From an uncultured Muribaculaceae bacterium (GTDB taxonomy: Bacteria; Bacillota_I; Bacilli_A; RF39; UBA660): a stretch of DNA of 64,000 nt. Below, piece by piece: positions 1 through 64,000 of the stretch. The notes below the pieces were generated by a model. It searched no databases. It saw nothing but the letters and a program-made list of their open reading frames with translations, and was not told the DNA's origin. The position numbers and the translations under genes were made by a program. Numbering within the stretch: position 1 is the stretch's first letter; every line of letters begins with the position of its first letter. Location of the stretch: NCBI GenBank assembly GCA_964397485.1, contig CAYNHT010000001.1, forward strand, positions 273,190 to 337,189, in the 5' to 3' direction.

Positions 1-700
1 TACTTTTATAAATCTATCGTAGTGTTGATAATTACCTGATTCATCACTTACTTTATATTGACATTTATAATCCCCTGGTGTTCCCATATCTACTGTACAT
101 CTTAATCTTTCAACAGTTACCTCACCATCTGAGTTATCTGATGTATATACCTCTGCAGTATCAATATATGTTGCAGTTTTATCTGCTTCTACTGTTTCAT
201 AATTCCATTTTACACTAAACCCTGTTATCTTTGGTTTTGTTGTGTCTCTAACAATAATTGTTCTCACAACGGGAACTGCTTCATTACCATAGCTGTCAAC
301 AGCAGTATACGTTACTGTATATGTTCCTAATTGATCAATAACAACATTGTTAACTACACTTGGTACTATTGATTCATCAAAATTATCATATACAACCGCA
401 CCCGCATCTACATAGGTTTTATCGATACCGATTTCTAGATAAACCGTATTGTCACCATTTAGAATGATAACTGGTTTTTCATCATCAACAAAACCATCTT
501 TGACTCCTGTGCTTACTTGGTAAACTGATTCTCCTTTTTTGTTATCTTCACTTTTATCAGACTCAGTATTTTTAGTCTCATTGTTATTAACAATGATATT
601 CTCTTCTGGTTCTTCATTATTATTTAAAGCATACGAAAAAATACCAAACAACATAAATACAAAAACAGCAACTGCAACTATGTAATTCTTTTTAAACATA
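1..700 (-). CDS. N-terminal part of a signal-anchored surface protein with Ig-like DUF5011-type domains; the CDS continues past the left window edge. ATG is at 698-700.
   Basis: Open frame on the minus strand from ATG 700 to the window edge. Hydrophobic signal-anchor 'IVAVAVFVFMLFGIF'. DUF5011-like pattern 'GTYTVTYTAVDSYGNEA...RTIIVRDTTKPKI'. Not in the ORF track because it is truncated. Confidence 0.5.
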
Positions 701-1027
701 AGTTCAGTCCTTCCTATTCATAATATGTTAATCACAATACTAAAAGATAACTACAATTTTTTCTTTTACATAAGCTCAGTCCTTTCTATATATCATATAT
801 AATCCTATATATATTAAAATTAAGGATAATAAATAAAATAGATATCAATTTGTATATCATTAATATTTATTATATTTTGATATTTATACTATTTAGGTTT
901 GTTCTAATATCGACAAAACATATGCAATTATAACGAAATTATCCTATATAATACAAAATACCTAGTTAATAATAATACATACAATAAAAAAAGATTGTCG
1001 GTTTATATATTTACAATCTCTTTTTTT

Positions 1028-1064
1028 ATAAAAAAACCACTTATTAAAAAATAAGCGGTTTTAT
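1028..1064 (-). terminator. Rho-independent terminator downstream of the zinc-ribbon gene. A second A-run/hairpin/T-run sits at 986-1027.
   Basis: Minus-sense 'aaaccgcttattttttaataagtggttttttt' is a hairpin followed by a T-run. The adjacent 'gattgtcggtttatatatttacaatc' hairpin is flanked by A- and T-runs. Confidence 0.5.
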
Positions 1065-1070
1065 AATAAT

Positions 1071-1454
1071 TTATCTTTTTCTAGCACATGTCTTTCTTGT
1101 TGTTCTTTTGCTTTCTTCTTCTTTACTTTTTTTTCTACATTTAGGACATCTGGCAGGATCATTTGTAAATCCCCGAAAATTATAGGCTTCTTGACTGTTT
1201 CCATTACTTAATCTTATTATCATATCTTCAAGTTTTGAAAACTCTTCTTGTAATCTTTTAGCTTCGGAAAGTTTACCTTTTTCTGTTAAACTAGCTATCT
1301 TTTCTTGGAGTGAATTCCTTTTTTCAAAAATCTCATGGGCTTTTTCTTCAGTTATTGATTGATATAAATCTTTGACTTGTATTTGATAAGGGAAAACAAA
1401 ATTTTCGCCACACTCTTTACATTCAATTATCTTATCCTTTGATTCTTTTCCCAC
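1071..1454 (-). CDS. Zinc-ribbon and coiled-coil protein of unknown function, with a basic C-terminal tail.
   Basis: Two CxxC pairs (CKEC...CPKC). GTG at 1452-1454 is preceded by the RBS 'aaaggggagag'. The upstream part of ORF 1071..1547 overlaps the next gene and has no RBS. Confidence 0.45.
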   Translation of the reverse strand: MGKESKDKIIECKECGENFVFPYQIQVKDLYQSITEEKAHEIFEKRNSLQEKIASLTEKGKLSEAKRLQEEFSKLEDMIIRLSNGNSQEAYNFRGFTNDPARCPKCRKKSKEEESKRTTRKTCARKR

Positions 1455-1473
1455 TAAATATCTCTCCCCTTTT

Positions 1474-2094
1474 TTATTTTGTATGTCCAATATTATAGTT
1501 ATTTGCAACATTAATACCGTTATCAACAAGTATCTTATAGTTATCACTTGTTATAAAATCATAAGGAAATTCATCTTGTGAATCCATAACAGAATAAGCA
1601 ATGTTTACTTGTTCAGGTAAATTATCTGTTTTATTTATAATAGTCTCAGATACTTGTTTATCGCTTAATACTCCAATATAAAAAGTATAATCTTCTAAAT
1701 CAAGTCCCGATGAACAAGCTGACAGCATAAATAATTCTTCGTCAGTTCTCTCATGAATTTTACTAAAATAATTTACTAAAACTCCATATGATAACATCAT
1801 TTTCAATTTTTGTTTTTCTGATATGTTTTCCAAACAATCCATTTTAAATAGTGTTTGCATATACCATTCTATTTTACTATTTTCTAGTTTAGTTATTTCT
1901 GTAATTAATTCTAGCTTACTATTATAAAGATTGTAATCTTGTTGTAAATAATTAATCTCATCTTCTAATTCATCAATATCACATTCTTCTTGAATATTAA
2001 TTATATCAATGTTTTTTTGTTTTTCTAATTTTTCTTTCAATTGCTCAAACAGAGATTTTTCCTTTATATTTTGCCAATCAATTATATTTTTCAT
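1474..2094 (-). CDS. Hypothetical coiled-coil, acidic protein.
   Basis: ORF 1474..2151. The internal ATG at 2092-2094 is preceded by the RBS 'taggaggg'. Confidence 0.45.
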   Translation of the reverse strand: MKNIIDWQNIKEKSLFEQLKEKLEKQKNIDIINIQEECDIDELEDEINYLQQDYNLYNSKLELITEITKLENSKIEWYMQTLFKMDCLENISEKQKLKMMLSYGVLVNYFSKIHERTDEELFMLSACSSGLDLEDYTFYIGVLSDKQVSETIINKTDNLPEQVNIAYSVMDSQDEFPYDFITSDNYKILVDNGINVANNYNIGHTK

Positions 2095-2206
2095 AAAATT
2101 CCCTCCTAATACTATTATTATAGCACACATTAATAAAAATATGGAATTCATTAATTAAAAATATATTTGTTCATTTATTGTTAATAAATTTCTTTTTCTT
2201 ATAAAA

Positions 2207-2235
2207 CAAAAAAAAACTAACTATTTCTAGTTAGT
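2207..2235 (-). terminator. Terminator after tRNA-Arg.
   Basis: Palindrome 'aactagaaatagtt' followed by a T9 run on the minus strand (A9 on plus). Confidence 0.5.
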
Positions 2236-2274
2236 AGTTTATATAATACTCTCTAAGAGAGTTTGTATTCGATA

Positions 2275-2351
<77 letters not shown>

Positions 2352-2398
2352 ACATGTTCCAAAAGTGGAACATATAAATTATATCGCATTTAAAAAAA

Positions 2399-3370
2399 TT
2401 ATTCAATAGTTTTTAACACAGTTTTGTAAATTTCTTCATCATTAACTTCAAAAACAACCTCTTTAACATTATAATTATCTCCTACTGATAAGCAAATTGT
2501 ATAAATTACTTCCTCTAGTATACTTTTTTCTACATCATCATCAAATATATATGAATTAAATTTTAATTGTAAAATATCATCGGCTTGCTCTGAGGCCAAT
2601 AATTTTGCATTATTATTTAAAAAACTCATTAGATTAGAATTATATAAATGAGTACTACTTAATTCTTCAATTATTATCTTTATTTTTTCTCTATCATCAT
2701 TTAAATATTTTGTTACAGGTACATAATAGTAATTATCATTGTATTTATTAACATAGTAAATTGTAACTTGGTTAATTCCTTTATAACTTTTTATATCATA
2801 TTCTTTATTTATCCCAAAACTACGATCTAAAGTGCTTGGAAGATTGATTTTAGATTTTGGTAGTTTATCTAAAATATCTCCTTCTACATATAATATAATA
2901 CTATTAACTCCATCAATTTTAGTTAAAGTATAAACGAGTGCTGAAATAACTTTCTCTTCTAAATTTTCTGACACATCAAGTAATTCTTTTGAAAAATTAA
3001 CTTTTATTACACCTTCATCATACTTTAAACTTAATAATTTTGTATCACTAGGTATTAATGATCTAAATCCATTTGGGATCTTATTCTCACCGGCTCCATC
3101 TTTGATTAAAATTTCAATTAATTCTCTAGCCTTTGCTTCAATATTCTTATTACTATTACTTACTACTACACTTGCTCTTCCTAAATAATTATGACTATCC
3201 AAAAGATATATCGTGCTTGTTATTACTTCCGTATTAACATATTCTAAATCCTGGGGAATTTTATTGTTCAGATTATGATTATCATCTTTTGGTATTACAT
3301 AAAGCAAAAACAAAGCAAATAAGACGGCCGTAGAAACAAATACTTTACGTGATAGCATCCTTTTTAACAT
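2399..3370 (-). CDS. GerM-like protein (two GerMN-type domains) with an N-terminal membrane anchor.
   Basis: 323 aa with an N-terminal TM segment. Repeated GerMN-like segments ('VYTLTKIDGVNSIILYVEG', 'TICLSVGDNYNVKEVVFEVN'). Lies adjacent to gerE. Confidence 0.55.
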   Translation of the reverse strand: MLKRMLSRKVFVSTAVLFALFLLYVIPKDDNHNLNNKIPQDLEYVNTEVITSTIYLLDSHNYLGRASVVVSNSNKNIEAKARELIEILIKDGAGENKIPNGFRSLIPSDTKLLSLKYDEGVIKVNFSKELLDVSENLEEKVISALVYTLTKIDGVNSIILYVEGDILDKLPKSKINLPSTLDRSFGINKEYDIKSYKGINQVTIYYVNKYNDNYYYVPVTKYLNDDREKIKIIIEELSSTHLYNSNLMSFLNNNAKLLASEQADDILQLKFNSYIFDDDVEKSILEEVIYTICLSVGDNYNVKEVVFEVNDEEIYKTVLKTIE

Positions 3371-3421
3371 ATATCCACCTCTACATAATAATATGAAAAA
3401 AATCGCAATTTAATGCGACTT

Positions 3422-3640
3422 TTATAATGAAAGTTCCCCAAGTTTTAAAAGTTCAACTACGGCGCCAGCGCGACCTTTTACCCCTAATTTTTGCATGGCA
3501 TTCGATATATGATTACGGACGGTCTTCTCGCTTATGTCTAGTTTTTTAGCAATCTCAACCGTTGATTTATTTTGTATAAGTAATTCAAATACTTCTTTTT
3601 CGCGTTTTGTCAATATACTTTTACTCATTATTTCCCTCAC
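3422..3640 (-). CDS. gerE: GerE, a LuxR-type HTH sporulation transcription factor.
   Basis: 72 aa. 'LTKREKEVFELLIQNKSTVEIAKKLDISEKTVRNHISNAMQKLGVKGRAGAVVELL' matches B. subtilis GerE over nearly its full length. Confidence 0.85.
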   Translation of the reverse strand: MREIMSKSILTKREKEVFELLIQNKSTVEIAKKLDISEKTVRNHISNAMQKLGVKGRAGAVVELLKLGELSL

Positions 3641-3742
3641 TTCCTAAGTTGGGTGGTTTATATTTACTCATATTATTTTATGACGATATTACTTTTTAGT
3701 GAAAGAAAAAGCCTATAAAACAAAAAAACTCTACATATAGAG

Positions 3743-4243
3743 TTATTTTTGGAACTTTACTGAGATATACATTTTTTTGTCATAATTACTTTGAATACTA
3801 CGCATTATATTGTTTGCAATGGTTGCATCATGTTTTTCTTTAGCAACTACAACCCTGATCTGGTCACCATCTATTTTAATAAAAGTTTTTAATTTAAACT
3901 CTTCTAAAATCTTATTTTCTAGTTTTTCTTCCTCGCCACGGTTAACATTTAATAATTTCATTTTTTCAAAAGCATTATTCTTTTGATCAATTGTTGCATC
4001 AATATCTGTCAAAATTATTTTTAACTCATCTAATTCCTTTAACATTTGTTCATTTGATTCAACCCTTAGTGCTGTTAAAATTTCACTATCTTCTATCTTT
4101 GCGGTCGGTTCATTGTTCTCATTTTCGGTATGATCATTATTATTAGTTAACAATAACTCTGATGGCATTGTTACATAATAAACACTTAAAACTAAAATTA
4201 AACTGAATAACGTTAAAAACCACAAACTCTTCTTATTAATCAT
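3743..4243 (-). CDS. Membrane-anchored coiled-coil protein, possibly sporulation-associated.
   Basis: N-terminal TM segment 'LWFLTLFSLILVLSVYYV'. The rest is charged and coiled-coil. Its genomic context is gerE/gerM. Confidence 0.35.
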   Translation of the reverse strand: MINKKSLWFLTLFSLILVLSVYYVTMPSELLLTNNNDHTENENNEPTAKIEDSEILTALRVESNEQMLKELDELKIILTDIDATIDQKNNAFEKMKLLNVNRGEEEKLENKILEEFKLKTFIKIDGDQIRVVVAKEKHDATIANNIMRSIQSNYDKKMYISVKFQK

Positions 4244-4407
4244 TAATATCCCTCCTAGTACTGCCTTAATAAATTATATTATCTTTCTTTTATTTTATTA
4301 CAACTATTTACTATATATATTAGTTTAAAAACAATAAAAAAACTAAACACCATATTATATGTAGTTTAGTTTTAAAATATTATTTATTATTTATTATTTA
4401 TTATTTA

Positions 4408-6138
4408 TTATTTGTTTTTTATTTCATTTTGTAAAAGTTCGATAAATTCATCCACACTTATAGTAGTTGTTTCATTGCTACCATATTTACGATAACTAAT
4501 CATTTTGTTGTCACGCTCATTGTCACCTATAATTAAATTATAAGGTATCTTTCGTGTTTGACTTTCACGCATACGATATCCTAATTTTTCATCACGACTA
4601 TCTAATTCTACTCTAAAGTTATTTTCTAATAACATTCTTTTTATATCATTAGCATATTCCAGATGATATTCATTATTAACAGGTATTACATTTATTTGAA
4701 CTGGATTTAACCATAATGGGAAAGCCCCTGCATAGTGTTCAATAATAATACCAATGAATCTTTCAATCGAACCAAATATAACTCTATGGAGCATAATTGG
4801 ACGCTTTTTCGAACCGTCACTTGCAACATAAGTTAAATCAAAACGTTCAGGTAAATTAGCGTCAAGTTGGATAGTTCCACATTGCCATACTCTTCCTAAT
4901 GAATCTTTAACATGGAAATCTAATTTTGGACCATAGAATGCACCATCACCAGGATTGATTTTACAACCACGTCCTGCTTTATTACAAGCGATTTCTAAGA
5001 TGTTTTCTGCTCTATCCCAAGCTTCTATAGTTCCAATATATTTTTCTTCTGGTCTTGTTGATAACTCTATTTTATATTCTAAATTAAATACTTTATATAT
5101 ACGGTCAATGAAATTGATTAATCTTATAATTTCACTTTCAATTTGTTCTTCTGTCATAAAAATATGTGCATCATCTTGTGTAAAATTACGAACTCTAAAT
5201 AAGCCATTTAATGCACCACTCGCTTCATGACGATGTACAAGTCCTAATTCACCTACTCTAAGTGGTAAATCTTTGTATGAATGCAAACTGTTTTTGTAAA
5301 CAAGCATTCCTCCTGGACAATTCATTGGTTTAATAGCAAATTCTTTTTCGTCAATAACTGATGTATACATATTTTCTTTATAATTACCCCAGTGCCCAGA
5401 TACTTCCCATAAATCACGATTTAACATAATTGGTGTTTTTATAAATTGGTATCCTTCTTTAGTATGTTCTTCATACCAAAAGTCTTCTAATACTTTTCTT
5501 AAAATCATTCCATTTGGCAGCCAAAACGGAAATCCGGGACCATATTCACTAAACATGAATAATTCTAATTCACGACCTAGTTTTTTGTGATCTCTTTTCT
5601 TGGCTTCTTCTAACATTTCTAAATGATTATTTAATTCTTCATCTGTCTCGAAACAAATACCATATATTCTTTGTAACATTTTATTATTAGAGTCACCTTT
5701 ATAATATGCACCACTTACTTTTAACAATTTAAAATACTTTAATAATTTTGTACTTTCAACGTGTGGTCCACGACATAAATCAATAAAATCTTCTTGCTTA
5801 TAAGCTGTAATTAAAACATCTTCTTCCATGTTATTAATTAAATCAATTTTATAAACGTCATCTTTAAACATATCTAATGCATCACTTTTTGATAATTCTA
5901 GTCTTTTAATTAATTTGTTTTCCTTAACAATTTTTTTCATTTCTTTAGAAATTAATTCTAAATCATCTTCTGTTATAACTTTATCTTGTAAATCAATATC
6001 ATAATAAAATCCTTCACTTATAACAGGACCTACCCAAAATAAAGCATTAGGATATAATCTTTTTACAGCATGTGCTAGAAGATGTGCACAACTATGGTTT
6101 AAAATATTTAATTTTTCATTTGCTTTTATATCTATCAT
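4408..6138 (-). CDS. thrS: Threonyl-tRNA synthetase, catalytic and anticodon-binding portion; it lacks the N-terminal TGS domain.
   Basis: 'LNHSCAHLLAHAVKRLYP' corresponds to the ThrRS 'RHSAAHLFAQAARRLFP'. Class II motifs are present. Its own RBS 'gaaagagg' precedes the ATG. Confidence 0.95.
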   Translation of the reverse strand: MIDIKANEKLNILNHSCAHLLAHAVKRLYPNALFWVGPVISEGFYYDIDLQDKVITEDDLELISKEMKKIVKENKLIKRLELSKSDALDMFKDDVYKIDLINNMEEDVLITAYKQEDFIDLCRGPHVESTKLLKYFKLLKVSGAYYKGDSNNKMLQRIYGICFETDEELNNHLEMLEEAKKRDHKKLGRELELFMFSEYGPGFPFWLPNGMILRKVLEDFWYEEHTKEGYQFIKTPIMLNRDLWEVSGHWGNYKENMYTSVIDEKEFAIKPMNCPGGMLVYKNSLHSYKDLPLRVGELGLVHRHEASGALNGLFRVRNFTQDDAHIFMTEEQIESEIIRLINFIDRIYKVFNLEYKIELSTRPEEKYIGTIEAWDRAENILEIACNKAGRGCKINPGDGAFYGPKLDFHVKDSLGRVWQCGTIQLDANLPERFDLTYVASDGSKKRPIMLHRVIFGSIERFIGIIIEHYAGAFPLWLNPVQINVIPVNNEYHLEYANDIKRMLLENNFRVELDSRDEKLGYRMRESQTRKIPYNLIIGDNERDNKMISYRKYGSNETTTISVDEFIELLQNEIKNK

Positions 6139-6174
6139 TTTTATCGCCTCTTTCTTTTTTTTGCACTAATTATA

Positions 6175-6357
6175 CTATCTAAATTTCTTAACTTTACTTA
6201 AACTACGCTTTTCACAGTGTACAATCATTTTATTATACGGAATAAATGTCTCTATTTTAAAAATTCTATCAACTGCATAATACTTATTTGTTCCTGCTAA
6301 TTGCTTCTTTAGTTCAATTAATTCTGATAAGGATTTGTTTTCTAAATTTACGTACAT
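6175..6357 (-). CDS. Stand-alone TGS-domain fragment, corresponding to the detached N-terminus of ThrRS.
   Basis: 'LKKQLAGTNKYYAVDR' matches the TGS 'LKKKALAGKLNGELVD'. It is in frame with thrS but separated from it by 36 nt containing two TAG stops. Its own RBS 'aaggagga' lies directly after the T-box terminator. Confidence 0.5.
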   Translation of the reverse strand: MYVNLENKSLSELIELKKQLAGTNKYYAVDRIFKIETFIPYNKMIVHCEKRSLSKVKKFR

Positions 6358-6359
6358 AT

Positions 6360-6560
6360 TATCCTCCTTAAATACAAAAAAACACCCCTTAATATACTTA
6401 AGGAGCGTTTATACGCGGTACCATCCTACCTTTTACTTAATTTAATAACGGCTTTAACCGGAGATTTCTTTCGAACTCTGCTTATAGGTAGTAATTATTA
6501 ACGTTATTTATTAGGCTCACACCACCCCTAATTCGCTTAAAAATACTTTTTAATAATCAT
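6360..6560 (-). promoter_or_regulatory. T-box riboswitch leader upstream of the TGS/thrS unit.
   Basis: Minus-sense 'AAAAGGTAGGATGGTACCGCG' (plus 6411-6430) fits the T-box consensus. It is followed by the terminator hairpin 'cuccuuaa...uuaagggg' plus a U-run (plus 6374-6404). The specifier codon was not resolved. Confidence 0.6.
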
Positions 6561-6586
6561 GTCCTAATCAGTGCATTTATGTACTA

Positions 6587-6614
6587 ATTTTATCACTTAT
6601 TTCATATTTGTCAA
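6587..6614 (-). promoter_or_regulatory. Sigma-A type promoter for the thrS leader.
   Basis: Minus-sense TTGACA, a 16-nt spacer, then TGaTAAAAT (an extended -10). Confidence 0.45.
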
Positions 6615-8569
6615 TTACTTTTATATTTTTTTGTTAAAATTTTTGAATATTCTTCGACATATTGTTCATTTAATTCATTACGTTCATTCAAATGTTTAGT
6701 TATAAGTCTTAGTTTTTCTTCTAATTTATAATAATATTCATCTGTCATTTGTTGGTTATCAACTAAATACCTTTTTACTAAACGCTGATTTATCAATGAA
6801 GCATAATTTCTTATTGGAATAGTTGTATGAGCGTATGCATTTAGATTTAGCCCATAATGTCCTAAATTAGATGTTGAATAGGTAGAAGATTCATACATCT
6901 CGTTAATGCATTTTACTATGTTTGTTATCTTGGAATTATTATTCCAGTTTTCTTTTAATTTTATGAATTCTTTTTTATCACAATTAGACAAATTAATTCT
7001 ATAGATTAATGGTAATTTTTTTTCAGAAAAATAATACGCGATAAAATGATTTAATAACACCATAAACTCTTCTACGATAACACAACCCACACTATCATCA
7101 TATTGATTTGTATCTTTGTTATTGGCATATCGCCTCATTTGTTTTATTTCATGGTAAACACCTTTAGAAAGATTTTGATTTTTCAATTTTTCAGAAAATG
7201 ATAACATATTTTTCAATAATTTAAACTGATTAATATCATTACCTTTATCCATTATATTATTAATGTCATTATATGAAAAATTCTTGTTAATTGTTACAAT
7301 TGATCGATTAATTTCATAATTAACTAAATTCATATTGGGAGAAAATTCAAATAAATGGGAAACAACTAACTTATCACTTCCAGTATTTAAAGAAAATAAA
7401 TTGTATGTTAGATTATTTGGAAACATTGGAATTGTTAAATTTGGCAAATAGATTGTTGAACCACGTTCATATGCCTCTTTATCTAAGTGTGTTCCGGCTT
7501 TAACGTAACTTGAAACATCAGCAATGTAAATTCCAAGCAAATAGTTTCCATTAGGCAATACCTCTAATGAAAAAGCATCGTCTAAACTTTTGGCATTATT
7601 AGCATCTATTGTAATAATATACTTATTACGTAGATCCCTATAACATAAGCCATTTATATCTTTAAAATTACACATTTGCTGAATTGCATCATTACTAAAT
7701 TCCTGTTGAAGATTATATTTGTATTTTATATCATCAATTTCATCTTCACTATTATTAGTCTTTACATTTTTTAACTCTTTGATTAATTCATTCAAGAAAT
7801 ATTTAATTTTTTCTTTTTCCTTCTTATCCATCTTACATCTTTTTAAGTTATCGATTGCTAATCTTAATTTATCAATAAGTTTCTTCTTTTGAATTTCTTT
7901 AATTTTAAGTTTACGATTTGTTATTACAAAAGTGATAACTTTTTTTAAGTAAACCATATTGAAATCACAATTAGCCATTGCTGCTTGATTTATATATTGC
8001 TCAATAATTTCATCAAAAATGGAATTTTTACCATTACTAGTATTAATTAGTTCAGGGAATTTATTAAAAATTTCTTCAATGTATGTGAACTTTTTCACAT
8101 CAAAAATAAGATGTTTTAAAAAATCATAAACATTGTATTGATCTAGTATTGTGTTTTGCTCTTTTAAATGTTCAAAATTGTTTATTGTAATAGATATATT
8201 ATCTTGAATCTTTTCAAGTATAAAATCATTTACTATATATACTCCTTTAGAGCTTTTGCGATTAAGTTTTTTTATTAGTCTAGATATCTTAATATCGAGG
8301 TCTTTTAAGTCTTCAATTACTTTTGAGTCAGTACCATATTTTAACTCTTCAAAACACTCATCAAAATAAGCAAAGCACTTATAAAGATATTTATAGTCAT
8401 CAAAAGATGATGTGACATCAAAATTATTTATTTCCTCTTTAAAAAGTTCTAACATTAGATTCATTAATTCTTCATTATTAAATGCTTTTATTTTCTCTTT
8501 TAGTTCTTTTATATCATATTTTTTATTATGAAGAAGAACCTTTTTTAATACTTCTGTTTTACTACTCAT
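6611..8569 (-). CDS. RNB-domain 3'-5' exoribonuclease of the RNase II/R family, with no obvious C-terminal S1 domain.
   Basis: 'ITIDANNAKSLDDAFS' is the RNB catalytic motif. 652 aa. Confidence 0.75.
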   Translation of the reverse strand: MSSKTEVLKKVLLHNKKYDIKELKEKIKAFNNEELMNLMLELFKEEINNFDVTSSFDDYKYLYKCFAYFDECFEELKYGTDSKVIEDLKDLDIKISRLIKKLNRKSSKGVYIVNDFILEKIQDNISITINNFEHLKEQNTILDQYNVYDFLKHLIFDVKKFTYIEEIFNKFPELINTSNGKNSIFDEIIEQYINQAAMANCDFNMVYLKKVITFVITNRKLKIKEIQKKKLIDKLRLAIDNLKRCKMDKKEKEKIKYFLNELIKELKNVKTNNSEDEIDDIKYKYNLQQEFSNDAIQQMCNFKDINGLCYRDLRNKYIITIDANNAKSLDDAFSLEVLPNGNYLLGIYIADVSSYVKAGTHLDKEAYERGSTIYLPNLTIPMFPNNLTYNLFSLNTGSDKLVVSHLFEFSPNMNLVNYEINRSIVTINKNFSYNDINNIMDKGNDINQFKLLKNMLSFSEKLKNQNLSKGVYHEIKQMRRYANNKDTNQYDDSVGCVIVEEFMVLLNHFIAYYFSEKKLPLIYRINLSNCDKKEFIKLKENWNNNSKITNIVKCINEMYESSTYSTSNLGHYGLNLNAYAHTTIPIRNYASLINQRLVKRYLVDNQQMTDEYYYKLEEKLRLITKHLNERNELNEQYVEEYSKILTKKYKSN

Positions 8570-8591
8570 ATTTTTTTCTCCCGCTAAATTA

Positions 8592-9512
8592 TTATTTTCT
8601 TAAGTTTTTACTTATCATTTTTTGAACCTCGGTTAATTGCTCAATTCTCTCAATAATCCGTTTAGCTTTAATATCGGATACACGATCTTTAGTTATACTA
8701 AAGTGTACTTCCAAGCTTTTTAAATCTAGATTAGATGTAAAAAAAGTTGGTAGTTGTTCCTGCATTCGATATTGAATAATTGGACAAAAAATTTCATCCC
8801 TCCCCCATTCAGTTGTACTTTCTGCCCCAATATCATCAATTAATAATAATGGGACTTTTTTAATATATTCAAATTTTTGTTTGAAATCAGTTTGAAAAGA
8901 ACTTTTTAAATCTCTTAAATATTCTGGCCAAAATACAATAGCACTTTTAACTCCCTTTTTAGCAAGTTCATTAAACATTGCTGCAATCATATATGTCTTC
9001 CCACATCCAAAATTACCATATAAATAAAGTCCTTTTTGTTTTTTCTCTTTATCATAGTTTTTAATAAAATTGTTTAACCACAATATTGCATCTATACGAT
9101 TATCATCATCCTTAAAGATGTCTTTCATTCGCGCCTCTTTAATTTCTTTAGGCACATCAAATAAGTAGATATTATTAAGATAGCTAGTATCTTTAATAAA
9201 CTTCTTTTGGAAACGACAAGCTATATAATTAAATTCTAATTTATCATCACTTGCTTTTGGCATATATGCATATCCTGTTAGTTTATTTGAACATTCCAAA
9301 AGTCCCTTGCATTTTAAACATCGATCATAATCCTTACTACAATCTTCTAACATCGATGTATACTTCATTAAAGTTTCTTCACTTAATTTTAATTTGCTAA
9401 CTAATAATTTAAAAGAAGGATCTTTTAAAGCCTCAAAATAAGACTCTTTTAAGTTGTTAGTATATGCATTTTTTAGTCCTACATTTTTAAGTTGTTCCGT
9501 TACTTTTTTCAT
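8592..9512 (-). CDS. dnaI: Primosomal helicase loader DnaI.
   Basis: Walker A 'GNFGCGKTYM', an N-terminal Zn-binding Cys cluster, and synteny with dnaB. Confidence 0.85.
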   Translation of the reverse strand: MKKVTEQLKNVGLKNAYTNNLKESYFEALKDPSFKLLVSKLKLSEETLMKYTSMLEDCSKDYDRCLKCKGLLECSNKLTGYAYMPKASDDKLEFNYIACRFQKKFIKDTSYLNNIYLFDVPKEIKEARMKDIFKDDDNRIDAILWLNNFIKNYDKEKKQKGLYLYGNFGCGKTYMIAAMFNELAKKGVKSAIVFWPEYLRDLKSSFQTDFKQKFEYIKKVPLLLIDDIGAESTTEWGRDEIFCPIIQYRMQEQLPTFFTSNLDLKSLEVHFSITKDRVSDIKAKRIIERIEQLTEVQKMISKNLRK

Positions 9513-9519
9513 GATTCAC

Positions 9520-10818
9520 CTACTTATATTCTTTTAATATTTCTTCAAGTTCTTTTTTTCGAGAATCAGAAGGAGTTTTTACTTCAACTTCCTTATCAAA
9601 CCAATCTGGTCTATCTTCAACAATACGTTTTTTATATTGGATATTTGTCTTTTTTATATTATTACGGTTTTTATATTCTTTTTCGGCTAAGTTCATAGCA
9701 CCTTCAACTGTTGTTATATTACTACGGCTCCACTGAATGGCAATAGCTTCAACAAAAGGTTTATTTAACTTATTGTTATTAATTTTTAAAATGTAATCAA
9801 TTAATACATTTACAACCCCAGGATTTAGATTTAGCTCTACTAGTAAATAAGTTAGGATATCCTTATCAGTTTGAGTAATAACTCCATTACTATTTTTACT
9901 GCCAAGAAATTCTGATGGACTAGTAGTTTCAAAAGTATATATCATTTTTGCTTTTTTAGAAGTATCATTTAGATTTTTTCTTAAATATTCAGGTTGATTT
10001 TTATATGCTAAACTAGGTAGTTTACCACCATTTTCAAATTTGAAATAATTACGACAGTTGCTTTTTAGTAATTCTTTATCTATAACTTTACGATCATCTA
10101 CTGAGTTCTTTATTATTTCAACAGTATTGTCATTATCTAAACTATAAATAAAACTTAATTTATAAATTAATTCTTTCGTTTCTCTAGTTACACTCCTTGG
10201 ATTTAATAAATCTTCTGGAATAAGAGCAATAACTTCATTTAAATCAATTTTACAATTAAGTTGTAAATCTTTTTTATTTCTCCTTTTAATATCTTCAATA
10301 ATGTGTTCCATTTGAGAAGTAACAACTGGCTCAAAAACATCATTGAATAAACATGTTATGTCTTCATAGTCCTCTGTTTTTAATTTAGGAATACTAAAAT
10401 ATGCAACAGCTTTTTCATATTCTGTTTGACCAATATTATTTTGAAGTGCTACACTCAATATTGGATTATTGAAAAAATCATAAGCGCTTATTGGTGAATA
10501 TAACTCATATATATAATTATCGACACTTCCCTTTTTTACAAGTGATGTTAATAATCCTATTGCTTCTAATTTTTCTCGTGCCTCAAGAATTACTTCTAAT
10601 TTCATTCTCATGCTTGCCATTAAATGATGGTGTGTCCATTCACATGAAATAATTTCACTTTTATCCAAATATGACCACAATGTATAATATAAATTAATAG
10701 CGTCGCTTCCAACAATTGGCTGGTATAGCATTGTCAATATTCGGCGGTCTTGATCATTTAAGATAGTTTTATTAACCACAATATATGTATCAGCTGGTAA
10801 CAAATTAACTCTTCCCAT
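9520..10818 (-). CDS. dnaB: Replication initiation and membrane attachment protein DnaB (Bacillus type, DnaD-like domains).
   Basis: N-terminal 'ILTMLYQPIVGSDAINLYYTLW' parallels the B. subtilis DnaB 'IITQLYQPLIGPVAFSLYMTLW'. Confidence 0.75.
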   Translation of the reverse strand: MGRVNLLPADTYIVVNKTILNDQDRRILTMLYQPIVGSDAINLYYTLWSYLDKSEIISCEWTHHHLMASMRMKLEVILEAREKLEAIGLLTSLVKKGSVDNYIYELYSPISAYDFFNNPILSVALQNNIGQTEYEKAVAYFSIPKLKTEDYEDITCLFNDVFEPVVTSQMEHIIEDIKRRNKKDLQLNCKIDLNEVIALIPEDLLNPRSVTRETKELIYKLSFIYSLDNDNTVEIIKNSVDDRKVIDKELLKSNCRNYFKFENGGKLPSLAYKNQPEYLRKNLNDTSKKAKMIYTFETTSPSEFLGSKNSNGVITQTDKDILTYLLVELNLNPGVVNVLIDYILKINNNKLNKPFVEAIAIQWSRSNITTVEGAMNLAEKEYKNRNNIKKTNIQYKKRIVEDRPDWFDKEVEVKTPSDSRKKELEEILKEYK

Positions 10819-10901
10819 CAGAACACCTCCTATGACATAAGTATTTATCTATTTCTAGTTTATCATATTTTACGATATTAAAAAAGAAGAAAAAGATATT
10901 T

Positions 10902-11120
10902 TTAATATTTTTTTTCTTCTATATGATCATTATAAAAAATTTCATCAGGCTTCGATACAAAAATTTTAGAAATTCTAACAGCCATGTCATAAGACAGTCT
11001 CCTGTTACCATTTTCTAGTTGACAATAAAATGGCTTGCTTATATCTAGCATTTCTGCCATTTGTTTTGTCGTATATGCATTTTTATAGCGTATTTCCTTT
11101 AGTTTTCTATACATCTTCAT
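10902..11120 (-). CDS. XRE-family HTH transcriptional regulator.
   Basis: 72 aa; 'TTKQMAEMLDISKPFYCQLENGNRRLS' is an HTH_3 motif. Confidence 0.6.
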   Translation of the reverse strand: MKMYRKLKEIRYKNAYTTKQMAEMLDISKPFYCQLENGNRRLSYDMAVRISKIFVSKPDEIFYNDHIEEKKY

Positions 11121-11141
11121 CCCCCATATATTTTTAAATTA

Positions 11142-11858
11142 TTATAATAAAACATTATGATAAACATTTTGAACATCTTCTATTTCATCCAACATAGCTA
11201 TCATTTTATTAAAATGTTCTAAGTCTTCACCATCTAATGTAACTGTAGCCTTAGGTATCATTGTAATTTCTTCAACTTCAAATTCTACATTAGATATTAA
11301 TGAACTGATAACTTCTTTTATTTTATATAAATCTTGTGGATGTCCATAAATTGTAATATGATTGTCAACCACTTCAATATCATCAATATCAATTTCATTT
11401 TCGATCATAGCGTCTATAACTTCTTCTTCGCTTAGTCCCGTAAAACGTACTACACATAAATTATCATACATATGAACGACGCTTCCACTTACACCCATTT
11501 TACCATTATTTTTATTTAAAGCCGGTCTTACATAACTTAAAGTTCGATTTACATTGTCAGTAAGACAATCAACAATTACAGTAGACCCATTTGGACCGAA
11601 TAATTCATATCGTACTGATGTATAGTTTTCATCTACACCACTATTTACTTTATCAATTGCTCTTTTAATAATATCAGATGGAATTTGATCTTTCTTAGCT
11701 CTTTCAATCAATCTTTTTAAAACAGCATTTGATTCTGGAGATGTTCCACCACTTTTGGCCGCTGCATATATTTCCCTTGCATAAAGTGAATATAACTTTG
11801 CTTTAGCTGCTCCGGTTTTTTGAATACTAGCTTTTCTAACTTCATAAGCTCTTCCCAT
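11142..11858 (-). CDS. yebC: YebC/PmpR-family transcriptional regulator.
   Basis: 'MGRAYEVRKASIQKTGAAKAKLYS' is the canonical YebC N-terminus. 238 aa. Confidence 0.9.
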   Translation of the reverse strand: MGRAYEVRKASIQKTGAAKAKLYSLYAREIYAAAKSGGTSPESNAVLKRLIERAKKDQIPSDIIKRAIDKVNSGVDENYTSVRYELFGPNGSTVIVDCLTDNVNRTLSYVRPALNKNNGKMGVSGSVVHMYDNLCVVRFTGLSEEEVIDAMIENEIDIDDIEVVDNHITIYGHPQDLYKIKEVISSLISNVEFEVEEITMIPKATVTLDGEDLEHFNKMIAMLDEIEDVQNVYHNVLL

Positions 11859-11919
11859 AATCTTCCTTCTTTCTTGAAACTTAATATATTTTACAATATT
11901 TTATTTAATTTTTCAAGGA

Positions 11920-12237
11920 TTATAAATAAAAATCCATTTTTTTACTTAAGTACAACCCTTTTCCACCAAATATTGTTTTATAAAATATTTTCGATAGGTT
12001 ACTTTCGGTAAATTTTGGCCCACACTTAAATTCTATTATTTCCCCAGAATTGATACTGAAATCAATTTTTTCACTAGAAAAACTTTTACTTCTTACCATA
12101 ATAGTATGTTGTCCACTTTTTATATTCAAGTTTTTTATTTCATCGTTAGCTATTTCTAACATTTCTAAATTATCTATTATAACATCGTAAATTTCATTTT
12201 TATCTACCTCGAAATCTTCACGAATAATTTTTATCAT
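11920..12237 (-). CDS. Hypothetical protein.
   Basis: 105-aa ORF with no recognisable motif. Confidence 0.35.
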   Translation of the reverse strand: MIKIIREDFEVDKNEIYDVIIDNLEMLEIANDEIKNLNIKSGQHTIMVRSKSFSSEKIDFSINSGEIIEFKCGPKFTESNLSKIFYKTIFGGKGLYLSKKMDFYL

Positions 12238-12245
12238 ATGTTCTC

Positions 12246-12905
12246 CTATCTAGCACTTTTTTCTAGCGCATCTCTTGCCGCTTCTTGTTCTGCTTCTTTT
12301 TTGCTGTGAGCAATTCCTTTACCATATATAATATTATCTATTTTTACGATAACCGTAAACATCTTATTATGTGAAGGACCTTCCTCATTTATAACAACAT
12401 ATTCTAAACTTCTTTTGTCGGTTTGAACAAGTTCTTGCAAAGTTGATTTATAATCTCCTAAAAAGTCAATTTCGTTGCTTTCTATCATAGGGATAACATG
12501 TTTATACATAAATTCTTTAACACCTTCTAACCCTTTATCTAAAAACAGTGCTCCAATGAAAGCTTCAAAAATATCAGCAACTATTGCTTTACGATATTTA
12601 CCACCACTTTCACTTTCGCCTTTACCAAGTTTTAAATGGTCATTTAATTCTAAATTCAACGAATATTCATATAAAGCGTTTTCACATACATAATGGGCAC
12701 GCAGTTTTGTCATATCCCCTTCATCTTTATCCGTAGTCAAATATAAATATTCACTCATAACAAGTTCTAAAACAGCATCTCCTAAATATTCTAGCCTCTC
12801 ATAGCTAGCAACATTTTCCTCATTTGCATATGATGTATGAGTTAAAGCCTGTTCATATAACTGTTCATTACTAGTTTCTATTTCTAATTGTTTTAACAAT
12901 TCCAT
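12246..12905 (-). CDS. rnc: Ribonuclease III.
   Basis: 'ERLEYLGDAVLELVMSEYL' is the RNase III signature. A dsRBD lies at the C-terminus. Confidence 0.95.
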   Translation of the reverse strand: MELLKQLEIETSNEQLYEQALTHTSYANEENVASYERLEYLGDAVLELVMSEYLYLTTDKDEGDMTKLRAHYVCENALYEYSLNLELNDHLKLGKGESESGGKYRKAIVADIFEAFIGALFLDKGLEGVKEFMYKHVIPMIESNEIDFLGDYKSTLQELVQTDKRSLEYVVINEEGPSHNKMFTVIVKIDNIIYGKGIAHSKKEAEQEAARDALEKSAR

Positions 12906-13014
12906 AATATCACCTAACTTATTATATCATATATATCCTTAAGAATATAATACTAATTAGTAAAAATATTTTACTTTTAAAGATAATTTTAGTATAATGT
13001 ATGTGGTGTTATAA

Positions 13015-13251
13015 ATGAAAAATATTTTAATTAAATTAATAAAAGTATACCAAAAAATCCCAGGAAACTTCCACAACAGTTGCCGTCACATTCCAACGTG
13101 TTCTAACTATGGAATTGAAGCTATTAATGAATATGGTAGTATTAAAGGAAGTTATTTAACTTTTATAAGAATTTTAAAATGTACTCCTTGGGGTACAAGT
13201 GGTTATGATCCAGTTATTAAGAAGGAGAGAAAGAATGAAAAAAATAATTAG
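13015..13251 (+). CDS. yidD: Membrane protein insertion efficiency factor YidD.
   Basis: '[45 protein letters not shown]'. Confidence 0.85.
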
Positions 13252-14101
13252 TCTAACTTTATTAGTTGTTATAGCCTTAAGTTTAACAGGGTGTTTAAAA
13301 AGAGATAATTTAGAAGATATTGATATATATACTACAGCTTATCCAATTGAATATATTACCAAGCGACTTTATGGAACTCACAGCAATGTATATAGTATTT
13401 ACCCAGATGGTATTAATATAGAAGATTATTCCTTAACAGATAAGCAAATTAAGGATTACAGTAGATCTAGTTTATTTATTTTTAATGGACTTAGCAAAGA
13501 AAAAGATTATGTTGTTCCTATGTTTAATCATAACAAGAAAATAAAAATAATTGATACAACTTTAACTTTAGATTATTCTAATGATATTGCAGAATTATGG
13601 TTAGATCCATCTAATTTCCTTATGTTAGCCCAAAATATTCGTACTGGTTTTAAAGAGTATATTAATAATCATTATTTAAAAAATGAAATTGATGAGAGAT
13701 ATGAACAAATCAAAGTTGATGTATCTAATTTGGATGCTAAATTGAAATTGATGATAGAAAGTGCTAGTAATAAAACAATTGTTGTAAGTAACGATTTATT
13801 TAAGTTTCTAGAAAAATATGATTTTAATGTTATATCTTTAGAAGAAAATGAAAATTTAACTGATAAAAGAATTGCCGATGTTAAAGAGATGATAAAAAAT
13901 AATCAAATAGAATATATTTTCTTAAAACAAAATGAAGAAATTAATGAGACAATCAAAAAAATTAAAGAAGAAACTAATGTTCAATTAGTAACTCTTCATA
14001 CTTTATCTAACATTAGTGAACTTGATAGAAATTCTAATAAAGATTATATATCTATTATGAATGAAAATATGGAATTATTAAAAAATGAATTATACGATTA
14101 A
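13235..14101 (+). CDS. ZnuA/TroA-like (cluster A-I) metal-binding lipoprotein.
   Basis: Lipobox 'LSLTGC' after '[12 protein letters not shown]'. RBS 'gaaggagag'. 'ELWLDPSN' resembles the ZnuA 'HIWLDP' motif. Confidence 0.55.
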
Positions 14102-14208
14102 AACAACATTTGTTGTTTTAATTTGTATTTTTTTAATCAATATATTGACATGTTTGAATATATAATGTAAAATTATATTCGTACCTGTTAATGTATATGG
14201 AGCAGTAC

Positions 14209-14289
14209 TCAAGAGGCTGAAGAGGCGCCCCTGCTAAGGGTGTAGATCGGGTAACCGGTGCGAGGGTTCAAATCCCTCCTGCTCCGCCA
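14209..14289 (+). tRNA. tRNA-Ser(GCT), with CCA.
   Basis: Cloverleaf with a long variable arm and anticodon loop 'ctgctaa'. Confidence 0.9.
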
Positions 14290-14301
14290 CTAAAGAAAAT
14301 T

Positions 14302-14331
14302 AAACCGTTGATTAAATTCAACGGTTTTTTC
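14302..14331. terminator. Bidirectional rho-independent terminator serving tRNA-Ser and asnB.
   Basis: Hairpin 'aaaccgttgattaaattcaacggtttttt'. Confidence 0.7.
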
Positions 14332-14335
14332 TTGT

Positions 14336-15928
14336 TTATTTACCACTATCACCATAATTTGATAAAACTCTTGCTGATGGATCTTTTATATCATTTCCAA
14401 CCCATTGTTTATTAGGCATCCAAAAATCTTTTATCATATTTGCTCTATTTTTATAATGTTGTTCAAATATATCTCTATACATTAATGATTCTTTGGTAAA
14501 TGGTGGACAATGATAAGCATATTTTTCATTAGCGTTTAAAACATCTTGATCTGTATATAAGGCTTCAGCATGCTCCTTTAAATAATCCACTAATGAGTGC
14601 CCTACTGCATCACTAAAAGCAGCTTTTTCACGCATTAAAATAGATTCTGGTAAGTAATCACCAACAAATGCTTTTCTAAGTAAATATTTGCCTTTATTAT
14701 ACTTGTTAATCTTATGTTTAGGATCAATTCCCATAACATAATCTACAAAAGCTAAATCTCCAAAAGGTACTCTTCCTTCAAGACCATTACTAGATATACA
14801 ACGGTCTGCTCTTAATACATCATACATATATAATTCTCTCACTCTTTTTTCAGCTTCCTTTTGAAACTCTAGTGGGGTTGGTGCAAAATCAGTATACTTA
14901 TATCCAAATATTTCATCACTAACCTCACCTGTCATTAGAACCCTAACATCAGTATTATTACGAATATATTTACATATTAAATACATTCCAATTGATGCTC
15001 TAATAGTTGTAATATCAAAAGTTTCTAATACCCTAATAACTTCATTTAAAGAACCTATTACATCATCTTTATTTATAATTACTTCTGTATGATCACTATC
15101 AATATAATCGGCAACTATTTTAGCGTACTTCAAGTCAATAGCATCAGTCTCCATTCCAACGGCAAATGTCCTTATTTTTTTGTTATGTTTTTTTAAATAG
15201 TCTGCAGCTATTGCACATACTAAACTAGAATCCAGTCCTCCACTTAATAAAAAACCTAACGGAGCATCAGCATCTAATCTTTTTACAACACCATCATATA
15301 ATCTTTTTTGTATTCCTGATGTAATTTCCTCGAGTGATGCATCAATATGTAGACTTGATATTGAAGCATCATGATACTTAATAAATTGTTCCTTATAATA
15401 GTAACTACCTACTGGAAATGGTTGTACTTCATCACATAGTTCTGTCAAGGCTTTAGCTTCACTAGCAAACATTATTTGTTTGTTATTTTTTGAATAACCA
15501 TAAAATAACGGTCTAATTCCTATTGGATCACGTGCCGCTATAATTTCTTTTTCTACATCATCATATAAAACTAAAGCAAATTCTGCATCTAACATTTTAA
15601 ACATGTCAAACCGATACTTCTCATATAATGGCAGCAATACTTCACAATCACTACTAGAATGAAAAGTATATTCATTTAAGTATTTTTCTTTTAAATCACG
15701 ATAGCGATATATTTCACCATTACAAATTATTCTTTTTTTACCTAGTTCAAATGGTTGCATTCCATCTTCACTTAAATCCATAATTGCTAAACGATGAAAT
15801 CCCCATATTCCACTATCATCTTTTACTACTTTAGTCATATCAGGTCCACGGTATTGAATTTTGGAAAATCCTTTCGAAAACTCTTGTTCCGATATTGTTT
15901 TGTCACTACTATACATTATACTACACAT
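14336..15928 (-). CDS. asnB: Asparagine synthetase B (glutamine-hydrolysing).
   Basis: Start 'MCSIMY' with an N-terminal Cys nucleophile. 'LSGGLDSS' PP-loop. RBS 'aaaaggaggaa'. The upstream part of ORF 14336..15967 lacks an RBS. Confidence 0.9.
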   Translation of the reverse strand: MCSIMYSSDKTISEQEFSKGFSKIQYRGPDMTKVVKDDSGIWGFHRLAIMDLSEDGMQPFELGKKRIICNGEIYRYRDLKEKYLNEYTFHSSSDCEVLLPLYEKYRFDMFKMLDAEFALVLYDDVEKEIIAARDPIGIRPLFYGYSKNNKQIMFASEAKALTELCDEVQPFPVGSYYYKEQFIKYHDASISSLHIDASLEEITSGIQKRLYDGVVKRLDADAPLGFLLSGGLDSSLVCAIAADYLKKHNKKIRTFAVGMETDAIDLKYAKIVADYIDSDHTEVIINKDDVIGSLNEVIRVLETFDITTIRASIGMYLICKYIRNNTDVRVLMTGEVSDEIFGYKYTDFAPTPLEFQKEAEKRVRELYMYDVLRADRCISSNGLEGRVPFGDLAFVDYVMGIDPKHKINKYNKGKYLLRKAFVGDYLPESILMREKAAFSDAVGHSLVDYLKEHAEALYTDQDVLNANEKYAYHCPPFTKESLMYRDIFEQHYKNRANMIKDFWMPNKQWVGNDIKDPSARVLSNYGDSGK

Positions 15929-16200
15929 ATTCTTTCCTCCTTTTTTATATAAAAAAACAGTTATCATCCCTATAGGGACGAATAACTGTTATATCCGCGG
16001 TACCACCCAATTTATCATATTACTATGATCACTCTTGACTCAATTAAGTCTAGTATTTGATAACGGATTACAACCCGGCTTAGTCTACTCAGTTTATTTT
16101 CGGTAAGCAACTCAGAAGTGTTATTCATATTATTTTAATTGTTAGTTTTCCACTATCTCTAACTCACTATAAATCAGTCATAATATTACTTCTCTTCTTC
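15929..16200 (-). promoter_or_regulatory. T-box riboswitch leader of asnB.
   Basis: Minus-sense 'AATTGGGTGGTACCGCGG' (plus 15994-16011) is a near-perfect T-box. It is followed by the terminator 'aacagttattcgtccctatagggatgataactgttttttt' and then the RBS. Confidence 0.8.
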
Positions 16201-16205
16201 AATGT

Positions 16206-16234
16206 TCATAATTTAATTATATCATATTTTATGC
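16206..16234 (-). promoter_or_regulatory. Sigma-A promoter of the asnB leader.
   Basis: Minus-sense TTGACA, a 17-nt spacer, then TATAAT. Confidence 0.6.
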
Positions 16235-16343
16235 AATTTGTCAAAATGACATTACAAATGATTACGTATAATGACTAGATAAAAACAAACTATTTTTTTA
16301 CACAAAAAAACCTTTATTACTAAAGGTTCTAATTATTAATTTT

Positions 16344-16419
16344 GGTGACCCGTATGGGATTCGAACCCATGAATGCTGCCGTGAAAGGGCAGTGTGTTAA
16401 GCCGCTTCACCAACGGGCC
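16344..16419 (-). tRNA. tRNA-Glu(TTC).
   Basis: Anticodon loop 'ctttcac' in the reverse complement. The 3' end 'cacca' is encoded. Confidence 0.85.
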
Positions 16420-16429
16420 AAAAATAAAA

Positions 16430-16506
16430 TGGCGCCTCAAGTAGGATTCGAACCTACGACCCCTTGATTAACAGTCAAGTGCTCTAACCGACTGAGCTAT
16501 TGAGGC
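16430..16506 (-). tRNA. tRNA-Asn(GTT).
   Basis: Anticodon loop 'ctgttaa' in the reverse complement. Full cloverleaf. Confidence 0.85.
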
Positions 16507-16515
16507 AATCATAAG

Positions 16516-16592
<77 letters not shown>

Positions 16593-16828
16593 ATCAAAAT
16601 TTTTGATGACTATTTCAGTATACATTATTTTGATAATTTTGGCAAGACTTTTTTTTACTTTTTTTAAAATTATATGCCATTACCATTTTTTTATAAACGT
16701 TGTTTATTATTAATATGCCTATTTTTTTCAAGGCCATGAATATTATAAACTATAAAAAAATTAATTGCAACACTTTTTTTATATTTTTTAAATATTTAAA
16801 AAGAAGAACCTTTAATGGTTCTTCCTTA

Positions 16829-17632
16829 TTATATTTTCATGTCTCTTCTTTTATAACTTTTATACATTAGTACAAGACAACTAGTTACTATAATAAATGT
16901 CAAAAAGATGTAGCCTAAATTTATATTACCATTTAATAATAACATTTTTCCATCAAAATATTTAAACGGTGATAAAAACCTTAATATTTCAAAACTTTCA
17001 TTCATGTCTACTATAATTGAAATAAAGAATGATGATAATAAAATACTCATTGTTATCATTCCTGATTTTTTAGGATTTTTATTTATTGATGCTGCTAATG
17101 CACCTATACACATAAATATTATTTGGATAAAAAACAGTCCAATCATAAAAAGTAGCATTGATGTAAATATTGAATCACTTGATATTCCTTTAATTACTAT
17201 AAACGAAGGAATAAAAATAGCTAGATTCATAATTATAACATTAGTTAATGCTGCTAATAATTTAGATGTTATAATTTTATTTCTCGTAACAGGTTTAACT
17301 AGTAAAAACTCAACGGTTCTATCTCTTTCTTCTTTTGCAATAATACCAGATCCTATCATACCTGCATGTATAGCTGCCATTAAGGCTAAATAGAAAAATA
17401 GTACTGAGTAATAACCCATTGGTGATGTTATATCTAACATCGATAATCCCCACATTGATTGTAAAAACTTAGGCATGGCTTCAAGCATTTCAATTAACTC
17501 TGCTCCTCCACCCTCTACTCCAATTAATGCATCATATTTTTGCATACTCATAGCAATAAATATCAACATCGATATAGACCATATAATAATTGATTTTCTA
17601 TGAGCTTTTAACTCTCTTAAATAAATATTCAT
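16829..17632 (-). CDS. ABC-2 family transporter permease.
   Basis: 267 aa with six predicted TM helices. Lies in an operon with an ABC ATPase. Confidence 0.65.
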   Translation of the reverse strand: MNIYLRELKAHRKSIIIWSISMLIFIAMSMQKYDALIGVEGGGAELIEMLEAMPKFLQSMWGLSMLDITSPMGYYSVLFFYLALMAAIHAGMIGSGIIAKEERDRTVEFLLVKPVTRNKIITSKLLAALTNVIIMNLAIFIPSFIVIKGISSDSIFTSMLLFMIGLFFIQIIFMCIGALAASINKNPKKSGMITMSILLSSFFISIIVDMNESFEILRFLSPFKYFDGKMLLLNGNINLGYIFLTFIIVTSCLVLMYKSYKRRDMKI

Positions 17633-17641
17633 GATTACCTC

Positions 17642-18430
17642 CTATACCGAATGGATATCTTTCTTTTTATAAATTATATATGTTAATACTGTTGATGATA
17701 CTATTACAACAAAAGTAGCTAATAAGTATTTTAATTCGTAACTTGTATTTTCTATTATATACACGGAATCAAAATATTTAAAAGGATTTATTAAACGCAT
17801 TTTCTCATCAACAATTACACCTAAGGCATAAAATCCAAATACAATTGCCATTGATATAGAAATTGGTGCTTTTACTTTTGGTAATAAAACAGATACTAAA
17901 ATCCCAATAGCAAAGAAAACCAGTTGGATGATAAATACAGCACTTGTCAATAATAGAAATACACTAAAACTAAATGATGTTTTTGAAAACATTAGTAGTA
18001 ATAAATAAGCACCAAATATTAAAATCAAATTAGAAAGTGCTAATAAGGATATAGAAGCTAATAATTTAGATGTTATAATTTTCATTCTTGATAATGGTTT
18101 TGTAAACAGAAAGTCTGCTGTTTTATCTCTAATTTCTTTTGAAAGAATAGAAACACCTAAAATTGTTGCTTCCATAGCTGCACATATAGTAATAAAAGTT
18201 AATGGGAATGATGAATAATATCCTAATAGAGATCCCATTGTATTTAAATTCATTCCAAATGCATCTCTAATATTTTTAGGATAGTTTTCCATCATCTTTA
18301 TAAATGCATCCATATCTTTAAAAATAGTAGGATAAAAAGATAACATAACTAGACCTATTGATAATATAACAATTAACCAGGTTGTAATAAATTTTCTGTT
18401 TGCTTTTAATTCATACAAATATACATTCAT
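17642..18430 (-). CDS. ABC-2 family transporter permease.
   Basis: 262-aa polytopic membrane protein, paralogous to the downstream permease. Confidence 0.65.
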   Translation of the reverse strand: MNVYLYELKANRKFITTWLIVILSIGLVMLSFYPTIFKDMDAFIKMMENYPKNIRDAFGMNLNTMGSLLGYYSSFPLTFITICAAMEATILGVSILSKEIRDKTADFLFTKPLSRMKIITSKLLASISLLALSNLILIFGAYLLLLMFSKTSFSFSVFLLLTSAVFIIQLVFFAIGILVSVLLPKVKAPISISMAIVFGFYALGVIVDEKMRLINPFKYFDSVYIIENTSYELKYLLATFVVIVSSTVLTYIIYKKKDIHSV

Positions 18431-18432
18431 AT

Positions 18433-19317
18433 TTACGCCTCCTTGTTGTAGTAATGCATAAATATTTCTTCAAGATCCGGTTCATCTATCCAGATATTGT
18501 TTATCTTTGTTTCAACTACTTTCTTTAAAATGTTATTAATGTCACCTTTAAACATAAAGCTATGAATATTTCCAACTACTTTCAAGTTGTTAACACCCTC
18601 TACTTCAAAAAAATTATCATCTATTTTATCTTGTGTTTCAATTTTAATTCTCTTATAATTATCTTCATTTATTTCACTTATTTTTTCTGTTTTTATTATT
18701 TTTCCTTCTTTTATTATTGCTACTCTATCACATATTCTTTGTACCTCACTTAAAACATGTGATGAAAAGAAAATAGTCACACCTTTTTTATTTTCTTCTT
18801 TTAATAAATCGAAAAATCTTTGTTGCATTAATGGATCAAGACCACCAGTTGGTTCGTCCAAAATAAGAAGTTTAGGTTCATGAAGTAATGCTTGAACAAT
18901 ACCTACTTTCTTTTTATTCCCATATGATAAATCATCTATTTTTTTATTTAAATTTAAATCCATTGTTTTAGCTAATTCTTTTATTCTTTTTGAACAATCC
19001 TTTTTATAAAAAGATGCTGAATAATTTAATAAATCAATAACTTTCATACCTTCATAATAAAATACTTCTGATGGAAGATATCCGACTTCATTCATTATGA
19101 TTGATGAGTCTTTTATACAATCCTTACCAAAAATCGTAGCCTCACCTCTTGTTGGATGGATTAATTCTAGTAGTGTTCTGATAGTAGTACTTTTACCACT
19201 TCCATTTGGACCTATAAACCCAAATATTTCACCTTCTTTAACTTCAAAGCTGACATCAATTATACCTCTAGCCTTTCCGTAATATTTGGTTAGTTCTTTA
19301 ACTTCAATAACATTCAT
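18433..19317 (-). CDS. ABC transporter ATP-binding protein.
   Basis: Walker A 'GPNGSGKST', signature 'LSYGNKKKV', Walker B 'LLILDEPTGGLD'. Confidence 0.9.
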   Translation of the reverse strand: MNVIEVKELTKYYGKARGIIDVSFEVKEGEIFGFIGPNGSGKSTTIRTLLELIHPTRGEATIFGKDCIKDSSIIMNEVGYLPSEVFYYEGMKVIDLLNYSASFYKKDCSKRIKELAKTMDLNLNKKIDDLSYGNKKKVGIVQALLHEPKLLILDEPTGGLDPLMQQRFFDLLKEENKKGVTIFFSSHVLSEVQRICDRVAIIKEGKIIKTEKISEINEDNYKRIKIETQDKIDDNFFEVEGVNNLKVVGNIHSFMFKGDINNILKKVVETKINNIWIDEPDLEEIFMHYYNKEA

Positions 19318-19319
19318 AA

Positions 19320-19949
19320 TTACTCTCCTTTATAATATATTTTTTTCATAACTTCAATATATCGATTGAAATCATTCAACCATTTATCATATAATTCTTT
19401 ACTATATCCTGTTTGTTTTATTTTGATAGCTTCTCTATTGCCATAAGATTCAAATGTTAAGAAAATCATGTCAATTGCCACATTAGGATCTATATCACTT
19501 CTAAATTTACTTCTATCAATATCACTTAAAAGTGTAGCCATATTTTTAGAAATTATCTCCCTATTTTTTTTATTTAACTCTTTTTGTAATTCAATATCAT
19601 CACCGTATACGGTATTAATAACGAAATCATACAAATCAGGGTGTTTATCTAACAAGTCTAATTTTACTATCAATATATTTTTATACCTTTCAAATATATC
19701 TTTTTGTTCAAAATCTACTTTTTCAGAAAAATTTGTAATCATCATTTGTGTAACATAATCATAAAGATATAAGAAAAAATTCTTTTTGTTTTTAAAATAA
19801 TGATATAAAGCCCCCTTTGATATACCAGCTTGATCTACTATGTCGTCTGTAGATGCACTTTTATAAGGCTTTTTAGAAAACACACTTAATCCAGCATTTA
19901 TAATTCGTTCTTGTTTTTCTTTATCAAGTTTTAAAAAATTAGCATACAT
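19320..19949 (-). CDS. TetR/AcrR-family transcriptional regulator.
   Basis: 'STDDIVDQAGISKGALYHYFKNK' is a TetR HTH. Confidence 0.8.
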   Translation of the reverse strand: MYANFLKLDKEKQERIINAGLSVFSKKPYKSASTDDIVDQAGISKGALYHYFKNKKNFFLYLYDYVTQMMITNFSEKVDFEQKDIFERYKNILIVKLDLLDKHPDLYDFVINTVYGDDIELQKELNKKNREIISKNMATLLSDIDRSKFRSDIDPNVAIDMIFLTFESYGNREAIKIKQTGYSKELYDKWLNDFNRYIEVMKKIYYKGE

Positions 19950-20066
19950 CTTATAGCATCATCCTCTCATATTATTATGATATCATAATTGACTAGATTA
20001 GTCAATTTAATTTTATTCAGGAATAATTAGATATATTCCAAATAAAAATAAGACAATAAAATTGTC

Positions 20067-20456
20067 TTATTCAACCTCAATATTTTTCTTACTCTTTTGC
20101 ATTTCTGTTTTTGAAATTGATACTTTTAGTAACCCGTCAATAAATTCGGCTTTAATATTATCAGGGTCTACCTCGCCTACATAAAAACTTCTTTTACATT
20201 CTTGTGAATATCTTTCTTTACGAATATATGTCCTTCCTTCATCTTTCTTTTCTTCCTTTTTAGCAATAGTTATATTTAAATATCCTTTATCACATTCAAT
20301 ATTTAAATCCTCTTTTTTAAAACCGTTCGCATCCATTTCAATATAGTACTTATCACCTTGTTCATAAATATCACACTTTAAACTATTATTATCTCTTATG
20401 GTTAAAATATCATCTAGAATATCATCTAAAAAGAAATTTTTGGGTAATATGTTCAC
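20067..20456 (-). CDS. Hsp20/alpha-crystallin small heat-shock protein.
   Basis: 129 aa; 'DIYEQGDKYYIEMDANGFKKEDLNIE...AEFIDGLLKVSISK' is an ACD fold pattern. Confidence 0.75.
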   Translation of the reverse strand: MNILPKNFFLDDILDDILTIRDNNSLKCDIYEQGDKYYIEMDANGFKKEDLNIECDKGYLNITIAKKEEKKDEGRTYIRKERYSQECKRSFYVGEVDPDNIKAEFIDGLLKVSISKTEMQKSKKNIEVE

Positions 20457-20650
20457 TTTTATACCTCCTACAATATACTTTAATACGCATTAGCACTTTT
20501 AAGGGGCGCTTGCTAAAACGTATTCGATAATATTCTATTCATTAACCGAAAATATATGTCGCCGTTAATCTATTTTAATTGATTTTATAGCTATTCGTTA
20601 TTACGAATATTTTTGCTTGTTAATATACTAAATTGAGGAGGTGGATAAGT

Positions 20651-20737
20651 ATGTATGGATGCGGAGGTATTTCACAAGGAGCCATTATATTAGTACTTTT
20701 TATATTATTAATTATCATATTAGGTCTTAGAGTTTAA
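20651..20737 (+). CDS. YjcZ-family sporulation micro-protein (28 aa).
   Basis: RBS 'gaggagg' lies 8 nt upstream of the ATG. 'MYGCGGISQGAIILVLFILLIIILGLRV' matches the Gly-rich/hydrophobic YjcZ pattern. It is below the ORF-track size cutoff. Confidence 0.55.
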   Translation: MYGCGGISQGAIILVLFILLIIILGLRV

Positions 20738-20756
20738 AAACATTATTTAATATAAT

Positions 20757-20786
20757 AAAAAAGAGAAATTTTTTTCTCTTTTTTTC
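20757..20786. terminator. Bidirectional terminator between the yjcZ-like gene and the giant pilin gene.
   Basis: Hairpin 'aaaaagagaaatttttttctcttttttt'. Confidence 0.65.
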
Positions 20787-23700
20787 TATGGAGATGGTTG
20801 TATTTCATATAGCAATCCAGGGTTACCAAGCCTTCCCATAACATACCTTATATATTTTGTATTTGATGGTATAACTAAGTTTTTTTCATAAGTGGCTCCA
20901 CCACTGTACGAATAATCCTCACTTATTAAGTTTCTATTTACATCTAAAAATTGAATTTGAGTACCATAATTATCCTTAAATTTTACAAATATAGCTGTTC
21001 CTATCATGCTACCATGCACTTCCATAATGGAGTTTTGTTTACTTGAATATGTATTTAAATCATTATCATATGACTCCTTAAGCATTGCATCGGTCACATT
21101 TGAAGTGTAAGCAGGAATAGTTCTTGTTTCATTACCATATTTGTCAATACCTTTTGCATATATCGTTTCATTTTGATTTACTTTTATTGCTTGATTTTGA
21201 TAATTAACCCATGTTCCATCAACACCTATTTTATATAGTTTTTGAACACTTGTTGGAAAGTAATCAATTTTCACCATTTGATATGGATTTCTTATTGCCT
21301 TAGTTGGATCTGCATGTAATAACATATAACCATCTGTTGCACTAAAAGTCGGTTCATCACTTGGAGCTATTTCATACAACATACTTGTTGTTCTATTTAT
21401 AACATAATTTATATATTTGGTTCCTATAGGTATTTCTAAAATATGTTCCCTTGTTGCTCCTCCTGTATAGGTATAATCTTCACTTATCAACTGTTTATTA
21501 CTATTTAGAAATTTAATATATGTTCCATAGTTATCCTTAAACTTAACATATATACTTTTGCCTACCATACTACTATCGACTTCCATAAACGAATTTGATT
21601 TTTGCATATATGTATTTAAATCACCATCATATGCTTCTTTTGTTATAGCATCATTTACTGCTGATGTATATGATGCTATTGTTCTAGTCTCATATCCATA
21701 TTTGTCTCTTCCTTTAGCATAAATCGTTTCTCCATGTTTTACTTTAATTGCTTGATCAGTATAGTTAATCCATTCGCCTTGTTCACCTATTTTATATAAT
21801 CTTTCAACACTTGTTGGGAAAAAATCGATTGATACCATTTGATATGGTTCTTTTATAGCTTTAGTTGGATCAGCATGTAATAACATATATTTACTAACTG
21901 CATTAAAAGTTGGTTCATTACTTGGTTGTATTTCAAATAACCTACTAGAAGTTCTATTAGTGACATATTTTATCTTTTTCGTTCCTTCAGGTATTAATAA
22001 GATATGTTCTCTTGTAGCTCCTCCAGTATGAGTATAATCCTCACTAATTAAATTATCATTGCTGTCTAAAAATTTTATATATGTCCCGTAATCATCTTTA
22101 AATTTAACATATATATAGTTGCCTATCATACTACTATCGACTTCCATAATGGAATTTGATTTTTGCATGAATGTATCCAAATCACCATCATAAACTTGGT
22201 ATGTAATTGCATCTGGAGGCATAGTTACAGACTTACTTACACTAATAGTTAGTCCTGTGTCTTTTTTTACACTTCTGGCAGTTATTGTTCCACTATATAC
22301 ATTTAGTGTTCCTGTATATAAAGTCCATGTCACTCCATTATCTAGACTATATTCATTTCTTATATCATTTCTGTTTTCATAAGTTATCGTTGTCGTTCCA
22401 TCTAGTATAACTCCATAGCTTGCTAATACGGGATATCCGTAACTTGAATTGATTACTGGCGCTTCTGGCATATCTAAATCTAAGTTCACAACTTTTTTGC
22501 TTACCATTTTATCATTACCCGCTGAATCTTTTCCTTTTGCATATATTGTTACTGTCTTATCCTCATTTTCAAATCCATTTTGTAATACCTCGTATGAGGT
22601 TAATGTAATTTCTCCTGTATAACTACTCCACACTAGATTGCTTGCTCCTATTTTATACTCTTTTATAACACTATCTTCATAATCAATATTTATTTTTATT
22701 GTTGTTCCTATTATATTATTCGGTGTTACTACTATATCTATTTCTGGTGGAGTATTATCTATATTAGAAATAGTTATTGTTTTTATTGTTTTATTACCTA
22801 CCATATCTTCTGCATAAACTGTATAAATCCCATTTGCATTTACATTAAAAATACTATTGTTCGCAATCGTGTTTCCGCTATTTTCAAAATAACTTTCACT
22901 TCTATTTCCTTCTGCCCACTTTACCATTCCAACTTCTGTATCATCTGTTACACTTACCTTTATTCCTACACTTCTACTTGGTGTTTCTAAATCAGCATTT
23001 AATTTTATCGTTGGAGCTTCTTCATCTATATTAGTTATTTTTTTCGCCGATTCTTTACTCCACACTTCTTGGGTTGTCATTCCTCTTGCATATATAACAG
23101 TATTTTTTCTATCTATTGTAAATGATTTTGTATATTCTTTCCATCCACTACTATTACCATCTGGATCAACTATTTTATATTCTTTTTTTTCTAAATCATT
23201 TTGATAATTTATACTTACTGTTACTTCTTTGGTTGATTCAGTTGGATTTATTAATATTTGAGGTTGTTGGGGGATTGTTTTATCCCATCTCATATAAATA
23301 TTTTCTATTAATTCATTTAGTGGCACATCAATAAAATAGTAATCACCTGTAAATATTATCTCTTTTCCATTTTCATCTTCTATTTTTATTAATGCTCCAT
23401 CTTCAAACATCTCTGATTTCGTTTCTGGTTTTATTAGCAAAATACCTACTTCTTTATATCCTTTCCATTCTCCTTCTTCCTTAAATTTATATTCTCTATC
23501 AGTTGATTTTGGAGGATATGTTAATCTTAAAATAAAATATTTCCCTTTATCTATTAAATATGTTGGCGGTTCTGGAATGATATTTTCAATTGTATATGTA
23601 CTTTCAGCAATTTCACCAAATTCATTTTCGTTATATGCTCTTATTACTGTTTCGTTTTCAGTTATGACAAACTCACTTACATAATCTCTTAATTGAAAAC

Positions 23701-25789
23701 CATTTATACTATACCTTTTTATAACTGCATTTTTATCAAATTCGATTGTTACTTTTACTTTACTTACATCTCCGGTTGGATCTACTCTAATAATTGGTTC
23801 TGAGATTCCTGTTAATAAATTATCTATCTTTTTTGATGTTTCTCCTTTTCCAGTTGCCGATATGGCATATGCATATATTGTTACATTATCTGTAACATTA
23901 AATTTTCCACTATATTCTTGTAATTCTCCATTTATTCCCAACTTATAATATTTCTTAGTTGCCTTACTATCATAATCTATTGTAACTTCTACACTACTAT
24001 ATCTTTCATTTGATACGAGTGGTTCTGGGATTACATTTATACTTACTTCTAATTTCTCTAGCGGATTTGGGGCTTTTAAGTTTCCTATATTGGTTATATC
24101 CAAATATCTATCTGTTATCCCATTTTCGTTTATGCCTCTTGCATATATTCTACCATTTTCGGTTATTGTTAATTTGCTAGTATATTCTTGATATAATAAC
24201 CCATCTAAACTATATTGTAATGAATCATAGTTTTCTCCACTTATAATTACTTCTACATTATTATCTCCATATCTTCCACTAGACGGATATGGATCAGCAT
24301 TTATTTTTACATATGGTTTATTTCCTTCAACTATATTATCTATTACTCTAAATGCCTTATCCGACCTATATCCATCATATGTTACATAGTATGCATATAT
24401 CTGCATATTTTTTTTAACTATAATTGGTGTTTTATACTCTTGGTAACTTCCATATCTTCCTAATCTTATATATGTTTTTTCTGCTTCTATTGGCGAATTT
24501 ACACTTACTTCTACTTGATCAGTTATTGTTATTGGATCTATTTCTATTACCGGAGCCGGTACCATACTTGCTGGTTTATTATCAAATACATTTCCATTTG
24601 GGTCATAATCACTTGCCTCTATTGCTTCTTCAATGGTTGTATCGTTTATTAGTATTCCCCTTGCTCTACTCCTTTTACCATTTTCATCATAATAATAAGC
24701 AACTATATGAGTACCATATTTTTTTATACTTATTTCTTCTGTATATTCTTGTTCAAATCCATAATTTTCTTTAAATATTTTGGTTGCTGCACCTTCTGGA
24801 TAAGTTACTCTTACCCTCGCTACTTCATTTTCAAGTATGGGGTCTAATCTTTCTATAGTTGGTGCTTCTAAATTTTCTTCTTCTACACCTATATTACTTA
24901 TATATATCATATCTCTTCCCGATATATTTCTCGTCATCAATAAATTACCTGATTGATCATATACATTTTCTTCTTTTGATGCTCTTGCTTCTACTATTAC
25001 TTTTTCACTTACTATAAATGGTCTTATATAGTCCATCCAACCACTATTACCTACTCGGTACTGTTTAATTTCTGCTTCTTCATCATAGTTTATTTTTACA
25101 TTTACACTTGTTGCCATTACCCCAACTGGTTCTGGCGATATATCCACTAGTAGTCTTCCTGCTGGCGGTATTATATATTCTTGGTTATCTAATATATAAC
25201 TTATCCATACATCTTCTATTCTATCAAGGGGCACTAAGATCGGACCAGTATAATTTTGCCACATTAACATTGGATCACTTCTTAATTCGCCTTCTTCGCT
25301 TAATCGCCATTTTCTATTTGTTGCATTATCTGGGTAATATAGTATCAATTGCATCCAACCATTAGCAATTAATTCCTCACCTTTATCAACTATAATTGTA
25401 TTATCTTTACTACATGTTGGACTTATTAAATAACTTTCATATTTATATCCATCAGTTTCTCTTATTACAATTACTTTACTTTCATACTCATCGGCTGGTT
25501 GTTTTGTTTTAGGATCTAATATTGGCTTTATATAACCATTATTTATTAACTCTATTAGTTTAACCTCTTTTAAATCATTTACTTGAACTGGTAAGGTTTC
25601 ATTCTCATCAAAGGTTAAATAATTACTTGCCGCTTCTTCCATACTATGTCGATTGATTTGGCATACTTTTTCATAAACTCTATCCATTGCATCAAAAAAT
25701 ATAAATCTAGTTATTAACATGATTATGGTTATAATTATTATTACTGCAAGAATTTCTACTAGGGCAAACCCCTTTTTCTTTTTTTTCAT
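20786..25789 (-). CDS. Giant (1667 aa) modular type IV pilin-like protein. It has a prepilin N-terminus, multiple Ig-like repeats and a 2.5x repeated C-terminal module.
   Basis: Start 'MKKKKKGF|ALVEILAVIIIITIIMLI' is the class III prepilin leader plus E5 and a hydrophobic helix. RBS 'ggagg'. Repeated ~90-aa units end in 'TIYAxG'. The C-terminal ~190-aa unit is triplicated. Confidence 0.7.
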   Translation of the reverse strand: MKKKKKGFALVEILAVIIIITIIMLITRFIFFDAMDRVYEKVCQINRHSMEEAASNYLTFDENETLPVQVNDLKEVKLIELINNGYIKPILDPKTKQPADEYESKVIVIRETDGYKYESYLISPTCSKDNTIIVDKGEELIANGWMQLILYYPDNATNRKWRLSEEGELRSDPMLMWQNYTGPILVPLDRIEDVWISYILDNQEYIIPPAGRLLVDISPEPVGVMATSVNVKINYDEEAEIKQYRVGNSGWMDYIRPFIVSEKVIVEARASKEENVYDQSGNLLMTRNISGRDMIYISNIGVEEENLEAPTIERLDPILENEVARVRVTYPEGAATKIFKENYGFEQEYTEEISIKKYGTHIVAYYYDENGKRSRARGILINDTTIEEAIEASDYDPNGNVFDNKPASMVPAPVIEIDPITITDQVEVSVNSPIEAEKTYIRLGRYGSYQEYKTPIIVKKNMQIYAYYVTYDGYRSDKAFRVIDNIVEGNKPYVKINADPYPSSGRYGDNNVEVIISGENYDSLQYSLDGLLYQEYTSKLTITENGRIYARGINENGITDRYLDITNIGNLKAPNPLEKLEVSINVIPEPLVSNERYSSVEVTIDYDSKATKKYYKLGINGELQEYSGKFNVTDNVTIYAYAISATGKGETSKKIDNLLTGISEPIIRVDPTGDVSKVKVTIEFDKNAVIKRYSINGFQLRDYVSEFVITENETVIRAYNENEFGEIAESTYTIENIIPEPPTYLIDKGKYFILRLTYPPKSTDREYKFKEEGEWKGYKEVGILLIKPETKSEMFEDGALIKIEDENGKEIIFTGDYYFIDVPLNELIENIYMRWDKTIPQQPQILINPTESTKEVTVSINYQNDLEKKEYKIVDPDGNSSGWKEYTKSFTIDRKNTVIYARGMTTQEVWSKESAKKITNIDEEAPTIKLNADLETPSRSVGIKVSVTDDTEVGMVKWAEGNRSESYFENSGNTIANNSIFNVNANGIYTVYAEDMVGNKTIKTITISNIDNTPPEIDIVVTPNNIIGTTIKINIDYEDSVIKEYKIGASNLVWSSYTGEITLTSYEVLQNGFENEDKTVTIYAKGKDSAGNDKMVSKKVVNLDLDMPEAPVINSSYGYPVLASYGVILDGTTTITYENRNDIRNEYSLDNGVTWTLYTGTLNVYSGTITARSVKKDTGLTISVSKSVTMPPDAITYQVYDGDLDTFMQKSNSIMEVDSSMIGNYIYVKFKDDYGTYIKFLDSNDNLISEDYTHTGGATREHILLIPEGTKKIKYVTNRTSSRLFEIQPSNEPTFNAVSKYMLLHADPTKAIKEPYQMVSIDFFPTSVERLYKIGEQGEWINYTDQAIKVKHGETIYAKGRDKYGYETRTIASYTSAVNDAITKEAYDGDLNTYMQKSNSFMEVDSSMVGKSIYVKFKDNYGTYIKFLNSNKQLISEDYTYTGGATREHILEIPIGTKYINYVINRTTSMLYEIAPSDEPTFSATDGYMLLHADPTKAIRNPYQMVKIDYFPTSVQKLYKIGVDGTWVNYQNQAIKVNQNETIYAKGIDKYGNETRTIPAYTSNVTDAMLKESYDNDLNTYSSKQNSIMEVHGSMIGTAIFVKFKDNYGTQIQFLDVNRNLISEDYSYSGGATYEKNLVIPSNTKYIRYVMGRLGNPGLLYEIQPSP
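20789..22200 (-). repeat. Intragenic tandem repeat (~560-nt period, 2.5 copies) encoding the C-terminal module of the giant pilin.
   Basis: Near-identical nucleotide blocks, e.g. 21240-21370 versus 21800-21930. The protein units begin 'DAITxxxYDGDLxTYMQKSNS'. Confidence 0.65.
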
Positions 25790-25934
25790 ATTTAACCTCC
25801 TCATGTATTTTCTTAATTTCTTCTTATAAAGTATAACATTTTTAACTTTTTCGGTCAATTTATTAAAGCATTTATATTAACACTTTTGTTTGTTGGGAAA
25901 ATTTGGTATAATACTTAACCAAGAGGAGAAATTT

Positions 25935-27068
25935 ATGAAAAAAACATTGAAATTATTTAAAATTATCGTTCTTAGTGTTGTTTTAATAGTATCATCTATG
26001 TTTATACCTAAAACTAAAAATAAAGACGTTGTTAATAACGTTCCCACTATTTCAAAAAATAATATAGAAGAAGATAAAAATACTGAAATTATAACACCTA
26101 TTACTGAACCGGAAGAAATAATTAATATTCCGGTACCAGAAAAAAAACAAATAGTTTTAAGTTTTGTTGGTGATTGTACGCTTGGTACTGATGACAACTT
26201 TGGTTATACAAACACATTTACACATGTGTTTGATAAAAACGATAAAGATTATAGTTATTTTTTTAAAGGTGTAAAAGAAGTTTTAGAAAACGATGATTTA
26301 ACGATTGCTAATTTGGAAACGACTTTTACTAATGCTACTGTAAAAAAAGATAAACAATTCAACTTTAAAGGAGATCCGTCTTATGTTAATATTCTTTTAG
26401 AAGGAAGTGTTGAAGTTGTTAATCTTGCTAATAATCATACTTATGATTATTATGAAAAAGGATATAATGATACTGTTGATGTTCTTAAGAGTGCTAATGT
26501 AGGTTTTTATGGAAATAATGTTTTTTTAGTAGAAGAAGTACAAGGTGTAAAAATTGGATTTGCCGGTTTTAACGGATTTGGTGATATAAAAAGTACTTCT
26601 ACTCAAATTAAAACAGCTTTAGAATATTTTGAAGAAAATAACATTGATATTAAAATTGTATCTTTTCATTGGGGAATTGAAAGAGAAAATTATTTTAATG
26701 AAAAACAACAAACATTAGGAAGGTTTGCAATTGATAATGGAGCTAATCTAGTTATTGGACATCATCCTCATGTTTTACAAGGTATAGAAGAATATAATGG
26801 GAATTATATAGTTTATTCTTTAGGTAATTTTGTATTTGGTGGTAACAGAAATCCTCAAGATAAAGATTCTATGATTTTTCAAAAAATATTTACTTTTGAA
26901 GATAATCAACTAATAGATCAAAAAGTAAATATAATACCTGTTTCTATCTCTTCACAAAAAAACATAAATGATTATCAACCAACATTATTAGAAGATGAAG
27001 AAAAAGTAAAAGTATTAACTCGGATTAATAAATATAGTAAAAATTTCAACTATGAAATTAATGAATAA
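25935..27068 (+). CDS. CapA/PgsA-family metallophosphoesterase-like protein (poly-gamma-glutamate capsule biosynthesis family), secreted or anchored.
   Basis: RBS 'aagaggag'. Signal 'MKKTLKLFKIIVLSVVLIV'. 'VGDCTLGTDD', 'NLANNHTYDY', 'GHHPHVLQGIE' and 'SLGNFVFGG' are CapA motifs. Confidence 0.75.
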   Translation: MKKTLKLFKIIVLSVVLIVSSMFIPKTKNKDVVNNVPTISKNNIEEDKNTEIITPITEPEEIINIPVPEKKQIVLSFVGDCTLGTDDNFGYTNTFTHVFDKNDKDYSYFFKGVKEVLENDDLTIANLETTFTNATVKKDKQFNFKGDPSYVNILLEGSVEVVNLANNHTYDYYEKGYNDTVDVLKSANVGFYGNNVFLVEEVQGVKIGFAGFNGFGDIKSTSTQIKTALEYFEENNIDIKIVSFHWGIERENYFNEKQQTLGRFAIDNGANLVIGHHPHVLQGIEEYNGNYIVYSLGNFVFGGNRNPQDKDSMIFQKIFTFEDNQLIDQKVNIIPVSISSQKNINDYQPTLLEDEEKVKVLTRINKYSKNFNYEINE

Positions 27069-27082
27069 AAAAGCTTTTCAAA

Positions 27083-27325
27083 TTATTTGAAAAGCTTTTT
27101 TATTTTTTTCTTTTTAGTATTTTTTAAAAGATCATAAGATGCGGTTAAAATAAAAACTATTTGCAATACTATAAATACTAGATCACCTAAATATATACTA
27201 TAAAATTCTAAACATATTCCACCAATTATATAAAGTATATCTTGTTTTTTTCTTGTTTTTGTCATAACACCAGTACAAATAAAAATTAATCCAACAGCAC
27301 CAAGTGTTTTATAAATTAATGCCAT
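27083..27325 (-). CDS. Small membrane protein (two TM segments).
   Basis: 80-aa hydrophobic ORF. Confidence 0.35.
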   Translation of the reverse strand: MALIYKTLGAVGLIFICTGVMTKTRKKQDILYIIGGICLEFYSIYLGDLVFIVLQIVFILTASYDLLKNTKKKKIKKLFK

Positions 27326-27402
27326 AAAAATACCTCCAAATTATAAATATATTGTATCATATTTCGACACTGAAAAAACAAAAAACGTAATAATTTAAAA
27401 AA

Positions 27403-27432
27403 TTGACATTATATGACAAAAATTGATATAAT
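27403..27432 (+). promoter_or_regulatory. Sigma-A promoter of the 771-aa pilin-like gene.
   Basis: TTGACA, an 18-nt spacer, then TATAAT, about 30 nt upstream of the RBS 'ataggagg'. Confidence 0.5.
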
Positions 27433-27463
27433 TTAATAGAAAAAATAGGAGGAATATATATAT

Positions 27464-29779
27464 ATGAATGACAAGAAAGGTTTTACCTTGATAGAATTAC
27501 TTGCAGTAATTGTTATATTAGCTATCATTGCACTAATCGCAACTCAATTATTAGCTAATATAATTAAAAAAGCACGAATGGGTGCTTTTGAAAATGACAT
27601 TCGAGCAATAATTAGAACAATCGAATATCAAGAGGTTTTAGACCAAGATTTCAATATTTTTAATATAAATAAAGATACCGTTAAAACAACTCTTAACATG
27701 TCAAATGATAATTATGAATATGTTGAAGTTTCTTTATTAGATGAAGATATATACATTAAGGTTATTGGAAAAAATGAATGGAAAGGTTTGACTGGATACG
27801 GTATAAATAAACAAATGACAGTTAGAGACACTGATGAATTTGATGCCATAACTTGTCAAGTATATGACCCAGGTTTTAGAACAGACTATACTGTAGCAAG
27901 TGCTGTACAAGATTGTATTAATATAACAAATGCTGATGAATTTATGAACATTAAAAATGATTTAGATGGCAAATATTGTATACAAAATAATATCGATTTA
28001 CAAAATGTAAATAATTGGGAAATTATTGCTCCTAATGGTGATCAACCTTTTACTGGAGAAATTTATGGGAATAATTTTCATATTCAAAATTTAAATGTTA
28101 ATCACGATGGTAATTTTTCATTATTTGGTTATATTGAAAATGCTAAATTTCATGATTTACGTTTTAGTAACATGAATATAAATGGTAATGATTCTATTTC
28201 TCTAATAGCTTATCACGCTTCAGGTGACTTAGATATTATTAATTCTAAAATAGAAGATAATAATCGTTTTACAACTAATAACCCTGATGCACTTATTACT
28301 GGGTTTGTAACCCTTAAATATGGTGAAGGTAATTTAAATATTATAAATAGTTATGCAAATGTTAATATATATAACGCTTATTATGCTAGTCCTTTTATAG
28401 GTATGATAGCGCCGGAAACTACTACAACAATTGAAAATTCAACTGCAATTTCCAATTCGAAAAATATAGAAGGCTACTCTACTTCATTTGGTGGATTTGT
28501 TGCACTAAATGAAGGTCCAATTTCGATAATAAATTCTAAAGCTAATATTAAAACAGAAAATGTAACCGGTTATAGTGGTGGCTTTGCTGGAATGTCTTGG
28601 GCCGATACCTACATTGAAAATTCAATGTCTACTTGTGATATTGATGGTTCAAAGTATGCTGGTTGTTTTATTGGATTTGTTGATGATCTTGAAGTTAACA
28701 ACTCGGTTGTATTAAAATCTAAAATCACTGATATTAATGATTATTATGGTGGTATGGTTGGTGCGGTAAGAGAATTTAATCTTACTAGCTCATGTGTCAA
28801 AAATTCAACTATGCGAGGATTACAAAATTCATTAGGTGGTGGCTTTGCTGGAATCGTTTTTGCAAATATTAACTCTGATAAAATTAAAACATTTGGTCTT
28901 AATATGAGTGGTGGCCGTATAGGTGGAATATTTGGAGATGCCCACGCTAATACAAATATGATATTACATCACACAGAGTATATAAAAATGCATAATGCTA
29001 ATGAAAAAGTTGGTAGTATGATAAGTGCTATATATGGTGATTTAACATTAAATAAGGCAAGATTAAATAATATAAGTTTTAATAATATTAATTCCGATGT
29101 TGGTAGTATTGCAGTATCTACTTATGGAAATACCAATTTTAATAACATATCGGTTAATATGGTTGATTACGATAATGTTAATTCAAATGTTGGTGGACTT
29201 GTTGGTTCTACCTTTGGTAATTTTATATTAGAGAATGCAAAAATATATAATGTTAATTTTGATAATACCCAATCACATATCGGTGGTGTTATTGGAGCTA
29301 ACTACTCAAGCGTTACATCATTTAATGATACAACTATAACAGGAGCTATAAAGGCTTCTAATGACAATATAGGTGGTATTATTGGTTATGATGTAGGAAG
29401 TTTTAGTACAATTACTGACACTAAAGTAAATGTTAATATGTCTGGAAGATCTTACATTGGTGGACTTGTTGGATTTTGTACTTCCGATACTAATTTAATT
29501 AATATTGAATTTATCGGAAATATAGCTGGTGAGACACCAAACGATCATTTTGATGGTGGTATTGGTGGAATGTATGGAATGCATGTTTCAACCTTAAGTG
29601 GAAACGGGGCTAAAACAAGTGCTTTTATAACAGCTGGTGAAAATGTCGGTGGAATTGTCGGTGTTAAAACGGAACGTTCTAGTATTACTAATATTGATAA
29701 TTTTACTTTTAATGGAAATATTAATAGTGGTGGAACATATGTGAATAATAAAGTTGGTTTATATTTAGAAGACTTTTAA
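27464..29779 (+). CDS. Large (771 aa) modular type IV pilin-like protein with GLUG-type beta-helix-like repeats.
   Basis: Start 'MNDKKGF|TLIELLAVIVILAIIALIA' is the canonical prepilin N-methylation motif. Repeated 'xIGGxxGxxxGxF' (GLUG-like) units fill the C-terminal 450 aa. Confidence 0.7.
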   Translation: MNDKKGFTLIELLAVIVILAIIALIATQLLANIIKKARMGAFENDIRAIIRTIEYQEVLDQDFNIFNINKDTVKTTLNMSNDNYEYVEVSLLDEDIYIKVIGKNEWKGLTGYGINKQMTVRDTDEFDAITCQVYDPGFRTDYTVASAVQDCINITNADEFMNIKNDLDGKYCIQNNIDLQNVNNWEIIAPNGDQPFTGEIYGNNFHIQNLNVNHDGNFSLFGYIENAKFHDLRFSNMNINGNDSISLIAYHASGDLDIINSKIEDNNRFTTNNPDALITGFVTLKYGEGNLNIINSYANVNIYNAYYASPFIGMIAPETTTTIENSTAISNSKNIEGYSTSFGGFVALNEGPISIINSKANIKTENVTGYSGGFAGMSWADTYIENSMSTCDIDGSKYAGCFIGFVDDLEVNNSVVLKSKITDINDYYGGMVGAVREFNLTSSCVKNSTMRGLQNSLGGGFAGIVFANINSDKIKTFGLNMSGGRIGGIFGDAHANTNMILHHTEYIKMHNANEKVGSMISAIYGDLTLNKARLNNISFNNINSDVGSIAVSTYGNTNFNNISVNMVDYDNVNSNVGGLVGSTFGNFILENAKIYNVNFDNTQSHIGGVIGANYSSVTSFNDTTITGAIKASNDNIGGIIGYDVGSFSTITDTKVNVNMSGRSYIGGLVGFCTSDTNLINIEFIGNIAGETPNDHFDGGIGGMYGMHVSTLSGNGAKTSAFITAGENVGGIVGVKTERSSITNIDNFTFNGNINSGGTYVNNKVGLYLEDF

Positions 29780-29897
29780 AAAATAAAAATACTAGAAAAA
29801 ATTAGTATTTTTTTACATAATTTGGCCAAGTAAATAATCGTTTGTGTAGTCATAAAATCCAATATTTTGGTGATAATATATGACGAGGAGGAAAAAC

Positions 29898-30320
29898 ATG
29901 AAAAGATTATTTATCGATTTATTATTTACAGCAACCATTGTTTTTTTCATTTCCAATGTCAATATTGCGTTTGCACAAGATGATCCGAATGTCAATAATC
30001 CAAATATCAATGATCCAAATAATCAAACAGATAATATTTATGATAATAATACAACAAACGATGAAAATATTATAGACGATGATATAGATGATGATAATAA
30101 TACACCAGATTATAATGATGATACGGATTATAACACAAACCCAAATAATGATTTTAATAACACAGGTGATGTAAACGATATTAATGACAATTTAGAAAAC
30201 GATGAGCTTGTAGATGATGATAACGATGATTTTGTAGAGAATGTAACTTATGGTTTAGGTGGTACTATTTTAGGTAGTGCACTTACTTTTCTACTACTCC
30301 GAAATAGAAGAACTATATAG
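29898..30320 (+). CDS. Secreted acidic Asp/Asn-rich low-complexity protein with a C-terminal hydrophobic anchor and basic tail.
   Basis: RBS 'gaggagg'. Signal peptide 'MKRLFIDLLFTATIVFFISNVNIAFA'. D/N-rich core. C-terminus 'GGTILGSALTFLLLRNRRTI'. Confidence 0.5.
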   Translation: MKRLFIDLLFTATIVFFISNVNIAFAQDDPNVNNPNINDPNNQTDNIYDNNTTNDENIIDDDIDDDNNTPDYNDDTDYNTNPNNDFNNTGDVNDINDNLENDELVDDDNDDFVENVTYGLGGTILGSALTFLLLRNRRTI

Positions 30321-30356
30321 TTCTTTTATATTGAAAAAGAATACAAATCGTATTCT

Positions 30357-30893
30357 TTATTTTGTAATAATCTCTTCGCCTATCCTACTAACCCCTTCAA
30401 CATTTAATGCATCATCTTTAGTGGTGTTTAAAAATTGCATTATTCTATTTCTAACATAATTATATTCATTTGGTTTGTTTAACCAAAAACTAATAATATT
30501 TATTCCAGCTTCCTCACAAATAGATTTAACTGATTTATCTCGCTTTTTTCTTGAGGCAAGATTATGAGATTCATCATTTAATTCTATTAATAATAATATT
30601 TCATGGCTATCTTTTAAGAAAATTCCAAAATCCACATTTCTATATAGTTCATTTTGGTATCTAGTTTGACCATTCTTTTTTATAACTGCTGCTAAATTTA
30701 TTTGTGGCCACACGATATAGTCTTCCCCCACTATATGTTTAAGCATATTATAAAATTTTTGTTCGGTTCCTGTCATAATATTCTTTTTGGTATACCAATA
30801 GTTTCTTTTTGGAGTATTTGTGGCATTCTTTTGCTTTCCTTTAAATAATCGTATAATAAATTCTAATATGGCTTCGAAAATTTCTATTAACAT
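30357..30893 (-). CDS. DUF2726-like (restriction-endonuclease-like fold) protein.
   Basis: 178 aa; 'YIVWPQINLAAV...VDFGIFLKDSHEILLLIELND' pattern. Confidence 0.45.
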   Translation of the reverse strand: MLIEIFEAILEFIIRLFKGKQKNATNTPKRNYWYTKKNIMTGTEQKFYNMLKHIVGEDYIVWPQINLAAVIKKNGQTRYQNELYRNVDFGIFLKDSHEILLLIELNDESHNLASRKKRDKSVKSICEEAGINIISFWLNKPNEYNYVRNRIMQFLNTTKDDALNVEGVSRIGEEIITK

Positions 30894-31047
30894 ATTTACC
30901 TCCTATTTTATAATAAACCGCGACTTTGAAATATTAATTTACAAAGCTGCTAATGTAAATAAAAAGCAACACAAAATATTATAATGATTTGTACTACTTT
31001 ATTACTATTATAATTATATACCATATTTTGACAATTTACAACAAATA

Positions 31048-31680
31048 TTATTTTCTGCGAAACCTTAATATTTTTTCTTCTTCTTTTTCTTCTATTTCTT
31101 TATTTAGTTTAAGATTATTATAATTTACAATCTCTTCTTTTATTTTTTTTAATTCACTTAAAGAATAATCATCAATGTTATTTATATTGAATTTATTATT
31201 ACAAACTTCTTTTTTAGTATTTTTTATTGAATATTCATTAACATTATTATAAATATCCACATATTCATCAACACTAGAATTTAATTCATTTTTATTATCT
31301 AAGAAAAATTTCATTTTCTTTATTTCTTTTATTCTTTTAAAGTTTTCTACCAAACCTACATAACTTAAAATAAAACAAAATAAATATATATAAGACATAA
31401 TAGATTTTGCTATTACTATTGAACTAACTGATAATAAAAATAAAAACGGTGCTACCATTAAATTAAGAGCAAAATATTTTTTTGCTTTTTTTAATGGTTT
31501 ATCTGCTGCATTAGAAGCTTGAGTTTCCATTATATCAATTATTGATTGTTCATTACTTTCAGTATAAGGAATTTCCTTTTTACCAGTGTCAGCATACCTA
31601 ATAATAATTTTGTTACCAACAACTTTATATTTAGTAATAAAATTTTCACATTCAGTCCAATGTTCTGCATAATTTTTCAT
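31048..31680 (-). CDS. Hypothetical membrane protein.
   Basis: 210 aa with two central TM helices and a Lys/Glu-rich tail. Confidence 0.35.
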   Translation of the reverse strand: MKNYAEHWTECENFITKYKVVGNKIIIRYADTGKKEIPYTESNEQSIIDIMETQASNAADKPLKKAKKYFALNLMVAPFLFLLSVSSIVIAKSIMSYIYLFCFILSYVGLVENFKRIKEIKKMKFFLDNKNELNSSVDEYVDIYNNVNEYSIKNTKKEVCNNKFNINNIDDYSLSELKKIKEEIVNYNNLKLNKEIEEKEEEKILRFRRK

Positions 31681-31775
31681 AATACCACTTCCCTACAAAA
31701 TATATATGCATTAAAAAATTACGTTATATTATAGCATATAAAAAAAGGATTGTATACATATACAACCCAATTTAT

Positions 31776-32966
31776 TTAATTATCAAATTTTAATTTTGTT
31801 TGAAAAATACCTAATAAAATAATTAATAATCCTGAAATAGCAAACCAAATATTTATTCCTACTATATCAGCAAATAAACCACTGATTATTAAACCAATTG
31901 GCATTGCTAGAACAGATAAGCTTATATAATTAGCATATACTCTACCTAAATAATTAGGATCAACTATTTCCGCAAATATAGTTGATATTGAAGCATTTAT
32001 TAAAGCTCCTGCTTTTCCCATAAAGAAACATAAAATACAAAATATAATAAACATAGTACTAGATAATATTCCAGATAAAAATAATGTTATTCCTATTATC
32101 ATAATAGATAAAGTAATATTTTTTCTTTTATTTTGAAAATATTTCTTACTAGATAAAATTAATGATCCAATTAACATTCCAATAGCAAAAATTATTTCTA
32201 CTATTCCTGCATGAATTGAATTTCCATTAAAATAATCCATACTCATTAATGGGAATAAAGAACTAATTGGCATAAATACTATCATAAATATTACGCTCAT
32301 TATAAAAATTGATTTTATTGAATTACTCTTTAGAATTATTTTAATACCCTCTTTAATATCAGTTATATAACTTGTTTTTTCTTCTTGTGGTGTAACTTTT
32401 GGTATTGTAACAATCATTAATGTGATGATTGCAAATAAAGCACCAAATACATCTATTAAAATAATATTGCCTAATTTCATACTTGCATATAAAAAGGCTG
32501 CAAGAGCTGGGGCTAAAATCAAACTAATAGATACACCAACTTGATTATATCCTGAATACTTTAACAATTCTTTTTCAGGTACAATTAAAGGCATTAATGC
32601 TTGTAATGATGGGTTATGAAAAGCAGAACCTACTGATCTTACACCTAACACTACAAACAATAACCATATTGGAACTACCCCACTAAACATACTATAAATA
32701 AATATAATTAATCCAGCCATAGCTATAACTATATCAGATATAATCATAATTTTTTTTCGGTCATATTTATCAATAATACTACCTGAAAATATTCCAAGTA
32801 ATCCTTGTGGTAACAATCCAATAAGTGATGCCATTGATAGGTAAAAAGCCGATCTAGTTACATCAGTTATATACCATATAATAGCAAACTGAACAATTGA
32901 ACTTGTAATTATAGATAATGATTGACCAGTCCATATTGTCCAAAACGTTTTTTTCCATTTTTCCAT
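31776..32966 (-). CDS. MFS transporter (Mef/EntS-like efflux type).
   Basis: 396 aa with 12 TM segments. N-terminal 'TFWTIWTGQSLSIITSSIVQFAIIWYITD'. Confidence 0.8.
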   Translation of the reverse strand: MEKWKKTFWTIWTGQSLSIITSSIVQFAIIWYITDVTRSAFYLSMASLIGLLPQGLLGIFSGSIIDKYDRKKIMIISDIVIAMAGLIIFIYSMFSGVVPIWLLFVVLGVRSVGSAFHNPSLQALMPLIVPEKELLKYSGYNQVGVSISLILAPALAAFLYASMKLGNIILIDVFGALFAIITLMIVTIPKVTPQEEKTSYITDIKEGIKIILKSNSIKSIFIMSVIFMIVFMPISSLFPLMSMDYFNGNSIHAGIVEIIFAIGMLIGSLILSSKKYFQNKRKNITLSIMIIGITLFLSGILSSTMFIIFCILCFFMGKAGALINASISTIFAEIVDPNYLGRVYANYISLSVLAMPIGLIISGLFADIVGINIWFAISGLLIILLGIFQTKLKFDN

Positions 32967-33150
32967 TTATTTTCTCCTTTATTACAATTTTAATCATTAT
33001 ACAGATTATTGTAATAAATTATATATCACAAATAACCTGTGATATTATCGCATTCTAACTGATTGCATACTTATCCCTCCGTTATAATTATATCATAATA
33101 TATTATGATATAATAAAAAGAATTGAATATCAATTCTTCTATTATTAAAA

Positions 33151-33804
33151 TTATTTTCCTTGCATTTTTTTATTAACAAGTTTAATCGCAAACTTATCAT
33201 TCATCTTATACATAATATTCATAATTTTAGAATCAGTTCCAACATAAATCTTAAACTTATCTTTTTCTATTCCATTAATAATTATTTCGGCTGCTTTTGT
33301 TGAAGAAAGCATTTTGATTTTACTATTATTTTCACTATTACCAAAATCAACATTAGAATTTTTAGTAATATTGGTATTTATAGCACCCGGTAATACTAAA
33401 GTAACTTTAACATTAGTATTTAATAATTCAGGTAAAAATAATTTAGTTAATTTAACTGGTCCATAAAAATTAACATCCATTACTTTATATATAATATCCA
33501 TATTTAGTTTATCAACATTTATAAAAGGTTGAATAATACCTGCATTATTAATTATTCCATCAATAACAGAATAATTTTTAAAATATTCATCTTTAAATTT
33601 ATTAATTGATTCCTCGTTTGCCATATCTACTATATGTAATGTTAAACGATTATTATTTGCTATTTCTTTAGTTTTATTAAGTTCTTGTTCATTTATATCT
33701 AAAGCTGCAACATAAGCTCCTTTAGATAATAACTGTAGTGTTAATTCTCTACCAATTCCACTACCCGCACCTGTTACTATTATTCTTTTATCTTTTACTT
33801 TCAT
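33151..33804 (-). CDS. Short-chain dehydrogenase/reductase.
   Basis: 'IIVTGAGSGIGREL' Rossmann motif and 'NNAGI'. Confidence 0.8.
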   Translation of the reverse strand: MKVKDKRIIVTGAGSGIGRELTLQLLSKGAYVAALDINEQELNKTKEIANNNRLTLHIVDMANEESINKFKDEYFKNYSVIDGIINNAGIIQPFINVDKLNMDIIYKVMDVNFYGPVKLTKLFLPELLNTNVKVTLVLPGAINTNITKNSNVDFGNSENNSKIKMLSSTKAAEIIINGIEKDKFKIYVGTDSKIMNIMYKMNDKFAIKLVNKKMQGK

Positions 33805-33844
33805 TTTATCACCTATTTTTATTATAACATATAAACTTTTTTAG

Positions 33845-34150
33845 TTAGTCAATAAAGTAAGTATGTTTAGTTTTCCATTTTTTAAGTGCTATACCTACCC
33901 AAAAACTATATATACCAAAGGTTATCAGCATCAAAATCATCCATTTAATCCAACTACCAAAAAGCTGCATTGCTGTTCCATCAAATTGTAATCTCTTACC
34001 ATTTATTACAGTATGTTTAGTCTCCCAGTTATATATCATACATATAGCCCAAGGTGCACATATTCCAAATGTAATAAGAGTTACAAAACCTCCAAGTAAC
34101 TTCCAACCTACAAGTTGCATAAGACCACCATCAAAATAAGATTTTTCCAT
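33845..34150 (-). CDS. Small membrane protein.
   Basis: 101 aa with two TM helices. Confidence 0.35.
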   Translation of the reverse strand: MEKSYFDGGLMQLVGWKLLGGFVTLITFGICAPWAICMIYNWETKHTVINGKRLQFDGTAMQLFGSWIKWMILMLITFGIYSFWVGIALKKWKTKHTYFID

Positions 34151-34190
34151 AATTATTCCTCCTTTAAAATATCAAATCTATTTTTTATTA

Positions 34191-34772
34191 TCAGTTAATA
34201 AAAGTCTGTTCAACTCTAACTGACTTTTTCAAATAAGAAATCCATACAATTGCTGCAATAATACCACCAATAACTTGTCCAACTAATTCCGATGTTATTT
34301 CAATACCAATAGCATAACCCCAAACTATATCAATAACTGATGCTGCTTGAACTAATATCAAAAATATGATCGCATACTTTGGAAACTTTATGCTTTTTTT
34401 AAACATCAACATTAACCCATAAAATATTCCTATTATACATAATATTCCTCCAATAAACTCATATTGAATTAGTGGAACTACGTTAGGATTATAAAATTCA
34501 CTATTAACATCTCTTAAAATATCAAATGTACCATTTTTGAACATCTCCATAATATCAAAAATAGAAGTAAATTGCTTAAATAGTGAAAAACACCATCCAA
34601 AAACTAAAAATAATAGCCATCCTCCAATTTTATTATACTTTTCTACTTCTTCCATCTTAAAACTCCTTTCATAATACTTGTATCTAAAATAAAAAGCAGC
34701 ACAAAAATCCATTAGATGTGTACTGCTTATCATTAATATGATTATATACTTTATTTCGACAAAATGCAACAA
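34191..34772 (-). CDS. Hypothetical membrane protein.
   Basis: Polytopic hydrophobic ORF. The true start may lie downstream, at 'MEEVEKY'. Confidence 0.35.
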   Translation of the reverse strand: MLHFVEIKYIIILMISSTHLMDFCAAFYFRYKYYERSFKMEEVEKYNKIGGWLLFLVFGWCFSLFKQFTSIFDIMEMFKNGTFDILRDVNSEFYNPNVVPLIQYEFIGGILCIIGIFYGLMLMFKKSIKFPKYAIIFLILVQAASVIDIVWGYAIGIEITSELVGQVIGGIIAAIVWISYLKKSVRVEQTFIN

Positions 34773-34842
34773 TATTCGCTATAAATATAGATAACAACTA
34801 ACACGATCATTATAAAAAAATCCCTGTTAATAGGGATTTTAT

Positions 34843-35604
34843 TTATACAGGCTGCATTATTCCAAAGAAAACTAACCATGCTAATATAGTTTTAGCAACC
34901 AAACTTAATATAATATATACTCTTTCTCCATATATATAATCTTTCCATTTACCTAATTTCTTATATTGCAATATCATGTTGATTGGAAACAAATTAAAGA
35001 ATATAAAATATGAAATAAATACTGCATAAACAAACCATGGAACTTGTGCTGGATCTGAATTGCCAAATGCATACATTGTTATTACTATCCATGGAATGAT
35101 ACCTGCTATTGACCCATAAACAAATGCAGACCAATTTGTTTTAGTTGTATATTGGTTTATTTTCTCCATCAATAATCCAAAAAGATTCATACTAGCATTT
35201 AATCCAAAAATTAGTATTAAAGCACCAATATCATAAACACCAAATAATACGGCTATTAAAGTTATCATTAATGATGACGATAAAGCATATTCATACCACC
35301 TAAATTTATTTATTCCTTTTTCTAAATCTTTTATATATTTCTTATTACAATAAACTATTATAAAATGAAATAAGGCTGATAAAAGTAAGAATACACTTAC
35401 ACATAAGGCAAATGGTAGCTCAAATAATTCTTTCACATCTGTAACTAATTTCATTGAAGTACTATCAAATTTTAAAAAGTAAGAATAAATAGTTGGTTTA
35501 AAATTCGCAACCTTTTCTACATTTAATGAAACAATAACCATTGCAAGTCCCTGAATCAAATGAAGTATCCCCATAACTAAGTTAAAGTTTTTTAATTTTT
35601 TCAT
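34843..35604 (-). CDS. Hypothetical polytopic membrane protein.
   Basis: 253 aa with about 7 TM segments. Confidence 0.4.
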   Translation of the reverse strand: MKKLKNFNLVMGILHLIQGLAMVIVSLNVEKVANFKPTIYSYFLKFDSTSMKLVTDVKELFELPFALCVSVFLLLSALFHFIIVYCNKKYIKDLEKGINKFRWYEYALSSSLMITLIAVLFGVYDIGALILIFGLNASMNLFGLLMEKINQYTTKTNWSAFVYGSIAGIIPWIVITMYAFGNSDPAQVPWFVYAVFISYFIFFNLFPINMILQYKKLGKWKDYIYGERVYIILSLVAKTILAWLVFFGIMQPV

Positions 35605-35751
35605 ATATTCCTCCTATTAATCTAATATAAATTTATTCATCTCGTGAATTAAATGTTATCCTGTACATTAATTATATCATTTATAGTAAGAAAGTAAATA
35701 TATTAAAAATTTAAATCTTTCATACAACTAAAAAGAATTAGTGATATATCA

Positions 35752-36441
35752 CTAACTCTTATTATTTAAATTAAACTTTCTTATTAATCTTTTCACAAAC
35801 CCAACATCTTTCGTTTCTTCAATAACTTCATTTTCTTCTATAACTTCTATAATTTCTTCTTCATCTTCAATACGATAATTACCTACAAATGAAATTAAAC
35901 ATTCATTTAACCCATTTATTCCTCTTTGTTTAGAACAATATAAGTTATTTTCACTAACAAAGTTCTGACCAGGAGTAAACACATCATATGGTATATCATT
36001 TTTCATAATATCTTTAAATAATAATTGGGCATCTTTTCCTAATGTATCATCAGCAAACCCAAACCAGACAACATCTATATTATTTTCTTTAAGTTGATTA
36101 ACATAATTAGTCACTTGAAACAACTTATATGAATTTTCTTCTTTAGGATATAAAACACACTCACCATCTTGATAACTCATTTTATCTAAAAAACATTTAC
36201 CCACCATAACATTATTTTTTTCAAATGGTTCTTTAACATTAGTTAAACAATGCTTTATATAAAAAGGTTGTGAGTGTGAAGTAGCAAGTGAAAAAATAAC
36301 TTGATCTGCTTCATATCTTTTTTTAATTTCAACTAATAGATTAGTAAAACGATTGTATGCTTTTCTTTTTTCTATATCACTATTGATATCTTCTGGTGTA
36401 AAAGTTCCTTCAATGTCTGAAATGAATAATATTGTTTTCAT
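35752..36441 (-). CDS. Hypothetical protein, possibly HAD-like.
   Basis: The start 'MKTILFISDIEGTF' resembles the HAD motif I DxDGT. RBS 'gggggg'. Confidence 0.35.
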   Translation of the reverse strand: MKTILFISDIEGTFTPEDINSDIEKRKAYNRFTNLLVEIKKRYEADQVIFSLATSHSQPFYIKHCLTNVKEPFEKNNVMVGKCFLDKMSYQDGECVLYPKEENSYKLFQVTNYVNQLKENNIDVVWFGFADDTLGKDAQLLFKDIMKNDIPYDVFTPGQNFVSENNLYCSKQRGINGLNECLISFVGNYRIEDEEEIIEVIEENEVIEETKDVGFVKRLIRKFNLNNKS

Positions 36442-36637
36442 ATTATCCCCCCTATATGCCATTATTATATACCAAATGAGTTGGATGTGCAAATAAAAGT
36501 TGAGCAACAAACTTTTACAAAAAAAGAATTGCTCTAAAATGCAATTTTCTTTATTGTTTATTCCGATATCTATAATAAACCTCTGACACCTAAATAAGTA
36601 TCAAATTTTACTTTATATATATTAATATCACATAGTT

Positions 36638-37009
36638 TTATACATAGAATAACCAGATTGTTGATAGTATAATGGATATTAAACTTAAAATAAATCCTGT
36701 AGTATTTAAACCATTTTTTTCTTTTTTGCGAGCAATTAATAATAAACATAATCCTGGAATAGTAATACTATAAATAAAAATAGTACAAATAATATTTACA
36801 GCAAAATCCGATGTTCCTTCTAGAAATTGCGCTAAAAAGCCAATGAACATGAAAAAAGAATAAAAAACTCCTATAATACCAAGAACAAAGCCTGCGACAC
36901 TCTTTCCCTTTGGCTTTTTTTTGATATATACATTGATAGTATTAACTCCACAATGTACACATATGACAGCCTTTTCATCAATTTTTTTCCCACAATTATA
37001 ACAATACAT
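36638..37009 (-). CDS. Zinc-ribbon plus membrane protein.
   Basis: Start 'MYCYNCGKKIDEKAVICVHCG' has two CxxC pairs. RBS 'ggagg'. Three TM helices. Confidence 0.45.
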   Translation of the reverse strand: MYCYNCGKKIDEKAVICVHCGVNTINVYIKKKPKGKSVAGFVLGIIGVFYSFFMFIGFLAQFLEGTSDFAVNIICTIFIYSITIPGLCLLLIARKKEKNGLNTTGFILSLISIILSTIWLFYV

Positions 37010-37165
37010 AATTAACCTCCCTAAATTATACAAAAGATAATCTATAATATTTTATTATTAAATCAATTATACCATATTTTGGAAATATTGGACATAGCAA
37101 TACCAATTACTAAAAATAGACCACAATTTCTTTGTAATCTATCGTATTTAGTACCCGTCTATACC

Positions 37166-37366
37166 CTACTCACTAACAATCTCTTGTACTCTACCAACAG
37201 CATTATTTTCCTCAATCATTACTTTGATCCCATGCGGGTGATTTGTACTATTAGTTAGAATTTTTTTAACGTGTCCTTTAGTAAGTTTGTTAGTTCTTTG
37301 ATCCTGCTTTAAAACAATATTTACAAGGGAACCAATCTTAATATTTGATCTTTTTTGTCCGTTCAT
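37166..37366 (-). CDS. ywbE: YwbE-family protein (DUF2196).
   Basis: 'MNGQKRSNIKIGSLVNIVLKQDQRTNKLTKGHVKKILTNSTNHPHGIKV' matches the conserved YwbE sequence. Confidence 0.75.
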   Translation of the reverse strand: MNGQKRSNIKIGSLVNIVLKQDQRTNKLTKGHVKKILTNSTNHPHGIKVMIEENNAVGRVQEIVSE

Positions 37367-37417
37367 AAATGCTCCTTTAATTACTATTTCTTATATTATT
37401 TTAATACATTGCAGTTC

Positions 37418-38446
37418 TTAAACTACATTTATTCCTTCTATATAACAATATTTAATATCCTTAAACTCTTTATATTTAAGCAAAAGATTTTCAGCTTCTT
37501 TTGAAACCTTATCTAAACGTACAATTTTATTATCTGCCTTACAAAGTGGTACAACATATCTTTTTTTTGAATCAATCGATACATAATAAACTCCTTTTGG
37601 TTCTTCATCTGTTCTTTTTAATAAACTCGCTTCAGAAAATATATTCCATGTTTTTTCATTTTCTTTTATCACTTTTATTATATCACTTTCACTTAATTTA
37701 TATATGTCTTTAAAATATATTTTATTTGAATCGATTTGTTTTTTTAATACATCTGCAATATATTGCATTGAAAATTTATCTTCATTACTTTGAAGTGCTA
37801 TACTATATTCATAAACCGCTTTAAAAAATAACTCACCAGATTCAATGTCTTTGAATCCTATTTCAAGAACATTATCTTCATTAGATAAAACAACTATACC
37901 TTGATATACTTTTTCTATTTTTTCTAATGGCCAAATATTTAACCATATATAGACAGTATGCAAAACACCTTCTAATCTATCAGCACATAATTTTGGACTT
38001 TTATTTTCAACTATAGGATATCTAGAAACATCTGCTACATCTTCAATTGATATTCCATCAGAGGCAAGAATACTACAAATATCAGGCGAATTTAAAATAA
38101 TCTCCTTAACACTCTTTTCTGAAGATTCCTGATTAACTGAATCACCTAACATAAAATCAATACAATGACTAAATGCTGGCGTTCCTAAATCATGAAACAA
38201 AGCAGCAAGGGTTTGAACTTTATCTTTAGTAAAATTCCATGTTATAAGTGCTGTTGCAATACTATGATCAAATCTTGTATACCAGTATCTTATATTATAT
38301 AATTTATTATAATCGCATCCACAGAATTGACCTATATTTTTTAACCTTTTTAATTCAATAGTATCAAAATATTTTTCTATAAAAAAAGGGTAATCTCCAT
38401 TGCATAAAATATCAAAATATTTTTTTAGTTCTTTATTATTTGTCAT
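37418..38446 (-). CDS. HD-domain phosphohydrolase-like protein.
   Basis: 'LAALFHDLGTPAFSHCIDF' is an HD motif. Confidence 0.6.
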   Translation of the reverse strand: MTNNKELKKYFDILCNGDYPFFIEKYFDTIELKRLKNIGQFCGCDYNKLYNIRYWYTRFDHSIATALITWNFTKDKVQTLAALFHDLGTPAFSHCIDFMLGDSVNQESSEKSVKEIILNSPDICSILASDGISIEDVADVSRYPIVENKSPKLCADRLEGVLHTVYIWLNIWPLEKIEKVYQGIVVLSNEDNVLEIGFKDIESGELFFKAVYEYSIALQSNEDKFSMQYIADVLKKQIDSNKIYFKDIYKLSESDIIKVIKENEKTWNIFSEASLLKRTDEEPKGVYYVSIDSKKRYVVPLCKADNKIVRLDKVSKEAENLLLKYKEFKDIKYCYIEGINVV

Positions 38447-38547
38447 ATAACCACCATATAAATTATATCATATTATCGGCTTTATATTAAATAAAAAAAT
38501 GTGATGGTTTAGTTTTCACATTTTCTTTTTTATTATATTTTATCTAA

Positions 38548-38593
38548 TGGTTTCCTATACAGGATTCGAATCTATGACCCGCTGATTAAGAGT
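38548..38593 (-). repeat. Degenerate copy of the tRNA-Lys 3' half; this is the left boundary of the island array.
   Basis: 'tggtttcctatacaggattcgaatctatgacccgctgattaagagtc' aligns with the 3' half of tRNA-Lys at 59066-59111. The T-stem pairing is degraded. Confidence 0.6.
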
Positions 38594-38752
38594 CGCTTTA
38601 AAGCAATATTTTTATTTGTCTTAAAACCTCATAAAGTGTAACAATCATTTATTTAAATAGCATTTTGACTTTTATCTATATTTTGTAATGTTCCCTAATA
38701 TTTTATATTATGCCGGCAAAATGCTGGTATTTCAATGCGTTGTAAATAAACA

Positions 38753-39709
38753 TTATATCTTTTTAGAATGACTGATAAACCCTTTTAATTCATCATAAGC
38801 TTGCTTGTGTAAAAATCCTTCATTATATAAAATTTTCATTTCTTCTTTTAACAAATCTTTGTTCATTTTTCTGTGTCTCAAATAAACCTCATTTATCAAA
38901 TCGATATTTAGACTATCCTTATCAAATTCTTTTATAAATTGAGTAGTTGTTTCAATAATTACATCTTTACTTTTTTTAAGTCTATCATTATATTTTCTCA
39001 ATAATAACGAATTACTATATTCTAAATTCAATAGTTCATTATATACTCTTTTCTTTTTGGATAAAAAGATAATATATTGTAAATAAGTTAACATTATTAA
39101 ATCACAAAGATTTGAAATAATTTCTGTATCCTTATCATTTAAGTTTACAATATTATCTAAATAACCAGCAATTATAGATAAAATAAATATATTATTATTT
39201 CTATAATATCCACCTAAAAGCATAGCATCCTCAGGACTAGATTCGATTTTAATTAGCAAATCTTTGAGAGGATCTGGGTGTGCTATATTAGTAAAATATT
39301 TATATACTTCTTGCAAAGTATTTGCCTTATCACTTATACTCGGTATTTTATCAAATACATTAATTCCAAAAAATTTTTCTTGATTATTAATAATTTCTTC
39401 TTTGTATTCAGTGAAAAATTTTTCTTCCTGGTAATGATTGTAATGAACAGTTTTCATTAATAATTCCAATGCCTCGCGTGATAGAGTTATTCCACTTGTA
39501 ATATTACCTTTTCCTAACAATCGATTCGATTCTATTATTATCCTTAAGGATGCACTTAAATTTAACTTTAAATAACTATCTATTTCGTTTTCCATAATTA
39601 TTCTAATAAATTCTTTAATTAACAACCTAATGAATTGATTATTCCATAATTTAATTTTACTATTTATAGGTTGCTTTTTAAATTTATATGGTATATTCGT
39701 TTTTTTCAT
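38753..39709 (-). CDS. Hypothetical protein translationally coupled to hsdS.
   Basis: A TAATG overlap joins the hsdS stop to this ATG. 318 aa with no recognisable motif. Confidence 0.5.
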   Translation of the reverse strand: MKKTNIPYKFKKQPINSKIKLWNNQFIRLLIKEFIRIIMENEIDSYLKLNLSASLRIIIESNRLLGKGNITSGITLSREALELLMKTVHYNHYQEEKFFTEYKEEIINNQEKFFGINVFDKIPSISDKANTLQEVYKYFTNIAHPDPLKDLLIKIESSPEDAMLLGGYYRNNNIFILSIIAGYLDNIVNLNDKDTEIISNLCDLIMLTYLQYIIFLSKKKRVYNELLNLEYSNSLLLRKYNDRLKKSKDVIIETTTQFIKEFDKDSLNIDLINEVYLRHRKMNKDLLKEEMKILYNEGFLHKQAYDELKGFISHSKKI

Positions 39710-40896
39710 TAGACAAACATTTGTTGCAGTAACCCTATTTTTAATTGAGTTAAGTTACTAAACAATTCTCTTTCCTTCTCAATTTTGAAATCAATTATTG
39801 ATAAAAATTTAGAGATTCTTTTTTGTTCAGAAATTATTGGAACACTTATTTGTAATAACCCTAAATCTTTAAATGAGAGACTTTGCCTTACACTTCCAAT
39901 TAGATACCTTTTAATGCCTTCCTTAAACGAGTGGGTGTTTGTAAAATAATTTAGAAAATCTGGATCTAAGTTAGTTTTAAATACAGTATACATTGGACTT
40001 AATACTCCATTGTCATATTCCTTAAGTAAAGCAATGGATCCCACATTTATTCTCGAAGGATTATAAGCAAAATTATTCCTGTTAATTATTTTGTAATTAT
40101 TTAAATTTGTGCTAGCTACCCTTTTATCAAAATAGTCACTTTGTAAAATAAATCCCTCTTTATTAGTAACACTTAATATTTGATAATTTTTGTTTTCTTT
40201 ATTTTTTATTGAACATTGAATGATAAATTTTTTTAATTTCCCGTTTTCCCATTCTGGATATTCAATTCCAGCATAATCTTTAAATCTAATCCCTTGACTA
40301 AATACCTTTTGCATCATCCCTTTTTTATATCGTTCTAATTTGCCAATCTTATCTTCTTGTAATTCTATTCTTTTATCTACTAATGACAAGAACATTGCTA
40401 TTTTATTTTGTTCTTCTAAACTAGGGGTTTTTATTTTTAGTTCTTTTAAATGACTGTTGTATAAGTGTATAACTGATATTCCCTGAGACAATTTAGCTAT
40501 TTCATTTCTATATTTATTATTTAGAGAATATGAAAGGAAGAGCCCGTTTTCTTTAGTTTTAATTATGTTAATATCGCCGCCTATTGCAATTTTATCATCA
40601 GTATAAATACACGAAGCAGTTGCCAAATCTACCGCAGTCTCCCCTGATGATGGAATTAATATATCATTTCTCTCAGAAAATATTAATTTATCATCAGACG
40701 TAAAATTATTTACTTCAGTTATTTTTTCTTTATATTTAGTATATAATTCGCCATACCTCACACATTTGAAAGCACCATTTTCAACAACTGATGCTTTAGA
40801 TACTCCTTTTCCTTTTGATAGTTTTGCTATTTCAGAAAGACTTATTTCTTTCCACTCACCACTGAATTCTTTAAATCTTAAACTTGGAGTATTCAT
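39709..40896 (-). CDS. hsdS: Type I restriction-modification specificity subunit.
   Basis: 395 aa with two target-recognition halves separated by conserved coiled regions. Flanked by hsdM. Confidence 0.85.
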   Translation of the reverse strand: MNTPSLRFKEFSGEWKEISLSEIAKLSKGKGVSKASVVENGAFKCVRYGELYTKYKEKITEVNNFTSDDKLIFSERNDILIPSSGETAVDLATASCIYTDDKIAIGGDINIIKTKENGLFLSYSLNNKYRNEIAKLSQGISVIHLYNSHLKELKIKTPSLEEQNKIAMFLSLVDKRIELQEDKIGKLERYKKGMMQKVFSQGIRFKDYAGIEYPEWENGKLKKFIIQCSIKNKENKNYQILSVTNKEGFILQSDYFDKRVASTNLNNYKIINRNNFAYNPSRINVGSIALLKEYDNGVLSPMYTVFKTNLDPDFLNYFTNTHSFKEGIKRYLIGSVRQSLSFKDLGLLQISVPIISEQKRISKFLSIIDFKIEKERELFSNLTQLKIGLLQQMFV

Positions 40897-42458
40897 TATA
40901 ATTCCTCCAAACCTAACTCTTTTAAATATACATTTAATTCTTTAGTGACCTCAACTATATCTTCTTCTATAAATTTAAGTGCACTTTGAACTTGTTTTAT
41001 ATCAATAGGCTCTTCTTCTTCAAAAGTATTTACATATCTTGGAATATTTAAGTTATAATCATTTTCTTTTATTTCATCTATTGAAGCTACATGTGCATAT
41101 TTATCTATATCTTTTCTATTTTTATAAGCATTCAATATTTTTTCTATATTTTCCTCTGTTAAAGTATTTTGATTTCTTTGTTTTTCAAATTCTTTAGAAG
41201 CATCTATAAATAAAATATCAGTATTGGTTTTACACTTTTTAAACACTAAAATAACAGTTGGTATGGCAGCTCCATAAAATAAATTTGATGGTAATCCTAT
41301 TACTGTATCAATATAATTTTTTTCTACAATATATTTTCTTATTACATCTTCCGAAGCACCTCTAAAAAGAACTCCGTGAGGTAACACCACCGCCATAACA
41401 CCTTTATCATCTAAAAGGTATAACATGTGTTGAACAAATGCATAATCAGCTGTAGATTTAGGCGCTAATTTTCCATAAGCACTAAATCGTTCATCATCCA
41501 AAAATTTAGGATCACTACTCCAATTAATGCCAAAAGGCGGATTGGCAACTATTACTTCAAATTTCATATTTAAATGTTTTTCATAAGGGTTAGTTAAAGT
41601 ATTGCCATTGTAAATGTTAAATCTATTAAAAGGCACTCCATGAAGTATCATATTCATTCTTGCTAAGTTGTATGTTGTAGAAGTTAATTCTTGTCCATAA
41701 AAACTTCCTACATTAGCTTCTTTAGCTACTCTTAGCAATAATGATCCTGAACCACATGTTGGATCATATACTTTTTTTATTTTATCTTGATTCATCGTTA
41801 CAATTTTAGCTAATATTTTTGATACCTGTTGAGGAGTATAGAATTCACCTGCTTTTTTACCTGCAGTAGCAGCGAATTTACTAATTAAATATTCATACGC
41901 ATCACCAAGTACATCTATTTCACTATCACTATGATTAAAGTTGATTTCATTAACTTTTAGCATTATTGTAGCTATTAGTTTACTTTTATCTTTTTCACCT
42001 TTACCCAGTTTAGAAGAATGCAAGTCCATATCTTCAAATAAATTTTCAAAATCATCTTGACTTGTTGTACCAAGAACAGATTCATTCAATTCATTAATTG
42101 CCTTTTCTAACATTGAAATATCAAATTTATTTTGCTTAATTAATTCAATTAATGAAGAATATAAATATTGCGGTTGAATAACATATCCAATTTCACTGTT
42201 ATTAAGTAATTGCTCAATTAAAGCATTTCTATATTCTTTCTTTTCCCACGCTGCTTTATAGGAAATACTATCTGATTTTAACAAAGTTTTTTCCACATAA
42301 TAAAGCAAATTTTCTGATAAATATCTGTAGAATATTAAACCAAGAATATAGTTTTTAAAATCACTTGCTTCCATACTGCCTCTTAAACTATTAGCCATAT
42401 CCCAAAGTTTAGCATGTAATTCTTTTTGTTGAACACTCTGTTTTTGATTTGTTGTCAT
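40896..42458 (-). CDS. hsdM: Type I R-M N6-adenine DNA methyltransferase subunit.
   Basis: 'VIVANPPFG' (NPPF catalytic motif) and 'DPTCGSGSLL' (motif I). Confidence 0.9.
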   Translation of the reverse strand: MTTNQKQSVQQKELHAKLWDMANSLRGSMEASDFKNYILGLIFYRYLSENLLYYVEKTLLKSDSISYKAAWEKKEYRNALIEQLLNNSEIGYVIQPQYLYSSLIELIKQNKFDISMLEKAINELNESVLGTTSQDDFENLFEDMDLHSSKLGKGEKDKSKLIATIMLKVNEINFNHSDSEIDVLGDAYEYLISKFAATAGKKAGEFYTPQQVSKILAKIVTMNQDKIKKVYDPTCGSGSLLLRVAKEANVGSFYGQELTSTTYNLARMNMILHGVPFNRFNIYNGNTLTNPYEKHLNMKFEVIVANPPFGINWSSDPKFLDDERFSAYGKLAPKSTADYAFVQHMLYLLDDKGVMAVVLPHGVLFRGASEDVIRKYIVEKNYIDTVIGLPSNLFYGAAIPTVILVFKKCKTNTDILFIDASKEFEKQRNQNTLTEENIEKILNAYKNRKDIDKYAHVASIDEIKENDYNLNIPRYVNTFEEEEPIDIKQVQSALKFIEEDIVEVTKELNVYLKELGLEEL

Positions 42459-42469
42459 TTTATCACTCC

Positions 42470-43198
42470 TTATTTAGAAAGTAAATTACTTAAATTATTA
42501 GTTCTTTGATCAAGTAAATATGCTTCATCATTTAAATCATAGAATCCATTTGCAATTGCAAATAAAATTATCCCAGTTATTGTTGGTGTAAATGAAAATG
42601 AATCTTGATCAATTTGCCAATTACGAATAAGAGAATTTGCAAATAGACATCTCATGTAGTTTGCTATATTATTTATATTTAGCCTTGTTCTATATTCTGA
42701 CAATTCTTTCATCACACTATTGGTTTGCTTTGTAATTTTTAACCTATTTAATTCTTGACTTAAACCTATATTAGAATTATTTCCATGACATTGTTTAAAA
42801 AATATATAATATAAGTAATAGTGCAATTGAATTTCATAACTACTCATAGAACTTAAAATATTAGTATAATACTTCATCTGATCGTCTTCGCCATTTGTAG
42901 ACCTTGACGATATTAATATACCAGCATAATACTCTTGAATAATATCTTCTTCACATAAACTTCCTTCATAAATAACATCGTTTAAAATTCTCGGATTTAC
43001 ACTTTTACCATCTTCATTTTTCTCAAAATTTATTTCTGGATTTTTATCTATAGCTTTCTGAAATATCTTATTTAAGTTGTCATATCTTTTTTCAAGATCA
43101 AAAGCCAATTTTTTCCCTAACATATCAAAGGAAGGTCCTAATAATTTTTTTAAAGCAATAGTAGATACTCCAGCTACTGTTAAAACATTAACATCCAT
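42470..43198 (-). CDS. Hypothetical protein embedded between hsdR and hsdM.
   Basis: 242 aa with 11-nt gaps to both neighbours. No recognisable motif. Confidence 0.5.
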   Translation of the reverse strand: MDVNVLTVAGVSTIALKKLLGPSFDMLGKKLAFDLEKRYDNLNKIFQKAIDKNPEINFEKNEDGKSVNPRILNDVIYEGSLCEEDIIQEYYAGILISSRSTNGEDDQMKYYTNILSSMSSYEIQLHYYLYYIFFKQCHGNNSNIGLSQELNRLKITKQTNSVMKELSEYRTRLNINNIANYMRCLFANSLIRNWQIDQDSFSFTPTITGIILFAIANGFYDLNDEAYLLDQRTNNLSNLLSK

Positions 43199-43209
43199 TT
43201 TATCACCAC

Positions 43210-45963
43210 CTACATATATTTTTTAACGGTATTTATTATAAAATCTTTTATACTCTGAACTACACCTATTTTTTGTAAAAAGGGCAACTCTATTTCTTTA
43301 TTTATTTCACCAATAGGTATAACACCACTATACTCGAATTCTTCAATAAAGTCACTTAATTTTTCATAAGAAATATTATATTCTTTAGCCATTCTTTCTA
43401 TTTCTCTAACTCTTTCTTGAGTTAAGTGATTGTTATATGCTTCATCGATAGATTTATCCTTATCTAAGACTGGAACAACCTTATTTAGGAAATTTTTAAT
43501 AAGTTCAGATTTGAGTCTTAATTCCTCATTATCTGTTTTATCTATTTTATCCTCAATATCGTTTATATCTTTTCTCAATGTTTCTTTATTACTTAAATCT
43601 AAGTTTTTAATTAAATCTAAAATATATGAAACATTTATTTTGTCAGTGCGCATCAACTCAAGCTCAAAATCTATATCATCTAATATAGTTTCCTCATCTT
43701 TTTGAGCTTGTCTAGCTAAATACGTATACTTGCTCCTATAATCTTGATATTCTTGGCTTGATATTAAATTAACACTTGATTCAAAATTAAATTTTGGAAA
43801 AGTTTCTAATTTAACCAAAATTCTAGCAACTTCTCTAAATGCTAGGACAAATTCTCGTTTATCTTCTTCTCTTTCTAAATTATTAATACTGTCTAACGTT
43901 GGAGCTATCTTTTTAAGTTTAGATAAAGCTTTTTCAAATTGCTCTAAATATTCATCATAGTTTTTCATAAGAACAGTATCAACATTGTTAGTTTGAGAGA
44001 ATAAAGTAATAGCTTCGTCAACTGCTTTTTTTCCCGTTTGGTAGCAGATTATATTGCCATAAGGTTTTGTTGATAATTCCACTCTATTAGTACGAGAAAA
44101 GGCTTGAATTAAATTATGATTATTCAATTTTTTATCAACATATAATGTGTTTAATCTTTTTGAATCAAATCCCGTTAAAAACATATTAACGACTAAAAGG
44201 ATATCAATCTCACCACTCTTTACCTTTTTCGTTACATCTTTAAAGTAACTTTCAAAGGTATCTGTTGAGTAATTTCTATTAAAGAGTTTATTATAGTCCT
44301 TTATAATACGTTCTAAGCTATCTCTCGAATGCTCATCTCTTCCCTCAGAGTCTTCATTATTACCATAAGTAAAAATAGCGGATATTTTTAAATCTTGATT
44401 AATACTTTTAAACATATCATAGTACTTTACTAACATTGGAATGCTTTGAACTGCAAAAATAGCATTGTACATTCTGTTTCTTGTTTTGGTATTATGAATA
44501 TCTACTATATTATTTGCGATTATAGCAATTCTCTCATCTGCCATTAAAGCTTCTTCCGTATCAATAGCTTCTACCCTTTTATCTTCAAGTCCTTCTTTAT
44601 AATTTGTAGTACTAACATAGTCAACAGAGAAACCCAATACATTTTCGTCTTTTATTGCATCTTTTATTAGATATGTATGTAAACACTTTTCAAAGATATC
44701 CGCAGTTGTTCTTCCATCAATTGCTTTGTTTTCGATAAATCTTGGAGTACCAGTAAACCCAAAATATTGGGCTTTTTCAAAATGAACATTTATGACCTTA
44801 TGCATTTCTCCAAACTGTGATCTATGACATTCATCAATAATGAATATTACTTTTTCATTTTTATATTTTTCTAATATACTGTTATATCTTGGATTTTTAA
44901 TAGCATTAGCCATTTTTTGAATAGTAGTTATAATTAAATTTTTGGCTGGATCTTCTATTTGTTTAACAAGCGTATCAGTTTTATCAGTTGTATCAACACA
45001 ACCAGGATCAAATTTATTAAATTCTTCTAAAGTTTGTCCATCTAAATCTTTTCTATCAACTAAGAAAAAAACCTTATTAATATTTGGCTCATCTTTTAAT
45101 AACTGACTTGTTTTAAAAGATGTTAATGTTTTACCAGAACCAGTTGTATGCCAAACATATCCGTTATTATTGGTTTCAGTAGCCCTATTTAATATTTCTT
45201 CTGTTGCATACACCTGATAAGGTCTCATAATCATTAAAGCCTTATCAGTTTCATTTAACACCATATATCTAGCTATCATTTTTGAAATATGACATTTATC
45301 TAAAAAATAAAATGCAAAGTCGCTTAAATTACTTATTCTTTCGTTTTTAACATCAGTCCAGTGAAATGTATGTGAAAAATTCAAATCACTATCACCATTG
45401 GAAAAGTACTTTGTATCTACTCCGTTGCTAATAACAAACAATTGAATATATCTATATAATCCTGTAAATGAATGTTTCCTATATCTTTGAATTTGGTTAA
45501 AAGCTTCTTTAAAATCTAATCCCCTTCTTTTTAATTCGATTTGAACTAAGGGAAGCCCGTTAATTAAAATGGTTACATCATATCGACTGGTATACTTACC
45601 AATAACAGTAGTTTGATTAGTAATTTGAAATAAATTTTTGCACCATTGTTTAGAATTAAACAACTCAATAAAAATAGTTTTCCCATTATCTCGGGTTATA
45701 CTTTGTAATTGTCTTAATTCTTTAGCACTATTAAAAACACCCTTACCAGAGATGATTGTCACTAATCTATCAAATTCCCTGTCTGACAATTCAATTCCAT
45801 CAAGTCTTTTTAAATTAAATTTGTTAACTTGTTTTCTAAAGTTATCAAGAAGATTTTGTTCATTATTTATAATTACTCTTTCGTAACCTTGTTTTACTAA
45901 CTGTTCAATTAAATTATACTCTAATCTTGCTTCGCTTTCATAAGCACTACTCATATTAATCAC
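43210..45963 (-). CDS. hsdR: Type I restriction enzyme R subunit.
   Basis: 'VWHTTGSGKTLTSF' Walker A and 'IIDECHRSQ' DEAH-like box. 917 aa. Confidence 0.9.
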   Translation of the reverse strand: MINMSSAYESEARLEYNLIEQLVKQGYERVIINNEQNLLDNFRKQVNKFNLKRLDGIELSDREFDRLVTIISGKGVFNSAKELRQLQSITRDNGKTIFIELFNSKQWCKNLFQITNQTTVIGKYTSRYDVTILINGLPLVQIELKRRGLDFKEAFNQIQRYRKHSFTGLYRYIQLFVISNGVDTKYFSNGDSDLNFSHTFHWTDVKNERISNLSDFAFYFLDKCHISKMIARYMVLNETDKALMIMRPYQVYATEEILNRATETNNNGYVWHTTGSGKTLTSFKTSQLLKDEPNINKVFFLVDRKDLDGQTLEEFNKFDPGCVDTTDKTDTLVKQIEDPAKNLIITTIQKMANAIKNPRYNSILEKYKNEKVIFIIDECHRSQFGEMHKVINVHFEKAQYFGFTGTPRFIENKAIDGRTTADIFEKCLHTYLIKDAIKDENVLGFSVDYVSTTNYKEGLEDKRVEAIDTEEALMADERIAIIANNIVDIHNTKTRNRMYNAIFAVQSIPMLVKYYDMFKSINQDLKISAIFTYGNNEDSEGRDEHSRDSLERIIKDYNKLFNRNYSTDTFESYFKDVTKKVKSGEIDILLVVNMFLTGFDSKRLNTLYVDKKLNNHNLIQAFSRTNRVELSTKPYGNIICYQTGKKAVDEAITLFSQTNNVDTVLMKNYDEYLEQFEKALSKLKKIAPTLDSINNLEREEDKREFVLAFREVARILVKLETFPKFNFESSVNLISSQEYQDYRSKYTYLARQAQKDEETILDDIDFELELMRTDKINVSYILDLIKNLDLSNKETLRKDINDIEDKIDKTDNEELRLKSELIKNFLNKVVPVLDKDKSIDEAYNNHLTQERVREIERMAKEYNISYEKLSDFIEEFEYSGVIPIGEINKEIELPFLQKIGVVQSIKDFIINTVKKYM

Positions 45964-46370
45964 TCCAGACTAATTTCTATATAAATTATACCACATTTTG
46001 TGGTTTTTTTAATGCATTTTAGAAAATTTCACACTGCATCTCTATAACAAACTTGGGCTTTTTTCTAGAATATATTTTGTTTTTTGTAAATGACACTGAA
46101 TAGTGCTAATTATTTGTTTTATAACGATATAGATAAAACAAAAAAAAGAGCTTGTAAAACAAATAAAGATATATTCTTCTCATTGATTTTATAATAAAAA
46201 TTATTGCCGAGTAAAATCACGACACTATCCCAAAAAATTAAAAAGAGTTTTAATTAAAAAAATTATAATACAATTTATTTATTAAGAAAACATTACAACG
46301 AGTTGATTGCTTTATTCATATTCTATACAATAAAGTACTTCAAATATAAAATATTAAAATGTGTTTTTTA

Positions 46371-46461
46371 ATACAAAAAAGATTACAATTTTTTGCAATC
46401 CTTCTAATTTCATATTTGGTGCCATTATAGAATTCAGCCCTATGACTCACTTATTAAGAGT
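46371..46461. repeat. Island-boundary module copy 1: A-run/hairpin/T-run terminator plus a degenerate tRNA-Lys 3'-half copy (46427-46461).
   Basis: 'aaaaaagattacaattttttgcaatccttctaatttcatatttggtgccattatagaattcagccctatgactcacttattaagagtg'. Confidence 0.55.
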
Positions 46462-46966
46462 GCTTCAATGGGGTCATCGTAGGTTATTTCAACTGAAACA
46501 AATTTGTATATTTATGGAGATTGTTATCATTTTATCTTTTTCTCGCATTTTATAACATTACATATTGTTTTAAAAAATCGTATGATATCAGTTAATTAAG
46601 CAATACAACGAATTTGTAAAAATGTAGGTAATGAAACATCTAAAAAAATACCTAGATTAAAACTGTTTCTTTATCATATCCTACAAATGAAGTATAAATA
46701 TTATTAATAGTGTATTGAGTGAAGCAGATAATATAATCTCCCATTACCAGCCATGGAAAAATATAATTAAATATTCAAAAAGAGAACGTCGTGAAGCTAT
46801 CTTAAGAGATGCGGAGTAAACCCAAATTATTAGTAATAGTGTTTGTTGGCATGGGAAATGACACCAATTCAAAATATTAATTGTCATGTATTTGAATCTT
46901 TATAAAAAATCTGTAAATAAAAGTAATTCTGTTTTAATTTTGGTTACAGATAAAAGAGTAAAATAA

Positions 46967-47410
46967 TTATTTTTTTGAACTCAAAATTGATAATCTGACA
47001 ATGAGAGTTAAAAGCATTAATTGAAATAGAAACGTAAATATATATATTGATTCTCGCAAAATTAATAAAGAATCTTTAAGCTCTGACGGAATTTTTATGT
47101 CAAAATTAAAGACACCTAGTAAAAACACGAGGAATGTAAATTTAACCATATTATTAAAATACATTAGAAACACTTCATACAAATCCGATTTAAAGTTATA
47201 AAATTTTGTTATCAAAGGTTTGGCTGTTATTCTAAAAGTTATTAAGAATGGAGTCATTATTAATATAAATTCAAAAATTGTATCTAAATCAACTGAAAAG
47301 AAACTCATAAAATTATCACTTACGCTAAAAATAAGCGACAAAATAAAACTAACAAAAATATATTTATATACACCTGTCACTTTATACATTTTTTCTAAAA
47401 CTTTATGCAT
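46967..47410 (-). CDS. Small polytopic membrane protein (partner of the upstream 277-aa protein).
   Basis: Four TM helices. The start overlaps the stop of the upstream gene. Confidence 0.45.
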   Translation of the reverse strand: MHKVLEKMYKVTGVYKYIFVSFILSLIFSVSDNFMSFFSVDLDTIFEFILIMTPFLITFRITAKPLITKFYNFKSDLYEVFLMYFNNMVKFTFLVFLLGVFNFDIKIPSELKDSLLILRESIYIFTFLFQLMLLTLIVRLSILSSKK

Positions 47411-48236
47411 ATGCACCACCTTTTGCATGTGCAACGTCACTTAAATTATCAATAATCATTTCACTACCATGAGAAGTAATTTCAACATTTAAAATAATAT
47501 CATCCGCCGTTTCATCTATAATGTTAATCATTTTTGTCTGCTCCTTACCACCACGAGCATATTTACAATTTACTCTAAGTTTTTTCAAGTTATTTGTTTC
47601 TTGGTGTAAATCAACAAGAGTTTTTAATAATGCTTTTTTTGAGTTTCCAGTAGAATCTCCAGAAAACCATCTACTATTGATTGTAAAATTACATTCTTCT
47701 GCTTCAAAAAAATTAAGAGTACTATTAATGCCTTTTACTATATTTTCGAAAGATGGTTCGTCAAAGTCACAATTAATTTTTTTTGAGTTAATTTCCATTG
47801 AAATTATTTCTGAACTTTCAAGAAATGGAATTCTTGCCATATCAGACAAGTCTTGCGCAAATGAAAATGTAATATCAGGTCCAAATACTTTATTAAGAGT
47901 TCTTTCCATAGCTTTGATTTTAACGCCAGCATGATTATATTCCATAAAAGCCTCTATTCTATCCGGCCTTCTAACCAATAACACTGTTGATAATTCTGCT
48001 ACTTTTTCATTTATTTCTCTATAATCATTTCCATAAACAGGTTTTATTTCACGATCATATGCAAATTGTATTAGCATATCACGATCTTTTTCTTCAAATT
48101 TATTTATTATAACTCCCCCATTATTATAGTAGTTAACGTTACGTTCTTCCTGCTCCTTTCCAAATATACTTCTCAAATTAATGAAACTTTCTCCTTCAAG
48201 CGCAAGTATATACTTTTTTATTCTTAAACTAGCCAT
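47403..48236 (-). CDS. Hypothetical cytoplasmic protein (277 aa).
   Basis: No recognisable motif. Co-oriented and overlapping with the downstream TM protein. Confidence 0.5.
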   Translation of the reverse strand: MASLRIKKYILALEGESFINLRSIFGKEQEERNVNYYNNGGVIINKFEEKDRDMLIQFAYDREIKPVYGNDYREINEKVAELSTVLLVRRPDRIEAFMEYNHAGVKIKAMERTLNKVFGPDITFSFAQDLSDMARIPFLESSEIISMEINSKKINCDFDEPSFENIVKGINSTLNFFEAEECNFTINSRWFSGDSTGNSKKALLKTLVDLHQETNNLKKLRVNCKYARGGKEQTKMINIIDETADDIILNVEITSHGSEMIIDNLSDVAHAKGGAYA

Positions 48237-48470
48237 AAGTCACCTCCTTTCTTACTATATCACTTTGTCCATTTTTACACATGACTACAAACAGTAAACA
48301 CTAAACAAAAAAGCAGCACAAATTAAACCTAATCGGTTTACTGTACTGCTTAACCAAATACATTATACCACTTACTTTCAAGATTTGTCCCTTTTTATCA
48401 CAAAATATCTTATTTCATTATAACTTTTTTTATATTTTTCCGACAAAAGTCCAATTTTGCTATTTCGAAC

Positions 48471-48540
48471 ATAAAAAAAAGATTGTGAATCCTCACAATT
48501 TTTTAATTTCATATTTGTACGTATAATCTACGTATTTTTT
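48471..48540. repeat. Island-boundary module copy 2 (terminator hairpin without a tRNA fragment).
   Basis: 'aaaaaaaagattgtgaatcctcacaattttttaatttcatatttg' plus a second hairpin 'tacgtataatctacgta' and a T-run. Confidence 0.5.
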
Positions 48541-48616
48541 TATTTAGTGGTGGCTATATAGTAGATAATCTTTTATCATACAAAGAATATCATACACAGT
48601 CGATAAAAGCCCCGCC

Positions 48617-49798
48617 TTAAAGGGTGTCATTCCAATAATCAATAACGAACCTATTTACCTCTTTAATTTTTTTCTTGCTTTCCTTGTTTTTAAAATTATA
48701 ATGAAATTTTGGTAAAACATTTTCTCTAACTTCTAGTTTAAACTTCCAACCATCTTCATATTTTCTAGGAAAGTTATCTAGTTTAGTTCTATCATATTTT
48801 GATATTTTTTCTGCTCTGCTAATAAGTCTAGTAAAAGAAAAATTATATTTAAAAGGATGATTTGTCTCATGGTGATGGACTATTTGATTTGTTGGAACGC
48901 CTAATGTCTTTGGAATAAATTGAGCGAAATATTTAGTTCTTTCTTTTTTACATGTACAAAATAATTTTTGTATTTCGTCTGAAGTAATTTCATCATTAAA
49001 TAAAACTAGATTTCTTGAAGATACTACTTGAAACATATTAAGCCATTTTACTTCAGTATCATTATTAATGTTTATTATTTGCTTATTATTGTTTCTAGGA
49101 TACATCTTTTTATCATATAAGATTATAAGTTTAGTTGGTGAAACCGGGAAAAATATTACAATTCCAATTGAAGTCAAACCAACATTGTAAATGCAAAAAT
49201 TATTATAATGTATTATTGGATTGTCACTTGTTATAAGTTTGCTCTTACAAGTATAATTTATTATTAGCAGTTCTAAATCTACAATATATTTCCCCAATTC
49301 TTTATCAGCTAATTCTAAACACATCTCTGGAATTTTATTTAATTTTTCTTTTAAAAAGACGTCTTTGATTTTTTGTTTTTCGCTATCACTTAAACTATCA
49401 AATTTATTTCCATATTTCATTTGAACAGCAACATCAATTGTCTTCCAAGCCATTTCTTTAACTTGTGTTACTCTGGTAAGTGTTCTGTTTTTTTGAAATA
49501 GTATAAACTGCTTTATTTTATTTATTTCATTAATGGTGGGGTAATAAATAGTATTGCCATTAATTTTATTTAATACGCTAGCCCATTCTCCTTCCAAACT
49601 CGATAATTTTCTTTCCCAAATTTCATCTGTTCCATAATAATAATTTTCGTAACATTGGTTCATGTATGGAACATTACTTATTATTTTTTCATTTGAAATA
49701 TTTAGGATACTAATTTGCTTTTTATAATTTGAAAAATATTTTAAATAGAATTGTGGAACATAATGTTGCTTTTTTCTTTTGTTCGACAATTTTACCAC
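48617..49798 (-). CDS. DUF4238-like protein.
   Basis: N-terminal 'HYVPQFYLKYF' resembles the DUF4238 signature. 393 aa. Confidence 0.4.
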   Translation of the reverse strand: MVKLSNKRKKQHYVPQFYLKYFSNYKKQISILNISNEKIISNVPYMNQCYENYYYGTDEIWERKLSSLEGEWASVLNKINGNTIYYPTINEINKIKQFILFQKNRTLTRVTQVKEMAWKTIDVAVQMKYGNKFDSLSDSEKQKIKDVFLKEKLNKIPEMCLELADKELGKYIVDLELLIINYTCKSKLITSDNPIIHYNNFCIYNVGLTSIGIVIFFPVSPTKLIILYDKKMYPRNNNKQIININNDTEVKWLNMFQVVSSRNLVLFNDEITSDEIQKLFCTCKKERTKYFAQFIPKTLGVPTNQIVHHHETNHPFKYNFSFTRLISRAEKISKYDRTKLDNFPRKYEDGWKFKLEVRENVLPKFHYNFKNKESKKKIKEVNRFVIDYWNDTL

Positions 49799-50040
49799 CT
49801 CAATATATTTATTTTATCAGAATTTACATATTTTTAGAATGCAAGTTGTAATAAAACTCGATTATTAATTCTAAGGTTATCTCTATCGCCGACGTCGAAC
49901 TTTGCTACCACAGAGGAAACTGAACAACATATTTCATCTTCGATTGTCAGAGCAGATCAGATTGGATCAGAAATATTTGTAAAGTTATTTACTTACTATT
50001 TTCCATTATAAATACCATCAATTCCCTACTTTTTAAGCAT

Positions 50041-50125
50041 AAAAAAAGATTGTGATTTCTCACAATCCCTTATATTCATTGGTGTCCCGTATAGGATTCG
50101 AACCTATGACCCACTGATTAAGAGT
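50041..50125. repeat. Island-boundary module copy 3: terminator hairpin plus a well-preserved tRNA-Lys 3' half (50080-50125).
   Basis: 'aaaaaaagattgtgatttctcacaatc' then 'tggtgtcccgtataggattcgaacctatgacccactgattaagagt'. The reverse complement has an intact T-arm and acceptor strand. Confidence 0.7.
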
Positions 50126-50350
50126 TTTAAAAGGCACTTATTATGGTTTAGTATATAGTCATAAAAAATACTATATACTAACAATTATCAATGATAGTCA
50201 CAACACAAAATAATATATTTTATTATTTATTGATATATATTAGTCCGATTTAAGTCCGACTTATTATAAAAATAGTATCCAGGGGGTATCACTTCAAAAC
50301 AAATAATTTAGAATAAATGTTACTAGTGTAGTAGGATAATCGGCACCCAC

Positions 50351-51445
50351 TCAAAAATCATTTAGGCATTGTTGTGATTTTAATATATCATTTTCAAGTA
50401 AAACCAAAATATTATTAAGAGCTGTTTCAATTTTAATTTTATAATCGTTATCACTAAAGCTGAACTCTTGTTGAATTAAACCTAAAAACATTAATTTGTT
50501 ATTATAGTATCTTTCGTTGATACTATTTTTCATATCATAATGAAACATACAGTTCCTAAAGTTTCTATTTTTAAAATATTGTTGTCCTTTTATCAAGTCT
50601 TTATATTTTTTAATATCAAATGGGCAATTAACAAATATTTCATTATCACACATTTTAGAAATATCACTATGGATGGTGTCCCATATAATATAAGCAAGTC
50701 TATACCTTAATGTTGATTTGCTAGGTAGTGTATTACAAATTATTACTTGATAATAGTTAATTTTACATATCATATCTAATAGGCTTAAACCTATATTAAC
50801 ATCAATGTCATTTTTAAATAAACCATTACTATTTTTTGTTGTATTGAAATCTTTATATTTTACTAGAAAAGAATTAATATCGATATTGTCATTTTGTTCA
50901 ACAGAAAAGCATTTCATTAAAGCACTTAATACTTGTCCCTGTTCTTTTCCAAAATCAAATAAATGTTGATTTAATTCTTCTTTGTTTTTCAAAAGGGGCT
51001 TATATAATGTAGCGAATAGAAATGTGTTTCCTATCGGTTTAACATCAATGTAGTATACACCTAAATTATCTACTAAATCTTTTAAAAACCTATGTTCCTT
51101 TATAAATGAACTCATATTAATAAAATCTTCATGTGTTTGTTCATTTAATGTATTTATTTTTTCATATCTTTTTTCAAATGGTAATTCATCACTTTTAGTA
51201 CGACCTCTAATGGATTTAATGGCTTTTTTATACCTTAATTCTTTTCTTAATTCAACATTGTAATTTTCTTCTATATAATCAATTATTCCTAAATTTAATA
51301 AGTTTAAGTAATTAAACCAAAACATTGAAATAACAGCATTTTGGGTTTTAGAAATTGTAATGCACATTTTATAAATATCTTTAAGTTCTTCTTTAATAAG
51401 GATGTTAGTATTATCAGTTATATCAATTGTAAGTTCTATTTCCAT
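50351..51445 (-). CDS. Hypothetical protein with a C-terminal R-N-x-x-x-H (HEPN-like) motif.
   Basis: 364 aa; 'FRNCMFH'. Second gene of a two-gene operon. Confidence 0.5.
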   Translation of the reverse strand: MEIELTIDITDNTNILIKEELKDIYKMCITISKTQNAVISMFWFNYLNLLNLGIIDYIEENYNVELRKELRYKKAIKSIRGRTKSDELPFEKRYEKINTLNEQTHEDFINMSSFIKEHRFLKDLVDNLGVYYIDVKPIGNTFLFATLYKPLLKNKEELNQHLFDFGKEQGQVLSALMKCFSVEQNDNIDINSFLVKYKDFNTTKNSNGLFKNDIDVNIGLSLLDMICKINYYQVIICNTLPSKSTLRYRLAYIIWDTIHSDISKMCDNEIFVNCPFDIKKYKDLIKGQQYFKNRNFRNCMFHYDMKNSINERYYNNKLMFLGLIQQEFSFSDNDYKIKIETALNNILVLLENDILKSQQCLNDF

Positions 51446-51499
51446 TAAATTCCCCCTTAATTATTTTAAATATGTTAGTTTTAATTTGTATATACAAAA

Positions 51500-52750
51500 T
51501 TATTTTATATGCTTTTTATCATAATATAAATTATAATTTAATCGTTCCTTAATAGTCTTTTGTGAAACACCAATTTTATTATATAAATAACCAAGAAGTA
51601 AATCTTCTAAAAAATATGAAAACCTAAATAGTTCATCATTTTCCATCTTCTTTAATGGTTGAGAATGGTGATTAAAATAATTCCTACCATCAGCAATTTT
51701 TCTTGATATAGTGTGTATCCTTGTCTTTTTAAATCCCCATATATAATTCAGATTTTTAATCATACTTTCAATTCTATCTGAAAGAGTTATACCAAAACCA
51801 GGTTTTCCATTATCAATCCAAACTTGTTTTGCATTAACATTGTCATATTCTTTTGACATATATTCTATTATTTGATTACAATTTAAAAATCTATTCATTC
51901 TTGATGTTTCTTTTTCTATCATATCTAAGTAAATATCAAATATTGGAGTTATATCTTTAAAAACAACTAAAAATTGTTCATATATAAGTTTAAAATCATT
52001 TTCCAAATCTTCTAATGTCAATACAAATTGTTCATATTCATGTTGTAAAAATTCGTTTTTGTAATCTTTATCTTCAAAGTAAGTTAAATTCATAAACAAA
52101 ATATTATTATCATTTATTTTAATTTCTTTAATTCCAATTATTCTTTTTGAAATTATTCCTATAAAACATTTTAAAGCCCATACATCTTGTATTGTGTTTT
52201 GTAATGTCTGTTTGTTCCTATATTCGATTGTAAAACTCACTCTTTTTTTACATTTATATATTGAGTGTCCATGTGTTGTCAAATTTCCTATAAGTATTGT
52301 AAGTTTATAATCATTAAAATTAAATTCGTTATGTTTATACTTAAATATTGGATTCAAATTTTCGCCATAGTCATAAAAAGGACTTATTGAAAAATTTTCT
52401 AAATCATAGTATTCAAAATTAATTGATTTAATCTTTTTGTTCTTTTTAGAAGTATATTTCATTCCTTCAACAAACATATCAATCTTAAAAGTCATTGAAA
52501 ATAATTCAGTTGCTCCATTTGCAGAACTAGAACTACTTACTAAGTTAAAAAATGTAATGTTCCTACCTTCAATTTTTCCATTTACAATTGGAAATGAGTT
52601 TTTTAGTTTTAAATATGTATCTCTGTCAACACCATCTATTAATTGAAGTATTAATTGATTATTTTTATTTACTAATAAAGCCGAATATTCTTTATTTAAT
52701 AATGATATTTTAAGATTATTATTGTTATATTTTTCTAATAATTCATTCAT
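51500..52750 (-). CDS. Hypothetical protein with a C-terminal R-N-x-x-x-H (HEPN-like) motif.
   Basis: 416 aa; 'GRNYFNHH'. First gene of the operon, 55 nt upstream of the 364-aa gene. Confidence 0.5.
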   Translation of the reverse strand: MNELLEKYNNNNLKISLLNKEYSALLVNKNNQLILQLIDGVDRDTYLKLKNSFPIVNGKIEGRNITFFNLVSSSSSANGATELFSMTFKIDMFVEGMKYTSKKNKKIKSINFEYYDLENFSISPFYDYGENLNPIFKYKHNEFNFNDYKLTILIGNLTTHGHSIYKCKKRVSFTIEYRNKQTLQNTIQDVWALKCFIGIISKRIIGIKEIKINDNNILFMNLTYFEDKDYKNEFLQHEYEQFVLTLEDLENDFKLIYEQFLVVFKDITPIFDIYLDMIEKETSRMNRFLNCNQIIEYMSKEYDNVNAKQVWIDNGKPGFGITLSDRIESMIKNLNYIWGFKKTRIHTISRKIADGRNYFNHHSQPLKKMENDELFRFSYFLEDLLLGYLYNKIGVSQKTIKERLNYNLYYDKKHIK

Positions 52751-52884
52751 AAATAATCACCCTATAAATATTATAACATACATTGTAAAGTTCATTTACC
52801 TATTACTTTACATTTTAATAAAAACCACCTATATTTTCACACACTCAATAAAAAAAATAGCATGACAACAAAAGCAAAAAATCA

Positions 52885-53094
52885 CTATTTTATTATAGTG
52901 ATTAAATCTCCAGGTTCGCAATTTAAATGATTACAAAATTCTATTATGTATTTAAACGAAATCGATTTTGTTTCTCCTCTAATAATTTTGTTTAAATTTC
53001 TTGAAGTAATATTCATTTGTTGACATAACCAATATTTTGTTTTTCCATTTTTTTCTAATAATTCAACTATATTTAATTTTATCATTACCAACAC
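52885..53094 (-). CDS. XRE/Cro-type HTH regulator.
   Basis: 'TKYWLCQQMNITSRNLNKIIRGE' is an HTH_3 motif. Confidence 0.6.
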   Translation of the reverse strand: MLVMIKLNIVELLEKNGKTKYWLCQQMNITSRNLNKIIRGETKSISFKYIIEFCNHLNCEPGDLITIIK

Positions 53095-53192
53095 TTCCTT
53101 ATAGAAATATTGTAACTGTAATACAATTTATAAATAAGATACTTGCATTACCCTTATTTTTAGAATATAATATAAATGGAAGGAGAGTAAAA

Positions 53193-53642
53193 ATGAAAAT
53201 ATTAAAATACCTAATGATTTGTTTTAGTGTTTTATTTGTCTTAACAGGCTGCACTAATAATAAAAAAGAAGTAATTACTTTAAATAAAGACAACATAGAA
53301 AAATATTTTATTATTACAAATAGTATTGATGATTATTCTGTTGATACAAGCAGAACAATTGTTGGAAATACTTATAGAGGATATGCTACACTAAAAATTA
53401 CTTTAAAACCTAAATACACCATTTCTGTTAATGATGTTGTTATTAAAGGTGAAGTAAAATTGTCAGAAGTTGTATGGTCATCTTCATATAATCCTATGGT
53501 TTCATTTGAAATTCAGCTTGATAAAGATGGGAATGGAGAATATACTAAAAACTTAACTGCTTCTCAAAGTATTATTAGACCAGAAAAGCCAAGTGTTTAT
53601 GAAATAAATTTTACTGAAATAAGTGGAAGTATTGAGAAATAA
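53193..53642 (+). CDS. Lipoprotein of unknown function.
   Basis: RBS 'ggaaggagag'. 'MKILKYLMICFSVLFVLTGC' is a lipobox. Confidence 0.55.
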   Translation: MKILKYLMICFSVLFVLTGCTNNKKEVITLNKDNIEKYFIITNSIDDYSVDTSRTIVGNTYRGYATLKITLKPKYTISVNDVVIKGEVKLSEVVWSSSYNPMVSFEIQLDKDGNGEYTKNLTASQSIIRPEKPSVYEINFTEISGSIEK

Positions 53643-53803
53643 TAAAACATTAAAAAGTTACTAAAATAACTTTTTTTATTTGTTATGCCTTTTAACAAGT
53701 GATTGATGCAACCAAGTAATATGATAAACTAAAATAAAAAACAAAAGAAAGTTAATCAAATTAACCTTCTTTTTCAGATTTCAGACAGTCAGATTATGTA
53801 CCC

Positions 53804-54859
53804 TTAGTCTGAACTTCTGATTTCTGAATCCCTTATATATTCTTCTTTCAATTCCCAATTCCAACATTTATTTTTCTGAAAAGGTTTTTTGCAAACTATT
53901 TTCCTTGCTTTTTCAATAGATAATCTTTCAAAGCCACTTATATCTGCATTATCTAATATCTCTTTCATAGGTGCAGTATGATTATTAATAGAAGATAGAT
54001 AATCTACTAACCATTGTTTAGCATTTATCGTTGTAGAGTCGTTATCATAGGTAAATAAGCCGTCTATATTTAATGGTTCTCTTTCTTCAAGCCATGCAAT
54101 ACCTTTATCAGTTATTTCAAAAACATATTCCTTTAGGTTCTGTTCACTCGAATAATTACCCTTGATAGGACATAATAACCTTTGTTTTTCATTATCAGGG
54201 TTTCTTGTAATGCCTAAAACAACTCTAGCAGCTGAAGCAAATCCAGCCGAACCCATAGTTTTATATAGTGCTTTAGTATTACTTTTATTCATGTGCATTA
54301 CCCCAATAATAGCGATTTCAAAGTATCTAGCAATTAAACTTAATGGAGTTAATATATCATACACTTGTTTATATTTATCAATGTCAGTTCCATTCATATA
54401 ACTTGTTAAAGGGTCAATAACAATTAGTTTTGGTTGTATCTCGATAATCTTATCTATCAAATTATTTATATCACTTAAATCCAGCCCATTTTCTATACTA
54501 CTATCAATGTAGAAAACATTATTTACATCAGCACCACTATCCTCCAATCTATAAATTGTTATCTGTTCTGGGTCATCTTCAAGATTTTGAAATAATATCT
54601 TTTGTGGTTCTAATACTTGGCTATCAAAAGGAAACGATATACCATTAGATAATCTTGAAGTTATATCACATGTAACAAAACTCTTTCCAAGTCCTGCATC
54701 ACCGATTAATAGGGTTAGATACCCTATTGGTATTTTGCCATTCCACAACCATTTTAACTCCTTCTTTTGAACATTAGCAAAGCATTTAATAACTTGCTCT
54801 TTTTTCAATAAATCTTCTTTAATTTTCTTTTTTATTTCTTCACTAGTTAATTTTTCCAT
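53804..54859 (-). CDS. RecA-fold AAA ATPase (RepA/AAA_25-like replication protein of mobile elements).
   Basis: Walker A 'GDAGLGKSF', Walker B 'LIVIDPLTSY'. RBS 'aaggaga'. Confidence 0.6.
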   Translation of the reverse strand: MEKLTSEEIKKKIKEDLLKKEQVIKCFANVQKKELKWLWNGKIPIGYLTLLIGDAGLGKSFVTCDITSRLSNGISFPFDSQVLEPQKILFQNLEDDPEQITIYRLEDSGADVNNVFYIDSSIENGLDLSDINNLIDKIIEIQPKLIVIDPLTSYMNGTDIDKYKQVYDILTPLSLIARYFEIAIIGVMHMNKSNTKALYKTMGSAGFASAARVVLGITRNPDNEKQRLLCPIKGNYSSEQNLKEYVFEITDKGIAWLEEREPLNIDGLFTYDNDSTTINAKQWLVDYLSSINNHTAPMKEILDNADISGFERLSIEKARKIVCKKPFQKNKCWNWELKEEYIRDSEIRSSD

Positions 54860-54864
54860 TTCAA

Positions 54865-55053
54865 TTATTCTCCTTTATTTCTATTTTCTTTTAACCAATT
54901 TTCTATGTCTTGTTTATCAAACATAATCTTTTTACCAATTCTAAAATATGGTATTTCGCTAGAACGAATTAACTTTCTAACAAATGCTTCACTAATATGT
55001 AAATAGATAGCAACTTCTTTTACATTAAAAACATCTCTAGCCAATATCGGCAC
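54865..55053 (-). CDS. Excisionase-like small HTH (HTH_17) protein; the true start is probably the TTG at 55042-55044.
   Basis: 'VKEVAIYLHISEAFVRKLIRSSEIPYFRIGKKIMFDKQDIENWL' is the Xis/MerR-like pattern. Confidence 0.6.
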   Translation of the reverse strand: MPILARDVFNVKEVAIYLHISEAFVRKLIRSSEIPYFRIGKKIMFDKQDIENWLKENRNKGE

Positions 55054-55320
55054 CTCCTAACTGTATTCTTGCATTTTTTTAGTTACACTCTTGGCAACAA
55101 GCATACTCATTTTATACTAGAGGCAATTGCTTGTTCAAGCAATTTTAGTGAGGTTTTTCAATTGCTTTTGATTGTGTCGTTAATAAAAATTATTAACTTT
55201 TTTAGTGTCCAATTGTCTATTTTAATTTTTATTTAAAATACTATTGACATCTTGTCCAACTGTGTGCGATACTGTCATCAGAACACACAAGTGGAGTTCA
55301 AAAGAAAGGAAGTTAAAGTT

Positions 55321-56031
55321 ATGTCAACCAATACAAACAAAGTAAATCTAAAGTATCAATTATTTGCAGATAGGCTTATAGAATTAAGGAATGAAAGAAA
55401 ATTGACCCAAGATGAAGTATCAAAAGGAATAGGAATTAGTAAATCTTCAATTCAAAAGTATGAAGGTATGACACGATTTCCACAAGGTTACGACTTAATA
55501 GAAATAGCCAATTTCTTTGAAGTATCAGTTGAATATTTACTTGGTAAAAGTGAATATAAAAAAAACCAATACACTAGTCTAAGTGAACTTGGTTTGAATG
55601 ATAGAGCAATAGATACTTTAATAAAAATGAAACAAGAAGTTTATAAAAATGGCAAGTTGGATTATAAACCCTATATGTTCTTAAATGCTCTAAATTTACT
55701 GCTTGATATAGATAACAAAAGATATATTTATAAGATAGGTAAAATGCTAATTCAAAAAAGAGCTGAAGACCAATTTAAAAAGCGAAACAACGAAGAATTA
55801 GAAACATATCAATATAACTTGTTTAGATTAAACAATATGTTTGATAGATTTTTTAAAGAAAATTACGATAAAGTCGATTGTAGTTTCATTAATGAAATAG
55901 AAAGCGAAAAAGAAATAAAAAATTTCTTAACACAAGTTAATATATTAGATAATGATATGGTAAAAAATTGGCAAGATTACTTATTAACACCAATACAAAA
56001 AAAATTACTTGAAAATAAAGATAGTGAATAA
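55321..56031 (+). CDS. cI-like XRE HTH repressor with a C-terminal extension.
   Basis: 'KLTQDEVSKGIGISKSSIQKYEGMTRFPQGYDLIEIANFFEVSVEYLLG'. Divergent from the xis-like gene. Confidence 0.65.
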   Translation: MSTNTNKVNLKYQLFADRLIELRNERKLTQDEVSKGIGISKSSIQKYEGMTRFPQGYDLIEIANFFEVSVEYLLGKSEYKKNQYTSLSELGLNDRAIDTLIKMKQEVYKNGKLDYKPYMFLNALNLLLDIDNKRYIYKIGKMLIQKRAEDQFKKRNNEELETYQYNLFRLNNMFDRFFKENYDKVDCSFINEIESEKEIKNFLTQVNILDNDMVKNWQDYLLTPIQKKLLENKDSE

Positions 56032-56036
56032 AAAAA

Positions 56037-56097
56037 CTCTCTTGCTACTAACAAGAGAGAGAGTCACACAAAAACTTGGACAGCCTTTGTGTGACTC
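56037..56097 (+). terminator. Two tandem hairpins between the repressor and the integrase. They lack a strong T-run, so they may be a terminator or a regulatory structure.
   Basis: 'ctctcttgctactaacaagagagag' and 'gagtcacacaaaaacttggacagcctttgtgtgactc'. Confidence 0.35.
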
Positions 56098-56146
56098 CAT
56101 TATAACAGATTATTTAGAAAAATAAAAGAAATGGAGAAAAAATAAA

Positions 56147-57280
56147 ATGAGTGTTAAATTAATTGATAAAAATAAATATATGATTGAAGCCTTTATCGGT
56201 TATGATAGTAAAGGCAAAAAAATAAGACAATATAAAACTTTCAATGGTACAGAAAGACAAGCAAAAGTTATGGAAAACGAAATGATACAAAAGTATAAAA
56301 ACCAAGTTCTTAATGATATTGATTATACAAAAATCACTTTTGAAGAATTAAGCAAAATTTATATGGAAAGACATGCTAAAAATCTAGCCCCTACAACCTA
56401 TATAGGTTATTCGAAAATGTTAGAAGTTATAAATGATAATTTTGGCAAAAGAAAGTTAACCAATTTAAACCCTTTAATACTAGAAGATTTTTATTGTAAA
56501 TTAAGAGAAAGGCGACAACCTAAAAAACTAACTGAAAATACAATATTACATTATTATGTTTTAATTGGTGCAATACTTAATAAAGCCAAAAGATGGAAGA
56601 TAATAAGCGATAACCCAAATGAAGCAATTGATAGACCTAAAAAGGAAAAGAAAGAATCCAAATATTACAATGTTGAAGAAACCAAGCAGTTGTTAAAAGC
56701 ATTAGAATGTGAACCTTTAAAATATCAGACTTTAATTAGATTAGCAATTGATAGTGGTGCTAGAGTTGGTGAAATATTAGGATTAGAATGGGACGATATT
56801 AATTTTAATTTGGGTTATATTAGTATTAATAAAGTTATATATGCAATTAAGGGTGGAGTTAGAGAAAAAGACAAACCAAAAAATAATAGTTCTATAAGAC
56901 CAATAACATTAATGGAAGAAACTTTAGATTTATTAAAACAATTTAAAGAACAACAAGAAGAAACAAAAATTAAATTAGGTATAAAATGGTTAGGTTGCAA
57001 AAAAGTATTTACTTCCGAAGAAGGTTGGTATATGCACCCTTGCACACCTAGACATATTCTAGGAAAGATAATTAATAAATATGATTTACCAAAAATCAAT
57101 TTTCATTCTTTAAGGCATACTTCGGCATCATTGCAGATAGCATTAGGCATTCACATGAAAATCATTAGTAAAAGACTTGGTCACAGTAGCAGTAGCACCA
57201 CAGATATGATTTATAGCCATGTTTCAAGCACTCTGCAAAGCGAAGTAACTAATAAAATGGGGAAACTACTAAATAGTTAA
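56147..57280 (+). CDS. int: Tyrosine site-specific integrase.
   Basis: C-terminal 'HSLRHTSASLQIALGIHMKIISKRLGHSSSSTTDMIYSHV' carries the R..H..R..Y catalytic residues. An N-terminal SAM-like domain is present. Confidence 0.9.
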   Translation: MSVKLIDKNKYMIEAFIGYDSKGKKIRQYKTFNGTERQAKVMENEMIQKYKNQVLNDIDYTKITFEELSKIYMERHAKNLAPTTYIGYSKMLEVINDNFGKRKLTNLNPLILEDFYCKLRERRQPKKLTENTILHYYVLIGAILNKAKRWKIISDNPNEAIDRPKKEKKESKYYNVEETKQLLKALECEPLKYQTLIRLAIDSGARVGEILGLEWDDINFNLGYISINKVIYAIKGGVREKDKPKNNSSIRPITLMEETLDLLKQFKEQQEETKIKLGIKWLGCKKVFTSEEGWYMHPCTPRHILGKIINKYDLPKINFHSLRHTSASLQIALGIHMKIISKRLGHSSSSTTDMIYSHVSSTLQSEVTNKMGKLLNS

Positions 57281-57303
57281 AACAAAAGAAAATGGCTATC
57301 AGA

Positions 57304-58989
57304 TTAGCCATTTTTATTTTCGTTTTGTATTGCTATTGCAGTAATAAGTCCAAAATATAAAACTAGTAATTTTTCCACATTACCATAATTAAAATCTTTC
57401 ATTTTTAGATTTTTAAAATGTGCTAAATTATTTCTAATTCCCTCGCCTACTTCATTATCATCATTAATTAAATAAAACCTTAACAACTTTATATGATTAA
57501 TTCCTATAATATCATTTATTATAGAATTATCTTTATTCAATAAAACTCCCAAAGAAATAGAATTTTCGTTTATATACCCATTTTCATCGACCTTGCTTTT
57601 ATATATTAATCTCAATGATTTTTCAATCAAACCACATGTAAGCATTTCAATTGAATAAGCAATAGCACTTAATTGAATAGATAATTTTTGTTCTTTATCA
57701 CTTTTAATAATAGAAACATAAAGCAGAATAAGGTTAAATAACATTTCGTTATTTTCAATTATTTCATTTTCCACAAAATTAACAGTGTGATAATTGAATA
57801 CTTTGGTAAGTCTTCTAGTTACTTCAGAAAACAACATATTTGTGAGTTCATCATTATTTAAAATGTAATTTACTTTTAACATATGGTGTTGTAGTTCTAT
57901 ACCTAGAGTGGTCTGTATACTTGGTGTAAATAACTTGTTTGTTTTAACATTTGCAATAGAAACAAAATCAGTAATACTTGGTTTGCTATCTCTAACTAAT
58001 TGGTCAAAGAAATGAGTAAATGTTTTACCATCAGAGTAATTAGTTAAGTATACCAACATCTTTGCTGCTTTTGTTCCAATATCGGATTTTTCTATCATAT
58101 CAACATAACTTTTAATGTTTATTTCGTATGAAAATGATTGCCCATGATTTTGTAAATAATCATCAAGTAAATTGTTCTGTTCATCTAATTTAAATTGCCA
58201 TTCTTTTGCTTTTGAATGCTTTATTGTATCTAAAAATCGAAATAATTTAACAACATAACTTTGACTTATAATAGCATCCTCAACTTTTAAATCTTTCGTT
58301 TGTTCTTCAATATAATTTATGAGAAATGTAACTATTTCTTCAAATTTATTACTAAACCATGCTTGATTTTGTAAAGAAACTAATATATCAAATATATCTT
58401 CCAATCTAAATGTAACTAATTTATTTAATGTGTCATTTGAAAAGAACAGATCTGCTAAATCATTGTTTTCTTTTACAACATTGATAAATCTATCAAAACT
58501 GTCTATTAACAAATGAGAACAATGAGATATTAAGCATTTCCATGTATCTTTATCGATTCCACTTCTATACTTCAAACAATATGTAACAGTTTCAATTTTT
58601 ATATCAATATCATGATGAGTGACATCATCTTCGTATTCGCATATTATTTGAATATTATCATTAATGAAACTAAATATATCTTTTCGTTTATAGTTGTTTA
58701 AGATACCATTAAAAGTAGTAATTATATTACTAAACTCTTGTTTCATTTCATCTTTTACAATCTCAACATAAGTATCGTATTCAACTAATTTATACAAAAA
58801 AATATAATCGATATAGTTTTCTAAACTAGTTATGGAATAATCATTAATAGAGTTATAATAATTAATAATTATACTATTATTTTCTAGTAATTTTGTTATT
58901 TCAATTCCTGTTGCCCAATCATCATAAGTATATCTTCTTAACCCAATGTGTATTTTATTGTCATCTAATAATTTAAATATATTTCCCAT
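57304..58989 (-). CDS. Large hypothetical protein (561 aa) with a C-terminal R-N-x-x-x-H (HEPN-like) motif.
   Basis: 'EGIRNNLAHFKN' lies near the C-terminus. Positioned between int and tRNA-Lys. Confidence 0.5.
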   Translation of the reverse strand: MGNIFKLLDDNKIHIGLRRYTYDDWATGIEITKLLENNSIIINYYNSINDYSITSLENYIDYIFLYKLVEYDTYVEIVKDEMKQEFSNIITTFNGILNNYKRKDIFSFINDNIQIICEYEDDVTHHDIDIKIETVTYCLKYRSGIDKDTWKCLISHCSHLLIDSFDRFINVVKENNDLADLFFSNDTLNKLVTFRLEDIFDILVSLQNQAWFSNKFEEIVTFLINYIEEQTKDLKVEDAIISQSYVVKLFRFLDTIKHSKAKEWQFKLDEQNNLLDDYLQNHGQSFSYEINIKSYVDMIEKSDIGTKAAKMLVYLTNYSDGKTFTHFFDQLVRDSKPSITDFVSIANVKTNKLFTPSIQTTLGIELQHHMLKVNYILNNDELTNMLFSEVTRRLTKVFNYHTVNFVENEIIENNEMLFNLILLYVSIIKSDKEQKLSIQLSAIAYSIEMLTCGLIEKSLRLIYKSKVDENGYINENSISLGVLLNKDNSIINDIIGINHIKLLRFYLINDDNEVGEGIRNNLAHFKNLKMKDFNYGNVEKLLVLYFGLITAIAIQNENKNG

Positions 58990-59065
58990 TTTACACTTCC
59001 CTCGTTATTTAAATTATATCATAAAAAAAGAGTTTCTATTTTAGTAGAACTCTTTATATACATTT

Positions 59066-59141
59066 TGGTGTCCCCAGCAGGACTCGAACCTGCGACAATC
59101 TGATTAAGAGTCAGGAGCTCTACCAACTGAGCTATGGAGAC
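59066..59141 (-). tRNA. tRNA-Lys(CTT).
   Basis: Cloverleaf with anticodon loop 'ctcttaa' and T-arm gcagg/cctgc. CCA is encoded. Confidence 0.85.
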
Positions 59142-59186
59142 ATTTTGAAGAAAAATCACTAGTTTTTTACTCGGTTATCACTCGCC

Positions 59187-59226
59187 GATTAAGAGTCAGT
59201 TGCTCTACCAGCTGAGCTAACGAGAC
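59187..59226 (-). pseudogene. Orphan 5' half of a tRNA-Lys(CTT) (acceptor 5' strand through the anticodon loop).
   Basis: The reverse complement 'gtctcgttagctcagctggtagagcaactgactcttaatc' is complementary (acceptor and anticodon stems) to the 3'-half copy at 50080-50125. Confidence 0.65.
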
Positions 59227-59236
59227 ATATATTTAA

Positions 59237-59313
59237 TGGTGAACGATATAGGACTCGAACCTATGACCTCTACCACGTCAAGGTAGCGCTCTAACCAACT
59301 GAGCTAATCGTCC
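59237..59313 (-). tRNA. tRNA-Val(GAC).
   Basis: Cloverleaf with anticodon stem ctacc/ggtag and loop 'ttgacgt'. Confidence 0.8.
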
Positions 59314-59383
59314 AATGGATATTAATATTGTATACCTATTTTTATATTTTTTCAAGGGAAAAACAAAAAAAAGTAACAATTTG

Positions 59384-60568
59384 TTACTTTAATTTTGTTT
59401 TAGAACCTTTAGCTCCTTTTAATCCATTAAAATTACATAAAATATTTGTTTCAAATGAATAAGTTTTTTTACATCTATTCTTGTAATCTTTTATAGCTAA
59501 TGAAATCATATCATCTAATAAATCAGGATACTTTTTACCAACTGGTTCCCATAAGTAGAATGATAATGATCCTGGTATTGTATTTGGTTCATTTACATAT
59601 ACTTTATTTGTTTTTTTATCAACTAAGAAATCAATTCTACATAAACCACTTAAATTTAATGATTTAAATGTTTTTTTAGCTAAATCTCTTATTTCTTGTT
59701 CAATAGTATTTTCAATACGAGCTGGTATTACTCTATCAGTAGATACCATCCCTTTTGATTTACCACCTTTTTTATTTCCAATGTATTTATCTTTATAAGT
59801 TAAGAATTCTTCAGTACTCATAACTTCTTCAATTGCACTTGTTTGTTGATATTCATAATTACCTAAAACACTACAATTCACTTCTAATAAATTATCAACT
59901 GTTTTTTCTACTACTATTTTAGTATCATATTTCATAGCTTCATCAATTGCTGAATGTAATTTTTCTTCATCTTTAGCAACCGTTATACCTACACTACTTC
60001 CAAGTGAAGCTGGTTTTACTATAACAGGATATCCTAATTTATTAACTTCTTTAACAATAGCATCTTTATTAACAATATATTCTATATCATAAAACCAAGT
60101 ATAAGGTACTATTGGTAATCCTTCTGCTGTCATTACTTGTTTCATAATAACTTTATCTTGACCTAATGCTGAGCCTAATACTCTACTTCCAACATAAGGT
60201 ATACCTAATGTATCTAAATATCCTTGTAGACTTCCATCTTCAGTATTATTACCATGAACAATTGGAAATGCTATATCTATTTGATTAATAATTCTTTTAA
60301 AGAATCCCGTAGTTTGAACATTAAAGTTTCCATCTTTTTTATATAAAACTACTTTTTTAGCATACTTCTTTAAACTGTCAAAATCTTTATATACTTCTAT
60401 ATCAGTTAGCATTTTACCACTATACCAAATACGATCTTTACTAATATAAATTGGTATTATTTCATATTTTTCTTCATTAATATTATTCATAGCTTGAACA
60501 GCTGATATAATACTTACTTCATGTTCAACTGTTTCTCCACCAAAGATAACTCCTACTTTTATTTTCAT
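59384..60568 (-). CDS. ddl: D-alanine--D-alanine ligase.
   Basis: 'MKIKVGVIFGGETVEHEVSIISA' N-terminus and ATP-grasp motifs. 394 aa. Confidence 0.9.
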   Translation of the reverse strand: MKIKVGVIFGGETVEHEVSIISAVQAMNNINEEKYEIIPIYISKDRIWYSGKMLTDIEVYKDFDSLKKYAKKVVLYKKDGNFNVQTTGFFKRIINQIDIAFPIVHGNNTEDGSLQGYLDTLGIPYVGSRVLGSALGQDKVIMKQVMTAEGLPIVPYTWFYDIEYIVNKDAIVKEVNKLGYPVIVKPASLGSSVGITVAKDEEKLHSAIDEAMKYDTKIVVEKTVDNLLEVNCSVLGNYEYQQTSAIEEVMSTEEFLTYKDKYIGNKKGGKSKGMVSTDRVIPARIENTIEQEIRDLAKKTFKSLNLSGLCRIDFLVDKKTNKVYVNEPNTIPGSLSFYLWEPVGKKYPDLLDDMISLAIKDYKNRCKKTYSFETNILCNFNGLKGAKGSKTKLK

Positions 60569-60574
60569 AAAACC

Positions 60575-62170
60575 TCACTCCTTTTCATTGAAAATATCAG
60601 GTAAATCATTTTCTAATAAGACATATGTTTCTTTGTCTTTTAATTCTTGCATTAAATTAAATGCTACTTTTACATCATTTATAATATGTACTTTTTCTTT
60701 TTCATAACCTTTAGTCATTAATCCATCATAAATAGGTTTTGTTTGTTCAGCACCTACTAATATTACTTCATCACAAACATCAGCTATTTGTTTTCCAAAT
60801 TCCAAGTTAAGTTCATATTGTTCTGGCCCTAATTCTATCATACCTGGTGTTACAATAATTTTTTTACCTGGCATTAATGATAAAACTTCTAATGCCATTT
60901 TTGATCCTACTGGATTTGAATTATAAGCATCATCAATTATATTTATACTACCATATTTCTTTAATTCTAAACGGTGTTCAATTGAGTTTACTTTTTTAAC
61001 TCCTAATTGTAATTGTTCTACTGATAAACCTAATTCTTTACCTAAAGCAATACTTGCTAGAATGTTATAAATATTAGCTTTACCTAATAATCTTGTTTCA
61101 AACTTATATTTTTTATCATCACCTTTAAATATACAATCAAAGGTTGTTCCATTATGATTTAATTTGATATTAGTTGCTCTAACATCACAATCTTCTTTAT
61201 CTATACCAATCCATACTATTTTACATTTATTTTTTAATTTATATGAAACTTGGTATTTATCATCTTTGTTAAGAATTCCTACTCCATCTTTAGGTAATGA
61301 TTCAATTAATTCAAATTTACCAGATTGAATATTTTCGCGACTTCCAAAGCTTTCAAGATGAGCAGTTCCAATGATTGTTAAAATACCATATTGTGGTTTT
61401 ACTAAATCACAAATTTCTTTTATTTCACCTTTTTTAAATGCTCCCATTTCAGCTATAAATATATCACTAAATTTATCTAAATAGTTGTTTATGGTATTAA
61501 TTAATCCATATGTTGTATTAAAGTTTTTAGGTGTTGGAAAAGCATTATATTTTATATTTAATATATCATTTAAAATGTTTTTACTACTTGTTTTTCCATA
61601 ACTACCTGTTATACCAATTATTTTCATATTACTCATATTTTTTAATTTTTTCAAAGCTTGTCTTTTATAGTAATAGAAAACTTGTTTTTCTATTGGTTTA
61701 TTTATAACATTAGCAACCATTACCACAAAATAATTTAAGTAAGTAAGTGCTCCAATTATTAAATAATAAATATATATATTAGCAACATCAAAAGTTAATG
61801 CGATTGTTACTACTGGTATTAAGTATAAGATTAAGGTTGTTACATATAATCTTCTTACTCTTTTTGTAATAACTAATGGTTTTTTTGATTGTTCTTTACT
61901 TGTTTTTTGATAATATAAATAAGTTACTATTAAATAGAATAATCCAAATAAAGACATTGCTATTTTATAATCAATAAATAATGCGATTATAAATATAATA
62001 AAAGTCATATCTGCTTCTAAAAAAACACGATATGGATTTTTTACTAACCATCTTAAATAACGATATCCATCATTATACCAATTTTGTTGTAACATATGTA
62101 ATGATTTTCTAGATTTAAAAATCAAATAAATAGCAACCGGAAATAAAGATAAAATAAATAATTTTAACAT
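60575..62170 (-). CDS. murF: MurF-like Mur ligase (central and C-terminal domains) fused to an N-terminal ~175-aa polytopic membrane domain.
   Basis: 'IIGITGSYGKTSSKNIL' P-loop at residue ~185. Four or five TM helices precede it. Lies in an operon with ddl. Confidence 0.75.
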   Translation of the reverse strand: MLKLFILSLFPVAIYLIFKSRKSLHMLQQNWYNDGYRYLRWLVKNPYRVFLEADMTFIIFIIALFIDYKIAMSLFGLFYLIVTYLYYQKTSKEQSKKPLVITKRVRRLYVTTLILYLIPVVTIALTFDVANIYIYYLIIGALTYLNYFVVMVANVINKPIEKQVFYYYKRQALKKLKNMSNMKIIGITGSYGKTSSKNILNDILNIKYNAFPTPKNFNTTYGLINTINNYLDKFSDIFIAEMGAFKKGEIKEICDLVKPQYGILTIIGTAHLESFGSRENIQSGKFELIESLPKDGVGILNKDDKYQVSYKLKNKCKIVWIGIDKEDCDVRATNIKLNHNGTTFDCIFKGDDKKYKFETRLLGKANIYNILASIALGKELGLSVEQLQLGVKKVNSIEHRLELKKYGSINIIDDAYNSNPVGSKMALEVLSLMPGKKIIVTPGMIELGPEQYELNLEFGKQIADVCDEVILVGAEQTKPIYDGLMTKGYEKEKVHIINDVKVAFNLMQELKDKETYVLLENDLPDIFNEKE

Positions 62171-62174
62171 CTAA

Positions 62175-62915
62175 TCACTCCTTAATACCCAAAAAACTTT
62201 TTATTACACTTATTGTTTGTTCTAGTCTTTCTAAATATGCATAATGAGTACATCCTTCATATACCACAACACCTGCATCTTTAATTAATTTTTCTAATTC
62301 ATATGCATGTTCTAGTGGAACCTCACTATCTAAACTTCCCCATACTATTAAAGTTGGACTTTTAATTTTTTTAACATTTTGTGTTATATCTAAATTAACT
62401 GTACCTACTAAAACTTTACGCATTAAAACACTTGCATTTCTATAATCACGAGAACCTATATGTTTTTTAGCAAAATTCTCTAATTTATTTAATATAGGTA
62501 TTTTTTTCATTGTTTTTAATATTCTTACTTTTACTGATAATTTTTCTACTTCTTTTTTAAATGGACTACCAAATAATATTAATTTATTAGTTTTATATTT
62601 ACTAGCATAAAGTAAACTAATCTTACCTCCAAATGAATGTCCAATTAGTATTGGATTAGTAATTTTTTCTAAATCTAATAATTCTTTTATTGCTTCTACA
62701 TAATCACTTACAGTCCATGGATAAGTTGGTTCACTACTTTGACCATATCCTGGTAAATCAATAATAGTTATTTGATAATCTTTTTGTAAACGATCACCAA
62801 TAGGACGCATCATTTCTATGTTTTGTCCCCAACCATGAAGTAAAACAATATTTTCGCCATCTTTGTTGCCATACGTCACATAATTTATGTTGACATCATT
62901 AATTTGTTTTATCAT
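62175..62915 (-). CDS. Alpha/beta hydrolase.
   Basis: 'ILIGHSFGG' nucleophile elbow and 'LLHGWGQN'. Confidence 0.7.
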   Translation of the reverse strand: MIKQINDVNINYVTYGNKDGENIVLLHGWGQNIEMMRPIGDRLQKDYQITIIDLPGYGQSSEPTYPWTVSDYVEAIKELLDLEKITNPILIGHSFGGKISLLYASKYKTNKLILFGSPFKKEVEKLSVKVRILKTMKKIPILNKLENFAKKHIGSRDYRNASVLMRKVLVGTVNLDITQNVKKIKSPTLIVWGSLDSEVPLEHAYELEKLIKDAGVVVYEGCTHYAYLERLEQTISVIKSFLGIKE

Positions 62916-63021
62916 CTAATCACCACTATTATTATACCATTTTTTATTAATAATAAAAATAATTTTATAAAAAAAGTCACACAATAATGTCAATCGATTA
63001 TTAAGTGACTTTTTTATTTTT

Positions 63022-64000
63022 TTATAAACCTTCACCAACTAGTAAGACTGGTCTAAAAGTATTTCCACTAATAGATCCACCATCACTTATATAATAAGCA
63101 AACACCCCAGCAGAAGTTCCACTAGAATAGCGTCCACCACGGAAAAACCAAGCACCTGTTGAAAATGGCATACGAGATGTATCACCATACCATCCACCTG
63201 TTGTGTTACCTTCCCAAGAACTTCCGTTATAAGTTGCTCCTAAACTAGTTTCATATACAGCATCTCCATAAACACTATCATTATAACCTCGGTTATCTCC
63301 TCCATATCTGTCAATATATTTGTCTAATACTGTTGATGGATCAATACCACTCATTGCTTCATTATTTTCATAATTAGCAAACATTCTTTCACTAGCACCA
63401 CCAACCATATCATATACACCATATACACTACCAGTTGTACTAGTCTTCACACCATTTACTGTATGATATTCATTACAAATAGTTGAGCCAGCCTCAGCTG
63501 CACTATTACCAGCACATCCTGTTATATAATCACTATTTGGATTAATCCAGATTTCTTGTTCATTCATACCGTATATTGATTTAGATAAATATGCAACTGC
63601 TCCCCACTCTGTATTTTTCATCATATGAGTATCAATTTCACTAGCATTCCACCCATATACATCTGTTTTTTCTTTCATATTCATAACAACTTCATAAGCA
63701 TTGCCTGCAGTTATATATTGCCATGATTGAACATTTGGTATTATTTTAACTGTTTTTGTTGTTACGTTGTCACCAACAGTTGCGTTATCAAGACCTTCAA
63801 CTGCAGTTGGTTCAAATTTAGCAACCCATATTCCTGTGACATTATTATCTCCAAATTTAAAGGCAGGATGCGATACATAATTGGTTTGACTATCACCACT
63901 ATATAAAGGAGTTGTTGCTATTGGAACTGCATCTATTGTATTATTTGTTTTATCAATTAAAAATTTAATATTTATTGTTCCGGTTTCACTAGTGTGATAT
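63022..64000 (-). CDS. C-terminal part of a secreted/surface protein with a Gly/Ser/Tyr-rich C-terminus. The frame is open upstream of the first Met to the right window edge.
   Basis: ORF 63022..63684 continues without a stop to position 64000. Confidence 0.4.
   Translation of the reverse strand, partial: YHTSETGTINIKFLIDKTNNTIDAVPIATTPLYSGDSQTNYVSHPAFKFGDNNVTGIWVAKFEPTAVEGLDNATVGDNVTTKTVKIIPNVQSWQYITAGNAYEVVMNMKEKTDVYGWNASEIDTHMMKNTEWGAVAYLSKSIYGMNEQEIWINPNSDYITGCAGNSAAEAGSTICNEYHTVNGVKTSTTGSVYGVYDMVGGASERMFANYENNEAMSGIDPSTVLDKYIDRYGGDNRGYNDSVYGDAVYETSLGATYNGSSWEGNTTGGWYGDTSRMPFSTGAWFFRGGRYSSGTSAGVFAYYISDGGSISGNTFRPVLLVGEGL

What the first reader, a model, noticed from the sequence alone, without database searches (positions are those of the whole stretch)
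57304..58989. 561-aa orphan protein between the integrase and tRNA-Lys with a C-terminal 'IRNNLAH' HEPN-like motif: candidate single-gene abortive-infection effector
It occupies the classic 'moron'/cargo slot next to the attachment site of the integrated element, opposite in orientation to int. It has no recognisable enzymatic motif apart from the RNxxAH motif about 45 residues from the C-terminus. The large N-terminal region could be a sensor domain.
Basis: inference. Interest (0 to 1): 0.65.

Follow-up and report, generated by a model that had tools for sequence, protein, structure and literature searches.

The report
Mobile-element HEPN RNase, likely phage defence
The gene is real and belongs to an uncharacterised family of about 550-residue bacterial proteins whose C-terminal end is a predicted RNA-cutting (HEPN) domain. 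The family rides on prophages, plasmids, restriction-modification operons and integrated islands, so it is a credible but untested single-gene anti-phage suicide nuclease of a familiar kind.

Summary
The 561-aa ORF (57304-58989, minus strand) and its IRNNLAH motif are real. The gene lies between the integrase and tRNA-Lys, inside a ~9-kb integrated island. It is not an orphan: an exhaustive profile search found 268 clusters of full-length relatives of about 550 aa. In 119 aligned members G515, R519 and H524 are invariant, N520 is present in 118, and an upstream E456-x3-R460 motif is near-invariant. These are the two sequence hallmarks of catalytic HEPN RNases. Some members hit Pfam DUF4209 (the C6orf70/ERMARD-type HEPN) across exactly this region, and UniRef names Bacillus members DUF4209 proteins. 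The AlphaFold model is confident (pLDDT 95) and all-helical: a ~410-aa N-terminal domain with no significant fold match, followed by the HEPN bundle. Relatives sit between hsdS and hsdR in Type I R-M operons, after Type III R-M plus Abi_C, next to a Cap4 nuclease, on a Bacillus conjugative plasmid, and at two different positions in related Lachnospiraceae phages. The window's island also carries ApeA. Best reading: a latent, self-contained HEPN RNase used for abortive infection. Function is inferred, not shown, and structural confirmation of the HEPN fold failed. It is a new member of a known kind.

The parts
57304..58989 (-). Coding sequence of the 561-aa protein (stop codon included)
   Evidence: ORF list. 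Exactly this protein is called on 20 public contigs, all in the same context.
57763..58989 (-). N-terminal all-alpha domain (aa 1-409), the candidate sensor/regulatory domain
   Evidence: The AlphaFold2 model has pLDDT 95.1 and consists of helices throughout. Foldseek gave only non-significant alpha-solenoid matches in PDB (E>=0.15) and nothing in BFVD. Conserved patch at G283, T316, H317 (N in this protein), D341, F354, T355. hhalign found no internal HEPN duplication.
57310..57762 (-). C-terminal HEPN domain of the DUF4209/C6orf70 type (aa 410-560). Proposed helices: H1 410-429, H2 437-467, insert 468-496, H3 497-524, H4 535-560.
   Evidence: This is the most conserved part of the family. 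PF13910 aligns to the equivalent stretch in members, e.g. P0022 residues 445-535 to profile positions 3-87 of 89. Helix order comes from the model and was read against the HEPN description in PMC3710099.
57610..57624 (-). E456-K-S-L-R460, the Ex3[KR] motif of HEPN helix 2
   Evidence: Translation. E in 117 of 119 members (D in 2); R in 108 of 119 (K in 5). The motif is defined in PMC3710099.
57418..57447 (-). G515-E-G-I-R519-N520-N-L-A-H524, the Rx4H catalytic motif with the polar residue after R
   Evidence: Translation. G515, R519 and H524 are invariant; N520 is present in 118 of 119 members.
57288..57315 (.). Bidirectional intrinsic-terminator-like hairpin shared by the convergent integrase gene and the target gene
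   Evidence: Terminator scan found a site on both strands, 2 in total against 0.3 expected.
58996..59018 (-). GAGGGAAG Shine-Dalgarno sequence 6 nt before the ATG, and a TATAAT hexamer upstream
   Evidence: Read directly from the sequence. This is a consensus match only; the scan did not list a full promoter here.
59023..59055 (-). Hairpin plus T-run directly after tRNA-Lys, separating the tRNA transcript from the target gene
   Evidence: Read directly from the sequence.
59066..59141 (-). tRNA-Lys(CTT), the integration site (tRNA-proximal junction of the island)
   Evidence: ARAGORN and Rfam.
50070..50125 (.). Copy of the 3' half of a tRNA-Lys up to the anticodon loop (shared core GATTAAGAGT), marking the distal junction of the ~9-kb island that holds the target
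   Evidence: Direct-repeat families D1/D2 and the alignment.
56147..57280 (+). Tyrosine integrase of the island, convergent with the target
   Evidence: Pfam Phage_integrase 1e-22 and Phage_int_SAM_3. A member of its 90%-identity cluster comes from a 'Bacilli bacterium' MAG.

Best explanation
The gene encodes a stand-alone conflict nuclease with two parts: a ~410-residue all-helical N-terminal domain and a single C-terminal HEPN RNase domain of the DUF4209/C6orf70 type. It is cargo of a ~9-kb integrative element inserted in tRNA-Lys of an uncultivated Bacilli bacterium.

Proposed mechanism (inferred):
1. The protein is made constitutively from its own promoter and held inactive.
2. Because it has only one HEPN domain, it must pair as a dimer or higher oligomer so that two R519/H524 motifs, assisted by E456, R460 and N520, form a metal-independent RNase site.
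3. The N-terminal helical domain senses a phage-derived cue, a protein or a nucleic acid, or the loss of a partner.
4. This releases the RNase, which cuts host tRNA (the anticodon loop is the most common target in this class), mRNA or rRNA. Translation stops and the infection aborts.

Shown here: the ORF; family-wide invariance of the HEPN hallmarks; a weak but consistent link to DUF4209; the helical model; carriage on mobile elements next to defence genes.

Inferred: RNase activity, oligomerisation, the trigger, the substrate, and the anti-phage phenotype.
For: Family and conservation. There are 268 clusters of relatives, nearly all full-length. G515, R519 and H524 are invariant, N520 is present in 118 of 119, and E456 and R460 are near-invariant across sequences only 18-29% identical to the query. 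These match the two HEPN hallmarks given in PMC3710099: Rx4-6H with a polar residue after R, and an upstream Ex3[KR].

Link to DUF4209. Eight of 87 members hit PF13910, best E-value 6.8e-6; every other Pfam family was hit by one member only. The alignments span the ExxxR-to-RNxxAH stretch. UniRef names Bacillus members 'DUF4209 domain-containing protein'. PMC3710099 classes DUF4209/C6orf70 as a predicted active HEPN that 'occurs in R-M related operons'.

Structure. The model is confident (pLDDT 95.1, pTM 0.86) and its helix order is compatible with HEPN H1-H4.

Context in the window. The gene lies inside an island bounded by tRNA-Lys and a tRNA 3'-half copy. The island also carries ApeA. Beyond it lie two further island-like segments, one with DUF4238 and one with a Type I R-M system plus Abi_alpha.

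Context of relatives:
- hsdM-hsdS-[gene]-hsdR on a mobilisable element
- in an operon with a Type I-like R-M system
- after a Type III R-M system plus Abi_C
- directly upstream of hsdM
- next to a Cap4 nuclease
- next to N6_N4 methylase and RhuM genes
- on a Bacillus cereus conjugative plasmid
- after the holin-endolysin genes of a prophage, and inside the tail module of a related viral contig
- near Cas12a, AbiEii and MADS genes among the neighbours of 16 genome loci

No partner. There is no adjacent antitoxin ORF, tandem-repeat RNA or Rfam element.

Precedent. Single-protein HEPN defence nucleases work this way: DARNA/PD-T7-3 and HepS.
Against: There are no experimental data for any member.

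The query itself does not hit PF13910 or any HEPN model even at E<=1; the link is transitive, through relatives. Most member hits fall below the Pfam gathering score (14-18 bits against 22.3).

The protein does not match any PADLOC v2 model; members give only weak hits to PDC-S39 (best 5e-4).

Some loci have ordinary neighbours, for example L005 and the housekeeping genes.

This protein lacks two residues conserved in more than 90% of the family (H317 is N, N550 is T), so its activity or regulation may differ.
Confidence: 0.6

Rival explanations
1. A restriction-modification guard, like PrrC. The nuclease is kept silent by binding a Type I or Type III R-M complex. It fires when a phage anti-restriction factor disables that complex, and then cuts tRNA.
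For: Several relatives sit inside or against R-M operons. One lies in the hsdS-hsdR gap, which from memory is where prrC sits. Others are in an operon with a Type I-like system, after a Type III system, or directly upstream of hsdM. PMC3710099 notes R-M association for the DUF4209 family. A Type I R-M system lies 11-19 kb away in the window.
Against: In the window the gene is not in an R-M operon, and the Type I system lies in a different island-like segment with its own embedded Abi_alpha gene. Many relatives, such as the prophage, plasmid and Cap4-adjacent copies, have no R-M neighbour. There is no ABC-ATPase-like domain as in PrrC: no P-loop or ATPase family was hit.
Confidence: 0.13
2. A mobile-element selfish or competition toxin rather than an anti-phage system. 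The HEPN RNase would stabilise the island or prophage (addiction), or act against competing elements or the host during induction.
For: The gene is carried almost always on mobile elements: an island, prophages, a plasmid, mobilisable elements. It sits at different positions in related phages, as expected of a free-moving moron. HEPN domains are common toxins of toxin-antitoxin systems (PMC3710099).
Against: No antitoxin candidate is adjacent: there is no small ORF, no MNT gene and no repeat RNA. Addiction normally needs one. The neighbours are mostly defence genes rather than maintenance genes.
Confidence: 0.12
3. A non-catalytic helical scaffold or nucleic-acid/nucleotide-binding protein in which the HEPN-like domain only binds a ligand. 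Alternatively, a dedicated RNA-processing enzyme with a housekeeping role.
For: The only fold matches are weak similarities to alpha-solenoid scaffolds. Some HEPN domains are non-catalytic (PMC3710099). The eukaryotic DUF4209 protein C6orf70 was predicted to have an RNA-metabolism role.
Against: Non-catalytic HEPN domains typically lose Rx4-6H; here R, N, H and the upstream E are invariant. The distribution is patchy and tied to mobile elements, and the neighbours vary. That is the opposite of a housekeeping gene.
Confidence: 0.07

Closest known systems
DUF4209 (PF13910) / C6orf70 (ERMARD)-type HEPN family, defined computationally by Anantharaman et al. 2013 (PMC3710099)
   Same: Same domain region and the same motifs (ExxxR ... 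G-x-N-x-R-N-x-x-A-H). Members of this family hit PF13910, and UniRef names some of them DUF4209 proteins. The R-M-linked context reported for the bacterial branch is also seen here.
   Different: The query itself scores below detection against PF13910. The family pairs the domain with a specific ~410-aa N-terminal helical domain, not the TPR, WD40 or transmembrane architectures listed in 2013. I found no report of an experimentally studied bacterial DUF4209 protein.
DARNA (PD-T7-3), an ssDNA/SSB-activated HEPN tRNA anticodon nuclease (bioRxiv 10.64898/2026.02.22.705581)
   Same: A single-protein system of about 50-60 kDa, all-helical. It has one HEPN domain with Rx4H plus a large solenoid-like (Pds5-like) non-catalytic domain that senses the trigger, and it acts by abortive infection.
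   Different: The domain order is reversed: HEPN is N-terminal in DARNA and C-terminal here. No sequence or PADLOC match was found. Oligomeric state, trigger and substrate are unknown here.
HepS, the solo HEPN abortive-infection protein of the Gifsy-1 prophage (PMC13043305)
   Same: Cargo of a prophage or mobile element, a single gene, constitutive and latent, with a canonical Rx4-6H motif. It is activated by a phage structural protein and cleaves tRNA anticodon loops.
   Different: HepS consists of a single HEPN domain, whereas this protein adds a ~410-aa N-terminal domain. No detectable sequence relationship.
PrrC / RloC anticodon nucleases (HEPN; PrrC is embedded in the Type Ic R-M locus, per my recollection and PMC3710099)
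   Same: A C-terminal HEPN nuclease with a large N-terminal regulatory domain. Some relatives occupy the hsdS-hsdR slot of Type I R-M operons.
   Different: There is no ABC-ATPase-type N-terminal domain. The window copy is not in an R-M operon.
ApeA (HEPN_Apea plus ApeA_NTD1), which is encoded 4.5 kb away in the same island
   Same: A single-gene HEPN defence protein with an N-terminal regulatory domain and a C-terminal HEPN domain, carried as cargo of the same island.
   Different: A different HEPN family and a different N-terminal domain. The target hits neither ApeA Pfam model nor PADLOC PDC-S58.

Membership tests
HEPN superfamily | Rx4-6H motif with a polar residue (N/D/H) right after R | tested here: met
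   R519-N520-N-L-A-H524. R and H are invariant and N is present in 118 of 119 relatives. Criterion taken from PMC3710099.
HEPN superfamily | Upstream conserved acidic residue, typically in an Ex3[KR] motif in helix 2 | tested here: met
   E456-K-S-L-R460. E in 117 of 119 members (D in 2), R in 108 and K in 5. It lies in the long helix 437-467 of the model. Criterion.
HEPN superfamily | Four-helix up-down bundle with an insert between helices 2 and 3 and the motif at the end of helix 3; structural similarity to solved HEPN domains | tested here: inconclusive
HEPN superfamily | Metal-independent RNase activity from a composite site formed by two HEPN domains | not testable with these tools
   There is only one HEPN domain per chain (hhalign of the N-terminal against the C-terminal part), so a homo-oligomer is implied. 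No multimer prediction or assay was possible.
DUF4209 (PF13910) / C6orf70-type HEPN | Match to the Pfam model PF13910 at or above its gathering score (22.3 bits) | tested here: inconclusive
   Query: no hit even at E<=1. Relatives: 8 of 87 hit at E<0.01, best 6.8e-6. The three inspected scored 14-18 bits and covered profile positions 2-87 of 89. UniRef labels Bacillus members DUF4209. Membership of the query is therefore transitive.
DUF4209 (PF13910) / C6orf70-type HEPN | Bacterial members occur in R-M related operons (PMC3710099, Table 1) | tested here: met
   Met for relatives. Not met for the window copy, which is solo in an island.
PrrC/RloC anticodon nucleases | N-terminal ABC-ATPase-like NTPase domain fused to the HEPN domain | tested here: not met
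   Neither the query nor 87 relatives hit any ATPase or P-loop family. The N-terminal domain is all-helical.
ApeA (PADLOC PDC-S58; Pfam ApeA_NTD1 + HEPN_Apea) | Matches to ApeA_NTD1 and HEPN_Apea | tested here: not met
   The target has no such hit, whereas the neighbouring ORF 51500-52750 hits both (1.9e-15 and 7.2e-10) and PDC-S58 (8e-21).
DARNA / PD-T7-3 | N-terminal HEPN domain (aa 1-159) followed by a C-terminal Pds5-like domain; match to the PADLOC model | tested here: not met
   The domain order is reversed. Neither the query nor its relatives gave a PADLOC hit to PD-T7-3.
HEPN toxin-antitoxin systems (HepT/MntA, RnlAB, AbiF with RNA antitoxin) | An adjacent cognate antitoxin gene or repeat RNA | tested here: not met
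   The gene is flanked by tRNA-Lys and the convergent integrase. There is no small ORF, no tandem repeats and no Rfam element.

The most novel reading that the evidence does not exclude
This ~550-aa family would be a distinct, widespread single-gene anticodon or mRNA nuclease defence system that is so far unnamed. Its large N-terminal helical domain would be a new kind of infection sensor that works in two modes: alone on prophages and islands, or as a PrrC-like guard wired into Type I/III restriction systems. As the bacterial branch of the DUF4209 domain, it would also give the first biochemical handle on the human protein ERMARD/C6orf70, which was predicted in 2013 to be an RNase but, to my knowledge, has not been tested.
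Probability: 0.3. Interest if true: 0.65.

Novelty: new member of a known kind. Interest (0 to 1): 0.42.

Why it matters
If confirmed, it adds a compact, single-gene HEPN defence nuclease that the PADLOC v2 models do not detect. It is common on prophages and islands of gut Clostridia and Bacilli.

It also offers a natural comparison: the same protein occurs alone and embedded in restriction-modification operons. That could show how latent suicide RNases are coupled to first-line defences.

It would provide a tractable bacterial model for the DUF4209 domain found in eukaryotic ERMARD. Practically, the family profile built here could be added to defence-annotation tools.

Tried and rejected
- **Direct family assignment of the query.** Pfam, NCBIfam, PADLOC, PHROGs and PDB sequences gave nothing.
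- **Word-indexed homologue search.** It returned two proteins with the full query and four short proteins with the C-terminal profile, so it was too insensitive to help.
- **Profile against PDB sequences.** No HEPN chain was found with either the full-length or the C-terminal profile.
- **Foldseek.** The full model against PDB gave only alpha-solenoid noise. The C-terminal model gave nothing significant; in hindsight my cut at residue 432 removed the likely helix 1. BFVD gave nothing.
- **Family consensus sequence against Pfam.** No hit.
- **The search for related loci with family alignments.** I replaced it with a degenerate-motif DNA scan: 16 of 28 loci were true members.
- **The 562-aa neighbour of the closest homologue as a paralogue.** Rejected.
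- **A second, cryptic HEPN in the N-terminal part.** Rejected.
- **An RNA antitoxin or tandem repeats.** None found.
- **A recurrent partner gene.** The ~300-350-aa upstream ORFs seen in three loci share no Pfam family; only one is Abi_C.
- **Close relatives in IMG/VR.** None found for P0001 or P0170. tblastn against GenBank phages found none.
Full report
**Observation.** The ORF at 57304-58989 on the minus strand is real: it starts with ATG and encodes 561 aa. IRNNLAH is encoded at 57418-57438, with R519 lying 42 residues from the C-terminus. The gene is convergent with a tyrosine integrase at 56147-57280 (Phage_integrase 1e-22). The two share a bidirectional terminator-like hairpin at 57288-57315. 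Its start lies 76 nt from tRNA-Lys(CTT) at 59066-59141. In that gap, read directly from the sequence, are the tRNA's hairpin and T-run, a TATAAT hexamer, and a GAGGGAAG ribosome-binding site 6 nt before the ATG. The query hits nothing in Pfam, NCBIfam, PADLOC, PHROGs or PDB sequences. In a single sequence the motif is weak evidence. In shuffles of this protein, Rx4-6H appears 60% of the time, R[NDH]xxxH 5.9% and RNxxAH 0.055%. An unconserved second Rx6H exists at R251.

**Not an orphan.** The word-indexed search found only the protein itself, on public contigs that all show the same context, and one 53% relative. A profile of those two proteins, run exhaustively against 1.84 billion representatives, found 268 clusters at E<=1e-3. 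Of these, 200 scored at E<=1e-10 and 81 at E<=1e-30. Nearly all are full-length proteins of 540-570 aa aligned end to end. This is a conserved two-part architecture, not a shared domain. Members are 18-29% identical to the query.

**What is conserved.** In 119 aligned members G515, R519 and H524 are invariant and N520 is present in 118. E456 is present in 117 (D in the other 2). R460 is present in 108 (K in 5). L484 and N550 are conserved in more than 90%. The family signature is EKxLRxxY ... TLGxLL ... IGxNYRNxLAH. The most conserved blocks are residues 441-460 and 501-520. A second conserved patch lies in the middle of the protein: G283, T316, H317, D341, F354 and T355. This protein has N at 317 and T at 550, so it belongs to a divergent sub-branch with its 53% relative, although the catalytic set is intact.

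**HEPN assignment.** Anantharaman et al. 2013 (PMC3710099) define the HEPN active site by two features. The first is Rx4-6H with a polar residue, mostly N, D or H, after the R. [quoted passage not shown] Both are met and family-invariant here. When 87 members were scanned against Pfam one by one, 8 hit PF13910 (DUF4209), best E-value 6.8e-6. One member hit HEPN_AbiA_CTD, and every other family was hit by a single member only. The DUF4209 alignments cover the whole 89-position model and map onto the ExxxR-to-RNxxAH stretch, for example P0022 residues 445-535 to profile positions 3-87. UniRef labels Bacillus cereus/thuringiensis members 'DUF4209 domain-containing protein'. The 2013 paper identifies DUF4209 as the C6orf70-type HEPN. 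It predicts the family to be catalytically active, places it in 'Bacteria > Eukaryotes', and notes that it 'occurs in R-M related operons'. I therefore regard the C-terminal ~150 residues as a remote DUF4209-type HEPN domain, with confidence about 0.85. The query's own membership is transitive, because it does not hit the Pfam model itself.

**Setting in the window.** Four copies of the 3' half of a tRNA-Lys, each running up to the anticodon loop, lie at 38538-38593, 46406-46461, 50070-50125 and in the real tRNA at 59056-59111. All share the core GATTAAGAGT. I read this as successive insertions of three elements at one tRNA.
- The newest element, about 50126-59065, carries the target and the integrase. 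It also has an HTH_3 repressor-like gene, an HTH_17 excisionase-like gene and an AAA_25 replication-type ATPase. In addition it holds a small HTH_26 gene, a 201-aa ORF (called as 149 aa on public contigs), an ApeA gene (ApeA_NTD1 1.9e-15, HEPN_Apea 7.2e-10, PADLOC PDC-S58 8e-21) and a 364-aa unknown.
- The next segment has a DUF4238 gene.
- The third has a Type I R-M system with an Abi_alpha gene between hsdR and hsdM.

A member of the integrase's 90%-identity cluster comes from a 'Bacilli bacterium' MAG, and G+C is about 22-29%. No antitoxin-like ORF, tandem-repeat RNA or Rfam element adjoins the gene.

**Setting of relatives.**
- The 53% relative is followed by a Cap4-nuclease protein.
- P0006 follows a Type III methylase-helicase pair and an Abi_C protein, with a Schlafen/AlbA_2 ATPase upstream.
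- P0129, which is 861 aa with an extra C-terminal extension, overlaps the upstream gene in a Type I-like R-M operon.
- P0019 sits exactly between hsdS and hsdR on an element with a relaxase, an AAA_25 ATPase and an HTH_17 gene.
- Two Lachnospiraceae genomes have hsdM directly downstream.
- A Neisseriaceae copy is followed by N6_N4 methylase and RhuM genes, near an integrase.
- A Bacillus cereus copy lies on a 334-kb conjugative plasmid among IS4 elements and recombinases.
- The abundant Lachnospiraceae member P0170 lies directly after the holin-endolysin pair at the end of a prophage. In a related IMG/VR contig the same gene sits between the tape-measure region and the distal tail genes. The same gene at two positions in related phages is typical of a mobile moron.
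- A degenerate-motif scan of GTDB genomes returned 16 true members, nearly all Clostridia or Tissierellia, one locus with two tandem copies. Their 74 neighbouring ORFs include Type I and N4/N6 methylases, Cas12a, AbiEii, UvrD, MADS mad2, serine recombinases, Mob_Pre and IS110, together with ordinary metabolic genes.
- One locus, L005, looks unrelated to defence.

There is no constant partner gene. The ~300-350-aa upstream ORFs seen in three loci share no Pfam family.

**Mechanism.** The most likely reading (confidence about 0.6) is a self-contained latent HEPN RNase. The protein oligomerises through its HEPN domain so that two R519/H524 motifs, with N520, E456 and R460, form a metal-independent RNase site. 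The N-terminal helical domain holds the enzyme off and senses infection. Activation leads to cleavage of tRNA anticodon loops or other RNA, translation arrest and abortive infection. Every step after 'has an intact HEPN active-site signature and is mobile-element cargo among defence genes' is inference by analogy. The analogues are DARNA/PD-T7-3 (a HEPN domain plus a Pds5-like helical sensor, ssDNA/SSB-activated, cutting tRNA), HepS (a prophage solo HEPN triggered by a tail-tip protein) and ApeA.

**Rivals.** A PrrC-like guard of restriction systems is attractive for the operon-embedded relatives but not for this solo copy (about 0.13). A mobile-element addiction or competition toxin is weakened by the lack of an antitoxin (about 0.12). 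A non-catalytic or housekeeping role is contradicted by the invariant catalytic residues and the patchy, mobile distribution (about 0.07).

**Comparison and novelty.** The protein works like the known single-protein HEPN abortive-infection nucleases. By sequence it is a remote member of the DUF4209/C6orf70 HEPN family, which was catalogued computationally in 2013. It is not a member of ApeA, PrrC/RloC, DARNA or the HEPN toxin-antitoxin families; the defining features of each were tested and not met. The full-text library contains DUF4209 only in the 2013 paper, and no paper links ERMARD with HEPN. PADLOC v2 has no model that detects the family beyond weak PDC-S39 hits. I could not check newer DefenseFinder releases. 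I therefore rate it a new, untested member of a known kind. It is a good experimental candidate, with modest added interest from its dual solo/R-M-embedded contexts and the eukaryotic ERMARD connection. It would not surprise a specialist.

Noticed in passing
window 51500-52750 (-): A bona fide ApeA-type HEPN defence gene in the same island, 4.5 kb from the target: ApeA_NTD1 1.9e-15, HEPN_Apea 7.2e-10, PADLOC PDC-S58 8e-21. The island therefore carries two unrelated single-gene HEPN proteins.
   Followed up: partly
window 38538-38593, 46406-46461, 50070-50125, 59056-59111: Four copies of the 3' half of a tRNA-Lys, all ending at the anticodon-loop core GATTAAGAGT. They imply tandem accretion of three elements at one tRNA gene. 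The contents are int/ApeA/target, then DUF4238 with two unknown ORFs, then a Type I R-M system with an embedded Abi_alpha gene.
   Followed up: partly
window 59187-59228: An isolated 5' half of a tRNA-Lys (88% identical to the real one), with no 3' half, sits between tRNA-Lys and tRNA-Val. It looks like a leftover junction from an earlier rearrangement or excision. Unexplained.
   Followed up: no
window 39709-45963 (-): A Type I R-M operon (hsdR 43210-45963, hsdM 40896-42458, hsdS 39709-40896) has an Abi_alpha-domain gene (42470-43198) inserted between hsdR and hsdM. A 318-aa unknown ORF (38753-39709) abuts hsdS.
   Followed up: partly
window 48617-49798 (-): A DUF4238 protein (Pfam 2e-37) in the middle island segment. 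From memory, DUF4238 proteins are listed as a defence candidate from P2/P4 hotspots. PADLOC v2 gave no hit.
   Followed up: partly
window 50351-51445 (-), 47403-48236 (-), 46967-47440 (-): Three island ORFs (364, 277 and 157 aa) have no hit in Pfam or PADLOC. The 364-aa ORF lies directly downstream of ApeA on the same strand and could be its partner or another cargo gene.
   Followed up: partly
L049 5880-7559 versus L044/L046/L047 8001-9683: In related Lachnospiraceae phages the family gene occupies two different positions. In one viral contig it lies inside the tail module, between the tape-measure region and the distal tail genes. In the prophages it lies after the holin-endolysin pair. This suggests independent insertion of a mobile moron.
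   Followed up: partly
L025 4950-6656 and 6934-7998: Two family genes in tandem in one genome (RUG347, labelled 'uncultured proteobacterium'). The second runs off the fetched block.
   Followed up: no
P0129 and P0134 (861 aa); L009 7107-9692: Some family members carry an extra ~300-residue C-terminal extension with no Pfam hit. P0129 overlaps the upstream gene in a Type I-like R-M operon.
   Followed up: no
window 58039-58041 (N317) and 57340-57342 (T550), minus strand: The query lacks two residues conserved in more than 90% of the family: H317 is N and N550 is T. N517 is G. Its 53% relative keeps H317 but shares T550 and G517. The role of the mid-protein conserved patch (G283, T316, H317, D341, F354, T355) is unknown.
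   Followed up: partly
window 48474-48512 and 50041-50079: A 39-nt hairpin-containing repeat (82% identical) occurs once at 48474-48512 and once immediately before the tRNA 3'-half copy at 50070. It may be a terminator or part of a conserved island end.
   Followed up: no
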